DNA of 64,000 nucleotides from Terriglobia bacterium (GCA_965223005.1 CBDCVK010000010.1:160001-224000), one strand, 5' to 3'; positions 1 through 64,000 are shown, counted from the first letter of the stretch. Notes: generated by a model not told the origin, from the letters alone. Program-made: numbers and translations.

Positions 1-1298
1 GTCAGCACCTCCGGGCCGCTACCGATCAGCGTGGCGTTGCGCACCGGCCGGGTGATGGCGCCGTTTTCGATCAGGTACGCTTCCGAGGCGGAGAAGACGA
101 ACTTGCCGTTGGTGATGTCCACCTGCCCGCCGCCAAAGCTGACGGCGTACAGACCGCGGTCCACCGAACGGATGACTTCCTGCGGGTCGCTCTCTCCCGC
201 CAGCATGTAGGTGTTGGTCATGCGAGGCATGGGCATGTGCTCGTAGCTTTCGCGGCGCCCGTTGCCGGTGAGCGGGGCGCGCAACAACTGCGCGTTCAGC
301 TTGTCCTGCAAGTAGCCCTTCAGTACCCCCTTTTCGATCAGTACCGTGCAATTGGTCGGCGTACCCTCGTCGTCCATGTTCAATGATCCGCGGCGGGCGG
401 GGATGGTCCCGTCGTCCACCACTGTGCACAGCTCGCTGGCCACTCGCTGGCCGAGGCGCCCGCTGAAGGCGGAAGTTTTCTTGCGGTTGAAGTCCGCTTC
501 CAGACCGTGGCCCACTGCTTCATGCAGCAGGATGCCCGGCCAGCCCGGACCGAGTACCACCGCCATCTCGCCAGCGGGGGCGTCGGTGGCTTCCAGTTGT
601 ACAACAGCCTGGCGCGCCGCTTCGGTGGCGAAGTGCTCGGGGGTTTTCTCTCGCTCGAAAAATTCCAGCTCGACTCGGCCGCCCCCGCCGCTTGTGCCAC
701 GCTGAGTGATCTGGCCCTGGCGTGCCAGGCAGACCAAGCTGAGGCGGGCCAAGGGTTGGAAGTCACCCACCAGCCGCCCGTCGGAGCCGGCCACCATCAC
801 GTAGCGGACCTCGTCGGCATAGCCGACGCGCACCTGGAAGATGCGGTGGTCGTGGCGACGGGCGGCCCGGTCGGCGCGGAACACCAGCTCCATCTTGCGT
901 GCCAGTTCCACGTCGGTGGGCGCGGTGAGGACCGGGTACAGGTTGCGCTCCACGGTAGCGCCCGCCAACCCCACCGTGCTCACGCGGGCCGGGCCGCTGG
1001 CGATTTGGGCGGCGATGCGCGCCGCCTGCAGGATTTTTTCCGCGGCCAGATCGTCGGTGTAGGCGTAGCCGGTCTTCTCGCCGGAAATGACCCGCACGCC
1101 GCAGCCCACCGACACTCCCTGCGTCGCTCCCTTCACGATGGATTCATCCAGACTGATGGAGGTGGTAGCCTGATACTCGAAATACAGGTCGGCGTAGTCA
1201 CCACCGGCCGACAGCGCTTCCCCGAGATAGCGCTCCAGATCGCGCTCGGTCACGCCGTACCGTTCGTCGAAGAACTTGCGTTCGGGCTTGGTCGTCAT
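1..1298 (-). CDS. tldD: TldD metalloprotease, 3' end runs off the window
   Basis: Manual translation from ATG at 1298: MTTKPERKFF...GDYADLYFE...GILLHEAVGHGLEADFNRK...GNGRRESY..MPMPRMTNTYM..GGQVDITNGKFVF. No stop before base 1, so it is absent from the ORF track. Confidence 0.93.
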   Translation of the reverse strand, partial: MTTKPERKFFDERYGVTERDLERYLGEALSAGGDYADLYFEYQATTSISLDESIVKGATQGVSVGCGVRVISGEKTGYAYTDDLAAEKILQAARIAAQIASGPARVSTVGLAGATVERNLYPVLTAPTDVELARKMELVFRADRAARRHDHRIFQVRVGYADEVRYVMVAGSDGRLVGDFQPLARLSLVCLARQGQITQRGTSGGGGRVELEFFEREKTPEHFATEAARQAVVQLEATDAPAGEMAVVLGPGWPGILLHEAVGHGLEADFNRKKTSAFSGRLGQRVASELCTVVDDGTIPARRGSLNMDDEGTPTNCTVLIEKGVLKGYLQDKLNAQLLRAPLTGNGRRESYEHMPMPRMTNTYMLAGESDPQEVIRSVDRGLYAVSFGGGQVDITNGKFVFSASEAYLIENGAITRPVRNATLIGSGPEVL

Positions 1299-1505
1299 TG
1301 TCGTTCCTATTCTATTCCAGGAACGCCTGCCAGGGTAAACACCTGCACGCCAGTCTACCAGGAACCGCTCCTTGAAGGTCGCGGCTCGGCCCGGCGTGCA
1401 AACCAACAGAGCCGCGCGCGTCAACAAGCGGTGCGCTTGTGCTGGCGGGCGCTGCACGCCGCGGATCGCAGATCCCGGCCCTACGCGCTTCGCAACTTTG
1501 CGGCA

Positions 1506-1514
1506 TGCTATATT
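1506..1514 (+). promoter_or_regulatory. Putative extended -10 promoter for valS
   Basis: TGCTATATT (TGnTATAtT) 9 nt upstream of ATG 1524; no Shine-Dalgarno visible. Confidence 0.4.
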
Positions 1515-1523
1515 TAGTTGTTT

Positions 1524-4142
1524 ATGCGGCAGGAGTTGGCCAAAACTTACGATCCGCACGCGATTGAGGAGCGGTGGGGCAACTGGTGGGTCGAGCGCAA
1601 CCTGTTCCGCGCTGACCCGGCGAGCCGAAGGCCCATGTTCTCGCTGGTGATCCCGCCGCCCAACGTGACCGGCTCGCTCCACATGGGCCACATGCTGGAG
1701 CATACCGAGATTGACATCCTGATCCGCTGGAAGCGCATGAACGGCTTCAATACGCTGTGGCTGCCGGGCACCGACCACGCCGGCATCGCCACACAGGTGA
1801 TGGTGGAGCGGCAACTGGCCGAGGAGGGCCTGGACCGCAAGCAACTGGGCCGCGAGGAATTTGAGCGCCGGGTGTGGAAGTGGAAAGAGGAGCACGGCGA
1901 CACCATCAACCGCCAGATGCGCCGCCTGGGGACCTCCTGCGACTGGTCGCGCGAGCGTTTCACCCTGGACCCAGGGTTGTCGAGGACCGTGCGGGAAGTT
2001 TTTGTGCGGCTCTACGAAAAGAAGCTGATCTACCGCAGCCGCTACACGATCAACTGGTGCCCGCGCTGCCAGACGGCGCTGTCCGATCTGGAGGTCATTC
2101 ACGACGAGCAGCCCGGCAGCCTGTGGCACATCCGCTATCCGGTCCTGGGCACCGAAGAGCACGTGGTGGTGGCCACCACGCGTCCCGAGACGATGCTCGG
2201 CGATACCGCTGTCGCCGTGCATCCCGACGACGCGCGCTACCGGAAGTTTTACGGGAAGGCCGTCCTGCTGCCGCTTATGGACCGGGAAATTCCGCTGATC
2301 ACCGATACCTACGCCAACCCGGAGTTTGGCTCCGGAGCCGTCAAGGTGACCCCGGCGCACGATCCCAACGACTTCGAGGTCGGCCAGCGGCACCGCCTGG
2401 AAGAGGTGGAGGTGATCGACGAGCAGGGCCGGATGAACCACAACGCCGGGCGTTACGCCGGCGTGGACCGCAAGGAAGCTCGCCAACGTGTCGTGGCTGA
2501 CCTGGAGCGGCTGGGGCTGCTCGAAAAGGTGGAACCTTACACGGTGCCGCTGGGCAAATGCCAGCGCTGCCGCACGGTCCTGGAGCCACGCGTCTCCCTG
2601 CAGTGGTTCGTGCGTGTCGGCCCACTGGCCGGGCCGGCCATCGAGGCCGTTCGCGATGGACGCATTCGCTTCGTTCCCGACTACTACGCCCGGGACTACT
2701 TCAACTGGATGGAGAACCTCCACGACTGGTGCATCTCGCGCCAGCTCTGGTGGGGTCACCGCATCCCGGCCTGGTACTGCCACGCCTGTGGCCAAACCCT
2801 GGTCAGCCGCGAGGACCCGCGAGCCTGCCCCTGCGGCAGCCACCACCTGGAACAGGACCCCGACGTGCTGGACACCTGGTTCAGCTCGGCTCTGTGGCCG
2901 TTTTCCACCATGGGCTGGCCGGACCAGACCACCGACCTGCGCGTCTTCTATCCCACCTCGCTGATGATCACCGGCTTCGACATCCTGTTCTTCTGGGTGG
3001 CGCGGATGATCATGATGGGCCTGGAATTTGCCGGCGATGTCCCCTTCCGGGAGGTGTACATCCATGCCCTGATCCGCGATGCCGAGCGCCAGAAGATGTC
3101 CAAGACGCGAGGCAACGTGGTGGACCCGCTGGAGATCACCGAGAGCTACGGGACCGACGCGGTGCGCTTTACGCTGGCGATCATGGCCGCCCCGGGCACC
3201 GACATTGCGCTTTCCGAAGATCGCATCCGCAGCTACAGGGCCTTCGCCAACAAGATCTGGAATGCTGCCCGCTTCATTTTCCTGAAAGGCGTGCCCTACA
3301 CCGGCGCGGAACCGACGATTTCCTCACTGGAAGACCGCTGGATGTTTTCGCGGCTGGACCAGATAGCCGCCGACGTAGACGCTGCGCTTTCCGCCTACCG
3401 CTTTCACGAAGCGGCGCACCTGCTCTACCAGTTCTTCTGGCACGAGTTCTGCGACTGGTACATCGAATTGAAGAAGCTGGACACCTCCGAGCAGTCCTGG
3501 CAGAACCTGCTGTGGGTTTTCGAGCACGCCCTACGCCTCCTGCACCCGTTCATGCCCTTCATCACCGAGGAGCTGTGGCAGCAGTTGACCAGACCAGGAC
3601 AGCCTGCCACCACTTCCATTGCCGTCGAACCCTACCCGCGCCCTGGAGGGCGCTGGCGCGACGACGATGCGGTGCGGCTTATGGCCGCGCTGCAGGAAGC
3701 CATGGTCAGCATTCGCAACATCAGGGCCGAGCTGAAAATCGAGCCCAAGCGGCGGGTGCCAGCTGAAGTCTATTTCCCGGATCGGGGCCTGCGGGCGCTG
3801 GCCGAGGAGGCCCGCCCCGCGTTTGAAAGCCTGGCCCGTGTCTCGCGGTTGACACTGCTGGAACAGCCGCCCGCCAAGCAGGAAGGCGTGTTGCGCCATA
3901 GCCCCGAGTTTGACTTACGCGTCCCGCTGGCCGATGCGGTGGATCGGGACGCCGAGCGCCGCCGCCTGGAGAAGGAGCGCGAGCAGCTCCGGCGCCAGTC
4001 GGAATCGCTGCACCGGCAACTGGAAAACCCCGGCTTCCGACAGCGAGCCCCGCAGCAGGTGGTCGCCGGCGCCGAACAGCGCCTGAAAGAGAACCTGCTG
4101 CAGCAACAGAAGATCGAAGATACGCTTGCCAGCCTGGCCTGA
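1524..4142 (+). CDS. valS: Valine--tRNA ligase
   Basis: PPPNVTGSLHMGH (HIGH), DWCISRQLWWGHRIP, KMSKT motifs, C-terminal coiled coil. Confidence 0.98.
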   Translation: MRQELAKTYDPHAIEERWGNWWVERNLFRADPASRRPMFSLVIPPPNVTGSLHMGHMLEHTEIDILIRWKRMNGFNTLWLPGTDHAGIATQVMVERQLAEEGLDRKQLGREEFERRVWKWKEEHGDTINRQMRRLGTSCDWSRERFTLDPGLSRTVREVFVRLYEKKLIYRSRYTINWCPRCQTALSDLEVIHDEQPGSLWHIRYPVLGTEEHVVVATTRPETMLGDTAVAVHPDDARYRKFYGKAVLLPLMDREIPLITDTYANPEFGSGAVKVTPAHDPNDFEVGQRHRLEEVEVIDEQGRMNHNAGRYAGVDRKEARQRVVADLERLGLLEKVEPYTVPLGKCQRCRTVLEPRVSLQWFVRVGPLAGPAIEAVRDGRIRFVPDYYARDYFNWMENLHDWCISRQLWWGHRIPAWYCHACGQTLVSREDPRACPCGSHHLEQDPDVLDTWFSSALWPFSTMGWPDQTTDLRVFYPTSLMITGFDILFFWVARMIMMGLEFAGDVPFREVYIHALIRDAERQKMSKTRGNVVDPLEITESYGTDAVRFTLAIMAAPGTDIALSEDRIRSYRAFANKIWNAARFIFLKGVPYTGAEPTISSLEDRWMFSRLDQIAADVDAALSAYRFHEAAHLLYQFFWHEFCDWYIELKKLDTSEQSWQNLLWVFEHALRLLHPFMPFITEELWQQLTRPGQPATTSIAVEPYPRPGGRWRDDDAVRLMAALQEAMVSIRNIRAELKIEPKRRVPAEVYFPDRGLRALAEEARPAFESLARVSRLTLLEQPPAKQEGVLRHSPEFDLRVPLADAVDRDAERRRLEKEREQLRRQSESLHRQLENPGFRQRAPQQVVAGAEQRLKENLLQQQKIEDTLASLA

Positions 4143-5025
4143 GCGCGATGTTCAAGAACTGATTGCGCGTGCCCTGGAAGAAGACGTAGGGCCGGGTGAC
4201 ATCACCACGGCCGCCTGCGTTCCCGCCAATGCCCGCGCCCGCGGGCAGTTCCTGGCGCGGCAGGAGCTGGTGCTGGCCGGTGTCGAGCTGCTGCCGCTGA
4301 TCTACGCGCAGGAGCTGGAGACGCACCAGGCGAGCGGCGACCGCATCGCTGCCGGGGAGCTGATCGCCGCCATCTGCGGGCCCGCACGGCGGCTGCTAGA
4401 ACGGGAGCGGGTGGCCCTGAACTTCCTCCAGCACCTGAGCGGCATCGCCACCTACACCCGCAGCTTTGTGGACGCCGTGGAAGGGACGGGAGCTACAATC
4501 CGGGACACGCGAAAGACAACGCCGGGCCTGCGGCGGCTCGAGAAACGCGCGGTCCTCGCCGGGGGCGGGTGCAACCATCGCGCGGGTCTCTACGACGCCG
4601 TGCTGATCAAGGAGAACCACATTGCGGCCGCGGGCGGGGTTCGCGCCGCCGTGGAGGCGGCGCGCCGGATCTCGGAAAGTGTCGAGGTGGAAGTGAGGAA
4701 CCGCGGGGAACTGGAGCGGGCGCTGGCGGCCGTCGCCGACTGCGTCCTGCTGGATAACATGACCCCCGAGCAGGTGCGCGCCTGCGTCGCCCTAGTCCCC
4801 GGCATAGTGAAGGATAAGACCGCCGGAGCACCGGCCAGGCCCCCAAGTCCGTCGCCGCGGCGGGTGCTGGTGGAGGTCTCGGGCGGTGTGACGCTGGCCA
4901 ACGTGCGCGACTACGCGTTGGCCGGCCCCGACTACATTGCCGTCGGCGCGCTGACCCACTCGGCTCCGGCCGCCGACATTACCTTCCTGCTGGAGTCCCC
5001 GTTGGAGTCGGGCAGCCGTGGATAA
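4126..5025 (+). CDS. nadC: Nicotinate-nucleotide diphosphorylase (QAPRTase)
   Basis: DTRKTTPGLR, NHRAGLYDAVLIKENH, EVEV, LLDNM, EVSGG motifs; start uncertain. Confidence 0.95.
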   Translation: MPAWPERDVQELIARALEEDVGPGDITTAACVPANARARGQFLARQELVLAGVELLPLIYAQELETHQASGDRIAAGELIAAICGPARRLLERERVALNFLQHLSGIATYTRSFVDAVEGTGATIRDTRKTTPGLRRLEKRAVLAGGGCNHRAGLYDAVLIKENHIAAAGGVRAAVEAARRISESVEVEVRNRGELERALAAVADCVLLDNMTPEQVRACVALVPGIVKDKTAGAPARPPSPSPRRVLVEVSGGVTLANVRDYALAGPDYIAVGALTHSAPAADITFLLESPLESGSRG

Positions 5026-5995
5026 GGAACTGGACCGGCTGGTGGAGCTGCTGGTGGATCACGCCATGGTCGTGGTCTCCGGCACCAATGCGGCTGCGGA
5101 GATCGGCGTGCCCCACTCAACGCTTCAGGATTGGATCGATCGGTTGCGCGCGCATGGCGCTGACATTGCCGGGGTGCGGGGACGAGGCTTTGTTCTAAGA
5201 GCCCTTCCCGACATCCTGACCCGGCGGGTCATCAAGCAGGCGGCGCACGGAACGCAGTTCGGAGCGCACGTGCACCACTACTACTCGATCGGCTCGACGA
5301 TGGATGTCGCCTCGGAGCTGGCCCACCACGGCGCGCCTCATGGCACAATTGTTTTGGCAGAAGAACAGACAGCCGGACGAGGGCGCCTCGGCCACAGCTG
5401 GTATTCGGAGCGGTCCACGGGAATTTACTGCTCGCTGATTCTCCGCCCAAGAATGCCAGCGGCTCTAGGACCGGTCCTGACTCTGGCAGCCGGCCTGGCG
5501 TTGGCCGATACGGTTTCGGAACTCACCCACCAGCCCGCGGACCTGCGCTGGCCCAACGATGTGCTCCTGGGCGAGCTTAAGTGCGGCGGCGTTCTGCTGG
5601 AGATGACGGCTGAGGCCGAACTCGTCAAGTACCTAGGACTGGGCATCGGGGTTAACGTGAACCAGCAGGCCTTCCCGCAGGAGCTGGCCGGGGAGGCCAC
5701 CTCGCTGGCGCTAGTGGCCGGGCGACGCTTGTCGCGTGCCGAGGTGCTGGAAACCCTGTTGCATGCACTGGACGGGCGCTGCCGCCAGTTCCTCAACGCG
5801 GGTAGCGCCTCGGTGATCGCAGATTTTCAGTCGCGTTCCAGTTTCGCCTGGGGTCGCCGGGTGGTCGTGGAGAACCAATCGGGCAGCTTTACCGGCGCTA
5901 CCCAGGGCCTGGACTCCGCTGGCTTCCTGCTGGTGCTCCGTGACGACAACGCGAAGGTCGAACCCCTGCTGGCAGGCATGGTCCGGCCGGCCTGA
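5018..5995 (+). CDS. birA: Bifunctional biotin--protein ligase with N-terminal HTH
   Basis: STMD, AEEQTAGRGRLG, RWPNDV, KCGGVL, GIGVNV motifs. Confidence 0.93.
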   Translation: MDKELDRLVELLVDHAMVVVSGTNAAAEIGVPHSTLQDWIDRLRAHGADIAGVRGRGFVLRALPDILTRRVIKQAAHGTQFGAHVHHYYSIGSTMDVASELAHHGAPHGTIVLAEEQTAGRGRLGHSWYSERSTGIYCSLILRPRMPAALGPVLTLAAGLALADTVSELTHQPADLRWPNDVLLGELKCGGVLLEMTAEAELVKYLGLGIGVNVNQQAFPQELAGEATSLALVAGRRLSRAEVLETLLHALDGRCRQFLNAGSASVIADFQSRSSFAWGRRVVVENQSGSFTGATQGLDSAGFLLVLRDDNAKVEPLLAGMVRPA

Positions 5996-6003
5996 GGGAG
6001 CCT

Positions 6004-6774
6004 ATGCTTTTAGTGATTGACGTCGGCAATACCAACACTGTGCTCGGGCTGTTTGCCGGCCAGCGGCTGGTGGCCCACTGGCGGCTGACCACCCTGCACG
6101 AACAGACCGTGGATGAGTACGGCATCCTGATCCGCAACTTGTTTGCGGTGGATCAGATTGACCCAGATGGGATCCATGGCATCATCATCTCCAGCGTGGT
6201 GCCGCAGCTCGACTCGACCCTGGAGGAGGTGGCGCTGCGCTATTTCGGGCGCCCCCCGCTGTTTGTCCGGCCAGAGACGCTGACCGGCATTCCGTTACTG
6301 TACGACAACCCCCAGGAGGTCGGAGCGGATCGCATGGTGAATGCGGTCGCCGCCCATGCGAAGTACGGTGGACCCTGCGTGGTGGTGGACTTCGGTACGG
6401 CCATTACCTTCGACGCCATCTCCCGGCAGGGCGAGTACCTGGGCGGGATCATTGCGCCCGGATTGGGCATCTCGGCCGAAGCCCTGTTCAGCCGCGCCGC
6501 TCGACTCACCCGAGTGGACTTGCGCGAACCGGCCCAGGTCATCGGCACCAACACTACCGCCAGTATCCAGTCCGGGCTCTACTACGGCTTCATCGGCCTG
6601 GTGGACGGCATCCTGGAACGAATTTTGGCGTCGCTCGGGTCCGGGGCGGCGGTGGTGGCCACCGGAGGCCAGGCGGAGCTGCTGGCTCGCGGCTCGCGCT
6701 TCATCCGCGAAGTGGACCAGAAATTGACCTTGGAAGGCCTGCGGATCATCTGGGAGCGGAACCGCCCTATCTAG
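6004..6774 (+). CDS. coaX: Type III pantothenate kinase
   Basis: IDVGNTNT, GADR, VDFGTAITFD, GGIIAPG, ATGG motifs. Confidence 0.96.
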   Translation: MLLVIDVGNTNTVLGLFAGQRLVAHWRLTTLHEQTVDEYGILIRNLFAVDQIDPDGIHGIIISSVVPQLDSTLEEVALRYFGRPPLFVRPETLTGIPLLYDNPQEVGADRMVNAVAAHAKYGGPCVVVDFGTAITFDAISRQGEYLGGIIAPGLGISAEALFSRAARLTRVDLREPAQVIGTNTTASIQSGLYYGFIGLVDGILERILASLGSGAAVVATGGQAELLARGSRFIREVDQKLTLEGLRIIWERNRPI

Positions 6775-6848
6775 CCGCTGTCTCTCACTCTGGCGAGTCA
6801 TCGTCGCAGCGTTGAAAACGCAACGGCGGAATAAAGTTGGCGTCTGGG

Positions 6849-7502
6849 ATGGAAAACTACTTCAATTATTTCACTGAAATTGAGGAGCATTTTCAGAGGG
6901 CGCGCGGGTCCGGAACATTTCGGCTTTCCACCCTGGACTGGGCACTCATTGAGAGCTGGAAAGAATCGCAAATTCCGCTGGAGGCGGCGCTGCGCGGAAT
7001 TGACTGCGCCTTTGAAAAATGGCACGCGCGGGCGCGCCGGAGCCGAATGGTGAACAGCTTGGCTTACTGCGCTCAGGAGGTGATGGCGGCAGCGCATGAG
7101 CAGGCCCCAACAGCCGACAGCCGTCCGTCCGTCGCCGCTCCCTTCACTGCGGAGGAACTGGCGGCTCTGTTTGGCCGGCACGCGACGGTGCTGCAGCCCC
7201 GCTTCCCGGAGCTCGCCCGGAGCCTGGACGAGCTCCGGCAAGCCGCGGAATCTGGCATCCCGCTGGATTTGGAAGAGGTAGAGCGCCGTCTGACAGTGCT
7301 GGAGGAAAAAATGTTCTCGGCCCTGCTCACCGCCGCCAGCGAGCAACGCCTGCTGGCACTCCGCCGCGAACTGGAATCGGCCCTGCGACCGTATCGGAGG
7401 AAGCTGTCGGCCGAGCAGATGACGCTGCTGGAAAAACAATTTCTCCGTCGGGAACTTGTGGAGGCGGCCGGGCTGCCGCGTCTCAGTCTGTTCCACTGGT
7501 GA
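6849..7502 (+). CDS. Hypothetical protein, N-terminal DnaD-like pattern
   Basis: Fills the gap in a co-directional run; TGA overlaps the next GTG start. Confidence 0.75.
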   Translation: MENYFNYFTEIEEHFQRARGSGTFRLSTLDWALIESWKESQIPLEAALRGIDCAFEKWHARARRSRMVNSLAYCAQEVMAAAHEQAPTADSRPSVAAPFTAEELAALFGRHATVLQPRFPELARSLDELRQAAESGIPLDLEEVERRLTVLEEKMFSALLTAASEQRLLALRRELESALRPYRRKLSAEQMTLLEKQFLRRELVEAAGLPRLSLFHW

Positions 7503-8821
7503 AGCCGGCAATGGAGCTGCGCATTGAAAAGCTGGTGTATGGAGGCGAGGGCCTGGGACGGCTGGAAGGCCGCGCCGTGCTGCTGCCTCTGGTGCTGGCC
7601 GGTGAGCGCGTCGAGGCCCATCCCGTGAAGGAGGAGCCTCGGCTGGTTCGGGCCCGGCTCGCCCAGGTGCTGGAGCCTTCGCCGGCACGAATCGCGCCCC
7701 ACTGCACCTACTTCACGCGGTGCGGCGGTTGCCACTATCAGCATATGGGCTACGAAGAGCAGCTCCTCTATAAAGCAGCCATCCTCGAGGAGACGCTGCG
7801 GCGGGTGGGCAAGATCACCGCTCCAGCGCCAGAGCTGCTGGCTTCCCCGCCCTGGCACTACCGCAACCGCGCGCAGTTCAAAACCCACAAGCACGGCGAC
7901 ACATTCCAGTTGGGGTATTTTGAGCTGGGCTCGCATCGGCTGCTGCCCGTGGAGCGCTGTCCCATCAGCTCGCCGCGCATCAACGAGATTCTTCCCAAAC
8001 TGTGGCAATTGGGCCGGCGCTCTGATTTCCCCGCTGGAAGCGGCGAAATCGAGGTGTTTGTGACGCACGACGACTCCGGCGTGCTGGTAAATGTGGCCAG
8101 CCAGGGCCGCTGGCCTGAAACATTGGTCAGCGCGCTGCATGAGCACATTGCGGATGTTGCCTCGCTGGCCGTGGCGGAAGGCGCGGCCCGGCTTGCCGCC
8201 CTCCCCCGGTCCGCAACGAGCCGCGTTTTCGGACGCGGCTACCTCGTTTACCGGGCAGGGAATGTGGAGTATCGCGTCAGCCACGGCTCGTTTTTCCAGA
8301 CCAACCGCTTCCTGGCGGATACTCTGGCAGCCGTGGCCACCGAAAATCTGGAGGGAGACACGGTACTGGACCTGTTCGCCGGCGTCGGCTATTTTGCGCT
8401 GCACTTGGCGGGCAAGTTCCGCCGCGTGGTGGCCGTCGAATCCAACAGCTCCAGTATCCGGGACCTCGAGTCCAACCGGCAGAGGGCCGGACTGGCGCAT
8501 GTGGAGGCGGTGCCCGCTACCGCGGAGCAATTTCTGCCCCAACCGAACACTCCGCCGCGACGCGGCTCCGGCCGATTCCCCTTGCACCCCGACGCCGTGT
8601 TGCTGGACCCGCCGCGCGCCGGCCTGAGCAAAGCCGCCGCCGGGCACTTGGCCGACCTTGGGGCTCCCACCATCGTCTACGTCTCCTGCGATCCCTCCAC
8701 GCTGGCGCGCGACTTGGCCCGGCTGACGGCTCGCGACTATCGCCTGGCGCGCCTGCGGCTGGTGGACCTGTTCCCGCAGACGTTTCACATCGAGACGATT
8801 GCCACATTGGAAAAGAACTGA
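7499..8821 (+). CDS. rlmD: 23S rRNA m5U methyltransferase (RlmD/TrmA family)
   Basis: TRAM-like N-terminus, CxxxxxCGGC Fe-S motif, FFQTN, LDLFAGVG, LDPPRAG, YVSCDP, DLFPQTFHIE. Confidence 0.92.
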   Translation: MKPAMELRIEKLVYGGEGLGRLEGRAVLLPLVLAGERVEAHPVKEEPRLVRARLAQVLEPSPARIAPHCTYFTRCGGCHYQHMGYEEQLLYKAAILEETLRRVGKITAPAPELLASPPWHYRNRAQFKTHKHGDTFQLGYFELGSHRLLPVERCPISSPRINEILPKLWQLGRRSDFPAGSGEIEVFVTHDDSGVLVNVASQGRWPETLVSALHEHIADVASLAVAEGAARLAALPRSATSRVFGRGYLVYRAGNVEYRVSHGSFFQTNRFLADTLAAVATENLEGDTVLDLFAGVGYFALHLAGKFRRVVAVESNSSSIRDLESNRQRAGLAHVEAVPATAEQFLPQPNTPPRRGSGRFPLHPDAVLLDPPRAGLSKAAAGHLADLGAPTIVYVSCDPSTLARDLARLTARDYRLARLRLVDLFPQTFHIETIATLEKN

Positions 8822-8928
8822 GATTTTGTTCGAAGAACCAGGATGACCACGAGGCTGGCAACTGGGTACTACGATCACAGCCGGCGCCCGTCGGCGCTTC
8901 GGCTGCATCAGTGATACTGAAATAGGCC

Positions 8929-11502
8929 GTGCGGAATCCACTATTGCCGGTGGCCGCCGCTCTGGCCGGCGGCATTTACGATGAACGGTGGCTGCGCCTT
9001 CACGAGCAGGAGTACCTGCTTTGGATCAGCATCCTGTTGTGTGCCGCGGCGATCGCTTTGCGGCTGCGGCGCCCCGCCGGCGCCCTCGCCTTCGGGCTGC
9101 TGGGCACGGCGTTGGTCGGCTCCTTCTTCCTGTTCCACTGGCGGCACGATCGGCCGCCTGAGGATATCGCCAACCTCGTGGACGCCGGTCGCGTGGACCT
9201 CAGCGAACCCGCCCGGCTGACCGGCTGGATTGCCCAGGCAAGACTGCGTCGTGGCCGCGACGAAACCTACCTGTTGCGCCTGGAAGAAGTCGAGAGCCTG
9301 CAGCGAATCTGGCCTGCCTCTGGCACTATCCGCCTGCAGCACTTCATCCTTGACTCTTTCGAACCACGCCTGAGCCTGCGCTATGGCGAGCGGGTGAGCG
9401 TGCTGGCCCGCCTGCGGCCCGTCCGCGGCTTTCTCAATCCTGGCAGCTTCGACCGGCAAGGGCGCGCCCGCCGCCAGGGTGTGCTCTTCTACGCGAGCAT
9501 CAAGGCGGCGGAATTAGTCGAGAGGCTCTCGGGCCAGCGCGGCTCTCGATGGATGGCTGCTCTCGAGGGCCTGCGCCGTGCACTACTCGACCGCCTCGAT
9601 GCTCTGTTTCCGATACCGTCGCAGGCGAACGGGTTGCTCCGCGCTCTGCTGTTTGGAGACCGCTCAGGTCTGGATCGTCGAGTCCTGGAAAACTTTCGGA
9701 AGAGCGGTGCCTACCACGCCCTGGTTGTCTCCGGGCTCCACACTGCGGCCGTGGCCGGTTTCTTGCTGTTGCTGCCGCGCCTCTTTCGCTTGCCCCCACT
9801 TCCCGCCACGCTGCTGGCGCTGGCCGGCCTAGCCTGTTATGTCGCACTGGTCGGGAGGAGCGTGCCCACCCAGCGGGCTGCGGTCATGATTGGCCTGTAC
9901 CTGCTGGCCCGCCTGATCTACCGCGAACGCGCCCTGCTGAATACGATTGCCGCCGCCGCCTTGCTGCTGCTGATTCTCCATCCGGCCGACCTGAACGATG
10001 CGGGCTTCCAGCTTTCCTTCTTTGCCGTGCTGCTGATCGCCGCCATTGCCGTGCCCTTAATAGAGCAGACCTCGGCGCCTTACCGCAGGGCCGTGGAGGA
10101 CCTGGAGAATCGCGACCGCGATCTCACTCTGGCTCCCCCGCAGGCGCAGTTTCGCATCGAATTGCGAATGCTCGACGACGCCCTCGGCGAAAAAGTGCCA
10201 GCATGGCTTTTCCTGCCAGCCGTGCGCGGCGCTTTCCGTCTCTACGAACTGGTCGTGGTCTCGCTGGTGATTCAGGTAGGGTTTCTGTTGCCGCTGTCGG
10301 TCTATTTCTACCGTGCGAGCTGGGTTGGCGTGTCGGCCAATCTTTTCCTTGTGCCGCTTCTGGGGCTGGTGGTGCCGTTGGGAATGGCGACTCTGCTGCT
10401 GGCGCTCGTCTCCGAGACGCTGGCTGGACTGCTGGCCATTCCTCTGGCCGCGCTGCTGGGAATGATGCTGGCCGCGGCGCGCTGGCACGCTGGGCTGGCC
10501 CTGGCCTCCCTGCGCGTGCCGCCGCCTCCGCTGTGGGTCTCGGCAATGTTCCTGCTGGCGACGGCCCTGCTGGCCGGTAGCCTGCTGGCCCGCCGGGCCC
10601 GTCCGGTCGCAGCAGGCGCGCTAGCGCTGGCGGCCGCCGCGGTGCTCATCACCTGGCACCCTTTCCCGCCTCAATTGCCGCAGGGAGAGGTCGAGATTAC
10701 GACCCTCGATGTAGCCCAAGGCGATGCGCTGGTAGTGCTGGTCCCTCCGGAACGGGTGATGGTGGTGGATGTGGGCGGCTTGCCCGGGAGGCAAGTCGCC
10801 ACCGACACCGGCGAGATTGTCTCGGCTTACCTGTGGTCGCGTGGCATTCGCCGCATTGACGTGCTGGCTCTCAACCACGCCCATCACGATCATATGGCCG
10901 GCCTGGAAACGGTGATGACGAATTTCCAGGTTGCCGAACTGTGGCTCCCGTCGATCCCCGAGCTGGAAGCCTACCAGCGGCTCCAGCAAAGGGCCCGGCA
11001 ACGCGCTATCCCGGTGCACACCTACAGCCGGGGAGACACGGCCCGCCTGGGCGAGGCCACCGTCGCTTTTCTTTCCCCAGGCCCGAACTACCAACCGGCG
11101 CGGCGCCCGCACAATGACGATTCTTTGGTGATGCGACTCAGCTACGGCTGGCGCGCGGCGATGCTGGCCGGCGATGTGCAACAGACCATGGAAATGGAGA
11201 TATTGCGCGATAACGGTCCGCTGCAGGCCGACTGGCTGAAGGTGCCGCACCACGGGAGTAAGAGTTCGAACTCGCTGGAGTTCCTGTCTAAGGTGGGCGC
11301 CCCATACGGAGTGATTTCGGTAGCGGCTAACAGTCGCTTCGGTCACCCGCACCCGGAGGCTCTGGAGCGATTGCGCGATGCCCGCGTTCGCCTCTTCCGC
11401 ACCGACCGGGACGGCGCGGTCACCTGGGCCACCGATGGAAACCGCGTGCGCCTCAGCACCTTTCAGTGGGAGCGCCGCCGCGCCGCCATCGACCTGTGGT
11501 GA
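8929..11502 (+). CDS. comEC: ComEC/Rec2 competence protein
   Basis: HALVVSGLH, GFQLSF, many TM segments, metallo-beta-lactamase domain (LDVAQGD, HAHHDH, KVPHHGS, GHPH). Confidence 0.95.
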   Translation: MRNPLLPVAAALAGGIYDERWLRLHEQEYLLWISILLCAAAIALRLRRPAGALAFGLLGTALVGSFFLFHWRHDRPPEDIANLVDAGRVDLSEPARLTGWIAQARLRRGRDETYLLRLEEVESLQRIWPASGTIRLQHFILDSFEPRLSLRYGERVSVLARLRPVRGFLNPGSFDRQGRARRQGVLFYASIKAAELVERLSGQRGSRWMAALEGLRRALLDRLDALFPIPSQANGLLRALLFGDRSGLDRRVLENFRKSGAYHALVVSGLHTAAVAGFLLLLPRLFRLPPLPATLLALAGLACYVALVGRSVPTQRAAVMIGLYLLARLIYRERALLNTIAAAALLLLILHPADLNDAGFQLSFFAVLLIAAIAVPLIEQTSAPYRRAVEDLENRDRDLTLAPPQAQFRIELRMLDDALGEKVPAWLFLPAVRGAFRLYELVVVSLVIQVGFLLPLSVYFYRASWVGVSANLFLVPLLGLVVPLGMATLLLALVSETLAGLLAIPLAALLGMMLAAARWHAGLALASLRVPPPPLWVSAMFLLATALLAGSLLARRARPVAAGALALAAAAVLITWHPFPPQLPQGEVEITTLDVAQGDALVVLVPPERVMVVDVGGLPGRQVATDTGEIVSAYLWSRGIRRIDVLALNHAHHDHMAGLETVMTNFQVAELWLPSIPELEAYQRLQQRARQRAIPVHTYSRGDTARLGEATVAFLSPGPNYQPARRPHNDDSLVMRLSYGWRAAMLAGDVQQTMEMEILRDNGPLQADWLKVPHHGSKSSNSLEFLSKVGAPYGVISVAANSRFGHPHPEALERLRDARVRLFRTDRDGAVTWATDGNRVRLSTFQWERRRAAIDLW

Positions 11503-11648
11503 ATCTCACTGCGGGACTCGGCAGAATCTTCCACAAGGCCGCAGCTGCAAGAACTCAATCTGGCAAACGCTGGCACGTGGACGCTTGCTGGACTAAGGAG
11601 CGAAAACATATAATCGAACCGCACTGAGGCGCCCGTCCGGGATGAGCC

Positions 11649-11924
11649 ATGAGTACCGCAAGCGGGAGTCGTCTCCCGCGCAAACCCACCGAAGCTGAGA
11701 TTCGAGAAGAAAGCCGAAAAACACGGCGGCTCCAGTTCCTAGTGCACCTGGTGATGAGCGTGATCAGCCAGAGCCAGCACATGCCCATCGAGGAGGCTTC
11801 GTCGATGGTGGCGGCCACCAAGCGGGCGGCTCTGACCATGTTTCCGGACAAGGAATTTGCTTTCGACCTGATTTACAAGCCCCGCCTTCAAAGACTGCTC
11901 ACCGAAAAATACAGGATTCAATAG
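11649..11924 (+). CDS. Small hypothetical protein
   Basis: 91-aa ORF with ATG start and protein-like composition. Confidence 0.7.
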   Translation: MSTASGSRLPRKPTEAEIREESRKTRRLQFLVHLVMSVISQSQHMPIEEASSMVAATKRAALTMFPDKEFAFDLIYKPRLQRLLTEKYRIQ

Positions 11925-11977
11925 CACTGCGGTTTGGCATCTGGTAAGGATGTCAGCGGAGCGAGATCGCCTTTAGG

Positions 11978-12005
11978 TGGCGGAGAGGGAGGGATTCGAA
12001 CCCTC
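11978..12005 (-). other. tRNA-Ser 3'-end copy (putative att site, left island border)
   Basis: TGGCGGAGAGGGAGGGATTCGAACCCTC is the exact reverse complement of 62037-62064; no 5' half of a tRNA next to it. Confidence 0.85.
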
Positions 12006-12044
12006 ACTGTTTTCTGGAGCTACCTAAGTTACTGCTTTTCCCAT

Positions 12045-12100
12045 GGGGCGAACGGGGCAAAGGGAGCGAAAAGCAGTATCTGGGGCATACAAAAGCGAAC
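12045..12100 (+). repeat. 9-bp repeats next to the att copy (arm-site-like)
   Basis: GGGGCGAAC GGGGCAAAG GGAGCGAAA in tandem, then GGGGCATAC and AAAGCGAAC. Confidence 0.5.
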
Positions 12101-12211
12101 CTCATCACTTGCGTCATCACCGAGACAACCGGCGCCGTCCGGCCTTGCCAAGCGGTCTATCATTAAACTGGTGCGGTGCTACTTCCTGGGGCGTTCCTCC
12201 TGATAAGCATA

Positions 12212-12239
12212 GGTAAACACTGACCGACTAGTGGGGACC
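12212..12239. repeat. Palindromic 11-6-11 site A (left type)
   Basis: GGTAAACACTG-ACCGAC-TAGTGGGGACC. Confidence 0.85.
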
Positions 12240-12377
12240 TATCTGCCAAGTCTGAACTAGCTTTTTCCGTTTCAGAGAATTACTGCAGCCTGAGAAAGTA
12301 TTAAGAGCGCGGGAGATAGACCAGACCAGTCATAGGAGTGGTCGTATGTGGCTATAATCACTGACTTGAGGAGTTCC

Positions 12378-14105
12378 ATGCGGTCCCTCTTGAACGAGCT
12401 GCTTATAGCGGCCGTGTTTTCCCTCATGTGTCTTCCAGCTTTGGGCCAGTTTGCTCAACCTGCTTACTCGCGGCTGGACGCGCAGGGCACTCTTCCTGCG
12501 GGGCGCGTTGACGCACCCATTGTGTACGACACACCGGGCCGCCGCTTATTAATGTTTGGCGGGAAGGATGCCGCCAGTCCGCGCAGCGACCTTTGGGAGT
12601 ATTCCTTCGATCGCCGCGAGTGGACCGAGTTGAATCCATCCGGGACCTTGCCTCCAGCTCGTTTTGGACATACCACGGTCTTTGATCCTGTTCGCCGCCG
12701 CCTGGTCTTATTTGGGGGCCAGTCCTCGGGGTTTTTCAGCGACGTTTGGGCATACGATATCGCTCAAAACACGTGGCAACAGCTTAGCTCCGACGAGGCC
12801 GGTCCGAACCGCCGGTATGGTCATTCGGCGATTTACGATGCTGCGAGAGATCGCCTTATCATCTCGCACGGGTTTACGAACGCCGGCCGATTCGATGACA
12901 CCTGGGCCTTTGAGCTGGGGACAAACACTTGGCAAGAGATCTCATCTTCCGAAATCAGGCCACTCCGTCGCTGTTTACACCACTCGGTTTACGACGAAGA
13001 AAACGGGCAAATGCTGTTGTTCGGGGGGTGCGCCAGTGGATTCGGCCCGTGCCCCCTGGATGATCTATGGTCGTTCGATTTGAGCACAAACCAATGGACG
13101 GAGCGCGGTCCGGCCCCTAAACCGGCGGCCCGACAATGGTATGGCATGGCGTTTGATCACACTCGCAGTCGGCTAGTCCTGTTTGGCGGATTAGGCGGCG
13201 GCTCTCTCAACGACACTTGGGAGTACGACACAGTCGCCGACTCCTGGAACCAACTCGCGCCCAGCGGCGAGATTCCCGTTGGCAGGTTTCGGCACGAAGC
13301 CACTTTTGTTGCCGATCTAGGAGCAGTCCTGTTTTTCGGCGGTCGTGTCGACTCCGGTCCCAGCAACGAACTCTGGATGCTGTCCTACTCCTCAAACGCC
13401 GTCGTCAACGCCGCCACGTTTCTTCCTGGCCTTGCTGCTCCGGGGCAAATCCTCACCCTGTTCGGCACCGATCTGGCCTCGATGACCTCTGGGGCCGGGG
13501 CACCGCCATTGCCGACCATGCTTGGGGGAGCGAGCGTGAAATTGGGGGACTTCGACGCTCCGCTGTTCTTCGTCTCGGCGCTTCAAATCAATTTCCAAGT
13601 CCCCTGGGAATTGGCGGGGCAGTCGCAGGCGTCCCTGATCGTTGCAAACGGCGGTACCACAATCGGCCCGATGAATGTGAGTCTGGCTCCCTTTGCTCCT
13701 GGCCTGTTTAGCACCGATCAGAGCGGCAGCGGCCAGGGAGCTATCCTGATCTCCGGCAGCGGGGGAGCGGCAGCAGCGCCCAGTGGTGCTTTGCCTGGTT
13801 CTCGGCCAGTCAGGCGTGGTGAATTTATCGAAATCTTCTCTATCGGCCTTGGGGCTGTGGAGAAACAGCCCGCCACTGGCGCGCCGGCATTGGCAAATCC
13901 CTTGTCGATGAGCACCTCGACTCCCGTGGTCACCATTGGCGGCGTGCACGCCGCCGTCAGTTTTTCCGGACTGGCTCCTGGTTTCGTAGGGCTTTACCAA
14001 GTCAACGCGGAGGTTCCGGCTAATGCCCGCACGGGGGACGCCGTCCCCGTGGTTCTCACCATTGGTCGTGCCACGTCCAACACCGTTACGATCGCCGTGC
14101 AGTAG
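12378..14105 (+). CDS. Secreted Kelch-repeat protein with TIGR03437-type C-terminal domain
   Basis: Signal peptide, about six LFGG...DxW Kelch repeats, then VVNAATF..APGQILTLFG...APGFVGLYQVN...SNTVTIAVQ. Confidence 0.85.
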   Translation: MRSLLNELLIAAVFSLMCLPALGQFAQPAYSRLDAQGTLPAGRVDAPIVYDTPGRRLLMFGGKDAASPRSDLWEYSFDRREWTELNPSGTLPPARFGHTTVFDPVRRRLVLFGGQSSGFFSDVWAYDIAQNTWQQLSSDEAGPNRRYGHSAIYDAARDRLIISHGFTNAGRFDDTWAFELGTNTWQEISSSEIRPLRRCLHHSVYDEENGQMLLFGGCASGFGPCPLDDLWSFDLSTNQWTERGPAPKPAARQWYGMAFDHTRSRLVLFGGLGGGSLNDTWEYDTVADSWNQLAPSGEIPVGRFRHEATFVADLGAVLFFGGRVDSGPSNELWMLSYSSNAVVNAATFLPGLAAPGQILTLFGTDLASMTSGAGAPPLPTMLGGASVKLGDFDAPLFFVSALQINFQVPWELAGQSQASLIVANGGTTIGPMNVSLAPFAPGLFSTDQSGSGQGAILISGSGGAAAAPSGALPGSRPVRRGEFIEIFSIGLGAVEKQPATGAPALANPLSMSTSTPVVTIGGVHAAVSFSGLAPGFVGLYQVNAEVPANARTGDAVPVVLTIGRATSNTVTIAVQ

Positions 14106-14144
14106 CCCCTGACAAACCCAGTGTTTCTGAGGTTCGCGCTGGAC
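14101..14144. repeat. Degenerate right-type site plus linker start
   Basis: AGTAGCCCCTG-ACAAAC-CCAGTGTTTCT-GAGGTTCGCGCTGGAC aligns, with gaps, to site D and its flank. Confidence 0.4.
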
Positions 14145-14279
14145 ACGTCGTTGTGACTCTGATTCAATCCGAGGAACTGCGTGGCGGGTCGCATTTCCAA
14201 GCATTGCTCTCGGATGGCCAAACCTCGTTAGGTTTCCCCGCCGGCAGCGCGATGGCAATCTGGTGTTCGGATAAATGAC

Positions 14280-15599
14280 ATGCGAGACGAATTCACCCTT
14301 ACGCGTCGCCGGCTCATTGGTTCGAGTGTGGTGCTCGGAGCTTCAGGAGTAACCGCGGCCTCGGCGGCACTGAGCCCATCACACACTCGGCATCGCATCC
14401 ACCGGTCGGCACAATTACTCGCGCAAGAGTTTACCGTGGCTGCCAAGGTCCCCACGCCAGACCACTACATGCACGATCCAGGGATGACCCGGCTCGGCAA
14501 TGGTCGAATATTTGTCGCGGCGCCGTTAATGGGCTGGCGTGACAAGCGCGTAGCACGCCGAACCCGGAGTCTGCGTTTCATTGTGTCAAGAGAATTGCTT
14601 CTGTCTCGGAGTCGGGATGGAGGGAAGAGCTGGGAGTCTCTGCGGCCTTTACCGTACGTCAATGCAACTCCATTTGTTCATGACGGCAAGCTCTACATGA
14701 TGATCCCGACGGCAACCTATGAAACCCGGCACGATGGGGACAACAAGCTGCTTCTGCTCCGCAGCGATGATGAGGGTGATACCTGGTCCGACCCGGTCAC
14801 GCTGTTTGAAGGTAACTACTGGAATTGTCACACTGGCATGGCGACGGCGGGTGGCCAGCTCTATTGGGCCCTCACGAAAGGCGGCCGTCTCGTCGCGATT
14901 GCCGCCGACCTCTCGAAGGACTTGATGCAACCCGGCACGTGGCGGATGTCGAACGCCGTAAGCTTCCCCGGTGTGCCCCCTAGTCTTACTCGCGAGCTCT
15001 ATCCTCCAAAGGCGGGCGTATGGCCGGTCCAATGGGCTTCGGACGCATGGCTGGAGCCGAATGTTGTCCATGTTCACGGCCGCCTCCTCGTTCTGCTTCG
15101 CACGATCATTGACGAATACGCAACCGCGAGCCTTTGCAGCGTCTGCGACCTCGAGGACAGTGAATCGACGCTGAAGCTTTCCTTCTCGCAGTTCTATCCT
15201 CTCCCGGGCGGTCAGAACAAGTTCTTCATCCTTTACGACGACGTTTCCCGGCTGTTTTGGATGGCGTCCAATTTGGTGACCGATTCACAGGACTTTCAGA
15301 ACAACCGTGAAAGACTCATCGAGATCGGCTACCACGGAGGCCCAGGCAACGAACGTCGTCTCCTGTTTTTGTCCTACAGCCTCGACGCGTTGAATTGGTT
15401 TCCGGCTGGATGTATCGCCAAGTGGCCCAGTCCTCTGCAGGCATTCATGTATCCGTGCGTAGCGGTGGATGGGGACGACCTCGTGCTCATTTCTCGCACG
15501 TCGAAGGACGCTCAGAATCAGCACGACGCCGACCTGGTCACGTTCCACCGAATTCAGGACTTCCGGTCTTTGGCTCTGAACCTCCGTCCGGAGATCTAA
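14280..15599 (+). CDS. Tat-signal sialidase-like (BNR/Asp-box) protein
   Basis: TRRRLI signal; Asp boxes SRDGGKSW and SDDEGDTW. Confidence 0.75.
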   Translation: MRDEFTLTRRRLIGSSVVLGASGVTAASAALSPSHTRHRIHRSAQLLAQEFTVAAKVPTPDHYMHDPGMTRLGNGRIFVAAPLMGWRDKRVARRTRSLRFIVSRELLLSRSRDGGKSWESLRPLPYVNATPFVHDGKLYMMIPTATYETRHDGDNKLLLLRSDDEGDTWSDPVTLFEGNYWNCHTGMATAGGQLYWALTKGGRLVAIAADLSKDLMQPGTWRMSNAVSFPGVPPSLTRELYPPKAGVWPVQWASDAWLEPNVVHVHGRLLVLLRTIIDEYATASLCSVCDLEDSESTLKLSFSQFYPLPGGQNKFFILYDDVSRLFWMASNLVTDSQDFQNNRERLIEIGYHGGPGNERRLLFLSYSLDALNWFPAGCIAKWPSPLQAFMYPCVAVDGDDLVLISRTSKDAQNQHDADLVTFHRIQDFRSLALNLRPEI

Positions 15600-15781
15600 G
15601 CACAGAGCGCAACTCAAGGCTGCACCCCACCAGTACACGAGGGCAAGGGTGGTCAGGGCGGGCGGATTGCCGCTCACCTGCATACTCCTCTGCCCACGGA
15701 TTCCGGTCATTGTGTCTGAGAACCTACTGAGCCGTGTACCCACCATCCACCATGAGCGGCGTGGCGGTAATAAAGGAAGCC

Positions 15782-17220
15782 GAGAGTGTCTCACCTTTAG
15801 TTGAAAGTCGAGCGGCGGTTCGCTGACCTGGTTCCGTAGAATCGGGTTGGGAAACTTTCTGGAAAGGGGAACCGCCGTGCAGAGAAGCTACCACATCCTA
15901 GGCCGGAGCGATAGCCGAAGCTCCCGCAAACTGGCTGCCTACCTGGCTCGCCACGGGCAGTTTCTGCTGCCCTGGGTGGAGTTGATCGAACAATCGCGGT
16001 TAGCCGTCGACGAGCTGATCGACGTGGTGGGTAGGGCGGCGATTGAAGCGGTGCTGGAGTTGTCGGCCGCGCAGGTGGCCGGTCCACGCCGTCAGGGCCG
16101 GCGGCGCCGTGGGGTAGGCTGGTATGGGCGCCAGCGGGGACGGGTGCGCCTGAAGGAGAGAAAGCTGGCCGTGCACAGGCCACGGCTCCGGCGGCCAGGC
16201 CGGGGAGCGGGGAAAGAAGTTCCCCTCCCGGCCTACGAAGCCATGCAGGAGGGCGAGGGTCTGGGGGCCCGGATGTTGGATATCTTGCTGCGGGGCGTCT
16301 CGACCCGGCAGTACCAGCGGGTGTTGCCGGAGATGGCGGACACCGTGGGTGTGTCGCGCTCCACGGTCAGCCGGGAAACGATGGAGGCTGCCGCAGCCGA
16401 GTTAGAACGTCTGTTGAACCGCCGCTTCGAGGAAGTAGAGTTGCTGATCCTCTACATCGACGGGATGGTGTTTGGCGACCATCACGTGATTGCGGCTGTG
16501 GGCGTGGATGCGGAAGGGCACAAGCACGTGCTGGGGATTCAGGAGGGGGCTACGGAGAACGCCGCGGCCGTCCAGGACTTGCTGGAAGGTTTAGTGCGGC
16601 GAGGGGTGCAGCCGGCCCAGAAACGGCTGTTTGTGATCGACGGCTCGAAGGCCTTGCGGGCGGCGATCCGCGCCGTGTTCGGGGCCGAGCAGCCGGTGCA
16701 GCGCTGCCGCGCCCACAAGTTGCGCAACGTCCTGGACCGGTTGCCGGAGCCAGAGCGGGACCAGGTGCGGGCGGCGATGCGGGCCGCCTGGCGGTTGGAT
16801 CCGAAGACCGGCAGGGCCAAGCTGGAGAAGTTGGCCCAATGGTTGGAGCGAGATTGTCCGGCCGCGGCGGCCAGCTTGCGGGAGGGTCTGGAGGAATGTT
16901 TCACCATCAACCGGCTGGGGCTTCCGGCTTCGCTGCATCGCTGTCTGGCCACCACCAATCTCATCGAGAGTCCGCAGGCGGGAGTGAGGTTGCGAACTCG
17001 CCGGGTGTGCCGCTGGCGGGATGCGGCCATGGTCCAGCGCTGGGTCGCCTCCAGCTTCCTGGCCACGGAGAAAAACTTCCGCCGCCTGATGGGGTACCAG
17101 GACCTGTGGATGTTGAAAGCGATCCTCGAAGGATCAAAGTCGGCCACTCGACGGGAGGTGGCGTAGTATGATGGCTCCGAACCGCCGCTACGAACTTTCA
17201 ACTGAGTTCAGGACACCCTC
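15782..17220 (+). mobile_element. IS256-family insertion sequence
   Basis: About 40-bp imperfect TIRs (GAGAGTGTC..AGTTGAAAGT..AGCGGCGGTTCG); 8-bp TSD AGGAAGCC at 15774-15781 and 17221-17228. Confidence 0.95.
15877..17166 (+). CDS. IS256-family (Mutator-like) DDE transposase
   Basis: GVSTR, YIDG, VIDGSKAL, QRCRAHKLRN, TTNLIES motifs. Confidence 0.93.
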   Translation: MQRSYHILGRSDSRSSRKLAAYLARHGQFLLPWVELIEQSRLAVDELIDVVGRAAIEAVLELSAAQVAGPRRQGRRRRGVGWYGRQRGRVRLKERKLAVHRPRLRRPGRGAGKEVPLPAYEAMQEGEGLGARMLDILLRGVSTRQYQRVLPEMADTVGVSRSTVSRETMEAAAAELERLLNRRFEEVELLILYIDGMVFGDHHVIAAVGVDAEGHKHVLGIQEGATENAAAVQDLLEGLVRRGVQPAQKRLFVIDGSKALRAAIRAVFGAEQPVQRCRAHKLRNVLDRLPEPERDQVRAAMRAAWRLDPKTGRAKLEKLAQWLERDCPAAAASLREGLEECFTINRLGLPASLHRCLATTNLIESPQAGVRLRTRRVCRWRDAAMVQRWVASSFLATEKNFRRLMGYQDLWMLKAILEGSKSATRREVA

Positions 17221-17992
17221 AGGAAGCCTCCTCAGAGGCAAGGAAGAGAATGGCATTCGCCACTTCGCGAGGATCGCCCATGCGCTTGATGAAATGCAGC
17301 GGTGCATACAGTTCCACTACCTGTTCCTTGGTCAGTCCCTTACTTGTGGCATCGCGCATTGTGGCGGGGGTATCTATAGCTCCCGGGCAGACGCAATTCA
17401 CGCGAATGTTATCCGGCGCCAGATCGAAGGCTAGGCATCGTGTCATCTGCAGCACTGCCCCTTTGCTGGCATTGTAGGGGACAAAAGCAGGCTGCGCGAT
17501 GAATGAGCTAATGGAGCCCAGGTTTACGATGGACCCGCCTCCGCGCTTTCGCATGTGGGGGACAGCGTACTTGGAGCAGAACGCGTACCCTTTGACGTTC
17601 ACGTTCAGGACCCGGTCCCAATCCTGCTCGCTGGCCTCTTCCACTGTTCCGAAAACAAAGGCCGCCGCGTTGTTCACCAGGATATCCGGGCCACCCAGTT
17701 CGCGGGCAGCGGTGTTCATCAGCTCCCGCACTTCGGACTCGATGGAGATATCGGTCTTGTGAAAGAAGGTCCTACCGCCGGCAGCTTTGATCCGGGCCAC
17801 AGTCTCCTCGCCGCCGCGGACGTCTAGGTCCGCTACACAAACAGCAGCGCCCTCCTCGGCAAAACGAATTGCCGTAGCCCGGCCAATTCCCGAACTTGAG
17901 CCGGTAACCACCGCCACTTTGTTCGCTAGACGCATGTTCTCCTCCTCAGCTCATTTCACCTGCGGCTTTCAGAACTTCTGCCTCAAAACATG

Positions 17993-18090
17993 AGTAAACA
18001 CTAACGGGCTAGCGTTTACCAATGTTCTGCCTGGATGGTATGGCGTTCCTTAGTTAAGGATAGGTAAACACTAACCGACAAGTGGAAACC
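17993..18090. repeat. Site pair B1 + 42-bp linker + B2
   Basis: AGTAAACACTA-ACGGGC-TAGCGTTTACC, linker, GGTAAACACTA-ACCGAC-AAGTGGAAACC. Confidence 0.9.
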
Positions 18091-18200
18091 TACCTGCCAA
18101 GTCGGAGCCAACTCTTGCCGTATTAGGAAGGCCGCCGCTGATCACCGAGAGACAGATCGTGGCTGAAACCGCGTTCTGAGTGTGAGGGGAAAGAGAACTC

Positions 18201-19034
18201 TCACGGGTCACGGCGTTTCGGTGGGGCAGCTGACACGCCTTCTAAGCCACCACTGACTCTGAGCACCTCGCCCGTGATCCAAGAGGCTGCCGGACTGCAC
18301 AGAAAAGCAACGCTCCGTGCGATATCGGCTGGCTCTCCCCATCGCCCCAGCGGGATAGCGCTGCGAATGCGCTCAATCATCTGATCCTCGCTGAGATTCA
18401 GGGTTTGGCAGCGCTGCGCCATGACGGTCTTGTTAAATTCCGTGTAGACAGGCCCCGGACTCACGGCGTTTACCCGCACGCCGTAGGCGGCAAGCTCTAG
18501 TGCCAACGTCTTGGTCAGACTGATCACACCGGCCTTGGCCACGTTGTAGGCCGCGACCAGCGCTGCTGGATTCTGGCCGTTGATGGAGGCAATATTGACG
18601 ATACACCCGGATCCCTGCCGCTCCATGATTCGTGCTGCGGCGCGGCAACAACAGAACGTTCCGGTCAAGGTGACACCTAGGACGCGTGCCCATTCCTGGT
18701 CTGTCAGATGGACGACCGGGGCGACGTCTTGTCCAACACCGGCATTGTTGACCAGAATGTCCAACCGACCGTATTCAGCAACTGTCCTGTCGAAGAACCC
18801 GGTCACCCCACTACTGGCGGAGATATCCAAATGGGCTGGCTGCACATTCGAACCTTGCTCCCGCAACCTTTGGGCCGATGCCTGTGCATTTTCCAGTCTG
18901 ATGTCAGCTATGATCACCCCGGCGCCGTCGCAGGCAAGCTGCTCAGCGATCCCCAAGCCCAGCCCCTGGGCCGCTCCGGTCACCACCGCAACTAAGCCAT
19001 CCAGCCTATGCAAAGAAGTCGTACCTTCACTCAT
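18201..19034 (-). CDS. SDR family oxidoreductase
   Basis: TGAAQGLG, NNAG, YNVAK, VNAVSPG motifs. Confidence 0.92.
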   Translation of the reverse strand: MSEGTTSLHRLDGLVAVVTGAAQGLGLGIAEQLACDGAGVIIADIRLENAQASAQRLREQGSNVQPAHLDISASSGVTGFFDRTVAEYGRLDILVNNAGVGQDVAPVVHLTDQEWARVLGVTLTGTFCCCRAAARIMERQGSGCIVNIASINGQNPAALVAAYNVAKAGVISLTKTLALELAAYGVRVNAVSPGPVYTEFNKTVMAQRCQTLNLSEDQMIERIRSAIPLGRWGEPADIARSVAFLCSPAASWITGEVLRVSGGLEGVSAAPPKRRDP

Positions 19035-19143
19035 GAACGAACTCCCTTGATGCATTATCCCCGTCCAGCAAGACTACAGAGTCGGCCACAGCTACCACAT
19101 GACCGATCCGGCCAATGGACGTCAAGGTCTTACTCATTGGGTT

Positions 19144-19503
19144 TCATGGGCGGTCTCGGAGCGGTATTAACTCTCGGCAATTGGTAACGAAAGCATCAAG
19201 ATTATCAGGGACGAATCTAATACGCGGTGGCCAACCTCGCCTCCGGACGTACACGTGTGGATGGAATGCGGCCCAATCGTTATTGTACGACCACCAAGTC
19301 TCAATCGGGCGACGGAAAGCATCGGCAGCCACCGGCTTGGGACGTACGCCGATCTCTATGATCTTGTCGAATGGAATCTTGATCGCGTGGAAAAGAATCC
19401 GTGCTTCCAGCTCAATTCGGTCGCGGTAGATACGATACTCTTGACGCCAACTGAGACGGTGGGGATTGGAAACGTAAACCGGATCGTCTGTCGCGCTTCC
19501 CAT
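19144..19503 (-). CDS. Hypothetical protein
   Basis: 119-aa ORF, GAGGA upstream of ATG. Confidence 0.65.
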   Translation of the reverse strand: MGSATDDPVYVSNPHRLSWRQEYRIYRDRIELEARILFHAIKIPFDKIIEIGVRPKPVAADAFRRPIETWWSYNNDWAAFHPHVYVRRRGWPPRIRFVPDNLDAFVTNCRELIPLRDRP

Positions 19504-19555
19504 TCCTCGACTCGTTGACCTCAGCCACTACCCCAGAGTCAATTTACCGACCTGC

Positions 19556-19891
19556 TCATTGAGCCTTAGTTAGTTCAACACCGTCCACGACCATTTTCCA
19601 TCTACCGCCTTCTTGGTAAGGCGGCTTGGAAACGACGAAGATGGTTGAAAGGAATGAGATACCAACAGAGAAATCATCGCCTTGGAATCCTTGGAGAGGC
19701 CCAGTAATTGACGTTTTTCTCCCTTCCTTAAGCCGTTCGTATTCTATGCTCCCGTCTTGTGTAATTAACAGATACATTTCTGGGGCCCTCCACTGGCCAA
19801 CGTAGTCTGCTTTGTCAGCCGGGACTGGTTTGCCACAACTGGACAGAAATAACGTGAGAAGAAGGATTGCGGGAATTGCTCGAACGTTCAT
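19556..19891 (-). CDS. Hypothetical lipoprotein
   Basis: MNVRAIPAILLLTLFLSSC lipobox. Confidence 0.75.
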   Translation of the reverse strand: MNVRAIPAILLLTLFLSSCGKPVPADKADYVGQWRAPEMYLLITQDGSIEYERLKEGRKTSITGPLQGFQGDDFSVGISFLSTIFVVSKPPYQEGGRWKMVVDGVELTKAQ

Positions 19892-20171
19892 ATGGTGTCC
19901 CTTAGCTGGAATTTCCGGTTTCAACCCTTGCTCGGCTCCAGATTCTGGCCGGTCATGCGCCCCCCTCTTGCCGGCCATGCTACGCCCCGCCCCGCAGCCA
20001 AGTCAACGCGGCGACCCGGCCAGGCGCCGTTAGCTCTGCCGTCGTTGACAGTTTAAGGCCCGCGCGACCTAGACTCTGCCACATCTCTCCATTAGGCCCT
20101 TAGCCGCGCCACTGATTCCTCGGTGGCATAGCCTGCTCGCATGGTTGCCCCGTGATCCTGAATGCCGGATA

Positions 20172-20268
20172 GGTCTTCCCTAACGGGCTAGCGTTTACCA
20201 ATGTTCTGCCTGGATGGTATGGTGTTCCTTAGTAAGGATAGGTAAACACTAACCGACTAGTTGGGGCC
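20172..20268. repeat. Site pair C1 + 41-bp linker + C2
   Basis: GGTCTTCCCTA-ACGGGC-TAGCGTTTACC, linker nearly identical to that in [29 protein letters not shown]. Confidence 0.9.
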
Positions 20269-20302
20269 TATCTGTCACGGCACTAGTTCGAGGAGGTGGT
20301 TC

Positions 20303-20827
20303 ATGATTCGAAGATCAACCCTGGTTTCGACGCTCTTTCTCTTGGTCTCGGTGTCGGCGATCTCTCTCGCGGCGGACCACAAGAGGATTTTGACTGTTGA
20401 TGTTGCGTTGGCGAAAATCGCCGGCGGTGCCCTGACTGCGAGCAGCACGACCTCTCTACCGGTTCTCTATTTCGACACCGCCCAGGTGGCTGCCGCCTTT
20501 GACCGGGGCGCGGTGGTGCTGGGCGAAGAGCCCGGGCGCAACTACCAGGTGCACGCCAGTCGGCGCGAAAAAGCCGGCGAGGTTGAAGTACACCTGTTGG
20601 ATACGGATATTTTCTATGTGCTCCGAGGCACCGCAACTTTCGTCACCGGAGGCACGGTCGTGGGCGGAAAGACAACCGCGCCGAATGAGATCCTTGGGGC
20701 ATCCATCCGCGACGGCAAGACTCACCAGTTAGTTAAAGGCGACGTCATCATCGTGCCTCAAAGCACGCCCCACTGGTTCAAGCAAGTGAAGGCGCCCTTC
20801 CTCTACTTCGTTGTTAAAGTGCGCTGA
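20303..20827 (+). CDS. Secreted cupin-domain protein
   Basis: AGGAGGT RBS, signal peptide, EVH..DTDIFYVLRG and GDVIIVP..TPHWF cupin motifs. Confidence 0.85.
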   Translation: MIRRSTLVSTLFLLVSVSAISLAADHKRILTVDVALAKIAGGALTASSTTSLPVLYFDTAQVAAAFDRGAVVLGEEPGRNYQVHASRREKAGEVEVHLLDTDIFYVLRGTATFVTGGTVVGGKTTAPNEILGASIRDGKTHQLVKGDVIIVPQSTPHWFKQVKAPFLYFVVKVR

Positions 20828-20851
20828 GGTCGGGTTCAGCAATGCCGGATA

Positions 20852-20928
20852 GGTCCACACTAACGGGCTAGTGTTTACTTACGTTCCAGCCTGGACGTAT
20901 CTGGACGCCGGGAGGATCTATCTGGCAT
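20852..20928. repeat. Site D (right type), partial linker and remnant left-type tail
   Basis: GGTCCACACTA-ACGGGC-TAGTGTTTACT; then GATCTATCTGGCA, resembling the GACCTATCTGCCA tail of site A. Confidence 0.85.
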
Positions 20929-21068
20929 AATTGGTCCATCCGTGTTTGAAGCGCCAGGCTCTGGGGGGCTAAGCGTCGGGACGCGAGAGCCTCACAAACG
21001 CGTTTTTCGCCACTACGACGCGTGCACGGACCGGGAAGACCGTCGGTTCGCGGCAGGTGTCGTGATGA

Positions 21069-22163
21069 ATGGAACAACCCGTGCAACTTAGCAAAACCAC
21101 TTTCCCCTTCCTGCTGATAACAGCATTTCTGTTTTCATGCGGTACACCAAGAGCGCCCGAGAAGGCCACTGCTCCAGTCGAGGGAAAAATCGTCCCGACC
21201 GACGCCAAGCTGGAACACGTTTTCACGCGAACGGCCGACATCAAGGGAGGCCTGACAGAGGGACCGGCAGTGGCACCCGACGGCAGCATCTACTTTTCGG
21301 ACATCGCCTTCGGAAAAGACAAAGGCATGATCCTGCGCTTGGACCCGAAAACAGGCGAAACCACTGTCTTTGCCAAAGACAGCCACAAGTCCAACGGGCT
21401 AGCCTTCGACGCCGAGGGTCATTTGATCGCCGCCGAGGGGGCCGACTACGGCGGCCGGCAGATTTCGCGCTGGAACGTTGAAACCGGCAAGCGCACAACA
21501 TTGGCGGACAACTACAAGGGCAAGAAATTTAACGCGCCCAACGACCTCGCTATCGACAACCGGGGACGCGTCTACTTCAGCGATCCGCGATACCTGGGCC
21601 CGGAAACTCGCGATCTCGACTACTTCGCTATTTTCAGGGTCAACAAAGATGGGACGGTCATTGAAATTACTCGCGAGGTAGCTAAACCGAACGGTGTGGC
21701 CCTTAGCCTGGATGAGAAAACGCTTTACGCAGCCGACCTCGACAACGGGAGTGAGCATGTCGACGACCCTAATGCGCCGCCCGCAACGCCGGGACCAATG
21801 AAAGTCTATGCTTTCCCACTCAGTCCAGATGGCTTGGTATCGGGCGAACGGAAGACCCTAGTGGACTTTGGAGACCAAGCCGGCTGCGACGGCATGACCG
21901 TGGACGAAGAAGGAAACATCTATCTGGCGGTCCGCAGCGCGAAACGTCCCGGGGTAATGATCATAAATCCCGAAGGCGAAGAACTCGGGTTCATCCCCAC
22001 AGGTCCGCCCCACCAGGAAGGCGCGGAGAAACTAGTGGGCTTGCCAAGCAATGTCGAATTCGGCATCGGCGAAGAAGCGAACGTGCTCTATGTGACCATC
22101 GACACCAGCCTTTACCGGGTCCGGCTCAACGTTGGAGGCTCCCATCCTCACCACGCGCAGTAG
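21069..22163 (+). CDS. SMP-30/gluconolactonase family lipoprotein
   Basis: LFSC lipobox; TEGP, SNGL, FNAPND, PNG, CDGMTVD, PSNVEFG motifs. Confidence 0.9.
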   Translation: MEQPVQLSKTTFPFLLITAFLFSCGTPRAPEKATAPVEGKIVPTDAKLEHVFTRTADIKGGLTEGPAVAPDGSIYFSDIAFGKDKGMILRLDPKTGETTVFAKDSHKSNGLAFDAEGHLIAAEGADYGGRQISRWNVETGKRTTLADNYKGKKFNAPNDLAIDNRGRVYFSDPRYLGPETRDLDYFAIFRVNKDGTVIEITREVAKPNGVALSLDEKTLYAADLDNGSEHVDDPNAPPATPGPMKVYAFPLSPDGLVSGERKTLVDFGDQAGCDGMTVDEEGNIYLAVRSAKRPGVMIINPEGEELGFIPTGPPHQEGAEKLVGLPSNVEFGIGEEANVLYVTIDTSLYRVRLNVGGSHPHHAQ

Positions 22164-22166
22164 TGT

Positions 22167-22230
22167 GGCGAATGACAAAGCTTGCGCCCCCGGGTTCACG
22201 TGCCTGCCCGGCTGCAGCGGCTTGTTAGGC
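22167..22230. repeat. Degenerate attC-like site
   Basis: Minus strand reads GCCTAAC-AAGCC-GCTGCAGC (R''-5 nt-L''); the other half is decayed. Confidence 0.5.
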
Positions 22231-22467
22231 ATCAACATGCCCTTCCAAGACCCTGCGTCCCATCCGGCCTGAAGAGCCGGCCGGCAACATCGGCGTCCCC
22301 GACGAGAAGTTCTCTCATGAGCTTCTCGATCTCGCCGTCCACAAGGAGCCGGCTAGAAGAGCACAAGTCCGATCGGCCTTCTCAGTGAGCGAGCGTCTGA
22401 ACTCCAGCACTTCACCCAGGCAAAGGTTGATCTCCGGTGACAACTGGCCTAGCTTGTCACTATGCAT
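22225..22467 (-). pseudogene. Frameshifted, truncated gene-cassette remnant (MltR-like by recollection)
   Basis: MHSDK..EVLEFRRSLTEKADRTCALLAGS / VDGEIEKLMRELLVGDADVAGRLFRPDG..VDA*; the stop TAA lies inside GCCTAAC. Confidence 0.5.
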
Positions 22468-22495
22468 AGTCGTTCACGCTTTGCCTGCACGTTGT

Positions 22496-22578
22496 GCCTA
22501 ACGACCAGGCGCTGCAGCCAAACCCTCGCTTTTGGCGGCTTTGCTGCAGCCCGGCTCTGCTGTAGCCTATCGTTAGGC
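22496..22578. repeat. attC-like site (83 bp)
   Basis: GCCTAAC...GTTAGGC termini with internal complementary GCTGCAGC/GCTGTAGC boxes. Confidence 0.65.
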
Positions 22579-22628
22579 CCGCTTGGCCGACAGTCGTGAG
22601 ACAATTCGTCCGTTGGAGGAGCAAACCG

Positions 22629-23726
22629 ATGATCGTCGATTCCCATGCCCATATCTTCGAAAACTGGCACGGCAAATGCGGGCATGACGCCAAGGATCTT
22701 CATCTTAAGTATATCCAGAAAAACCTTACTCGACCGGCGGCGCGGGTCTTCCGGACGCGCGACAGCGCCCCTGCTGATGCCCAACTGCTCTTTCGCCCGG
22801 GCGACAACTCTTGGGACGGTCTGCGCGACGATATCGGGTTTCGGGTGGGAACATGCGGCCGCATGGAGTTCGCCATCGACGGCACGGACTATTTCGTCCA
22901 GTATTATCCCGTTGGCATGGCCGCGATACAATCTCCGCCTGAGCTGATGCTGGCCCAGATGGGCTACGCGGGGGTCAGCCACTGCGTGCTTCAAGCGGGG
23001 CCGACCTACGGCATGATGAACGACTACAACGCTTGCGCGCAAAGCGCGCACTCTACCAAATTCACCGGCCTCTTACACGTGGACGACGCGATGGCCTACA
23101 CCCCCCGGTGGATGGAAGAGGTGGAACGTGCCTACCACCGCCTGGGCCTGCGCGGACTCTATTACTCGGTGGATTCCTTCGCCCGTTATGGCTTCCAGTT
23201 GGCCTTCAACGACGCACGTATGAGCCCGTTCTGGGAACTCATTGCCTCTCTCGATATCCCGGTTTTCATGGAGCTGAACGCCTCACCCACGTACGACGAG
23301 GGTGGCTACGTCGCCAATATCAAAAGGCTCGACGAGCTGCTCACCCGCTATCCCCAGGTCCGTTGGCTCATCGTGATGGGTCCCCCCGTGGCTTACTTTG
23401 CCAAAAACGGCAAATGGGAATTTCCCCCGGAGGTCGAGCAGGCCTACCATCGAGACAACGTACAGATTGAGGTCATGTTCCCGATCACCTGGGGCTGGCA
23501 TTGGGATTATCCCTATCCCGAGGCCCAGGTCCTCATCCGCGACTTGAGGGATAAATACGGCGCGGGAAAACTCATCTGGGGCTCGGATATGCCCAACGTC
23601 GAGCGCTTCTGCACCTACCGCCAGTGCATAGATTACGTGCGCCGGCACTGCGATTTTCTTACGGACGGGGAGAAGGAGTTGATCCTCGGCCGAAACGTTG
23701 TACAGCTGTGCAGAATCGAACTTTGA
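22629..23726 (+). CDS. Amidohydrolase (Amidohydro_2-like)
   Basis: IVDSHAH, DYPYPE, LIWGSDMP motifs; GGAGG RBS. Confidence 0.85.
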   Translation: MIVDSHAHIFENWHGKCGHDAKDLHLKYIQKNLTRPAARVFRTRDSAPADAQLLFRPGDNSWDGLRDDIGFRVGTCGRMEFAIDGTDYFVQYYPVGMAAIQSPPELMLAQMGYAGVSHCVLQAGPTYGMMNDYNACAQSAHSTKFTGLLHVDDAMAYTPRWMEEVERAYHRLGLRGLYYSVDSFARYGFQLAFNDARMSPFWELIASLDIPVFMELNASPTYDEGGYVANIKRLDELLTRYPQVRWLIVMGPPVAYFAKNGKWEFPPEVEQAYHRDNVQIEVMFPITWGWHWDYPYPEAQVLIRDLRDKYGAGKLIWGSDMPNVERFCTYRQCIDYVRRHCDFLTDGEKELILGRNVVQLCRIEL

Positions 23727-23753
23727 GATGGGATGGTGCGAAGGAGGTTGAAC

Positions 23754-24467
23754 ATGTACGGCTGGCGGGGAAAAATCGGATTGTTGGTCCCTTCCGCGAA
23801 CGCCGTTGCGGAGCCAGAAATGAATCGGGTTATTCCTGAAGGAGTTTCATGTTTTGCGGCGAGGATAAGAAACACCAGCACTGACTATGACGATACCTTG
23901 GCGATGCTCAAGCATGTCGAAAGGGCCGCAGATGAATTGGCCAGCGCCCACGTGGATGTCATTGCCTTCACCTGCACGTCCGGCAGTTTTGTGAAGGGTG
24001 GAACAGGTGAAGACGAGCTGAAGAAGCGAATCGAGAGAACCTCGCATATCCCTTCAGTGACCACCTCAGGAGCCGTCGTTCTGGCCTTGAAAAACTTCAA
24101 GGCAAAGAGGCTTGTCGTTGCAACACCCTATCCCGATGAGATCAATCGATTGGAGAAGCTATATCTCGAAGAAAACGGTTTCGAAGTCCTCACGATGAAA
24201 GGGCTGGGGATTACAGATGCTTTTCTAATCGGCTGCGAGATGCCAGACAACACATACCGATTCGTAAAAGGACTGGATAATGCCTCTGCGGACGCGATTT
24301 TCATTAGCTGCACGAACTTCCGAACGATGGACTTCATAGAACGATTGGAGAGGGACTGCAAGAAACCGGTGGTGACGAGCAATCAGGCGACCTTCTGGGC
24401 TGCCCTTCGGGCGATTGGATGTGGAGATTCCATCTCTGGTTTCGGAAGGCTACTGAAGCAATTCTGA
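23754..24467 (+). CDS. Maleate isomerase / Asp-Glu racemase superfamily protein
   Basis: IGLLVPSAN..EPE, FTCTSGS, TPY, ISCTNF, PVVTSNQA; both Cys positions present. Confidence 0.88.
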   Translation: MYGWRGKIGLLVPSANAVAEPEMNRVIPEGVSCFAARIRNTSTDYDDTLAMLKHVERAADELASAHVDVIAFTCTSGSFVKGGTGEDELKKRIERTSHIPSVTTSGAVVLALKNFKAKRLVVATPYPDEINRLEKLYLEENGFEVLTMKGLGITDAFLIGCEMPDNTYRFVKGLDNASADAIFISCTNFRTMDFIERLERDCKKPVVTSNQATFWAALRAIGCGDSISGFGRLLKQF

Positions 24468-24549
24468 GCGGCCAGGTGATGGAGACACAAAAGGCGAGGG
24501 TGTGTAGCTCCATGTGGGGAACGTAACACTGAAAAAGGAAGAAGGGACC

Positions 24550-25731
24550 GTGCACAACAAAGAGATGATGACGGCGATGCTGGCGGCTTTCATTTTCCTC
24601 TCTTCTTGTGCATCCAAAACAGAATCGATCCGGATTGGGTATATTGGGCCGCTTACGGGCTCTGTTGCACTTGTGGGCACCGAAGGTGTGAAGGGCGTAA
24701 CGCTTGCGGTGGAGCAGATCAATGCTGCCGGTGGATTGTTGGGGCGCCCCCTGAAGTTGTATTCGGCGGATGACAAGTGCAACCCTGCAGAATCGGTCTC
24801 GGCCACAAGAAAGATCATTACCAGAGATGAAGTTGTAGCCACAATTGGGCACGGATGCAGTTCAGCCACGCTGGCGGCCATGCCGATCAATCAACAGGAA
24901 AAGATTCCGCATGTTGTTGAGACCTCAACGAACCCGATGATCACCGTGAGAGCAGGAGTGGGTGGCAATCGATGGATCTTTCGTCCTAACCTTCCCGACG
25001 ACATGAATGCTACGGTTTTTGCCAAGATGATCGTGGAACTCGGGGGAGAGAATGTCAGCTTTCTACTCGTCAATGACGACTGGGGACGAGGGGTCGCGAG
25101 TTCGTTCAAACGGGTCATCGAAAGTGAAGGCGGAAAGGTCCTCAACGTCGATTATTACGAGGAAGGCGAGACCAATTTCATGTCCGTGCTTACAAACATC
25201 AAAGGGCTTAACCCAGACGCGCTTCTTGTGGCCGCCAGGACTGGAAGTGGTGCTGTCATTATGAAGCAATATACCGAGCTCGGAATGAAGATGCCTGTGT
25301 TCAATCAAGGCGAGATGGTCAACGAGCAATTTGTGAAGCTGGTGGGAAAAGAAATCGCCCAAGGACTGATTGGATGTGAATCCTGGTATCCAGGAATACA
25401 AGATCCGATGAACAAGAAGTTCGAGGAGGATTATATCGCGAGATGGGGATATGACCCCATTGAACATTCCGCTTATAGCTATGTGGGCGTTCAGTTGATC
25501 GCAGAGGCAATCAGGATATCCCAGGCGGCCACACCCCAGGCGATAAGGGAAGGACTGACAAAGGTGGATTTGAAGACAATCGCTGGGCATATCAAGTTTG
25601 ACGAACATAATCAGGCATGGACATGGGTGGTCATCGCGAAAATCGACGATGGCAAGGTAAAGGTCATGAAGGCTGTGGAAGTCGGCAGACCCCAAGGCTA
25701 CTGGGAAGCCTGGGAAAAGAAAGCACAGTAG
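24550..25731 (+). CDS. LIV-family ABC substrate-binding lipoprotein
   Basis: LSSC lipobox; IGYIGPLTG, INAAGGLLGR, DDKCNP, DDWG motifs. Confidence 0.9.
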   Translation: MHNKEMMTAMLAAFIFLSSCASKTESIRIGYIGPLTGSVALVGTEGVKGVTLAVEQINAAGGLLGRPLKLYSADDKCNPAESVSATRKIITRDEVVATIGHGCSSATLAAMPINQQEKIPHVVETSTNPMITVRAGVGGNRWIFRPNLPDDMNATVFAKMIVELGGENVSFLLVNDDWGRGVASSFKRVIESEGGKVLNVDYYEEGETNFMSVLTNIKGLNPDALLVAARTGSGAVIMKQYTELGMKMPVFNQGEMVNEQFVKLVGKEIAQGLIGCESWYPGIQDPMNKKFEEDYIARWGYDPIEHSAYSYVGVQLIAEAIRISQAATPQAIREGLTKVDLKTIAGHIKFDEHNQAWTWVVIAKIDDGKVKVMKAVEVGRPQGYWEAWEKKAQ

Positions 25732-25806
25732 GCCAGGGCAACAAATAAAACGCAAGCGCTCATAGGGTGATAGCGTTCCTGGGAACGACCTAGCGTAAGC
25801 CTGCGC

Positions 25807-26673
25807 ATGGAGACTTTCTTTCAGCTCATTGTGATCGGCCTGTCCTTCGGCGCCGTCTACGCGATGGTCGCAGTGGGACTCACCATCGTCTTCGGAATCC
25901 TTGAGGTCGTGAATTTCGCCCAGGGCGAGTTTTACATGCTCGGGGCGTATATCACGCTTCTGGCTTATACGGCTCAGCTCCCCTATCCACTTGCGATCCT
26001 GATTTCGGTCGGCCTGATGATCATCGTTGGGATAATCGTAGAGAGATTTGCCATCCGTCCCCTAATTGGAAAGGCATGGCAGCTACCGCTACTTTCGACC
26101 CTTGGAATATCTATCATCATGCAAAACGGTGCCATACTGCTTTGGACGCCCAATCCCAGGACAATCATCATGGATCTCGCGAGTATGAACATTCACATAT
26201 TCGGAGTTGTGATCACGTTCCAGAGGCTGTTGATCATTGTGTGTGCCCTGATCATTTTCACCGGAGTGCATTTCTTCATTCACCGCACAAAGACTGGTAA
26301 AGCCTTCCGGGCTGTTTCTCAAAACAAGGAGGCATGCCGTATTGTTGGAATCGACGTCACAAGGATTTCAACCATTGCCTTCGCATTGGGCGCCGGTCTA
26401 TCTGGTTTTGGCGGCGCTATCGTGGCTCCCATTATGGCCATCCATCCAGTGATGGGATTGCTTTTGGTCCCGAAATGCTTTGCAGCAGTCATCATGGGTG
26501 GCTTTGGCAATGTGAAGGGGACGATCTACGCATCATTCATCTTGGCCATCGTCGAGAGTTTTGCCGTGGCGTACGTTTCCTTGCAGTATAAAGATGTGTT
26601 CGCTTTCCTAGTGTTGATCCTCGTACTGCTGTTTAAGCCACACGGCCTATTTGGCAGAAAGATAGGAATATAG
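25807..26673 (+). CDS. LIV-family ABC permease (LivH-like)
   Basis: GLTIVFGILEVVNFAQGE, TKTGKAFRAV, GGFG, FKPHGLFG. Confidence 0.92.
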   Translation: METFFQLIVIGLSFGAVYAMVAVGLTIVFGILEVVNFAQGEFYMLGAYITLLAYTAQLPYPLAILISVGLMIIVGIIVERFAIRPLIGKAWQLPLLSTLGISIIMQNGAILLWTPNPRTIIMDLASMNIHIFGVVITFQRLLIIVCALIIFTGVHFFIHRTKTGKAFRAVSQNKEACRIVGIDVTRISTIAFALGAGLSGFGGAIVAPIMAIHPVMGLLLVPKCFAAVIMGGFGNVKGTIYASFILAIVESFAVAYVSLQYKDVFAFLVLILVLLFKPHGLFGRKIGI

Positions 26674-26685
26674 GCGCTAACGTAT

Positions 26686-28080
26686 ATGGGTAGAAGGAGG
26701 CCTCTGCTCACCATTGTTGGAGGAGTTCTCTTGCTCGGGGTTCCCTTCTACATAACCTCTCCTTACGTCATGCATCTGATCATCTTGTCAGGGATATACA
26801 TAATATTCGCTCTCAGTTACGACATCGTCGTCGGATACCTAGGAATGCTGTCCCTGGGGCACCCAGCGTTTTATGGAGTTGGAGCCTATGCCTCGGTTTT
26901 ATTGGTCATGAAACTGGAGGTTCCCTTTATTGTCGCTCTGCCACTTGCCGGTGCCGTGGCATCAATCGTTGCAGTGTCGGTGGGTTATGCAGCCTTAAGG
27001 CTATCGTACCATTCGTTCGCTATCGTGACGGTCTGGCGTTTACGCTCATTACTAGAGCGATATGGATAAACTGCGGTTCAGCTGACGAATGGTCCCATGG
27101 GGATTCCTGGCGTTCCAAGGCCAATTATAGATCTTCACCTTTCCTCGGCCGTGTCGCCTATCGACACTGGTCCACGGAATCGCTACTATTTTGTTCGGGT
27201 CCTTGGTGATCGCTACATGTGTGTGTATTTACTACATGATACACTCAAGGGTCGCCTGAAGAGGCGTTCCTTTCCATCAGGGACTAACGAGGTACTTGCG
27301 GAAAGCCCTCGGGGTCAACGCCTTCAAATACAGAGTGATCGCCTTCACAATCAGTGCTTGTTTAGCTACGGCCCCGAACGGCTCAGTGTTGTCACAGGAC
27401 TAAACGCTACTAGACACTGATTCTGAGAGTTTTTTACAGCGACTAGAGCGATATGGATAAACTGGGTTCAGCTGACGAATGGTCCCATGGGGATTCCTGG
27501 CGTTCCAAGGCCAATTATAGATTTCCCTTTCCTCGGCCGTGTCGTTATCGACACGTCCACGGAATACTACTATTTTGTTCTGTCCTTGGTGATCGCTACA
27601 TGTGTGTGTATTTACTACATGATACACTCAAGGGTCGGAAGGGCGTTCCTTTCCATCAGGGAGAACGAGGTACTTGCGGAAGCCCTCGGGGTCAACGCCT
27701 TCAAATACAGAGTGATCGCCTTCACAATCAGTGCTTGTTTAGCCGGCCTCGCCGGGAGTGTGACGGCCCACTATATTACTTTTGTAGGGCCTGAATTCTC
27801 CGACTTCTATTACATCACAATGCTTCTGATCATGGTGATTCTTGGCGGCTCTGGCACAATTCATGGAGTTATCCTGGGGGCGGTACTTGTTACCTTCATT
27901 CCAGAATATCTGAGAATAGCGCCCGAGTAGACGTTTATCCAGGGATTTTCTATTGAGCCAGTTCAGGTTCGTAGTACGGCCTTTGTAGGGTGTCTTTTGC
28001 CTTTCCCAGCCCTTTATCGTCCTTCTGGACGGACTCCTCCTTGGCGGCCCCTGGGCCCACTTATGCCCGAGACCAGGTCT
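26686..28080 (+). pseudogene. LivM-like permease broken by a noisy duplication (probable assembly error)
   Basis: N-part GYLGMLSLGHPAFYGVGAY; C-part TNGPMGI..SRVGRAFLSIRENE..LGGSGT; C-terminus garbled after 27930. Confidence 0.8.
27051..27743 (+). repeat. About 300-bp tandem duplication
   Basis: 27051-~27366 repeats 27442-~27743 with many 1-2 nt insertions. Confidence 0.9.
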
Positions 28081-28150
28081 GAAGAATTCAGGGAGCCCCG
28101 ATGGAAATCCATCCGAACGCACTCCTTTGCACAAGGAAGTTTAAAACAGC

Positions 28151-28906
28151 GTGACACTACTGGAAACAATAGACTTGACCAAGAAGTTCCTTGGAGTGAC
28201 TGCTCTCGATAGAGTCAACCTTCACATCAATAAGGGTGAAATAGTTGGTCTCATTGGACCGAATGGTTCCGGAAAGACCACGCTGTTCAATTGCGTTACG
28301 GGTCTGCTGCCGGTTACGGGGGGAAGAGTCCACTTCAGGGGGGAAGACATCACCAACCTGAAGACTCATGAAATCGCCCTTAGGGGGTTGAGTAGGACGT
28401 TTCAGAGCATAAGAATATTTCCCGCAATGACGGTGATGGACAACATGCTGCTGGCGATACAACAGCATCAGGGAGAGCGGGTCCTTGCATCCATATTTCG
28501 AACTCCGCGCATCAGGCGCCTTGAAAAGGAAGCCGAGGAAAGGGCTTCCGAGTTATTAGAGCTCGTAAACATCGCTTACCTGAAGGACAACCTGGCTGGA
28601 CATCTTTCCTATGGGCAACAGAAGCTCCTGGAGTTTTCCATGGCGTTTATGCCTGACCCCGAGATCGTCTTGCTAGATGAGCCCGTAGCAGCCGTAAATC
28701 CAACGATGATCAGGAAGATGATGGATCACATCGTTCGCCTAAATAGGAAAGCGTATACATTCTGCATCATAGAACACAATATGGACGTCGTCATGGAGCT
28801 TTGCCACAGGGTAGTCGTTCTCAATTATGGAGAACAACTCGCGGAAGGGAGGCCGGAGGATATTAAGAGAAACGACGATGTTATCGAAGCTTACTTTGGG
28901 TCATAG
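28151..28906 (+). CDS. LIV-family ABC ATPase (LivG-like)
   Basis: GPNGSGKT, LSYGQQK, LLDEP, IEHNM, EAYFG. Confidence 0.93.
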   Translation: MTLLETIDLTKKFLGVTALDRVNLHINKGEIVGLIGPNGSGKTTLFNCVTGLLPVTGGRVHFRGEDITNLKTHEIALRGLSRTFQSIRIFPAMTVMDNMLLAIQQHQGERVLASIFRTPRIRRLEKEAEERASELLELVNIAYLKDNLAGHLSYGQQKLLEFSMAFMPDPEIVLLDEPVAAVNPTMIRKMMDHIVRLNRKAYTFCIIEHNMDVVMELCHRVVVLNYGEQLAEGRPEDIKRNDDVIEAYFGS

Positions 28907-28948
28907 TGCGTGTATGGCCCGTCGTGGTGACGAGATGGTGCGGAACTT

Positions 28949-29662
28949 ATGAGTGAGGTAATACTGGACATCAAGGACTATGTTGCCGGCTACGGCGAGA
29001 TTGATGTTATCAAAGGAGTTTCCGCTCAGATCCAACGACACGAGATAGCATGTGTTATAGGCCCGAATGGGGCTGGCAAGTCTACTTTGGTTAAAGGAGT
29101 CTTCGGACTCATCAAAGCCCGACGAGGCAGCGTTCTGTTTGATGGCTCGGATATTACCAATCTCAACCCTGCTGGGCTGCTGAAAAGGGGATTGTCTTAC
29201 GTCCCGCAGGGTCGATGTAATTTTCCAGCGATGACTGTCAGGGAAAACCTAGAGATGGGTGCGTTCACGCGTAACGATGAGAAGATCGAGAACGACATCC
29301 AGGAGGTGATGGATAAATTCCCGGTTCTTCGAGAAAAGAAAAATGAAATGGCTGGCAATCTCAGTGGAGGTGAGCAACAAATTCTTGAGATGGGAAGAGT
29401 CCTGTTATTACATCCACGATTGATGTTGCTCGACGAGCCGTCTTTAGGCCTGGCGCCGAAGACAACTGAAATCGTATTCGAAAAGATCCGCGAGATCAAT
29501 TCCGATGGAATCGCCGTCCTGATTGTAGAACAGAATGCAAAGAGGGCATTGGCTATTTCGCATCATGCGATCGTCCTGGAGCTGGGAAGAAAGCGTTTCG
29601 AGGGAACTGGCGAGGAGATCATGCACAATGAGGAGGTGAAGCGTCTCTACCTGGGGGGATAG
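28949..29662 (+). CDS. LIV-family ABC ATPase (LivF-like)
   Basis: GPNGAGKS, LSGGEQQ, LDEPSLGLAP, VEQNA, YLGG. Confidence 0.93.
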   Translation: MSEVILDIKDYVAGYGEIDVIKGVSAQIQRHEIACVIGPNGAGKSTLVKGVFGLIKARRGSVLFDGSDITNLNPAGLLKRGLSYVPQGRCNFPAMTVRENLEMGAFTRNDEKIENDIQEVMDKFPVLREKKNEMAGNLSGGEQQILEMGRVLLLHPRLMLLDEPSLGLAPKTTEIVFEKIREINSDGIAVLIVEQNAKRALAISHHAIVLELGRKRFEGTGEEIMHNEEVKRLYLGG

Positions 29663-29843
29663 TAGAGAGGCAGGGCGAGTAGGTCCGGATCACCTGAAAG
29701 GAACCGGGCGTTCACGGGGTGATGACGTTCCCCGGAATGCCACCCACTTGCGCCGCCCGGCATAGGCGCGCAACGATCTCCGCCTCAACCGAAAAACTGC
29801 AAGCATATACAGGTTCAGGGGATTGCCGGTGTCCGTAAACTAA

Positions 29844-29930
29844 TGGTGCCCAAGAGAGGACTCGAACCTCCACAAGCTTTCGCTCACTAGAACCTGAATC
29901 TAGCGCGTCTGCCAATTCCGCCACTTGGGC
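29844..29930 (-). tRNA. tRNA-Leu(CAG)
   Basis: GCCCAAG acceptor stem, CTAGA-TTCAGGT-TCTAG anticodon arm, long variable arm, GGTTCGAGTCC, CCA. Confidence 0.96.
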
Positions 29931-30043
29931 ACAGGGAACTATCTACTTGGCGGAAGATCCTATATGATTTTTTCACGTGAGCACCGCGCTGTCAACTTCC
30001 CCAGGCGGGCAGTCAGGAGTAGGAGGCTTAAGGAGCCACGATC

Positions 30044-30250
30044 ATGAGAAGTGGATGGCTACTCCTAGTCTTGATTATTGCGACAACAGTCGCAGCTTGG
30101 ATAACTACTTCTGTGGCGCGGCGGAGGATGAGACGAGCCCTCGGGAGGAATGTGAGAGACGCTGAGATCACCTCGATCGCTACCTGGATGAAGGTGGATG
30201 AAGCAGAGCGACGTGGCCAGGGGAACAAGGGTGATGCTCAACTCGCCTAG
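30044..30250 (+). CDS. Small single-TM hypothetical protein
   Basis: AGGAG RBS, hydrophobic N-terminus followed by a basic patch. Confidence 0.6.
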   Translation: MRSGWLLLVLIIATTVAAWITTSVARRRMRRALGRNVRDAEITSIATWMKVDEAERRGQGNKGDAQLA

Positions 30251-30254
30251 AGAA

Positions 30255-30377
30255 ATGAGCCGGGAGGGCTTTGAGGACGATCGGTCTGGGCTTGGTCGAA
30301 TCATCCGGAAGGCGAAGCGTGCAGTTGAGGAGACAGCCGACAAAATTGAAGCCGTAGCCGACGACGCGAGCGAATGA
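30255..30377 (+). CDS. Putative 40-aa small protein
   Basis: MSREGFEDDRSGLGRIIRKAKRAVEETADKIEAVADDASE; ATGA overlap with the next gene. Confidence 0.4.
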   Translation: MSREGFEDDRSGLGRIIRKAKRAVEETADKIEAVADDASE

Positions 30378-31876
30378 TAATGGTTCCACTCCTCTTTGCG
30401 CTCATGACGGGCGCGCTCATGACGGGCGAAGCACTGCCGAGCCGCTACGACATAGTCATCAAGGATGGACGCGTGATGGACCCAGAGACTGGCCTAGATG
30501 CAGTCCGCCATGTTGGCATCATCGGCGATCGAATCGTGCGGATTTCGAGCCTGCCGCTGGAAGGAGAAAAGATTATTGATGCCACCGGCCTAATCGTAGC
30601 TCCAGGCTTTGTCGACCTTCACCAGCACGGGCACGATTCCGACAGCTACCGTCTGAAGGCGCTTGACGGGGTGACGACCGCACTTGAGATGGAGATCGGA
30701 GTTCCAGACGTGGCGATGTTTCTCCAGGAACGGCGAGGACGAGCACCCATCAACTATGGGTCCACCGCCAGTCACTCGGCGGCTCGGGCAGCGGTCTTTG
30801 GCGTCCCGTTGCCGGCGGCTCGGGCAGCGGCCGTTGGCGTCCGGTTGCCGGCCGGTGGACTCGTCCCGCAATCCGGTTCCGCGACGAATGAGCCAGCAAC
30901 CTCAGAGCAACTGGAGCGCATGGGAGCTTTACTCCGGGCTGAGCTCGATGCCGGGGCATTGGGCATCGGCATGGGGATCCAGTATGTCCCTGGCGCAACC
31001 CGATTTGAAGTGATCGAGATCTTCCGGATTGCCGCCGAGCGGAGTGTGTCCGTCTACGCGCATGTTCGAAGTACTGGCAGATTGGAGCCTGGCTCCAGCA
31101 TTGAAGCCGTTGGCGAAGTGATCGCGGCCGCTGCCGTCAGCGGGGCATCTCTGCACATCGTGCATCTCAATAGCAGTTGTTTGAAAGATGCGGTCCCATG
31201 CCTCCGGCTGATTGAAGGCGCCCGGGCCCGAGGGCTTGACGTGACCACGGAAGGCTATCCTTATAGAGCAGGGATGACAGTCATCAATTCAGCCCTGTTC
31301 AACCCTGGCTGGCGTGAAAAGTTTGGAATCGATTACAAGGATCTCCGGCTGCCCGACACGGGTGAACCATTGACTAAGGAAAGCTTCGAGCGCCTCCACG
31401 CCTCGCCCGAACCGCGAACGGTCCTTATCCTTCTGAATCCTGACACGATTGTTGACACGGTCATCTTGCATCCGTTGGTCATGGTCGCGAGCGACGGGCT
31501 TACGGATCATCCCCGCAATGCCGGAACCTATGCCCGCGTCATTGCACGCTATGTGCGGTCGCAGCAGAGGCTGACCCTGATGAATGCAATTCGGAAAATG
31601 TCACTGATGCCGGCCATGAGGCTCGAGCGCGCAACGTCGGCGGCACGGAAGAAGGGTCGTCTCCAGGAAGGCGCGGACGCTGATATTGTCATCTTCGATC
31701 CAGAGACAATTGCCGACCGCGCTACCTACGAGTCACCCAGCGAACCAAGCGTGGGCGTGAAGTACCTTCTAGTCGCAGGAAAAATAGTAGTGGATCGCGG
31801 GAAGATCCTCCCGAACGTATTGCCAGGGCGGGCCCTCGTAAACGAACGTCATGATCCAGCTTCAACCCAACGGTAA
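30374..31876 (+). CDS. N-acyl-D-amino-acid deacylase-like amidohydrolase
   Basis: DIVIKDGRVMDP, APGFVDLHQH, ASDG..HPRNAGT, GADADIVIFDP. Confidence 0.88.
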   Translation: MIMVPLLFALMTGALMTGEALPSRYDIVIKDGRVMDPETGLDAVRHVGIIGDRIVRISSLPLEGEKIIDATGLIVAPGFVDLHQHGHDSDSYRLKALDGVTTALEMEIGVPDVAMFLQERRGRAPINYGSTASHSAARAAVFGVPLPAARAAAVGVRLPAGGLVPQSGSATNEPATSEQLERMGALLRAELDAGALGIGMGIQYVPGATRFEVIEIFRIAAERSVSVYAHVRSTGRLEPGSSIEAVGEVIAAAAVSGASLHIVHLNSSCLKDAVPCLRLIEGARARGLDVTTEGYPYRAGMTVINSALFNPGWREKFGIDYKDLRLPDTGEPLTKESFERLHASPEPRTVLILLNPDTIVDTVILHPLVMVASDGLTDHPRNAGTYARVIARYVRSQQRLTLMNAIRKMSLMPAMRLERATSAARKKGRLQEGADADIVIFDPETIADRATYESPSEPSVGVKYLLVAGKIVVDRGKILPNVLPGRALVNERHDPASTQR

Positions 31877-31990
31877 GGATTTCTCCAGCGACTAGGTCGG
31901 CTGGACTCCCGTCGGCGCTTGATTCGACTTTCAAATCTTGAAACGGAGCTACAATAGCTGCACAGTGCAGGACGGAAGGAGGAAGCTAGA

Positions 31991-33229
31991 ATGTTCCGCG
32001 ATCACGGTTCCCGGAGGCTGTTCCTGGCCTCTTCGTTATCCATTGTGGCGGCGCCCGCAGCGGTGGCCCGCAGAAGCCCCCAGCCAGGCTTGCGCGCACG
32101 GGAGGCCCGGGGAGCTATGGAAGCAGGCAAGCTGAGTAAGCACGACCTGGCCACCCCGGCCCTGCTGCTGGACCTGAACGCCTTCGAGCAGAACGTGGCC
32201 CGGATGGCCGCCCACCTGAAGGGTGCCAAACGAGCGATTCGCCCGCACGCCAAGACTCATAAATGCCCCGAGATCGCGAAGGCGCAGATCGCCTCCGGAG
32301 CAGCAGGCATCTGTGCGGCTACGTTACACGAGGCGGAAGTGATGGCGGCTCACGGAATCCCGGGCCTGCTGATTACCGGAGAGCTAGTGGGCAAGCCTAA
32401 GCTGAAGCGGCTCATGAAACTGGCTTCCGCCCATCGCGACCTGATGGTCATAGTGGACAGCACCGCTGGTGCGCGCGAGCTTTCTGAAGCTGCCTCGGCC
32501 GCCCGCGTGGACCTGAACGTGTTGCTCGACCTGAATGTGGCTGGGCGCACCGGCGTGCCCCCGGGTCCGCCTGCGGTTGAGCTGGCAAAAGAAATCGCGC
32601 GCCTGCCCCGGCTGAAGCTGCGCGGCATCCAGGCATACGCTGGCCAGGCGTCCCACACCATCGGGTTTGACAGCCGTCGCGAGGTTTCCCTGGCGGCGAT
32701 GGCTCCGGCGGTGGAGACGCGCCACCTCTTGGAGAAGGCCGGCTTTGAAGTGCCACTGCTGAGCGGCGGCAGCACCGGCACCTACAACATTGATTCATCC
32801 ATGGAGGGCGTCACCGAACTGCAGCCCGGCTCCTACGTCTTCATGGACGTGGACTACCGCCTCATCGGCGGCCAGAGCGGCGAGGTGTACGCGGACTTCG
32901 CGCCCTCGCTAACGGTGGTGGCTACTGTCATCAGCCGCCCCTCGCCAAACGTCGCCATCCTGGATGCGGGCTTAAAAGCCTTCTCCACCGACCGCAGCTT
33001 CGGGCCGGAGTGCGTCAGCCTGCAGGGAGTCAAGTACACCTGGGCCGGAGACGAGCACGGGCGCCTCGACTTCAACGCGGCCGAGCGCGAAGTGCGCCTG
33101 GGCGACCGGCTGGAGTTTCTCATCCCCCACTGCGACCCCAGCATCAATCTCTACGACCATCTCTATGCGATCCGCAAGGAACGGGTCGAGGCGGTTTGGC
33201 CAATTGCCGCCCGCGGCTACCGAGCGTAG
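31991..33229 (+). CDS. DSD1 / D-threonine aldolase family PLP enzyme
   Basis: TPALLLD, RPHAKTHKC, SGGSTGT, ELQPGSYVFMD, DEHG, PHCDP; possible Tat signal SRRLFL; alternative ATG at 32118. Confidence 0.9.
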   Translation: MFRDHGSRRLFLASSLSIVAAPAAVARRSPQPGLRAREARGAMEAGKLSKHDLATPALLLDLNAFEQNVARMAAHLKGAKRAIRPHAKTHKCPEIAKAQIASGAAGICAATLHEAEVMAAHGIPGLLITGELVGKPKLKRLMKLASAHRDLMVIVDSTAGARELSEAASAARVDLNVLLDLNVAGRTGVPPGPPAVELAKEIARLPRLKLRGIQAYAGQASHTIGFDSRREVSLAAMAPAVETRHLLEKAGFEVPLLSGGSTGTYNIDSSMEGVTELQPGSYVFMDVDYRLIGGQSGEVYADFAPSLTVVATVISRPSPNVAILDAGLKAFSTDRSFGPECVSLQGVKYTWAGDEHGRLDFNAAEREVRLGDRLEFLIPHCDPSINLYDHLYAIRKERVEAVWPIAARGYRA

Positions 33230-33410
33230 GTGCTCCCTCGAACCAATCCCCTAACGGCTCTCTTTACAGCGGGCCGGCTTTTCAATAGCATAGGTTTCCT
33301 CACCTGTTCCGGGGCTCCGGGGTATTCACTGGAGCCGTTATGCTAGCGCTGGGCCGATGGTTACCAAGCCGCCGGTCCGACGGAGCACAGATTCAAAAAG
33401 GCAATAGAGG

Positions 33411-34451
33411 ATGATTCAAGCGGAAGGACTGTCGAAGCGCTTCGGTCGTACCCTGGCGGTGGACAACATTAGCTTTGAGGCAGGCCGCGGCGAAATCCTG
33501 GGCTTCCTGGGTCCCAACGGTGCGGGCAAGACCACCACCATGCGCGTGCTCACTTGTTTCTTGCCGCCCAGCAGCGGCAACGCGCGCGTCGCCGACTTTG
33601 ACGTGCTGGCGCAACCTCTGGAAGTCAAGCGCCGTATCGGCTACCTGCCGGAGCTGCCGCCCCTGTATCCGGAGATGAGCGTCACTGAGTACCTGACGTT
33701 TGTGGGTCGCATCAAGGGAGTGCCGCGGCAAGCTCTGGCAGGGCGCCTGGACGACGTGGTCGAGAAATGCGCCCTGGGCGAGGTTCGCAAGACTTTGATT
33801 GGGAAACTCTCCCGGGGCTTCCGACAGCGCGTCGGGCTGGCTCAGGCGCTGATTCACCAGCCCGCGGTTCTGGTGCTGGACGAGCCGACTGCCGGGCTCG
33901 ACCCGAAGCAGATTATTGAGACCCGGGAGTTGATCAGGAGTCTGGGGGGTGAGCACACCGTCATTCTCAGCACCCACATCCTGTCGGAGGTGTCGGCCAT
34001 CTGCCAGCGCATCATCATCATTAACGCTGGAAAGCTGGTGGCAGTGGATACTCCGGAAAACCTGACTGCTAGGCTGCAAGGCCACGAGAGGCTGTGCCTG
34101 CAGGTGGAAGGTCCGGCCGCGCACGTTCGTGAGCGGCTCGAGCAGCTTACAGGAGTCATCCAGTTGAAGCCACACGGGCGGTCGGACCATCGTCCGGCCT
34201 TCGAAATCGAGGTCGCCAGGGGCCAGGAACTTCGCGGTGAGCTGGCCCGCGCCGTGGTCCAGAGCGGCTGGAACCTGCTGGAACTCCGCCCCCTGGGGCT
34301 GAGCCTGGAGGAAGTCTTCCTGGAGCTGACCCGCTCGGAGACGCCTGTCCAAAGTGAAGGAAAAACCGAGGCCGCTGCGGAGACTGATCTTCCGGCACCG
34401 GCGTCGGAACCGGAAGAGCAAGAAGAAACGGGCGAGGAGGCAGGGAAGTGA
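33411..34451 (+). CDS. ABC ATP-binding protein (GldA-like)
   Basis: GPNGAGKTT, LSRGFRQR, LDEPTAGLDP, STHILSEV. Confidence 0.92.
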   Translation: MIQAEGLSKRFGRTLAVDNISFEAGRGEILGFLGPNGAGKTTTMRVLTCFLPPSSGNARVADFDVLAQPLEVKRRIGYLPELPPLYPEMSVTEYLTFVGRIKGVPRQALAGRLDDVVEKCALGEVRKTLIGKLSRGFRQRVGLAQALIHQPAVLVLDEPTAGLDPKQIIETRELIRSLGGEHTVILSTHILSEVSAICQRIIIINAGKLVAVDTPENLTARLQGHERLCLQVEGPAAHVRERLEQLTGVIQLKPHGRSDHRPAFEIEVARGQELRGELARAVVQSGWNLLELRPLGLSLEEVFLELTRSETPVQSEGKTEAAAETDLPAPASEPEEQEETGEEAGK

Positions 34452-35215
34452 GGAACATCCTGACGATTGCGCGCAGGGAGCTGAAGACCTACTTCACCTC
34501 TCCAATCGCGTACATCGTGCTGGCTATCAGCGCGGTGATCTTTGGCTTCTTCTTTTACAGCGCACTGGCCTTCTTCGTGCAGCGCGGGATGCAGTCGCAA
34601 ATGATGGGGCGCGGTGTCCCGATGAACGTCAATGAGTTCGTCATCCGGCCCCTGCTGATGAACCTGAGTGTTATCAGCTTGTTCCTGTTGCCGATGATCA
34701 CCATGCGACTCTACGCCGAAGAAAAGCGCAGCGGCACCATCGAGCTGCTGCTCACCTCGCCGGTGCGAGACCTGGAGTTGATCCTGGGCAAGTTACTGGC
34801 CGCCTTCGTCCTTTACGCCGCCATCATGGGCCTGGTCCTGGCGAACCTGGCCGTGGTGTTTATTCGTGGTGATGCCGACTGGAAACCGGTGGCGGCCGGT
34901 TTCCTGGGGGTAGGGCTGATGGGGGCCGCGTTCCTCTCGCTCGGCATGCTGCTTTCCACCTTCACTCGCAACCAGATCGTGGCCGGCGCGCTGACCTTCG
35001 GCCTCTTCCTGATGCTCTGGGTCCTCGACTGGGTCAGCGCCTATTCCAGCAGCACGGTGGGCCAGGTGGCCAGCTACATCTCGATGACCACACACTTGGA
35101 GAATTTTGCCAAAGGCGTGATTGACCTGCGCGACGTGGTCTATTACCTGAGCGTGATCTTCCTGGGGGTCTTCCTGACCCAGCGTTCTCTGGAATCCCTG
35201 CGGTGGAGGGGCTAA
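34448..35215 (+). CDS. ABC-2 permease (GldF-like)
   Basis: RELKTYFTSPIAY, TMRLYAEEKRSGTIELLLTSP. Confidence 0.9.
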   Translation: MRNILTIARRELKTYFTSPIAYIVLAISAVIFGFFFYSALAFFVQRGMQSQMMGRGVPMNVNEFVIRPLLMNLSVISLFLLPMITMRLYAEEKRSGTIELLLTSPVRDLELILGKLLAAFVLYAAIMGLVLANLAVVFIRGDADWKPVAAGFLGVGLMGAAFLSLGMLLSTFTRNQIVAGALTFGLFLMLWVLDWVSAYSSSTVGQVASYISMTTHLENFAKGVIDLRDVVYYLSVIFLGVFLTQRSLESLRWRG

Positions 35216-35219
35216 GGCT

Positions 35220-36629
35220 ATGAGACCGAGCTTTTCCTGGCTCCGGAAACGGCAAACCAAATACGGCGCCTACACGGCGGCCTACGTGCTGGTGGTGTTG
35301 GCGCTGGTTGTGCTGGCCAATTGGGCCGTCAACCGCCACGCCAGCAAGAGTTGGGACCTGACCTCGACCAAACGCTACAGCCTCTCGGACCAGACGCGCA
35401 AGATCGTCGGCGGCCTGGACCGCGAAGTGACGATTCATTACTTCGACCGCAACGACCAGTTCAACCAAGCCCGTGACCTGCTGGAGAACTACAACCACCT
35501 CTCGCCGCAACTTTCGGTCGAGTACGTGGACCCGGACCGCAAGCCGGCGATCGCCAGGCAATACGAGATCACAACCTACGGGACCATCGTTCTCACCTCG
35601 GGCGACAAGCGCGAGGAAGCCAACCTGCTGGAAGAGGAGAGCATCACCAACACCCTGATCCGGCTGCTGAAAACAGGTACCAAGAATGTCTGCTTCGTCG
35701 AAGGGCACGGCGAGCACGGAGTAGACGACACGGAGCGGCGAGGCTTCAGCGGGGCCAAGGAGGCCCTGGAGAACTCCCGCTATGCCGTCAAGTCCATCTC
35801 GTTGTTTCGCCAGCCAAAGATACCCGAGGACTGCTCGGTGGTGATTGTGGCCGGACCGGAAACGGAGTACGTGCAACCCGAGGTCGAGGCGCTGCGTAGC
35901 TTTGTCGAGAATGGAGGGCGCGCGCTGTTCATGCTGGGTCCCGGCGGTTCGGAGAAGCTGGTGGAATTGCTGGCCGGCTGGAACGTGGAGCTGAAGAAAG
36001 ACCTGGTGATTGACATGAACCCGCTGAATCAGCTCTTCGGCGCCGACGCCACCATGCCCATCATCAGCGAGTACAGGTCGCACGCCATCACCCGCGAGCT
36101 GAGCCGCACGGCAACGCTCATTCCGTTTGCCCGCAGCGTGCAAGCCGGCCAAGACTCCCAGACTGGGGTTACGGTCGAGACCCTGTTTGAAACTTCAGAA
36201 GAAAGCTGGGCCACCCCGTTCAATCCGGGAATGGAAACGATCACCTTAGAGCGCGAGCAGGCAACCGAGGGTCCGATTCCTCTGGCGGTGGCCGGAACGC
36301 TGAGCAAGGACGGGGGCAATGGGGGAACTGCCGAAGGCGAGGATAGCAGCGAGAAAAAGGAAGGGCGCTTTGTGGTCGTCGGCAGCTCGCGCTTTCCGGC
36401 CAACGCTTACCTGGGGTTCAACGCCAACCGCGACCTGTTCGTCAACATCGCCAACTGGCTTTCCTCCGACGAAGACCTGATCTCGGTGCGGCCTAAGTCA
36501 CCGGAAGATCGCCGGGTCAACCTGTCTGCAGGCCAGATGCGCTGGGTCTTCTACCTGAGCGTGGTGGGGCTGCCGCTGCTGATGGTAGCCAGCGGCGTGG
36601 CGGTGTGGTGGAGGCGCAGGTACTCGTGA
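35220..36629 (+). CDS. GldG-like ABC auxiliary component
   Basis: DLTSTKRYSLS, VDP, GHGE, IVAGP, NRDLFVNIANWL, C-terminal TM. Confidence 0.88.
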   Translation: MRPSFSWLRKRQTKYGAYTAAYVLVVLALVVLANWAVNRHASKSWDLTSTKRYSLSDQTRKIVGGLDREVTIHYFDRNDQFNQARDLLENYNHLSPQLSVEYVDPDRKPAIARQYEITTYGTIVLTSGDKREEANLLEEESITNTLIRLLKTGTKNVCFVEGHGEHGVDDTERRGFSGAKEALENSRYAVKSISLFRQPKIPEDCSVVIVAGPETEYVQPEVEALRSFVENGGRALFMLGPGGSEKLVELLAGWNVELKKDLVIDMNPLNQLFGADATMPIISEYRSHAITRELSRTATLIPFARSVQAGQDSQTGVTVETLFETSEESWATPFNPGMETITLEREQATEGPIPLAVAGTLSKDGGNGGTAEGEDSSEKKEGRFVVVGSSRFPANAYLGFNANRDLFVNIANWLSSDEDLISVRPKSPEDRRVNLSAGQMRWVFYLSVVGLPLLMVASGVAVWWRRRYS

Positions 36630-37951
36630 ACCTGCGGGGCCTGATCATCGCGACCGTCCTGCTGGCCGGCCTGGCGGGGAGCCTCTATTTCCTCGATCGT
36701 GGCGAGGACGGCGACGAGGGTTCCGAAGAAGACAAGCTGTTTGCCGTCAACTCCGAAGAGATCCAGCAAATCACGCTCCGGCCTGCCGGCGGGGAGGTTT
36801 TAGAGCTCCAGCGGGACGGTGAGACGTGGAAGATTGTCGAACCCCGGGAGGTCGTGGCAGACGATTCCGTCGTCTCCGGCTTGCTCGGGACTCTCAGTGG
36901 GCTTGAGGCCAGCGACACCATCGAGGAGCAGCCGGTGTCGCTGGAGGATTACGGCCTGGAAGCGCCCCAGGTGACGGTGGAGTTCCTCACCAAGCCGGGC
37001 GGCACGCAAACGCTTCTGCTGGGCGACAACACGCCGACCGGCGGCTCCGTCTACGCCAAGACCAAGGACCAGCCGCGGGTCGTGACGGTGCCCAGCAACG
37101 TCAGGAACGACTTCAGCAAGACCCTGTTCGACCTGCGCGAAAAGAATGTACTGAAATTTGACACTACCAGCGCCAGCCACGCCTGGCTCCGGAACAAGTC
37201 CGGCAAGCTTGAGCTGGCCAAGGTGAGGGGAAATTGGCGATTGATGGCCCCGGTGGAGGCCCGCGCCGACCAGTTCGCCGCCAATGACCTCCTGCGCCAA
37301 GTGGCCGACGCCAAGATGCAGGCGGTGGAGGCTGAGGATGGAACGAGCAAGCAGCGCCGGTTCGGACTGGCCTCACCGGAGATCATTTTCCGCGTGCAGG
37401 ACTCGAGCGGCGAGCACGAACTGCACGTGAGCGGGGAGAAATCGGGCACACGCTACGCCCGCAGCCCTGGCCGCGCCACCCTGTTCACAGTGGAATCCCG
37501 TCTGGCCACCCAATTGGCAAAGGATTATTCGGAGCTGCGTAATAAGGACGTCTTCGATATGGACACCTGGAGCGTGTCCCACCTGGAAGCCACCACCCCG
37601 GAAGGCCGCTTGGTGTTGGACAAAGAGGACGAGCAGTGGAAGGGTAGCGGCTCCAACAAAGCGCCCGAAGCATCTGACGTTACTGACCTGCTCAGTAAAT
37701 TGAAGGCACTGCAGGCTACGTCGTTCCTGGGGGCAGCTGGCCTGGGGGCAGCCGGGCCAGCCAGCTATGGCCTGGACCAACCGGTGCTGCGCGTCCACGC
37801 CGTCTGGGCGGACAAGAGACTGGAAGAGACGGTCGAAGTGGGCCAGGCCGGTGACAAAGCCTACGCCCGCCGCGAGGAGGAACCGGCGATCTACGAAGTG
37901 GAGGCCGAGGCCCTGAAATCCGCCCGCGAAGCCGTGAACAAGCTGAAGTAG
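36626..37951 (+). CDS. DUF4340-type protein
   Basis: Three repeats containing YGL..P/FGL..P; follows gldG-like gene with GTGA overlap. Confidence 0.8.
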   Translation: MNLRGLIIATVLLAGLAGSLYFLDRGEDGDEGSEEDKLFAVNSEEIQQITLRPAGGEVLELQRDGETWKIVEPREVVADDSVVSGLLGTLSGLEASDTIEEQPVSLEDYGLEAPQVTVEFLTKPGGTQTLLLGDNTPTGGSVYAKTKDQPRVVTVPSNVRNDFSKTLFDLREKNVLKFDTTSASHAWLRNKSGKLELAKVRGNWRLMAPVEARADQFAANDLLRQVADAKMQAVEAEDGTSKQRRFGLASPEIIFRVQDSSGEHELHVSGEKSGTRYARSPGRATLFTVESRLATQLAKDYSELRNKDVFDMDTWSVSHLEATTPEGRLVLDKEDEQWKGSGSNKAPEASDVTDLLSKLKALQATSFLGAAGLGAAGPASYGLDQPVLRVHAVWADKRLEETVEVGQAGDKAYARREEEPAIYEVEAEALKSAREAVNKLK

Positions 37952-37998
37952 CAAGTGCCAGGTGTCCGCAGACTGAGACCTGACACCCGAAAGCTGTT

Positions 37999-38268
37999 AT
38001 GTTGGCACGCCTTTACCGCGTGCACGGAAGCGTGCAAGGCGTCGGGTTCCGCTGGTTTGTCGAGCGGGCGGCCGATCAGCTGGCCCTGCCCGGCTACGTC
38101 AAGAACCTCTACGACGGGACGGTGGAAGTGTACGCTATCGGCAGCGAAGAGCAGCTCGGCGAGCTGCGGCAACATCTGGAACGCGGCCCCCGGGGCGCGC
38201 GCGTGACCCGGGTGGAGGAAAACCCGGCGCCATTGCGCCCTTATCGCAATTTTCGCATTGAATTCTAA
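37999..38268 (+). CDS. acyP: Acylphosphatase
   Basis: VHGSVQGVGFR, GYVKNLYDGTVEV. Confidence 0.95.
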   Translation: MLARLYRVHGSVQGVGFRWFVERAADQLALPGYVKNLYDGTVEVYAIGSEEQLGELRQHLERGPRGARVTRVEENPAPLRPYRNFRIEF

Positions 38269-38277
38269 GGAGACAGC

Positions 38278-38853
38278 ATGCAGCCCAAGCCGACAGTGAA
38301 TACCGGGTCGCCGGCAGTAAATACCGGGAGGTTGGAAGAGCTGAAGCAGCTAATCCGCGAAGTTCCGGATTGGCCCAAGCCCGGCATCTTGTTCTACGAT
38401 CTCACCACCCTGCTGAAGGACCCAACGGGGCTGCGCCGGGTGCTCGACGCGCTGACGGCGCCCTACCAGGGACAGAAAATTGAACAAGTTCTGGCGGTTG
38501 AGGCGCGGGGCTTTATCTTCGCCGCGGCTGTCGCTGAGCGCCTGGGTGCCGGCTTTGTTCCCGTGCGCAAACCCAAGAAGCTGCCGGCTGCGACCACCAG
38601 CGTCACCTACGAGCTGGAGTATGGAAAAGACACGCTGGAGATCCACAAAGACGCCGTCACCGCCGGCCAGCGCGTGCTGATCGTCGACGACCTTCTGGCC
38701 ACCGGCGGCACGGCTGCAGCCTGCGCGCAACTGGCCCGCTCGCTGGGCGCCGAGATTGTCGGCCTGGCGTTTGTGGTGGAGCTATTTTTCCTGAACGGCC
38801 GCAAGAAACTGGAAGGCTACCCCGTCCTTAGCCTCCTGCAGTACGAATCGTAG
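38278..38853 (+). CDS. apt: Adenine phosphoribosyltransferase
   Basis: [41 protein letters not shown]. Confidence 0.96.
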
Positions 38854-38896
38854 TGTTCCGTGTCCGAGGTTCGTTGAGTAAATCTGGGATATCCGT

Positions 38897-38999
38897 GAAT
38901 CCGCAGATTGCGGAGATTATCGCAGAGGAAAGACACTTCCACCTCATTCTTGATTGATGTTACGGGAGAATCTGCGGCATCTGCGTAATCTGCGGATTC
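38897..38999. repeat. REP-like intergenic palindrome between convergent genes
   Basis: GAATCCGCAGATT...AATCTGCGGATTC with internal ATCTGCG repeats. Confidence 0.7.
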
Positions 39000-39004
39000 T
39001 TCCT

Positions 39005-39949
39005 TTACGGGGTTTCGGCGACCGGGGCTGGGCTGCCGTAGACTTCCGCCAGGATGCGGTCGGCGCCGTCGCGCAGCAGTTGCTGCGCAAGCCGCGCGCC
39101 GAGTTCTTCTGGGTCATTGCTTTCGCCGGCGGCGCGGAACAGGCGGCTACCATCGGGAGAAGCCACTACGCCACGAAGTAGCAGGCGGCCGTCGGGCTGG
39201 AGCCGCGCGAAACCGCCGAAGGGCACCTGGCAGCCGCCGCCCAAGCCGGCCAGCAGGGCGCGTTCGGCTGTCGTTTCCAGCCGAGCGGCGCGGTCGTTGA
39301 GCCGGGCCAGAGCGTCCAAGGTAGCTGCATCGGCGTCGCGCGCTTCGATGCCCAAGGCCCCCTGCCCGATGGCCGGGCACATCACCTCCGGCTCCAGGTA
39401 TTCGGTGATGCGAGCCTCCCAACCAAGACGTCGCAGGCCGGCAGCAGCCAGCACGAGCGCGGCAAACTGGCCTTCCTCCAGCTTGCGCAGCCGCGTATCG
39501 AGATTTCCACGCACGGGCTCGACCTTCAGGTCGGACCTCGAGTGGCGCAACTGCGCCGCGCGGCGCAGGCTGCTGGTGCCCACGCGCGTGCCAGGCGGCA
39601 GCTCGCCCAGGCGCCGCCCGTCGCGCGAAACCAGCACGTCGCGCGGGTCCTCGCGACGGGGAACGGCCGCCAGCCGTAGTCCCGCCGGCAGTTCCGTCGG
39701 TAGGTCTTTCAGACTGTGAACGGCCAGGTCCACCCGGCCGGCCAGTAGCGCTTCTTCGATTTCCTTGGTGAACAGGCCCTTGGTGCCGACCTTGGCCAGC
39801 GGCACGTCGGTTATGCGATCCCCGGTGGTTTTGATGATTTCGATATCGGCCGGGCGGCCGTGGCGCGTCAGTTCATCTCTGACCCACTGTGCCTGCCACA
39901 ACGCAAGGCGGGAGCCGCGGCTGCCGATCACCAGGCGGGGAGGACTCAT
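39005..39949 (-). CDS. hemC: Hydroxymethylbilane synthase
   Basis: GSRGSRLALWQ, KGLFTKEIE, AVHSLKD, GTSSLRR, RGNLDTRL, GGCQVP. Confidence 0.97.
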   Translation of the reverse strand: MSPPRLVIGSRGSRLALWQAQWVRDELTRHGRPADIEIIKTTGDRITDVPLAKVGTKGLFTKEIEEALLAGRVDLAVHSLKDLPTELPAGLRLAAVPRREDPRDVLVSRDGRRLGELPPGTRVGTSSLRRAAQLRHSRSDLKVEPVRGNLDTRLRKLEEGQFAALVLAAAGLRRLGWEARITEYLEPEVMCPAIGQGALGIEARDADAATLDALARLNDRAARLETTAERALLAGLGGGCQVPFGGFARLQPDGRLLLRGVVASPDGSRLFRAAGESNDPEELGARLAQQLLRDGADRILAEVYGSPAPVAETP

Positions 39950-41208
39950 TTCAGGTTGAAGACTTTTCGCACGATGTCCACGATCCGGAGACTATCGGGT
40001 TGCTGGGCCGCCGATTTCAACTGGGTCATTGGCTCGTGCAGGATCTTGTTGATGATGCCGCGGGTCAGCGCATCCAACGCCTGCTCCTGCTCTGGCGACA
40101 GCGGCCCCAGCTTGCCTTGTAACCGTTCCACCTCCCCGCGCCGGATTTCTTCCAGACGCGCCTGCAAGGAAACGATGGTGGGCACGACCTCCAGGGACTT
40201 GACGTGGGCCAGGAAGCGGTCTACCTCGTGCTCAATCAGTTCCTCGCCGCGATCGGCTTCGCGCTGGCGCCCCCGCCGGTTGGATTCGACCACCTGTTCC
40301 AGGTCATCAATGTCGTAGAGGAAGATGTTGTCAATCTTGTTCAGTTCCGGATCAATATCGCGTGGCACTGCGATGTCGATGAAGAACATCGGCCGGTTCC
40401 TGCGCTTGGCCATCAGACGCGGGCCGTCGCTCTTCCCCAAAATGAAATGCGGCGCCGCAGTGGAACTGATCACGATATCGGCCTGGGACATCGTCTCGAA
40501 CAGCTCTTCGAAGGGCACGGCCCGGCCCCCCAGCAGCGCTGCCAGTTCGACTGTCCGGTCGAAACTGCGGTTGGTGAGGAACAAGGTGGCAGCTCCGCTG
40601 CTCATCAGGTGCCGGGCGGCCAGTTCCGACATCTCGCCAGCGCCAATCACCAGCACGGTCTTGGCTTCCAGCGACCCGAAGATCTTGCGGGCCAGCTCCA
40701 CGGCTGCATAGCTGATCGAGACGGCAGACTGCCCGATCCCGGTCTCGTGGCGAATCTTCTTAGCCACGTTTAAGGCGCGGCTCATCACTTCTTCCAGCAG
40801 GCCGGAGGCCGTACCGGCTGCGTGTGCCGCCGCATAGGCGCTCTTAACCTGACCCAGAATCTGTGGCTCACCGACCACCATCGAGTCCAGGCTGGCGGTA
40901 ACGCGGAACAGGTGGCGGATCGCCTCCCGCTCGCGGTAGTGGTAGAGATAGGGGTGGATGCTGGCGAAGGGCAGACCGTGGTAGTCGGCCAGGAAACAGT
41001 GCAGCGAGTGCTCCAGTTCGGAGGGGGGAGCCCCACGGGCAAACACCTCCACACGGTTGCAGGTGGAAAGGATCAGGCCCTCGCGCACGCTGTCGTAATG
41101 CCGCAGAGCCTCCAACGCCCGGGGCAGTGCTGACTCAGGGATGGCCAGCCGTTCCCGAATCTCCACCGGCGCCGTCTTGTGGCTGAGCCCGACCAGGGTA
41201 AAGTTCAT
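39946..41208 (-). CDS. hemA: Glutamyl-tRNA reductase
   Basis: HKTAPVEIRE, LSTCNRVE, SMVVGEPQILGQVK, GAGEM, DIAVPRD. Confidence 0.97.
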   Translation of the reverse strand: MNFTLVGLSHKTAPVEIRERLAIPESALPRALEALRHYDSVREGLILSTCNRVEVFARGAPPSELEHSLHCFLADYHGLPFASIHPYLYHYREREAIRHLFRVTASLDSMVVGEPQILGQVKSAYAAAHAAGTASGLLEEVMSRALNVAKKIRHETGIGQSAVSISYAAVELARKIFGSLEAKTVLVIGAGEMSELAARHLMSSGAATLFLTNRSFDRTVELAALLGGRAVPFEELFETMSQADIVISSTAAPHFILGKSDGPRLMAKRRNRPMFFIDIAVPRDIDPELNKIDNIFLYDIDDLEQVVESNRRGRQREADRGEELIEHEVDRFLAHVKSLEVVPTIVSLQARLEEIRRGEVERLQGKLGPLSPEQEQALDALTRGIINKILHEPMTQLKSAAQQPDSLRIVDIVRKVFNLK

Positions 41209-41212
41209 GGTA

Positions 41213-42013
41213 TTAGCGGAATGAATGCAGTCCGCTCTCGGCGCTCCAGGTCACCACGGTGGCCAGAAAGCCGACGATGGCGAAGTAGGCGGCCTTGCGT
41301 CCCCGCCAGCCGGCCGTCCAGCGCGTGAAAATCAGGGCCAGGTAGATCAACCAAGTGACAAAGGACAGCGTCACCTTGGGGTCTAGCTGCCAGCCGCTAC
41401 CCCATTCGGCGGCGGCCCAGAGCGCCCCGCTAACGATCCCCAGCGTCATGAAGGGGAAGCCCAGCGCCAGGGTCTTGTGGCCCAAGTCGTCCAGTTGCTC
41501 CAGCGGTGGCAGGCGCTGGGACAGGGCCCGCGGCTTCTTGGATTTCAGTTCGCGCTCCTGGAGCAAGTACATCAGCCCGGCCACAAAGGTCACGAACAGA
41601 AGGGCAGAGCCGGCAAACAGCAACAGGACATGCACATACAGCCAGCCGCTGCGCAACACCGGGTTCTCCAGCCTCGGCGAGCTGACTAGCGTAGCTGAAA
41701 GCGTCAGCATGAACACAAGCGGGAACGTGAATACACTTAAGGCCTCGAATCGGTAGCGCCAGTACGCCAGAAGGAACGCGCAGGTGATGGAGAAGGCCAG
41801 CAAGGAGACCGACTGGTGAAAGTTGGTCGCTGGGAAATGCCCGATCGCCGCGGCCTCTTCCACCAGGGAAACCAGGTGGAAGACGGCGCCAAGCAAGATG
41901 GCGCCCAGCGCAAAGCGGAACAGCTTGGCCCGGCGAGTCAAGACAGTCAGCAGCGCATGCGCCAGACCCAGCGAGTACAGCACCAGAGATACACGCAGCC
42001 AGAACAAGCTCAT
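41213..42013 (-). CDS. Cytochrome c assembly (CcsA/HemX-like) membrane protein
   Basis: Multi-TM; GALWA..WG..W.LDPK, GWRGRK; upstream of hemA. Confidence 0.85.
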   Translation of the reverse strand: MSLFWLRVSLVLYSLGLAHALLTVLTRRAKLFRFALGAILLGAVFHLVSLVEEAAAIGHFPATNFHQSVSLLAFSITCAFLLAYWRYRFEALSVFTFPLVFMLTLSATLVSSPRLENPVLRSGWLYVHVLLLFAGSALLFVTFVAGLMYLLQERELKSKKPRALSQRLPPLEQLDDLGHKTLALGFPFMTLGIVSGALWAAAEWGSGWQLDPKVTLSFVTWLIYLALIFTRWTAGWRGRKAAYFAIVGFLATVVTWSAESGLHSFR

Positions 42014-42116
42014 CGGTAAGGCTCCCTGCGACCTCAATTATAGTCCAGGGCGCTCGGGTCCAGTTCAACCCCTACTCATAGGGATGCTGATAGAGGGATG
42101 CTGAAAGCGTGGCTCT

Positions 42117-42220
42117 TGTCATTCCGAGCAGAGCAAGGGATCTGCTTTTTCAGCCGCAATTGCTTGCCAAACGCGCAGATTTCGCGGGCCAACGCAGGGC
42201 GTCGACCGGCGGAAATGACA
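42117..42220. repeat. Degenerate REP/MITE-like palindrome
   Basis: TGTCATTCCG...CGGAAATGACA ends with inner GATCTGC/GCAGATT; a related half copy lies near 53800-53822. Confidence 0.5.
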
Positions 42221-42333
42221 TGCTGTCAGGTTCTTGGCGACCTGCTAATGTGGCCGGTTGGAAGCCCTGGGGAACCACTGTGAGCCAAGCAGTTCGTGAA
42301 CCTAGGGGATTGGCCCGGAGAGCCCGGACCCGG

Positions 42334-43143
42334 CTACAGCTTCAGCAGTTCTCGCAGGCGTTTGGTTTGGGCCCGGCTGACCGGAATCTCAGTCTGCTTG
42401 CGGTCGTCCATCCGCAGCATGTAACTGCTCTTGAACCAGGGCACGACCTCTTTGATCTTGTTGATGTTGAGCAGGTAGGAGCGGTGCACCCGCCAGAAGA
42501 TGTTGGGATCCAGCGCCTCCTGCAAGTCTTCGATCGTGCGGTAGTTGGAGATGCCTTCCAGGTTTTGAGTTACCACCGTGATCAGGCCATCCTCAATGGT
42601 GGTGTAAATGACCGCGCTGGAGTCGACCAGAAATAGCCGATTTTGCGCCTTCACCAGCAACTTGGTCGGCTGGGAAGCTTGAGCGTGCACGCTTTGCAGC
42701 AAGGCCTGGAGCCGTTCGGATGGGGTCGCCTGGGTTTCCAGGCGCGCCCAGGCGCGTTCGACCGCGCGGGCTAGGCGCGCTTTGTCGAAAGGCTTCAGCA
42801 GATAGTCCACCGCGTTGACTTCAAACGCCTGCACGGCGTACTGGTCGTAGGCGGTCGCAAAGATAATATGCGGGAGTTTCGCTTTCTTGGCGATCAGCTC
42901 CTTAATGACGCCGAAGCCGTCCAGACCGGGCATTTGCACGTCGAGAAACAGCAAGTCCGGCTCGTATTCCCGAATCAGCTTGACGGCCTCCAGCCCGTTC
43001 TGCCCCTGGGCCACCACCTCAATTTCCGGGTGCGCTTTGAGCAGGTAAGCTAGTTCTTCGCGTGCCAGTTGCTCGTCGTCGACGACCACGGTGGGGATGG
43101 TCGAAGGGGGTGCGCTCTTTTCTGTGTGCACGGGATTTTTCAT
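42334..43143 (-). CDS. LytR/AlgR-family response regulator
   Basis: VVDDEQLAR, FLDVQMPGLDG, ATAYDQYA, DYLLKP, FWRVHRSY, IPVSR. Confidence 0.94.
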   Translation of the reverse strand: MKNPVHTEKSAPPSTIPTVVVDDEQLAREELAYLLKAHPEIEVVAQGQNGLEAVKLIREYEPDLLFLDVQMPGLDGFGVIKELIAKKAKLPHIIFATAYDQYAVQAFEVNAVDYLLKPFDKARLARAVERAWARLETQATPSERLQALLQSVHAQASQPTKLLVKAQNRLFLVDSSAVIYTTIEDGLITVVTQNLEGISNYRTIEDLQEALDPNIFWRVHRSYLLNINKIKEVVPWFKSSYMLRMDDRKQTEIPVSRAQTKRLRELLKL

Positions 43144-43474
43144 GTGCAGGCCCTCCCGGAGCCGCCAAAGCGGGTGATGGAAGCTAAAAGTATACTGGCA
43201 AAGGGAAAACCCGCACAAGGCAGAAAGCGGCAGCCGACCGGAAGCGGGCCCGGCAGAGGCCCCAGTCCCACCCAAAGTCGCGCCGGTTGCCTCTGGAAAC
43301 GGGGTAGAATCCGCCCGTATCAAGAATGAAACTTCGGAAGCTGAATCTTGTTTACCAACAGCGAGAAAGGACCTATTCTGTTTCGAGCCTAGGGGCGGAG
43401 TATGTCCGTGGTTGGGAGGCATAGTGCCGCTTTTGCCACATGGCTAGCAGGCACTCGTGAGGAGGTTCCGAAAA

Positions 43475-44456
43475 ATGGCACCAGCAGGTTTCCGGCTTCT
43501 GTGCCTGTGTCTCGTTATCTTGCTGAGTTCGCCGATGGTTCTGGCGCAGGTCGCGCCTACCTTGAGCTGCAGAGCCGAGCCGACCAAGGTGTATATCGGC
43601 GGGCCTATCACGCTGAGCTCCAGCAGCAGCGGCACGCTGACCTCCGTCTGGGGTACCACCGCCGGGCGCATCCAGGGCAGCGGGCCCACGGTGAAGCTCG
43701 ATACCACGGGCGTGGCGCCGGGGACCTACACGGCTACAGTGCGCGCCGACGATGGGCGGGGCGGCTTCGCCGACTGCACGGTTCACATCACGGTGGAGGC
43801 GCCTCCTCCTCCTAAGCCGCCTATCGTCACCTGCTCGGGCGACAAGACCTCGGTCAACACAGGGGAAGTGGTGAACCTGCAGGCCACCGCCTCCAGCCCC
43901 GACAACCGTCCGCTGAGCTACGACTGGACAGCGTTGGACGGGCAGATCGCAGGTAGCGGTGCTGCGGTCCGCTGGGACACCAGTGGTTTGCAGACTGGGA
44001 CTTACACCGCGACGACGCGGAGTGAGCGACGACCGCGGGCTGAGCGCCGACTGTACGGTTACCGTCGATGTGCAAGAGCCGCCTCCTCCGCCCGAGCCCG
44101 CCATGGTGAACGAGTGCGCCTTCCGGCGGAATTCGCCGCGTGTGGACAACGTTTGCAAAGCCATCCTGGACGACGCAGCCCTGCGCCTGCAAAGCGAGCT
44201 AGGGAGTCAGGCGGTGCTGGTCGGCGATCAGACTTCTCAGGAGAAGCGGCGGAATTTGGCCGCACAGCGGGCCAGCAACGTCAAGGCCTACATGGTGACC
44301 GAGAAGGGCATTGCCGCTGCCCGGATCCAGGTGCGCGTCAGTACCGAAGACGCCGGCAAGGTGCAAATCTGGCTGGTGCCACAGGGCGCCAGCTTAGCCG
44401 ATGTGCCCGGGAAGGCGGCGCCGGAGCAACCTGCGAAGAAGCGCCGGCGCAGGTAG
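43475..44456 (+). pseudogene. Secreted Ig/PKD-repeat + OmpA-like protein with one frameshift near 44020
   Basis: Two Ig-like repeats (DTTG..PGTYTAT..DDGRG..ADCTV); the second continues in another frame as VSDDRGLSADCTV then RVDNVCKAILDD..LAAQRASNVKAY. Confidence 0.75.
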
Positions 44457-44527
44457 GGCCCACCCGCCAGTCCCACGACGAATGCTGATCACACCGCCGC
44501 GGTGGGGGTGGCCCTGCACCCTGGCGG

Positions 44528-46588
44528 GTGCCGCTCCCCGGGTTCTGTTATATTTACTCGTTCCAGAGGTCCGTGTTGCGCTCCCTCCCTGCCTGTTTGG
44601 TGTTGCTAGTGCTACTGTTGCCGGCCTCCGGGACGGCCCAGTGGAAACATATTGGCCCTTACGGTGGCGACGTGCGCACGCTGGCCGCCGACCCAGCCGA
44701 TTTCTCGCGGCTCTTCCTGGGAACCAGCAATGGACAAATCTACGCGTCCACCAACGCCGGGCGCTCCTGGGTCTGGTGGTCCCAGGTCGCACCCCGTGCG
44801 GGCTACGTGGTGGACGACATCCTGGTGGATGCCGCCGACCCGAAGGTGATGTACGTGGGCGCGTGGCGGGCTAGGGTCAACGGCGGTGGGGGCGTGTTCA
44901 AAAGTAGCGACAGGGGCCGCTCCTGGCGCGCGCTGCACGACATGGCTGGCCAAGCTGTGCGCGCTGTAGCCCAGGCCCGCCATCAGCCACGACTGCTGGT
45001 GGCCGGAACCTTGGACGGCGTCTTTCGCAGCGAGAACGCCGGCCGGTCCTGGGAGCGCATTTCACCTCCCTATCATCGGGATATCCGCAACATTGAGTCG
45101 CTGGCGCTGGATCCGAATGACCCACAGGTGATCTACGCCGGCACCTGGCACCTGCCCTGGAAAACTAACGACGGCGGCCGGATCTGGCGCTCGATCAAAA
45201 CCGGCATCATTGACGATTCGGATATCTTCAGCATCATGGTCGACTGGAGTAATCACCGCAGGGTGTTTGCTTCAGCCTGTTCGGGCATCTACCGGACGGA
45301 TTCGGCCGGCGCGGCGTGGCGGAAGATCCGGGGCATTCCCTATTCAGCGCGCCGGACCCGCGTGCTGCGTCAGGATCCGAGAAACCCGGTGGTGCTCTAC
45401 GCCGGCACCACCGAAGGCTTGTGGAAGACCGAGTCGGGAGGGCGCGGCTGGCAGCGTATGACTTCCTCCCGCTTGGCGATCAACGACATCCTGGTCGACC
45501 CGCGGGACCCTGCTCACCTGTTGCTGGGCACCGAGCGCGCCGGAGTGTTGGAATCCTTCGATAGCGGGAAGACCTTTCGCGCTTCCAACCAGGGGTTCTC
45601 CCACAGACGCGTCTCGGCGGCCGCCTTCGATCCGGCCAGTGGGCGGCTGTACGCGGCCGTGGTCCACGACCGGCAATATGGCGGTGTCTTCTTTAGCGAG
45701 GCCGGAGGTCTCTGGCGGCAACTTCAGGCCGGGCTGGAAGAGCGGGACGTCTCGGCGCTGGTGTACGCCCGCACAGCGGAAGGCGGGCGGCTGCTGGCCG
45801 GGCTGCCAAACGGCGTTGCGGTGCTCGACCTGGCGGCCAACCTGTGGTTACCCGTAGGGCGTGTGGTGGCGGGTTGGCAGCCACCTCTCACCCGCCGCGA
45901 CCGACAGGCCCGTCGGCCGCGCGTGAACTTGCCGCTGAAGACTGCCGTCCATGATTTCTTCCAGGGCGCCCCCGGCCAGCCGCTCTACGCGGCGACCAGT
46001 GCCGGCGTGTTTAAATCCGCCGATGCGGGAAGCACCTGGGAGGCTGTCTCCCCCAAGTTCAGCGCCACCGCCATCGCCGCCGAAGGCGACTTCCTCGTGG
46101 CCGGCACACAAACCGGACTGGACGTGTCGTTCACCGGCGGCCGCCACTGGTTTCACATCTACCTGCCCGTGGGAATTGATCTCGTGCATGTGAATGCCTT
46201 GGCACTCCACGGCAAACGCATCCTGGCGGCCCCCGGCTTTGGTCTGTTTCTCTCGGGAGACTCCGGTGCCAACTGGCAGAAGAAAGGTCAGGGGTTGCCC
46301 TATGGCGCCGTCTCCTCCGTGCGCCTGCACCCCGCTAACCCACACGAGGTGTATGCCACCTCACGCGTTACGGGCCGGGTCTACATTTCCCGCGACGGAG
46401 GCGACAGTTTTCACCCTTTGGGGCGGACCGGGTTAATGGGGAAGCATCTGGGGAGCCTGGAAATTCTGCCACGCAACAGCTCGCCGGATCACTTGCAACT
46501 GCTGCTGGCCTCCGAATCCCATGGCTTGTTTGTCCGCCCGTTGGCGCCCGTCGTCCCGGTCGCCGGGCCCGTGACTGCCGGTCAATAA
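44528..46588 (+). CDS. Secreted BNR/Asp-box beta-propeller protein
   Basis: Signal peptide, WKHIGPYGG, repeated SxDxGxxW boxes; start uncertain. Confidence 0.82.
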   Translation: MPLPGFCYIYSFQRSVLRSLPACLVLLVLLLPASGTAQWKHIGPYGGDVRTLAADPADFSRLFLGTSNGQIYASTNAGRSWVWWSQVAPRAGYVVDDILVDAADPKVMYVGAWRARVNGGGGVFKSSDRGRSWRALHDMAGQAVRAVAQARHQPRLLVAGTLDGVFRSENAGRSWERISPPYHRDIRNIESLALDPNDPQVIYAGTWHLPWKTNDGGRIWRSIKTGIIDDSDIFSIMVDWSNHRRVFASACSGIYRTDSAGAAWRKIRGIPYSARRTRVLRQDPRNPVVLYAGTTEGLWKTESGGRGWQRMTSSRLAINDILVDPRDPAHLLLGTERAGVLESFDSGKTFRASNQGFSHRRVSAAAFDPASGRLYAAVVHDRQYGGVFFSEAGGLWRQLQAGLEERDVSALVYARTAEGGRLLAGLPNGVAVLDLAANLWLPVGRVVAGWQPPLTRRDRQARRPRVNLPLKTAVHDFFQGAPGQPLYAATSAGVFKSADAGSTWEAVSPKFSATAIAAEGDFLVAGTQTGLDVSFTGGRHWFHIYLPVGIDLVHVNALALHGKRILAAPGFGLFLSGDSGANWQKKGQGLPYGAVSSVRLHPANPHEVYATSRVTGRVYISRDGGDSFHPLGRTGLMGKHLGSLEILPRNSSPDHLQLLLASESHGLFVRPLAPVVPVAGPVTAGQ

Positions 46589-46705
46589 CCCTGGCCTCTA
46601 CCTGTCTTCTCGCCCACTCATTGAATTCAGCCTCGCGACAAGGAGGCGCTGCCAACAACTTTCCCTTACTCTGGCCTTTGGTCTGGGGAACCGAACGGGT
46701 GAGTA

Positions 46706-49252
46706 CTATTGTACGAGCGTCTTCGGGGGCTCGCTGCCGTTGCTGTTCTCTTCTTCTTCCGGAATCAGCGAGGCGGCAGCGATGCGGTCGCCTTCCTCCA
46801 TCCGCAGCAGACGAACGCCCTGGGTGGAACGCCCCGCCTGACGGATGTCGGCGGCTTCCAGGCGGATGATTTTGCCCTGCTGGGCGATGATCATCACCTC
46901 GGAGTCTTCTTGCACATTCAGGATGCTGACCACCTTGCCGTTGCGCTGAGTGGCTTTGACGTTGATGACACCCTTGCCGGCGCGCGACTGTAGCCGGTAT
47001 TCGCCTACCGGAGTGCGCTTGCCGAATCCGTTTTCGGTAACGGTCAAGATCAGGCAGGCCTCACGCTTCTGTCCCTCCTCTAAGCGGACGGCTTCCATGC
47101 CAATGAGGTAGTCGCGCGCGCGAAGGTTCATGGCGGTGACGCCCCGCGCCTGCCGCCCCATGTGCCGCACTTCCCCCTCCGGGAAGAGTATGGAGTAGCC
47201 TTCGCGAGAGGCCAGGAAAATGTGCTCACTGCCCGAGGTGATCTTGGCGCTGATCAACTCGTCCCCCTCATCCAGGGACATGGCAATGATGCCGCGCGCC
47301 ATCGGGTTGTCAAACTCGGTCAGGGCCGATTTCTTGATAACGCCTTCGCGAGACACCATCACCACGTACTTGTCGGGCTGGAATTCCTTGCCCACGTTGA
47401 GCAGCGCCGCCACCTTTTCCCCAGGCTGCATGTTCACCAGATTCGTGACGTGTTTGCCTTTGCCGGCCGTCCCCACGTCCGGGATCTCGTAAGGCTTGAG
47501 CCAGTACACTCTCCCCCCGGTTGTGAAGACCAGGATATAACTATGGGTGGAGGCAATGAAGAGGTGCTCGACAAAATCCTCCTCGCGGGTGCGCATGCCG
47601 ATTCGGCCCTTGCCGCCGCGAGTCTGGTACCGGTAAGTGGCAGTGGGAGTGCGCTTCAAGTAGCCGTTGTGAGTGACGGTGATGGCCACGTCTTCTTGGG
47701 CGACTAGGTCTTCCAGGGTGATTTCGGCCTGCTCATCCACGATCTGGGTCCGACGCGCGTCCCCAAACTGCTTCTGCACCTCGCGCAGTTCCTGCACGAT
47801 GACTCGCCGCACTACCTTCTCGCTGGCCAGGATTTCCAGGTAGGACTGGATGCGCTTTTGAATTTCGGCCAGTTCCGCCCGTATCTTTTCGCGCTCCATG
47901 GCGGTCAGCCGCTGCAGTTGCAGTTCCAGGATGGCGGTCGCCTGCCGTTCGGTGAACTGGAAGCGAGCCATGAGCTGCGCGCGCGCTTCCCGGGGCGCCT
48001 GGGCCGCCCGGATCAGCTTGATGATCGCGTCCAGGTGCTCCAGGGCCTTCTGGAAGCCCAGCAGAACGTGCTCGCGCTCGCGAGCTTTGCGCAGGTCGTG
48101 CTCGGTGCGTCGGCGCACTACCTCTACCCGGTGGTCAATGAACAGCTTCAGGGCCTCGATCAGGCCCAGTTCCTTGGGCTGCCCGTTCACTACCGCCAGC
48201 AGAATCATGTCGAAGCTGGTTTGCAGGTCGGTGTGCTTGTAGAGCTGGTTGAGAATGACCTCCGGCTGCTCGCCCCGCTTCAGTTCAAAGACGATGCGGA
48301 TTCCATCACGGTCGCTCTCATCACGGATATCGGAGATGCCCTCGATCCTCTTGTCCTGCACCAGTTGAGCCGCCTGCTTGATCAGCCGGGCCTTGTTCAC
48401 TTGATAGGGAATCTCGGTGGCGACGATCAGCTCCCGGTCCTTGCCGACACGCTCAATGGCGGCCTTGGCACGCATGACGTATTTGCCGCGTCCCCGCCGG
48501 TAACTTTCCAGGATCCCCGAGCGGCCATAGATGTAGGCGCCAGTGGGGAAGTCGGGCCCCGGCACAAGCTCGATGATTTTCTCCAAAGATGTGCCCGGTT
48601 TCTCCACCAGAGTCACCGTGGCCTCAATGATCTCCGACAGGTTGTGCGGGGGAATGTTGGTGGCCATGCCCACTGCGATGCCGGAAGCTCCGTTCACCAG
48701 CAGGTTGGGGAAGCGAGCGGGCAGGTATTGTGGCTCCAGGTGGGTTTCGTCGTAGGTGGGCCGGAAATCGACCGTTTCCTTATCAATGTCTTCCAACAGC
48801 AGTTCGCTCAGCCGAGCGAGGCGCGCCTCGGTATAACGGTCGGCAGCGGCCGGATCGCCATCAATCGAGCCGAAGTTGCCTTGGCCGTCCACCAGCGGGT
48901 AGCGCATGTTGAACCCCTGGGCCATGCGCACCAGGGCCTCGTAGATGGGTGAGTTGCCATGCGGATGGAAGTTGCCCATGGTCTCGCCGATGATCTTGGC
49001 GCACTTGCGGTAAGGCCGGTTGTGGTGCAGTCCCATCTCCAGCATGGCGTAGAGAATGCGCCGCTGCACCGGCTTCATGCCGTCGCGCACCTCCGGCAGC
49101 GCCCGGCCGATGATCACGCTCATGGCGTAATCCAGGTAGGAGCGCCGCATCTCCTCTTCGATGTTGATCGGCAGCAAGTTTTTGGGCGGCTGCCCCTGCC
49201 CGTCGCCGCCCAGGTTCGGAAGCTGCGGTTGCTGCGGGTCGTTGTCAGCCAT
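46706..49252 (-). CDS. gyrA: DNA gyrase subunit A
   Basis: [18 protein letters not shown] catalytic Tyr, GyrA-box QTRGGKG. Confidence 0.98.
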
Positions 49253-49282
49253 GGAAAAGTCTCTTCACTTCGGTTTCGCGCC

Positions 49283-51814
<2,532 letters not shown>

Positions 51815-52118
51815 TCACAGGGATAGTTGTTGCGGGAACCAGGGGAGGCAAGCCGCAAGACCCTGTTCGCATACCAAATTAGGGTATCAGAACTAGTGCC
51901 GTTTTGCAAGCGTAACTATTTTAAGAATCAGTCAGTTAGTTGTCTTCCGGGAGGCCTGGAAGTTGCTTGTTTTCAACGCTTCCACGCCTCTGCGTTTTCG
52001 ACACTCATCGGGTGCCAGAAAATAAACATTTTCTAAGCAGAATGTTTGGCCGGACCGGTCCCGACGACAGCAAGCCCACAACGGCGCGAGCAAATGCGAT
52101 ATGCTCTTGCCGCTGCCG

Positions 52119-52619
52119 ATGAAGTTCTTTGTCGAGATGGAAGGACGGAAACGCGTGGTGGAAATCGAAACTCGCCAGGGGAGCCTTTGCCTGGCGGTGG
52201 ACGACGAGCCGCTGGAGGCCGACGCCGTGGAAATCGAGCCGGGAGTCTACTCGATCCTTTGCCGCGGGCGTAGCTTCCAGGTCAAGGTGGAGGAGATTGG
52301 CGGGCAACTCCAGGTCTACATCGTCGGGCAGCCCGGACCCTACCTTGTGGGACTTCGCGATCCGCGCCAGTGGCGGCGCGCCAGCGCCCTCGGCCACGTG
52401 GAAGGAAGCCAGGAGATAAGCTCCCCCATGCCCGGCAAGGTGGTGCGCCTACTCGTCGAGGAGCAGCAGACGGTGATGGCAGGTCAAGGTTTGTTGGTGG
52501 TGGAGGCGATGAAGATGCAGAACGAGGTCCGCTCCCCAAAAGCGGGCGTAGTCACGCAGATTTTGGCGCGCGCGGGCGCCACCGTCCACGCAGGGCAGCC
52601 TCTGGCTGTGGTGGAATGA
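52119..52619 (+). CDS. Biotin carboxyl carrier / biotinyl-domain protein
   Basis: SPMPGKVV, EAMKMQNE. Confidence 0.9.
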   Translation: MKFFVEMEGRKRVVEIETRQGSLCLAVDDEPLEADAVEIEPGVYSILCRGRSFQVKVEEIGGQLQVYIVGQPGPYLVGLRDPRQWRRASALGHVEGSQEISSPMPGKVVRLLVEEQQTVMAGQGLLVVEAMKMQNEVRSPKAGVVTQILARAGATVHAGQPLAVVE

Positions 52620-52656
52620 GCAGAAACGAATCAACCAGCCCCTGCCAGCAATCCCG

Positions 52657-53703
52657 TCATTCTTGCGCCGCACCCGACGCTTCCATGATCTGACGCGCTA
52701 AGTAGTTCACGACCTTCGATTGGTTGCGTGCGATTTCCATGTAGGCCTCGCGCAGCACCTGGCCTTTACGGTTCGCCAGCGCTTTGCGAATGTCTTGCTG
52801 GACCTCCGGGTCGGAGAGTTGGCGCTGGCCGGGGGCCTGACGATCCAGCAGCTTCAGGATGTAGTACGCATCGCGCGTGCGGACGACGCCGGAGATTTGC
52901 CCTGGCTCCAAGGAAAATATGGCCTGTCGGAGCTGCGGGTCAGCCTTTTCCAGCGCGGAAGCCGGAATGAACCCCAGGTCGCCGTTGTTGCGGGCGGTGT
53001 TGGTGTCCTCGGAAAACTCTTGGGCCAAGCGGGCGAAGTCCTCCCCGGCGCTCAGGCTTGCGGCGATGCGCTCCGCCTTCTGGCGCGCCTGCTCCTCTCC
53101 TCGGGCCTTGTCGTTCCTCAGGTTAGCCACCGGGACGTCGGCAGCTGGCGTCACCACGATTTGGGCCACGTGGAATCGCGTCTCCGGCACGTTGAAGCTG
53201 GCTTTGTTCTCCTCGTAGAAGCTGTCGATCTCTGCGTTGGGCACCCGGATCTTGGAGCGAATCTCTTTGTTGAACACCTTCTCCAGGCTCAATTGGCGGC
53301 GCAGGTCGTTTTTCAGATCTTCCACGGTCAGGCCGCGTTGCTTGAGTCGTGACTGGAATTCCTCCTCCGAGTACGGCCTCCCGCGTTCAGCGAACACGCT
53401 TTCCACTTCCGCGTCGCTGGCCAGCAGGTCCATCCGTTCGGCGCGCTGCAGCAGGATCTCGTTGTCGATCAAGGTGCGCAGGATCAGCAGGCGCTGGATC
53501 TGCTCCTGTTCGGCGGAGGGCTTCTGGTCGACTTCCAGCAGTTGGATCTGGTAAAACTTTTCCACCTCGGACGCCAGGATCGGGGCGCCGTTCACCTCCG
53601 CGAGCACGTGCTGGCCGGAGGGCCGTGTCCCGCATCCGCACAACAGCGCGGCCAGCGCCAGAAGGGCTAGGGTTCCCAATCTGGCAGGTTGCCTTACCAT
53701 CAC
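52657..53703 (-). CDS. SurA/PpiC-type peptidylprolyl isomerase lipoprotein
   Basis: Lipobox-like LCGC, LAEVNG, FARLAQEFSED..GDLG. Confidence 0.88.
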   Translation of the reverse strand: MMVRQPARLGTLALLALAALLCGCGTRPSGQHVLAEVNGAPILASEVEKFYQIQLLEVDQKPSAEQEQIQRLLILRTLIDNEILLQRAERMDLLASDAEVESVFAERGRPYSEEEFQSRLKQRGLTVEDLKNDLRRQLSLEKVFNKEIRSKIRVPNAEIDSFYEENKASFNVPETRFHVAQIVVTPAADVPVANLRNDKARGEEQARQKAERIAASLSAGEDFARLAQEFSEDTNTARNNGDLGFIPASALEKADPQLRQAIFSLEPGQISGVVRTRDAYYILKLLDRQAPGQRQLSDPEVQQDIRKALANRKGQVLREAYMEIARNQSKVVNYLARQIMEASGAAQE

Positions 53704-53866
53704 AAGGTCATCTTACTGAGGTTTGCAAGAATGCAGTACCGAAAAGACGACGGCACTTCGTGCAGGCGCGCTTCCAGCAGCTTTCGATGTAACGCTGGGT
53801 TCCTCGCTCCGCTCGGGATGACGGGGAAAGAGCGAGTCACACTGCGCGCGGCTGAGGAGCCAAGCA

Positions 53867-53895
53867 TTGACAACATTCAGCCCACCCGCTACGCT
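53867..53895 (+). promoter_or_regulatory. Sigma70-type promoter upstream of tRNA-Ala
   Basis: TTGACA-17 nt-TACGCT. Confidence 0.6.
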
Positions 53896-54005
53896 GAAAG
53901 AGTCCTAAACAGAGTTGGCTGCCCGAACAGAGATGGTGCCAAACAGAGATGGCTGGAGAGGGTATCTCCGGCCAGAGCGACGGGCGGTTCGCTGAACCGG
54001 GGCTT

Positions 54006-54081
54006 GGGGCTGTAGCTCAGTTGGGAGAGCGCCTGACTTGCACTCAGGAGGTCGCCGGTTCGACCCCGGTCAGCTCCACCA
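54006..54081 (+). tRNA. tRNA-Ala(TGC)
   Basis: GGGGCTG.., CCTGA-CTTGCAC-TCAGG, GGTTCGACCCC, CCA. Confidence 0.97.
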
Positions 54082-54115
54082 GCGCAAAGCGCCGGGCAAA
54101 GTTCGGAGTGGACGT

Positions 54116-54192
<77 letters not shown>

Positions 54193-54264
54193 GGTTTTCA
54201 CAGGAGACCACAGTGAAGGGTCTCTATCGCCTTTTCTTGTCTCCCCCGATCCCCGACCTGGCAC

Positions 54265-54293
54265 TTGCGTTGACTTGCGAGGGAGGGTATAAT
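54265..54293 (+). promoter_or_regulatory. Sigma70-type promoter directly upstream of 23S
   Basis: TTGCGT-17 nt-TATAAT; boxA-like GATCTTTGACAA at 54391. Confidence 0.6.
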
Positions 54294-54499
54294 GAAAGAT
54301 TGCGGATTTGGATGCTGGCCGCTCTGAGAGAGTGGGTGGCATCGAGCGCCGCAAGGTGGCTCGTGGGGCAGTCGGCCGAGATCGGCTGCCGATCTTTGAC
54401 AACTGAATACGTAGGGTGAACAAGGAAGCCGGAAGTAGCGCATTGGACTCGCCCGGAGCTTGTACTTCCAACGGGAGGTACTGCTCGCGGGTAAATTTT

Positions 54500-57508
<3,009 letters not shown>

Positions 57509-57641
57509 AGATTTACTCGGAGCAGCAGCCCGGGTAGTCCGTGCGACTGCCGGCTCCTGTTCGCCCTGCGTTTCAGTTGTAAAGGCTTGTGGCCGGTGGC
57601 TTGTAGTTGCACGAGCCACACGCGCTACGGGCAGAGCAAGT

Positions 57642-57760
<119 letters not shown>

Positions 57761-57800
57761 GTAAGATGAGCGCCGCCGCAAAGCGGCGCGCAAAATAGCC

Positions 57801-57848
57801 GCAGCCCTGAGCTTTGAGTTCTCGAAGCTCAGGGCTGTCGTGTTTTTC
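57801..57848 (+). terminator. Intrinsic terminator after 5S
   Basis: CAGCCCTGAGCTT/AAGCTCAGGGCTG stem followed by a T-rich tail. Confidence 0.75.
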
Positions 57849-57910
57849 ACCCACCCCGGTGCATCAGTTCAGGTACGGCAACCTGAGGGAATTTCCCGCA
57901 CTGTGCCCTA

Positions 57911-58795
57911 CTACCTACCCCCACTGCCTACTGATTCGGCCAGCCCGAGCAGCCGTGCCGGATTGATCTTCAGCATCCGATCGAGTTCATCGGGAGTGAA
58001 GCCCCTTTTCAGTAAGGCGTCGGCGAAGACGCGCAGGCCGTCGGTGTGGATCGGGTTACCCGCTTGGCCGAGGTCGCTGGTCAGCACGCAGTGCCGGGGC
58101 CCCACCGCGCGGATAGCGCGCGCATAGGCGTCGAGCGAGACGGTACGCCGTTCCGGCAGCAGGGGCGAAGGCAGGGTGCCGCTATAGGCGTGCTCGATGA
58201 AGGCACCCAGCGACACGGCTTGTTGCTGCTGCTCGATCGTCGTGCTGATAGGGGGCATCATAGCGTGACTCACCACGATGGAACGCACGTTGGCGGTGCG
58301 CGCGGCCCGAATGACGGACAGCGCTACTGCCGGCGGGTAGTGCCCGGTGTGAAGGACCAGTCCTTCGCGCGCCACTATAGCCAATAGCTGTTTCACTTCC
58401 GGCAGCAGCTCGCCATCACGCAGCAGCGGAATGCGGTCGGCGTCGAAGGTAGGAAGCCAGACCACGCGGCCATAGCCGCCGCGGGTGCGCGTCATGCGCT
58501 CGACGGCTTCCGGGTTTATGCCGCCCACTGCGCGATTCAACGCAATCCCGCCGAAGGCCTCGATGCCCGGCACTTGGCGCCGCACTAGATAGGCCAAAGA
58601 AGCGGTGGCCTGCCAGTGGTTCTTCAGCACCAAACCGCGGAGGCCGCGCTGGCGCGCAATCTCGGACAGTTCCACCGCGTCCAGCGAACGCGGCACCGAG
58701 TCTGGATCCGAGTGCGCGTGGAAATCAATCGTGCCGGTGAGATCGTACTGGGCCCATAACGGAAGAGCCAGCAACAGCAGGAAAAACCATTTCAT
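57911..58795 (-). CDS. Secreted PHP/amidohydrolase-like protein (DUF6282-like)
   Basis: Signal peptide; IDFHAH..PD, VLKNH, GGIALN..VGG.NP.AV, HTGH, TSDLGQ. Confidence 0.78.
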   Translation of the reverse strand: MKWFFLLLLALPLWAQYDLTGTIDFHAHSDPDSVPRSLDAVELSEIARQRGLRGLVLKNHWQATASLAYLVRRQVPGIEAFGGIALNRAVGGINPEAVERMTRTRGGYGRVVWLPTFDADRIPLLRDGELLPEVKQLLAIVAREGLVLHTGHYPPAVALSVIRAARTANVRSIVVSHAMMPPISTTIEQQQQAVSLGAFIEHAYSGTLPSPLLPERRTVSLDAYARAIRAVGPRHCVLTSDLGQAGNPIHTDGLRVFADALLKRGFTPDELDRMLKINPARLLGLAESVGSGGR

Positions 58796-59520
58796 CGGGA
58801 GGATCGGCAAAAGCCACCGAAAATCGCAAGCTCGAAGTACTTCCAAAAACAGTCCACATCCACGAAACCGATCTCCCGCAGCCACTCGCACTGTGCTTCA
58901 ACCGGGGCGAGAATATTGGCTGCACGATCGGGACGTTCCAGAAAGTCGTGTCTTGCCTGCTCAGGCGTTACATGCTCGCCTCGCTCGCGCCGGCGCATAT
59001 ACAGGTGTTCCGCCATCGCCTCGTTAAACATCTCTTCCACGAGCGGCGTCGGGCTGGAGACGTGTTCCAGGTTAAGAAATACGCCGCCCTCCGACAGCAG
59101 GCCGTAGATTTCCTCATAGAGTTTCCGCTTTCGTTCGTCCGACAGATGATGAATCGCTAGGCCGGAAAGTATAGCGTCAAATTGTCCCTTGACTGCGCTG
59201 CACCAGGAGAGTGAACCTACATCGGCTTCCGCTATCGTAGCGCGGTCCCCAAACTTTGCCAGGCGATTGCGGGCTCGTTCCAACATGAGGGATGAGAAAT
59301 CCAATGCCACGCCACTCGCTTGCGGGAACGCCTCCAAAACGGTCGCTAGGATGATCGCGTCCCCCGCACCGAGATCCAATATCCGAAGTAACCTTGTTTG
59401 CGCAAAGCCCAGTACCCGCAGCGTTACTTCAAGTTGTCTCTGACGGTCGGGGACGTGTAAGGAGTGCTCATCCAGGAATGCTGCCGCGACCTCACGATTT
59501 TTCCAAACGGAATCTTTCAC
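58792..59520 (-). CDS. Class I SAM-dependent methyltransferase
   Basis: ILDLGAGDA, LDFSSLML, FDAILSGLAIHH, GGVFLNLEHV. Confidence 0.88.
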   Translation of the reverse strand: MKDSVWKNREVAAAFLDEHSLHVPDRQRQLEVTLRVLGFAQTRLLRILDLGAGDAIILATVLEAFPQASGVALDFSSLMLERARNRLAKFGDRATIAEADVGSLSWCSAVKGQFDAILSGLAIHHLSDERKRKLYEEIYGLLSEGGVFLNLEHVSSPTPLVEEMFNEAMAEHLYMRRRERGEHVTPEQARHDFLERPDRAANILAPVEAQCEWLREIGFVDVDCFWKYFELAIFGGFCRSSR

Positions 59521-59586
59521 GGGTTATAAGTGGTTCCCGAGCTGGCTGACTCCCGTTGACGGCCGGGATGGGAAGACGCGGCCGGT

Positions 59587-60588
59587 TCACCTCCTCCTAT
59601 ATTTGCGCAGGACCTTGACATCGGCAGGAGCCTGCCGGTTGGAGTAGGAAAAAGTGACTTCGCCCACATAGAGGTCGCCGTGAGAGTCGAGTGCGACCGA
59701 GTGCGGGGCGAAGAATCGCCCTTTGCCGTAGGGATCCTCGGCATTCCAATCCGCCTGGATATTCCCGTTCGGGTCACGAACAGTCATGCGTGCCGGGGGT
59801 TGATCCAGATCGGCTTTCTTACCGAACATGAAAATCCCTCCAAGCTCGGCAACGTAAAAGTTTTTTTCTGCATCCTGGCACAGACTGTCCGGCCACCGAA
59901 CCTCGCTCCACTGAGTGATAATCTCGCCTTGAGGTGAGAAAATCTGAACGCGCATGTTCTGACGGTCCGCAACATAGACTCGTCCTTCCTTGTCCACGAA
60001 GATGCCATGAGGCGTAGCGAAGTGACCTGGCCCACCGCCCGGCTCACCCCAGGAGAAGAGCAGTTGACCGTCTGCGGTGAACTTGTGAACGCGGGCGTTC
60101 CCATAGCCGTCAGACACATACAACTCTCCTTCGGGAGACAGGGCAACGTCGGTCGGAGTATTGAAAGGGGGCCCGGAGCGGACAATTGTCTTCCAATCAT
60201 CTGGCACGAAACCCGTATCTGCCACGCCATTCTTGGGGGCGAGGGTCATCAGGAGTTTGCCATCAGGGGTGAACTTCTTCACCCGGTGGCCTTGGGCATC
60301 GACACAGTAAACGGAGTCATCGGGCCCGATAAAGATCATGTGCGGGCACACGAACATCCCATCTCCCCAAGATTCCAGGAAACGTCCGTTACGGTCTAAA
60401 ATGACGACGGGATGCTCGGAACGGCAGAAGGCGAAGAGACGGTCTTGAGAATCGATGGCAACCCCCGGAACCTCCCCAAGATTCCATCCTTTAGGTAGCT
60501 GAGCCCAGCCCTCTGCTTCTTCAAAAACAAACTTCCCCGACCCAACTTTCAATGAAGTACCCTCCTTGTTCGATTCGCTTAATTGCAA
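59587..60588 (-). CDS. NHL-repeat (PAL-like) beta-propeller protein
   Basis: FNTPTDVA, YVSDGYGNARVHKF, PHGI, YVADRQN, APHSVALD; start uncertain. Confidence 0.85.
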   Translation of the reverse strand: MQLSESNKEGTSLKVGSGKFVFEEAEGWAQLPKGWNLGEVPGVAIDSQDRLFAFCRSEHPVVILDRNGRFLESWGDGMFVCPHMIFIGPDDSVYCVDAQGHRVKKFTPDGKLLMTLAPKNGVADTGFVPDDWKTIVRSGPPFNTPTDVALSPEGELYVSDGYGNARVHKFTADGQLLFSWGEPGGGPGHFATPHGIFVDKEGRVYVADRQNMRVQIFSPQGEIITQWSEVRWPDSLCQDAEKNFYVAELGGIFMFGKKADLDQPPARMTVRDPNGNIQADWNAEDPYGKGRFFAPHSVALDSHGDLYVGEVTFSYSNRQAPADVKVLRKYRRR

Positions 60589-60664
60589 CGATCAAATAGT
60601 CAATGGCCCATCAAGCCGGCGCAATCTTGGCGAACGAGAGTTGCGCCCGAAGGGAATAGGCCGG

Positions 60665-61693
60665 TCAAGCGGGTGTGTCCAGCGCGAACCCGTGTTGGAG
60701 ACGATGGTGAGGGTTATCGAAGGCCTTGCTGGATTTGAACAATTCGTGCCGGCCGTCGGTTGCTTCCGCGCGAACCCGGTTGAGGAGGGTTTCTTTCTCC
60801 TGCCCGCCCATTGGCTTGAAGTCACGTGCAACGCTTAGCGCCTGCTGCAGATCAGCCATGGAACTCAGGCCGACCACGAGAGTGGAAATCGGCTGGCTGA
60901 GAGCATATCGAATACAATCGGTGGCCGAGACTCCCGCCTTGTCCGGGATGCGTCCCTTCGGGAAGCCGCCGCCGAGGCTCTTCATGCCCACCACACCGAC
61001 TTTCTTCTTCAGACACACCGGGACCACTTCCTTTGCAAAGCTTCTGTAGTGAGCGTCCATGACGTTGATGGGCATCTGGGAGGTGGCCCAATGGTAGGGT
61101 TTGTTCAACATCTTCAGATGGATGATGGGATCTTTGTGACCCGTAAATCCGATGAAGCGCACTTTTCCTGCCTTTTGGGCTTCCAGAGCAGCTTTCAAGC
61201 CTCCCCTATCAAAAACCCAGTCGGGATCATTGTCGTAGTTCGTTTCATGAAATTGCCAAAGGTCCAGGTAGTCAGTCCGAAAGCGACGCAGGCTATCCTC
61301 TAAATTCTTCTTCGAGCCTGCATAATCGCGCTCGCAGTTTTTCGTCATGAGGAAAGCATTCTTCCGTCGGGCTCCTTGCGCCAGAGCTTTTCCCATGATC
61401 TCTTCGCTGCGCCCGTCGTGATAATCCCAGGCATTGTCGAAAAACGTGACTCCCTCGTCGAGGGCGGTGTGCATGACACGAATGGCTTCGCCGTCATCCT
61501 CGATTCTTCCGATGTGCCAGCCTCCCAAACAGAGGATAGAAACCCGATCGCCCGTGTCGCCCAGAGGCCGGGTGGGGATGCCCTGCCCACTTGCAGCTCG
61601 AGTCTCCGCCAAAATCGTATCCGACAGCGACAAGACGGACGCCGAAGCTAAAGCGGTTTGCAGAAACTCTCGTCGGTTTCGATCGCCTTCCAT
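60665..61693 (-). CDS. Aldo/keto reductase with Tat-like signal
   Basis: NRREFL; GVTFFDNAWDY, FLMTK, DYLDLWQFH, GKVRFIGFTGH. Confidence 0.9.
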   Translation of the reverse strand: MEGDRNRREFLQTALASASVLSLSDTILAETRAASGQGIPTRPLGDTGDRVSILCLGGWHIGRIEDDGEAIRVMHTALDEGVTFFDNAWDYHDGRSEEIMGKALAQGARRKNAFLMTKNCERDYAGSKKNLEDSLRRFRTDYLDLWQFHETNYDNDPDWVFDRGGLKAALEAQKAGKVRFIGFTGHKDPIIHLKMLNKPYHWATSQMPINVMDAHYRSFAKEVVPVCLKKKVGVVGMKSLGGGFPKGRIPDKAGVSATDCIRYALSQPISTLVVGLSSMADLQQALSVARDFKPMGGQEKETLLNRVRAEATDGRHELFKSSKAFDNPHHRLQHGFALDTPA

Positions 61694-61974
61694 TCTCAAC
61701 CTCCTGATCTTTGCTGGTCCCGGGTGCCTTAACCGTGGTCGCAAATTATAAGTTCAATTTCGCCTTCGCGCAAACTCATACGCCAGCTGCCCTCTCGTGT
61801 CAAGTTCAGATAGCCATGGACTCTTTGGGGTGGCTTCGCTGCTCCCTTTGGCCGTTCTGCTGACCAGCCTGGTCTGTTTCTCACCTCCAGCCTGCCCCGC
61901 TGCTAGGGGTTCCCTCACAAAGACCCCCGTGCGAGCCTGCTCTCGATCTGCTAACCTATTGAAAGCGTTGTTGC

Positions 61975-62064
61975 GGAGAGGTGTCCGAGTGGCTGAAGGA
62001 GCACGCTTGGAAAGCGTGTTTACTCGAAAGGGTAACGAGGGTTCGAATCCCTCCCTCTCCGCCA
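61975..62064 (+). tRNA. tRNA-Ser(GGA)
   Basis: GGAGAGG.., CACGC-TTGGAAA-GCGTG, long variable arm, GGTTCGAATCC, GCCA. Confidence 0.97.
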
Positions 62065-62071
62065 AATTAAC

Positions 62072-63907
62072 TCACCGGAAGCTGGCGTTCAAGATTTTCT
62101 TCCGTAGCCGGATCGACTGCGGCGTTACCTCCACCAGTTCGTCTTCGCGAATGAACTCGATGGCTTGTTCCAGGTTGAGAATGCGCGGCGGAACCAGGCG
62201 GATCGCGTCGTCTGCGGTGGACGCGCGCATGTTGGTCAGTTTCTTCTCCTTGACGATGTTGACGTCCATGTCCTTGTCGCGCGCGTTTTCCCCGATAATC
62301 ATGCCTTGATAAACTTCGATGCCCGGGGTGATAAAGATTTCTCCACGTTCCTGCAGATTAAAAATGGCATAACCGGTAGCCTTGCCCACGCGGTCGGCCA
62401 CGAGCGACCCGGTGGGCCGGGAAGCAATGTCGCCCTGCCACTCGATGTAGCCGTGGAACAGGGAGTTCATGATGGCCGTGCCGCGGGTGCCGGTGAGGAT
62501 TTCGCTGCGCAGTCCGATCAGGCCACGGGACGGCACGTGGAACTCCATCCGCACCCGCCCGGTGCCGTGGTTCACCATCTTCACGACCTTTCCTTTGCGG
62601 GTCCCCAACTTCTCCATCACCGCGCCCAGGAAAGTCTCGGGGCAGTCGATTTCCAGCAGTTCCAACGGCTCGTGGAGGGTGCCATTGATTTCCCTGGTCA
62701 GAATCTCCGGCTTGCCCACCGCCAGTTCGTATCCTTCGCGCCGCATCATTTCGATGAGGATGGCAAGCTGCAGTTCACCGCGGCCCATCACCTGGAACGA
62801 GTCCGCGCCGACCTCTTCCACCTTGATCGAGACGTTGGCGAGCAGTTCCTTCTCCAGTCGATCGCGCAGATTACGAGAGGTCACGTAGGTGCCCTCGCGG
62901 CCGGCAAACGGCGACGTGTTGACCGTGAAGTTCATGGCGATGGTCGGCTCGTCGATCTGGATGTGCGGAAGGGGGCGCGGTGCTTCGGAGTCGGTGACCG
63001 TTTCGCCGATGGTGATGCCTGCCACGCCAGCGATGGCCAGGATGTCGCCGGGGCGCGCCTCGGTTTCCTCCACCCGCTCCAGGCCCACGAAAGAATAGAG
63101 CTTGGTGATCTTCGTTTTTTGCAGCGAGCCGTCCAGCTTCACGATGCCGACCACGTCGCCCAGCCGCAGGGTTCCCTGAAACACGCGGCTGATGGCTAGC
63201 CGCCCCAGATAGTCGCTGTAGTCCAGGTTTGCAACCTGCACCTGGAGGATGCTCTCGGGATCGCCAGCCGGGCTGGGAATGTCGCTCAAGATAGCGTCGA
63301 ACAGCGGCCGCAGATTTTCCGATCCGTCGTCCAGCGCCTTGTGGGCGATGCCCGCGCGCGCGTTGGTGTAGATCACCGGGAAATCGAGCTGGTCTTGGGT
63401 GGCGTCCAGGTCAATGAACAGGTCGTAGATCCCGTCGAGGACTTCCGGGATGCGCGCATCGGGCCGGTCGATCTTGTTGATGACCACAATGGGCGGCAGC
63501 TTGGCCTCCAGCGCCTTCATCAGCACGTAGCGCGTTTGCGGCAGCGGCCCCTCGCTCGCGTCCACCAACAGCATGACGCCGTCGGCGATCTTCAGCGCGC
63601 GCTCCACCTCCCCGCCGAAGTCACTGTGGCCCGGCGTGTCCACGATGTTGATCTTTACGCCCCGGTAATGGACGCCGGTGGTTTTGGCCAGGATGGTAAT
63701 GCCACGCTCCCGCTCCAGCTCATTGGAATCCATGACGCGATCCGCCACCGCTTCGTTCTCGCGGAAGATGCCGCTCTGCCGGAGCATGGCGTCCACCAGC
63801 GTGGTCTTGCCGTGATCGACGTGCGCAATGATGGCGATGTTGCGGATGGTTTCGTTGCGCACACGCTGCTCGGCCGGCGCATGCGGCTGTGTTGTTACCA
63901 ATGTCAT
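62072..63907 (-). CDS. typA: Translational GTPase TypA/BipA
   Basis: [44 protein letters not shown]; start uncertain. Confidence 0.97.
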
Positions 63908-64000
63908 CCTTACGGGAACCTTCGATTCTGAGACGGAATTTCCTCTTGGCGGTTCCAGGTAGCTTTCAGTATAACACCGGGGCAAGAAAGTTCCTTAAAA

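What the first reader, a model, noticed from the sequence alone, without database searches (positions are those of the whole stretch)
12190..20930. Array of gene modules bracketed by paired lox/dif-like palindromic sites: candidate undescribed cassette-shuffling system
Seen: six clear intergenic sites with 11-6-11 geometry; the arms extend to about 15 bp (consensus GATAGGTnnnCACTA). Left-type sites with spacer ACCGAC are at 12212, 18063 and 20241. Right-type sites with spacer ACGGGC are at 17993, 20172 and 20852. A right site is followed by a near-identical 41-42-bp linker (AATGTTCTGCCTGGATGGTATGGYGTTCCTTAGT(T)AAGGATA) and then a left site. In five of the six sites the conserved GTAAAC arm faces the linker and a variable arm faces the cargo. 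Enclosed cargo: an SDR plus two small ORFs (18091-20171), a single cupin gene (20269-20851), and the Kelch gene onward from 12240. Known: inverted arms around a 6-8-bp asymmetric spacer are the substrate geometry of tyrosine recombinases (dif/XerCD, loxP, Acinetobacter pdif modules). Site D matches E. coli dif at 7/11 positions in each arm. Inference: the two spacer classes would pair only like with like, so same-class direct repeats could excise linker+cargo units (680 bp between 20172 and 20852; 2178 bp between 18063 and 20241). That would be an integron-like array using double-stranded sites instead of attC. No recombinase is in the window, so it would act in trans or has been lost.
Basis: partly seen in the sequence, partly recalled or inferred. 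Interest (0 to 1): 0.88.

Follow-up and report, generated by a model that had tools for sequence, protein, structure and literature searches.

The report
Gene-carrying transposon ends, not lox sites
The paired palindromes that bracket these genes are the inner parts of the two ends of a family of small transposase-less jumping elements that ferry single genes around the genomes of one soil-bacterial genus, so the genes are indeed mobile cassettes but most likely move by ordinary cut-and-duplicate transposition rather than by a new lox/dif-type recombination system.

Summary
The six 11-6-11 palindromes are real. They belong to 57 such cores spread over six contigs of this 3.2-Mb genome, none inside a called gene. 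There are two classes: L (centre ACCGAC) and R (centre ACGGGC).

They are not free-standing sites. In about 40% of copies each core lies 50-75 nt inside a longer, asymmetric terminal inverted repeat whose tip is a conserved 19-nt motif.

Units bounded by inward-facing tips carry 8-bp flanking duplications:
- 8 of 12 pairs fetched from two congeners match at 7 or 8 of 8 positions.
- 22 of 34 pairs in soil metagenome contigs do the same.
- Chance gives 11 in 20,000.

One element in a congener faces a clean empty site here. Cargo is diverse, and no matching transposase was found inside any element examined.

The window's array is 8.9 kb, three fused units with shortened ends. One congener has 94 nt in its place. 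In another, its genes are scattered elsewhere.

Three orthologous frames hold different cargo in two genomes, including frames that lack the cores.

The tyrosine-recombinase mechanism is not supported. The mobilising enzyme and the role of the palindromes remain unknown.

The parts
11942..20889 (.). 8.9-kb island holding the whole array. In congener G002 it is replaced by 94 nt that end in a remnant of a right terminus.
   Evidence: G002 contig C92 matches window 7293-11941 and 20890-24348 at 94-95% identity, with 94 nt between. GC is 0.575 (IS removed), against 0.65 for the left flank and 0.615 for the genome.
11978..12005 (-). tRNA-like 3' fragment (T-arm, acceptor strand, CCA) at the left edge of the island. 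Not a complete tRNA.
   Evidence: Read from the sequence. ARAGORN finds no gene in 11500-12400. Weak tmRNA 3'-end match. The contig-depth bin 11734-12100 is 15 to 70 times deeper than its neighbours in four runs.
12189..12250 (+). Left end of unit 1: a shortened, degenerate outer segment plus L core A (arms 12209-12222 and 12229-12242, spacer ACCGAC 12223-12228).
   Evidence: (61 bits).
12348..15599 (+). Cargo of unit 1: Kelch beta-propeller protein with a Soli_cterm domain (12348-14105) and a BNR-like protein (14280-15599).
   Evidence: Pfam. TIGR03437, 212.6 bits. In G001 an R core closes this unit right after the BNR gene; that 493-bp piece is missing here.
15782..17220 (+). IS256-family insertion sequence nested in the array, with 8-bp duplication AGGAAGCC. 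Unrelated to the repeat family.
   Evidence: Transposase_mut, 135.8 bits. Absent at this place in G001. Contigs of three runs join 15773 to 17221. Its ends do not resemble the family's termini.
17219..17935 (-). Short-chain dehydrogenase 1, lying between the lost R end of unit 1 and junction B/C.
   Evidence: In G003 the gene lies at another locus with no end nearby.
17992..18093 (+). Fossil junction 1: R core B (hybrid arms), a 39-nt linker, then L core C.
   Evidence: Alignment with full back-to-back junctions of G001 shows that the linker is what remains after loss of most of both outer arms.
18201..19978 (-). Cargo of unit 2: short-chain dehydrogenase 2 (18201-19055) and two small ORFs without a family (19144-19503, 19556-19978).
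   Evidence: In G003 the dehydrogenase and the second small ORF lie at two different loci.
20169..20271 (+). Fossil junction 2: R core D, a 38-nt linker, then L core E.
   Evidence: A 96% identical copy lies in G001, about 270 kb from the rest of the array and inverted.
20261..20827 (+). Cargo of unit 3: a single cupin-domain protein.
20840..20889 (+). Right end of unit 3: R core F (20849-20879) plus a short outer segment. Homology with G002 resumes at 20890.
   Evidence: (53 bits).
20890..20930 (+). Remnant of the inner part of another, oppositely oriented R end, in front of the gluconolactonase-like gene (21069-22163). It is part of the flank shared with G002.
   Evidence: In G003 (L084) the same gene is preceded by a complete reversed R end.

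Best explanation
The L and R palindromes are sub-terminal modules of the left and right ends of a family of non-autonomous, cargo-carrying transposable elements with terminal inverted repeats.

Anatomy of a full element:
- a 19-nt tip;
- about 35-55 nt of end-specific sequence;
- the L core at one end and the R core at the other, which is the same two arms in the opposite order around a different 6-nt centre;
- between them, usually one to three genes of any kind and no transposase.

Shown:
- insertion duplicates 8 bp of target;
- an empty site exists in a related genome;
- copies differ in place and content between congeners.

Inferred:
- The cutting and joining is done in trans by a DDE-type transposase that makes 8-bp staggered cuts. 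Its gene was not identified.
- Elements often sit head to tail. Inner ends that have mutated or lost their tips then fuse neighbours into composite arrays.
- Cargo turns over inside fixed frames by nested or tandem insertion, followed by homologous deletion or exchange between the repeated ends.

The window's array is such a composite: three units whose inner junctions have shrunk to R core + about 40 nt + L core.

The palindromes themselves are a genus-specific addition to the ends. They are most likely a dyad binding site for a protein (an accessory factor or a second transposase contact). This last point is a guess.
For: (1) Dispersed and extragenic. There are 57 cores on 6 contigs, and 0 of 57 lie in called genes, which cover 84.5% of the genome.

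(2) Left and right ends align as inverted repeats over about 100 nt in clean units. A recognisable outer tip lies 20-130 nt outside 12 of 22 L cores and 13 of 35 R cores.

(3) 8-bp flanking duplications:
- G000: 8/8 at C10:899896-901951 and 7/8 at C2:490628-492202, among 7 inward pairs.
- G001/G003: 8/8 in 5 and 7/8 in 3 of 12 pairs.
- Metagenomes: 8/8 in 14 and 7/8 in 8 of 34 pairs.
- Chance: 11 of 20,000 random pairs reach 7/8.
- The duplicated 8-mers are unrelated to one another.

(4) Empty site. The 881-bp element of G003 (L053) is absent from G000, which carries the target 8-mer once.

(5) A 310-bp cargo-less copy exists with an 8/8 duplication (L052).

(6) Cargo is diverse: Kelch, SDR, cupin, alpha/beta hydrolase, cNMP-binding, GNAT, HNH, TPR and several without a family. 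No protein family recurs in more than 3 of 120 metagenome loci.

(7) The array is missing from G002, and its genes are dispersed in G003.

(8) Same flanks and same ends but different cargo in G000 versus G001 at three loci.

(9) Seven back-to-back junctions in three genomes, at 6 or more loci, share a related 8-9-nt gap. Most share the same mutated inner tip, as expected for one fossil junction carried along in composites.
Against: - No autonomous copy or matching transposase was found. None of the IS families of G000 has similar ends (IS256, IS5/IS1182-like, IS3, IS1380). The nested IS21- and IS30-family copies have their own ends or limits. IS1595-family genes in the genus show no matching inverted repeats.
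- The three window units themselves show no recognisable intact tips and no target duplications, so their membership rests on homology of the ends.
- 4 of the 12 relatives' pairs, 12 of the 34 metagenome pairs and 5 of the 7 G000 pairs lack a convincing duplication.
- The strict conservation of two different 6-nt centres across the genus has no explanation under plain transposition.
- In G003 three of the cargo genes sit without any detectable end, so how they were captured is unknown.
- Gene calls come from a simple home-made caller.
Confidence: 0.7

Rival explanations
1. First reader's model. L and R are heterospecific core sites of a trans-acting tyrosine recombinase. Like pairs with like, so units are excised, inserted or swapped, as in engineered cassette exchange with two incompatible lox sites. 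The transposon-type ends would be a separate layer.
For: - The geometry fits: 14-15-bp imperfect inverted arms around a 6-nt centre.
- Two centre classes are conserved. In G000, ACCGAC is found in 13 of 22 L cores and ACGGGC in 20 of 35 R cores. In the relatives the counts are 9 of 20 and 11 of 20.
- The two arms of each core differ in a conserved way.
- Some L cores keep the outer arm and spacer while the cargo-side arm is replaced.
- Cargo differs inside identical frames.
- 3 of the 12 PF00589 hits lie within about 1.5 kb of a core: C10:108233, C10:114492 (a fragment) and C10:1549955.
Against: - No recombinase lies in the window, and none is consistently beside cores.
- The cargo replacements seen involve at least one partner without cores on one or both sides.
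- 120 metagenome loci with the same tips have 0 cores yet carry duplications, so the cores are dispensable for mobility.
- Homology breakpoints are not consistently at the spacers.
- The bias toward variable cargo-side arms may be an ascertainment effect of how cores were found.
Confidence: 0.1
2. The cores and their junctions are REP/BIME- or REPIN-like extragenic palindromes. They would be spread by an HUH tyrosine transposase (RAYT or TIRYT) acting on single-stranded hairpins, and they bracket genes only because they settle between genes.
For: - Extragenic, moderately abundant, genus-specific.
- Mosaic combinations of two palindrome types in alternating orientation with set linkers.
- The 19-nt tip contains GTAG at positions 2-5, the tag of many REPs according to passages of PMC3733652.
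- That paper also reports TIR-flanked tyrosine transposases and TIR repeat families in several Acidobacteria (passages).
Against: - Y1_Tnp (PF01797) gives 0 matches in G000 (96% complete) and in G003.
- The weak matches in G001 and G002 have no tips or cores in their loci.
- HUH transposition makes no target duplication, but 8-bp duplications and an empty site are seen.
- The hairpins are weak as single-stranded DNA: -3.5 to -5.7 kcal/mol, and 3 of 6 fold no better than shuffles.
- The strict L-then-R pairing is not expected of independent REP insertions.
Confidence: 0.07
3. The palindromes are operators or other regulatory sites (a dimeric transcription factor, an insulator or a terminator) that were carried along with, or selected in, the ends. 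They control expression of the cargo and play no part in DNA movement.
For: - Dyad symmetry with two boxes per half-site, and half-site centres about two helical turns apart.
- A conserved stretch follows many L cores up to the cargo start.
- The cores are dispensable for mobility in metagenome relatives.
Against: - Cargo reads away from the L core as often as not: by my count, 13 of the 22 genes next to an L core run the same way as it and 9 run the opposite way.
- There is no T-run after the hairpins, and the terminator-like hits at cores are marginal.
- No regulator gene is associated with them.
- This reading does not explain why two centre classes are tied to the left and right ends.
Confidence: 0.08

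Closest known systems
Mobile insertion cassettes (MICs) and cargo-carrying MITE derivatives, such as the IS231-derived MICs of the Bacillus cereus group and Tn3-derived TIMEs/MICs of Pseudomonas and Xanthomonas
   Same: Passenger genes without a transposase between transposon-type inverted repeats. A fixed-length target duplication. Cargo-less miniature copies alongside. Mobilisation presumed to be in trans.
   Different: - No parent insertion sequence with the same ends was found.
- The ends are much longer (about 100 bp), asymmetric and built from modules, one of which is a palindromic core with an end-specific centre.
- The duplication is 8 bp. The figures of 5 bp for Tn3 derivatives and 10-12 bp for IS231 are recalled.

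   Basis: the MIC231 details are recalled. For PMC4133298, PMC4337579, PMC6542083 and PMC6199540 only the search listing (title and start of abstract) was seen.
dif/pdif (Xer) modules of Acinetobacter plasmids
   Same: Gene modules bracketed by oppositely oriented 11-6-11-type sites with two unlike arms. The same modules are found in different contexts.
   Different: - Here the sites lie inside transposon ends.
- The units carry target duplications.
- The sites are chromosomal and intergenic throughout the genome.
- No Xer-type dependence is shown.

   Basis: recalled. Only the listing of bioRxiv 10.1101/2022.12.17.520857 was seen.
REP / BIME / REPIN elements with RAYT or TIRYT transposases
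   Same: Extragenic imperfect palindromes of two types, combined in alternating orientation with set linkers. A GTAG in the tip. Specific to one lineage.
   Different: - Target duplications are present.
- There is no Y1 transposase in two of the four genomes of the genus.
- Copy number is far lower, and the units enclose genes.

   Basis: passages of PMC3733652.
Integron gene cassettes with attC sites
   Same: Arrays of mostly single-gene units separated by imperfect palindromic junctions built of two simple sites. Content varies between relatives.
   Different: - Cargo orientation is mixed.
- The junctions are fused transposon ends.
- Single-strand folding is weak.
- Units carry target duplications.
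- No integron integrase was looked for specifically.

Membership tests
Non-autonomous TIR transposon (MITE / mobile insertion cassette) | Terminal inverted repeats at both ends | tested here: met
   Left and right ends align as inverted repeats over about 100 nt in clean units. The 19-nt tip is shared by 29 places in G000 (up to 3 mismatches), and by 41, 27 and 13 places in G001, G003 and G002 (up to 2 mismatches).
Non-autonomous TIR transposon (MITE / mobile insertion cassette) | Target-site duplication of fixed length, of unrelated sequence | tested here: met
   8-bp duplications matching at 7 or 8 of 8 positions in 2 of 7 G000 pairs, 8 of 12 relatives' pairs and 22 of 34 metagenome pairs. 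Random expectation is 11 of 20,000.
Non-autonomous TIR transposon (MITE / mobile insertion cassette) | Presence/absence polymorphism with an empty site holding one copy of the target | tested here: met
   G003 L053 compared with G000 C10:1620477-1620486.
Non-autonomous TIR transposon (MITE / mobile insertion cassette) | No transposase of its own inside | tested here: met
   The 12 relatives' elements hold cargo, or nested IS of other families, only. No protein family recurs in more than 3 of 120 metagenome loci, and none is a transposase.
Non-autonomous TIR transposon (MITE / mobile insertion cassette) | A cognate autonomous element or transposase with the same ends | tested here: not met
   The ends of five IS families of G000 are unlike the family's ends. 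The IS21- and IS30-family copies inside or beside elements have their own ends or limits. IS1595-family genes lack matching repeats.
Non-autonomous TIR transposon (MITE / mobile insertion cassette) | The three window units themselves have tips and duplications | tested here: inconclusive
   Their outer segments are shortened and degenerate. No duplication could be assigned. The right limit at 20889/20890 coincides with a remnant right tip in G002.
Tyrosine-recombinase site system (dif/pdif modules, lox-type) | Inverted arms around a 6-8-bp central region | tested here: met
Tyrosine-recombinase site system (dif/pdif modules, lox-type) | A dedicated or co-occurring recombinase | tested here: inconclusive
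   None lies in the window. There are 12 PF00589 hits in the genome, and 3 lie within about 1.5 kb of a core. No functional link was tested.
Tyrosine-recombinase site system (dif/pdif modules, lox-type) | Conservative exchange at the central region, with no target duplication | tested here: not met
   Units carry 8-bp duplications outside the ends. Homology breakpoints are not consistently at the spacers.
Tyrosine-recombinase site system (dif/pdif modules, lox-type) | Excised circles or like-with-like junctions | tested here: inconclusive
   Only assembled contigs could be laid. Among the 15 joints listed there is no 680-bp or 2178-bp back-joint, and 2 joints were not shown. Contigs drop rare forms.
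Integron cassettes / attC | attC folds as a stable single-stranded hairpin; cassettes are co-oriented | tested here: not met
   The two junctions fold at z -1.4 and -1.1. Cargo orientation is mixed, 13 to 9 by my count.
Integron cassettes / attC | Integron integrase (IntI) nearby or in the genome | not tested
   The PF00589 hits were not subtyped.
REP/BIME with RAYT | Associated HUH Y1 transposase | tested here: not met
   PF01797 gives 0 matches in G000 and G003. The weak matches in G001 and G002 have no repeats in their loci.
IS1595-family derivative | 8-bp duplication and passenger genes (family traits recalled, not checked in a source) | tested here: inconclusive
   The duplication length fits. 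A degraded IS1595-like gene lies inside one G001 element next to its end. No intact copy with these ends was found.

The most novel reading that the evidence does not exclude
A genus of soil bacteria runs a two-layer gene-cassette system.

Layer 1: single genes are packaged between transposon ends that an unlinked, possibly domesticated, chromosomal transposase moves.

Layer 2: the genus-specific L and R palindromes, with their two incompatible centres, act as heterospecific recombination sites. These would let cargo be swapped between frames without inverting it, a natural counterpart of engineered recombinase-mediated cassette exchange.
Probability: 0.1. Interest if true: 0.8.

Novelty: new variant of a known kind. 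Interest (0 to 1): 0.5.

Why it matters
If the reading holds, many ordinary single genes in this lineage are packaged as small mobile units with no transposase of their own. Examples are dehydrogenases, cupins, hydrolases, acetyltransferases and surface proteins.

The same 19-nt end occurs in more than 120 soil metagenome contigs. The family may therefore be a common, so far unnoticed route of gene-sized exchange in soil bacteria of this group. The Soli_cterm domain of one cargo protein points to Acidobacteria.

Open points of interest to mobile-DNA specialists:
- which enzyme moves elements that are never linked to it;
- why the ends in one genus acquired paired palindromes with two fixed centres;
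- how cargo is replaced inside frames that stay in place.

For annotation, such sites should not be read as dif- or lox-like recombination sites from geometry alone.

Tried and rejected
- Rfam scan of 11500-21500 found nothing relevant: two weak chance-level hits.
- No tRNA gene at the left edge.
- The hunt for the transposase failed:
  - all-against-all paralogue search of G000 proteins;
  - ends of five IS families;
  - interiors of 12 + 16 relatives' loci;
  - clustering of 344 interior ORFs from 120 metagenome loci;
  - IS21-like copy shown to be nested, with its own TG...CA ends;
  - IS30-like copy shown to be an independent 1230-bp IS;
  - the apparent IS1595-like ORF in G001 L058 is a truncated transposase piece fused to a HAD hydrolase gene;
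  - ten IS1595-family loci of G001/G003 show no matching inverted repeats.
- RAYT idea: no Y1_Tnp in G000 or G003.
- Circle search: only assembled contigs of public runs could be laid. The 8002-nt back-joint seen in four runs is the paralogous junction at C2:519273/519336 laid on the window. The 12242-to-20840 joint (one contig, 32 nt on the short side) is probably another locus. No 680-bp or 2178-bp back-joint is listed. This cannot show absence.
- The idea that L-core breakpoints sit exactly after the spacer was dropped. One of three cases turned out to be a diverged arm.
- Promoter and terminator scans gave nothing above shuffles at the cores.
- Supplementary files of PMC3733652, which list TIR families of Acidobacteria, could not be seen and may bear on prior description.


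Full report
**1. The observation**

The region was read directly.
- L cores, with AAAC-type arm, ACCGAC, then GGGG-type arm: 12209-12242, 18060-18093 and 20238-20271.
- R cores, with the same two arm types in the opposite order around ACGGGC: 17992-18020, 20169-20199 and 20849-20879.

A loose core pattern hits 7 times in the window against 1.23 expected; 0 of 100 shuffles reach 7. The two R+linker+L junctions share 54 nt at 98%. Site B is a hybrid with AAAC-type arms on both sides.

No PF00589 recombinase lies in the window.
- a Kelch protein with a Soli_cterm domain;
- a BNR-like protein;
- two short-chain dehydrogenases;
- two small ORFs without a family;
- a cupin.

An IS256-family insertion sequence (15782-17220, duplication AGGAAGCC) is nested in the array.

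**2. The sites are a dispersed repeat with much longer conservation**

The window is C10:160001-224000 of a 3.24-Mb, 10-contig genome, G000 (96% complete). Profiles built from 10 L and 11 R copies find 57 cores at E<1e-3: 22 L and 35 R, on contigs C2, C3, C5, C6, C8, C9 and C10. None lies inside a gene called by a simple codon-usage caller, whose genes cover 84.5% of the genome.

An R core is an L core turned round with another centre. Read from the AAAC-type arm, the centres are ACCGAC (L) and GCCCGT (R).
- In G000, ACCGAC is found in 13 of 22 L cores and ACGGGC in 20 of 35 R cores.
- In 42 loci fetched from three congeners the counts are 9 of 20 and 11 of 20.
- The rest are one-letter variants or unreadable.

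The repeat is confined to the genus among the genomes searched. It was found in 3 of 3 congeners. One weak hit occurred in another genus of the family and one in another family, out of 40 relatives.

**3. L and R are the two ends of units**

Among the 27 neighbouring core pairs that lie 150-10,000 nt apart, 13 are an L followed by a same-strand R. None of 20,000 label shuffles reaches 13.

Extending the alignments outward shows that in many copies the core lies inside a long end. The end consists of:
- a 19-nt tip (GGTAGTGGGTCAGTTTCCG, or a related second variant);
- 35-55 nt of sequence that differs between the L and R sides;
- the core.

Left and right ends of clean units align as inverted repeats over about 100 nt. 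A tip is recognisable 20-130 nt outside 12 of 22 L cores and 13 of 35 R cores. The others, including all six in the window, have shortened or degenerate outer segments.

**4. The units are transposable elements**

The 8 nt outside the two tips are direct repeats.

| Set of inward-facing tip pairs | 8/8 | 7/8 | Weaker or none |
|---|---|---|---|
| G000, 7 pairs | 1 (C10:899896-901951) | 1 (C2:490628-492202) | 5 |
| G001 and G003, 12 pairs | 5 | 3 | 4 (one at 6/8, one at 5/8, one at 4/8, one not scored) |
| 120 soil-metagenome loci with the exact 19-mer, 34 pairs | 14 | 8 | 12 |

- Of 20,000 random pairs of 8-mers, 11 reach 7/8.
- The duplicated 8-mers are unrelated to one another. They are therefore target duplications, not a common recombination core.
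- An 881-bp element of G003 is absent from G000, which carries the target GGAAGCGA once at C10:1620477-1620486.
- A 310-bp copy without cargo exists.
- Cargo is diverse: alpha/beta hydrolase, cNMP-binding protein, GNAT acetyltransferase, HNH nuclease, TPR protein, Soli_cterm-type proteins and several without a family.

**5. No transposase goes with them**

- None of the five multi-copy IS families of G000 has similar ends.
- An IS21-family copy inside a 5-kb G001 element has its own TG...CA ends and a second copy elsewhere.
- An IS30-family copy next to a tip is an independent 1230-bp IS.
- An IS1595-like reading frame inside the same G001 element is a truncated piece fused to a HAD hydrolase gene.
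- G000 has one intact IS1595-family gene. G001 and G003 have many diverged ones. Ten such loci show no matching inverted repeats.
- Among 344 interior ORFs of the metagenome loci, no family recurs in more than 3 loci, and none is a transposase.
- Y1 (HUH) transposases are not found in G000 or G003. The weak matches in G001 and G002 have no repeats in their loci.

The 8-bp staggered duplication points to a DDE-type enzyme acting in trans. This is an inference. The families that make 8-bp duplications are recalled, not checked in a source.

**6. The cores are an add-on**

The 120 metagenome loci (707 kb) that carry the same tip contain no L or R core at E<1e-3. Several elements of G001 and G003 also lack cores, yet have duplications. 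The cores are therefore not needed for movement.

As single-stranded DNA the cores fold weakly: -3.5 to -5.7 kcal/mol, and 3 of 6 fold no better than shuffles. This speaks against a hairpin role of the REP or attC kind. It leaves a double-stranded dyad site for a protein as the most likely role. That role is not shown.

**7. Arrays and fossil junctions**

Right ends abut left ends with a gap of 8-9 nt at seven places in three genomes, at six or more different loci. The gaps are related to one another (CCCGCCAG and one- or two-letter variants). The inner right tip mostly carries the same mutated form.

This fits one ancestral junction whose inner ends are dead, carried along in composite elements while the neighbouring cargo changed.

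Aligned with two full junctions of G001, the window's linkers of about 40 nt are what is left after most of both outer arms was lost. The window's array is thus three units fused by two fossil junctions. In G001 unit 1 is still closed by an R core after the BNR gene; that 493-bp piece is missing in G000.

**8. Variation between genomes**

- G002 matches window 7293-11941 and 20890-24348 at 94-95%. It has 94 nt in place of 11942-20889, and that stretch ends in a remnant right tip.
- G001 has the array, but split by a rearrangement at about 19452-19455, which is not at a site. The cupin part lies about 270 kb away and inverted.
- G003 has no array at the locus.
  - The BNR gene, both dehydrogenases and one small ORF lie at four other loci, at 88-94% identity.
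  - Only the BNR gene there is next to an R core.
  - The left flank is only 85% identical between G000 and G003.
- At three orthologous frames, with the same flanks and the same end pieces, G000 and G001 hold unrelated cargo: C10:899896-901951, C2:389500-390818 and C3:128625-129872.
  - At the first of these the duplication is also the same.
  - At least one partner lacks cores on one or both sides.

Cargo turnover therefore does not need the cores. Nested or tandem insertion followed by homologous deletion or exchange between the repeated ends would explain it. This is inferred.

**9. The recombinase model**

In its favour:
- the geometry of the sites;
- the two conserved centres, each tied to one end;
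- the conserved difference between the two arms;
- a few L cores whose cargo-side arm is replaced right after the spacer;
- 3 of 12 integrase-family genes within about 1.5 kb of a core.

Against it: everything in sections 4 and 6, and the lack of consistent breakpoints at the spacers.

Assembled contigs of four public runs were laid on 11000-22000.
- They show the IS256-free form in three runs.
- An 8002-nt back-joint is the paralogous junction of contig C2.
- No 680-bp or 2178-bp back-joint appears among the listed joints.
- Contigs cannot show rare circles.

**10. Comparison with what is known**

The nearest kind is the mobile insertion cassette, or cargo-carrying MITE derivative. Three defining features are met: inverted repeats, fixed duplication and an empty site. 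The parent transposase is missing.

It resembles pdif modules, integron cassettes and BIMEs in layout. It fails a defining feature of each (see the membership table).

Searches for a description of such elements in Acidobacteria found none. The nearest paper is PMC3733652, of which passages were read. It reports TIR repeat families and tyrosine transposases in other Acidobacteria. Its supplementary lists could not be seen.

**Verdict**

The cassette-like mobility is real. The mechanism is most likely trans-mobilised transposition, not a lox/dif-like system. The enzyme and the role of the paired palindromes are open.

Noticed in passing
window 27075-27743: Tandem duplication with a period of about 380-390 nt. 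Three pairs of segments of 56-64 nt are 100% identical (families D4-D6).
   Followed up: no
window 11978-12005 (- strand): A tRNA-like 3' end (T-arm, acceptor strand, CCA) without the rest of a tRNA lies at the left edge of the island. In contigs of four public runs the depth bin 11734-12100 is 15 to 70 times deeper than its neighbours. This may be a relic of an integrase-type insertion.
   Followed up: partly
window 15782-17220: The IS256-family element is present at 11 or more places in G000 at 99-100% identity. Contigs of three public runs join 15773 to 17221, which is the form without the IS. The IS appears to be currently active or polymorphic.
   Followed up: partly
window about 19452-19455, compared with L043/L044 (G001): Synteny with G001 breaks inside the small ORF 19144-19503. 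The two halves lie about 270 kb apart and inverted in G001, and each is followed there by unrelated DNA.
   Followed up: no
G000 C10:618849-619808, and many loci of G001 and G003 (L207-L224): IS1595-family transposase genes are numerous and strongly diverged in the genus (13 matches in G003). No detectable inverted repeats flank them. Where two copies are alike (L211 and L224, 95%), the likeness is limited to the gene plus about 100 nt upstream.
   Followed up: partly
G001 L067 1504-1549, compared with G000 C10:1139763-1139766: A solitary 46-nt left end, with no partner and no duplication, is present in G001 and absent from G000. The whole surrounding segment of more than 7 kb occurs twice in G001, in inverted orientation (L067 and L074).
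   Followed up: no
window 8929-11502: The gene just left of the island is a ComEC-type competence protein (Competence, DUF4131 and Lactamase_B domains). Uptake of foreign DNA followed by exchange through the repeated ends is therefore conceivable.
   Followed up: no
G000 C3:128953-129750, C10:94661-95524, C10:249008-249967, C10:1572244-1572879: A family of TPR-repeat genes ends with the same C-terminal coding stretch directly in front of an R core at four or more loci. Gene end and R end seem to have spread together.
   Followed up: partly
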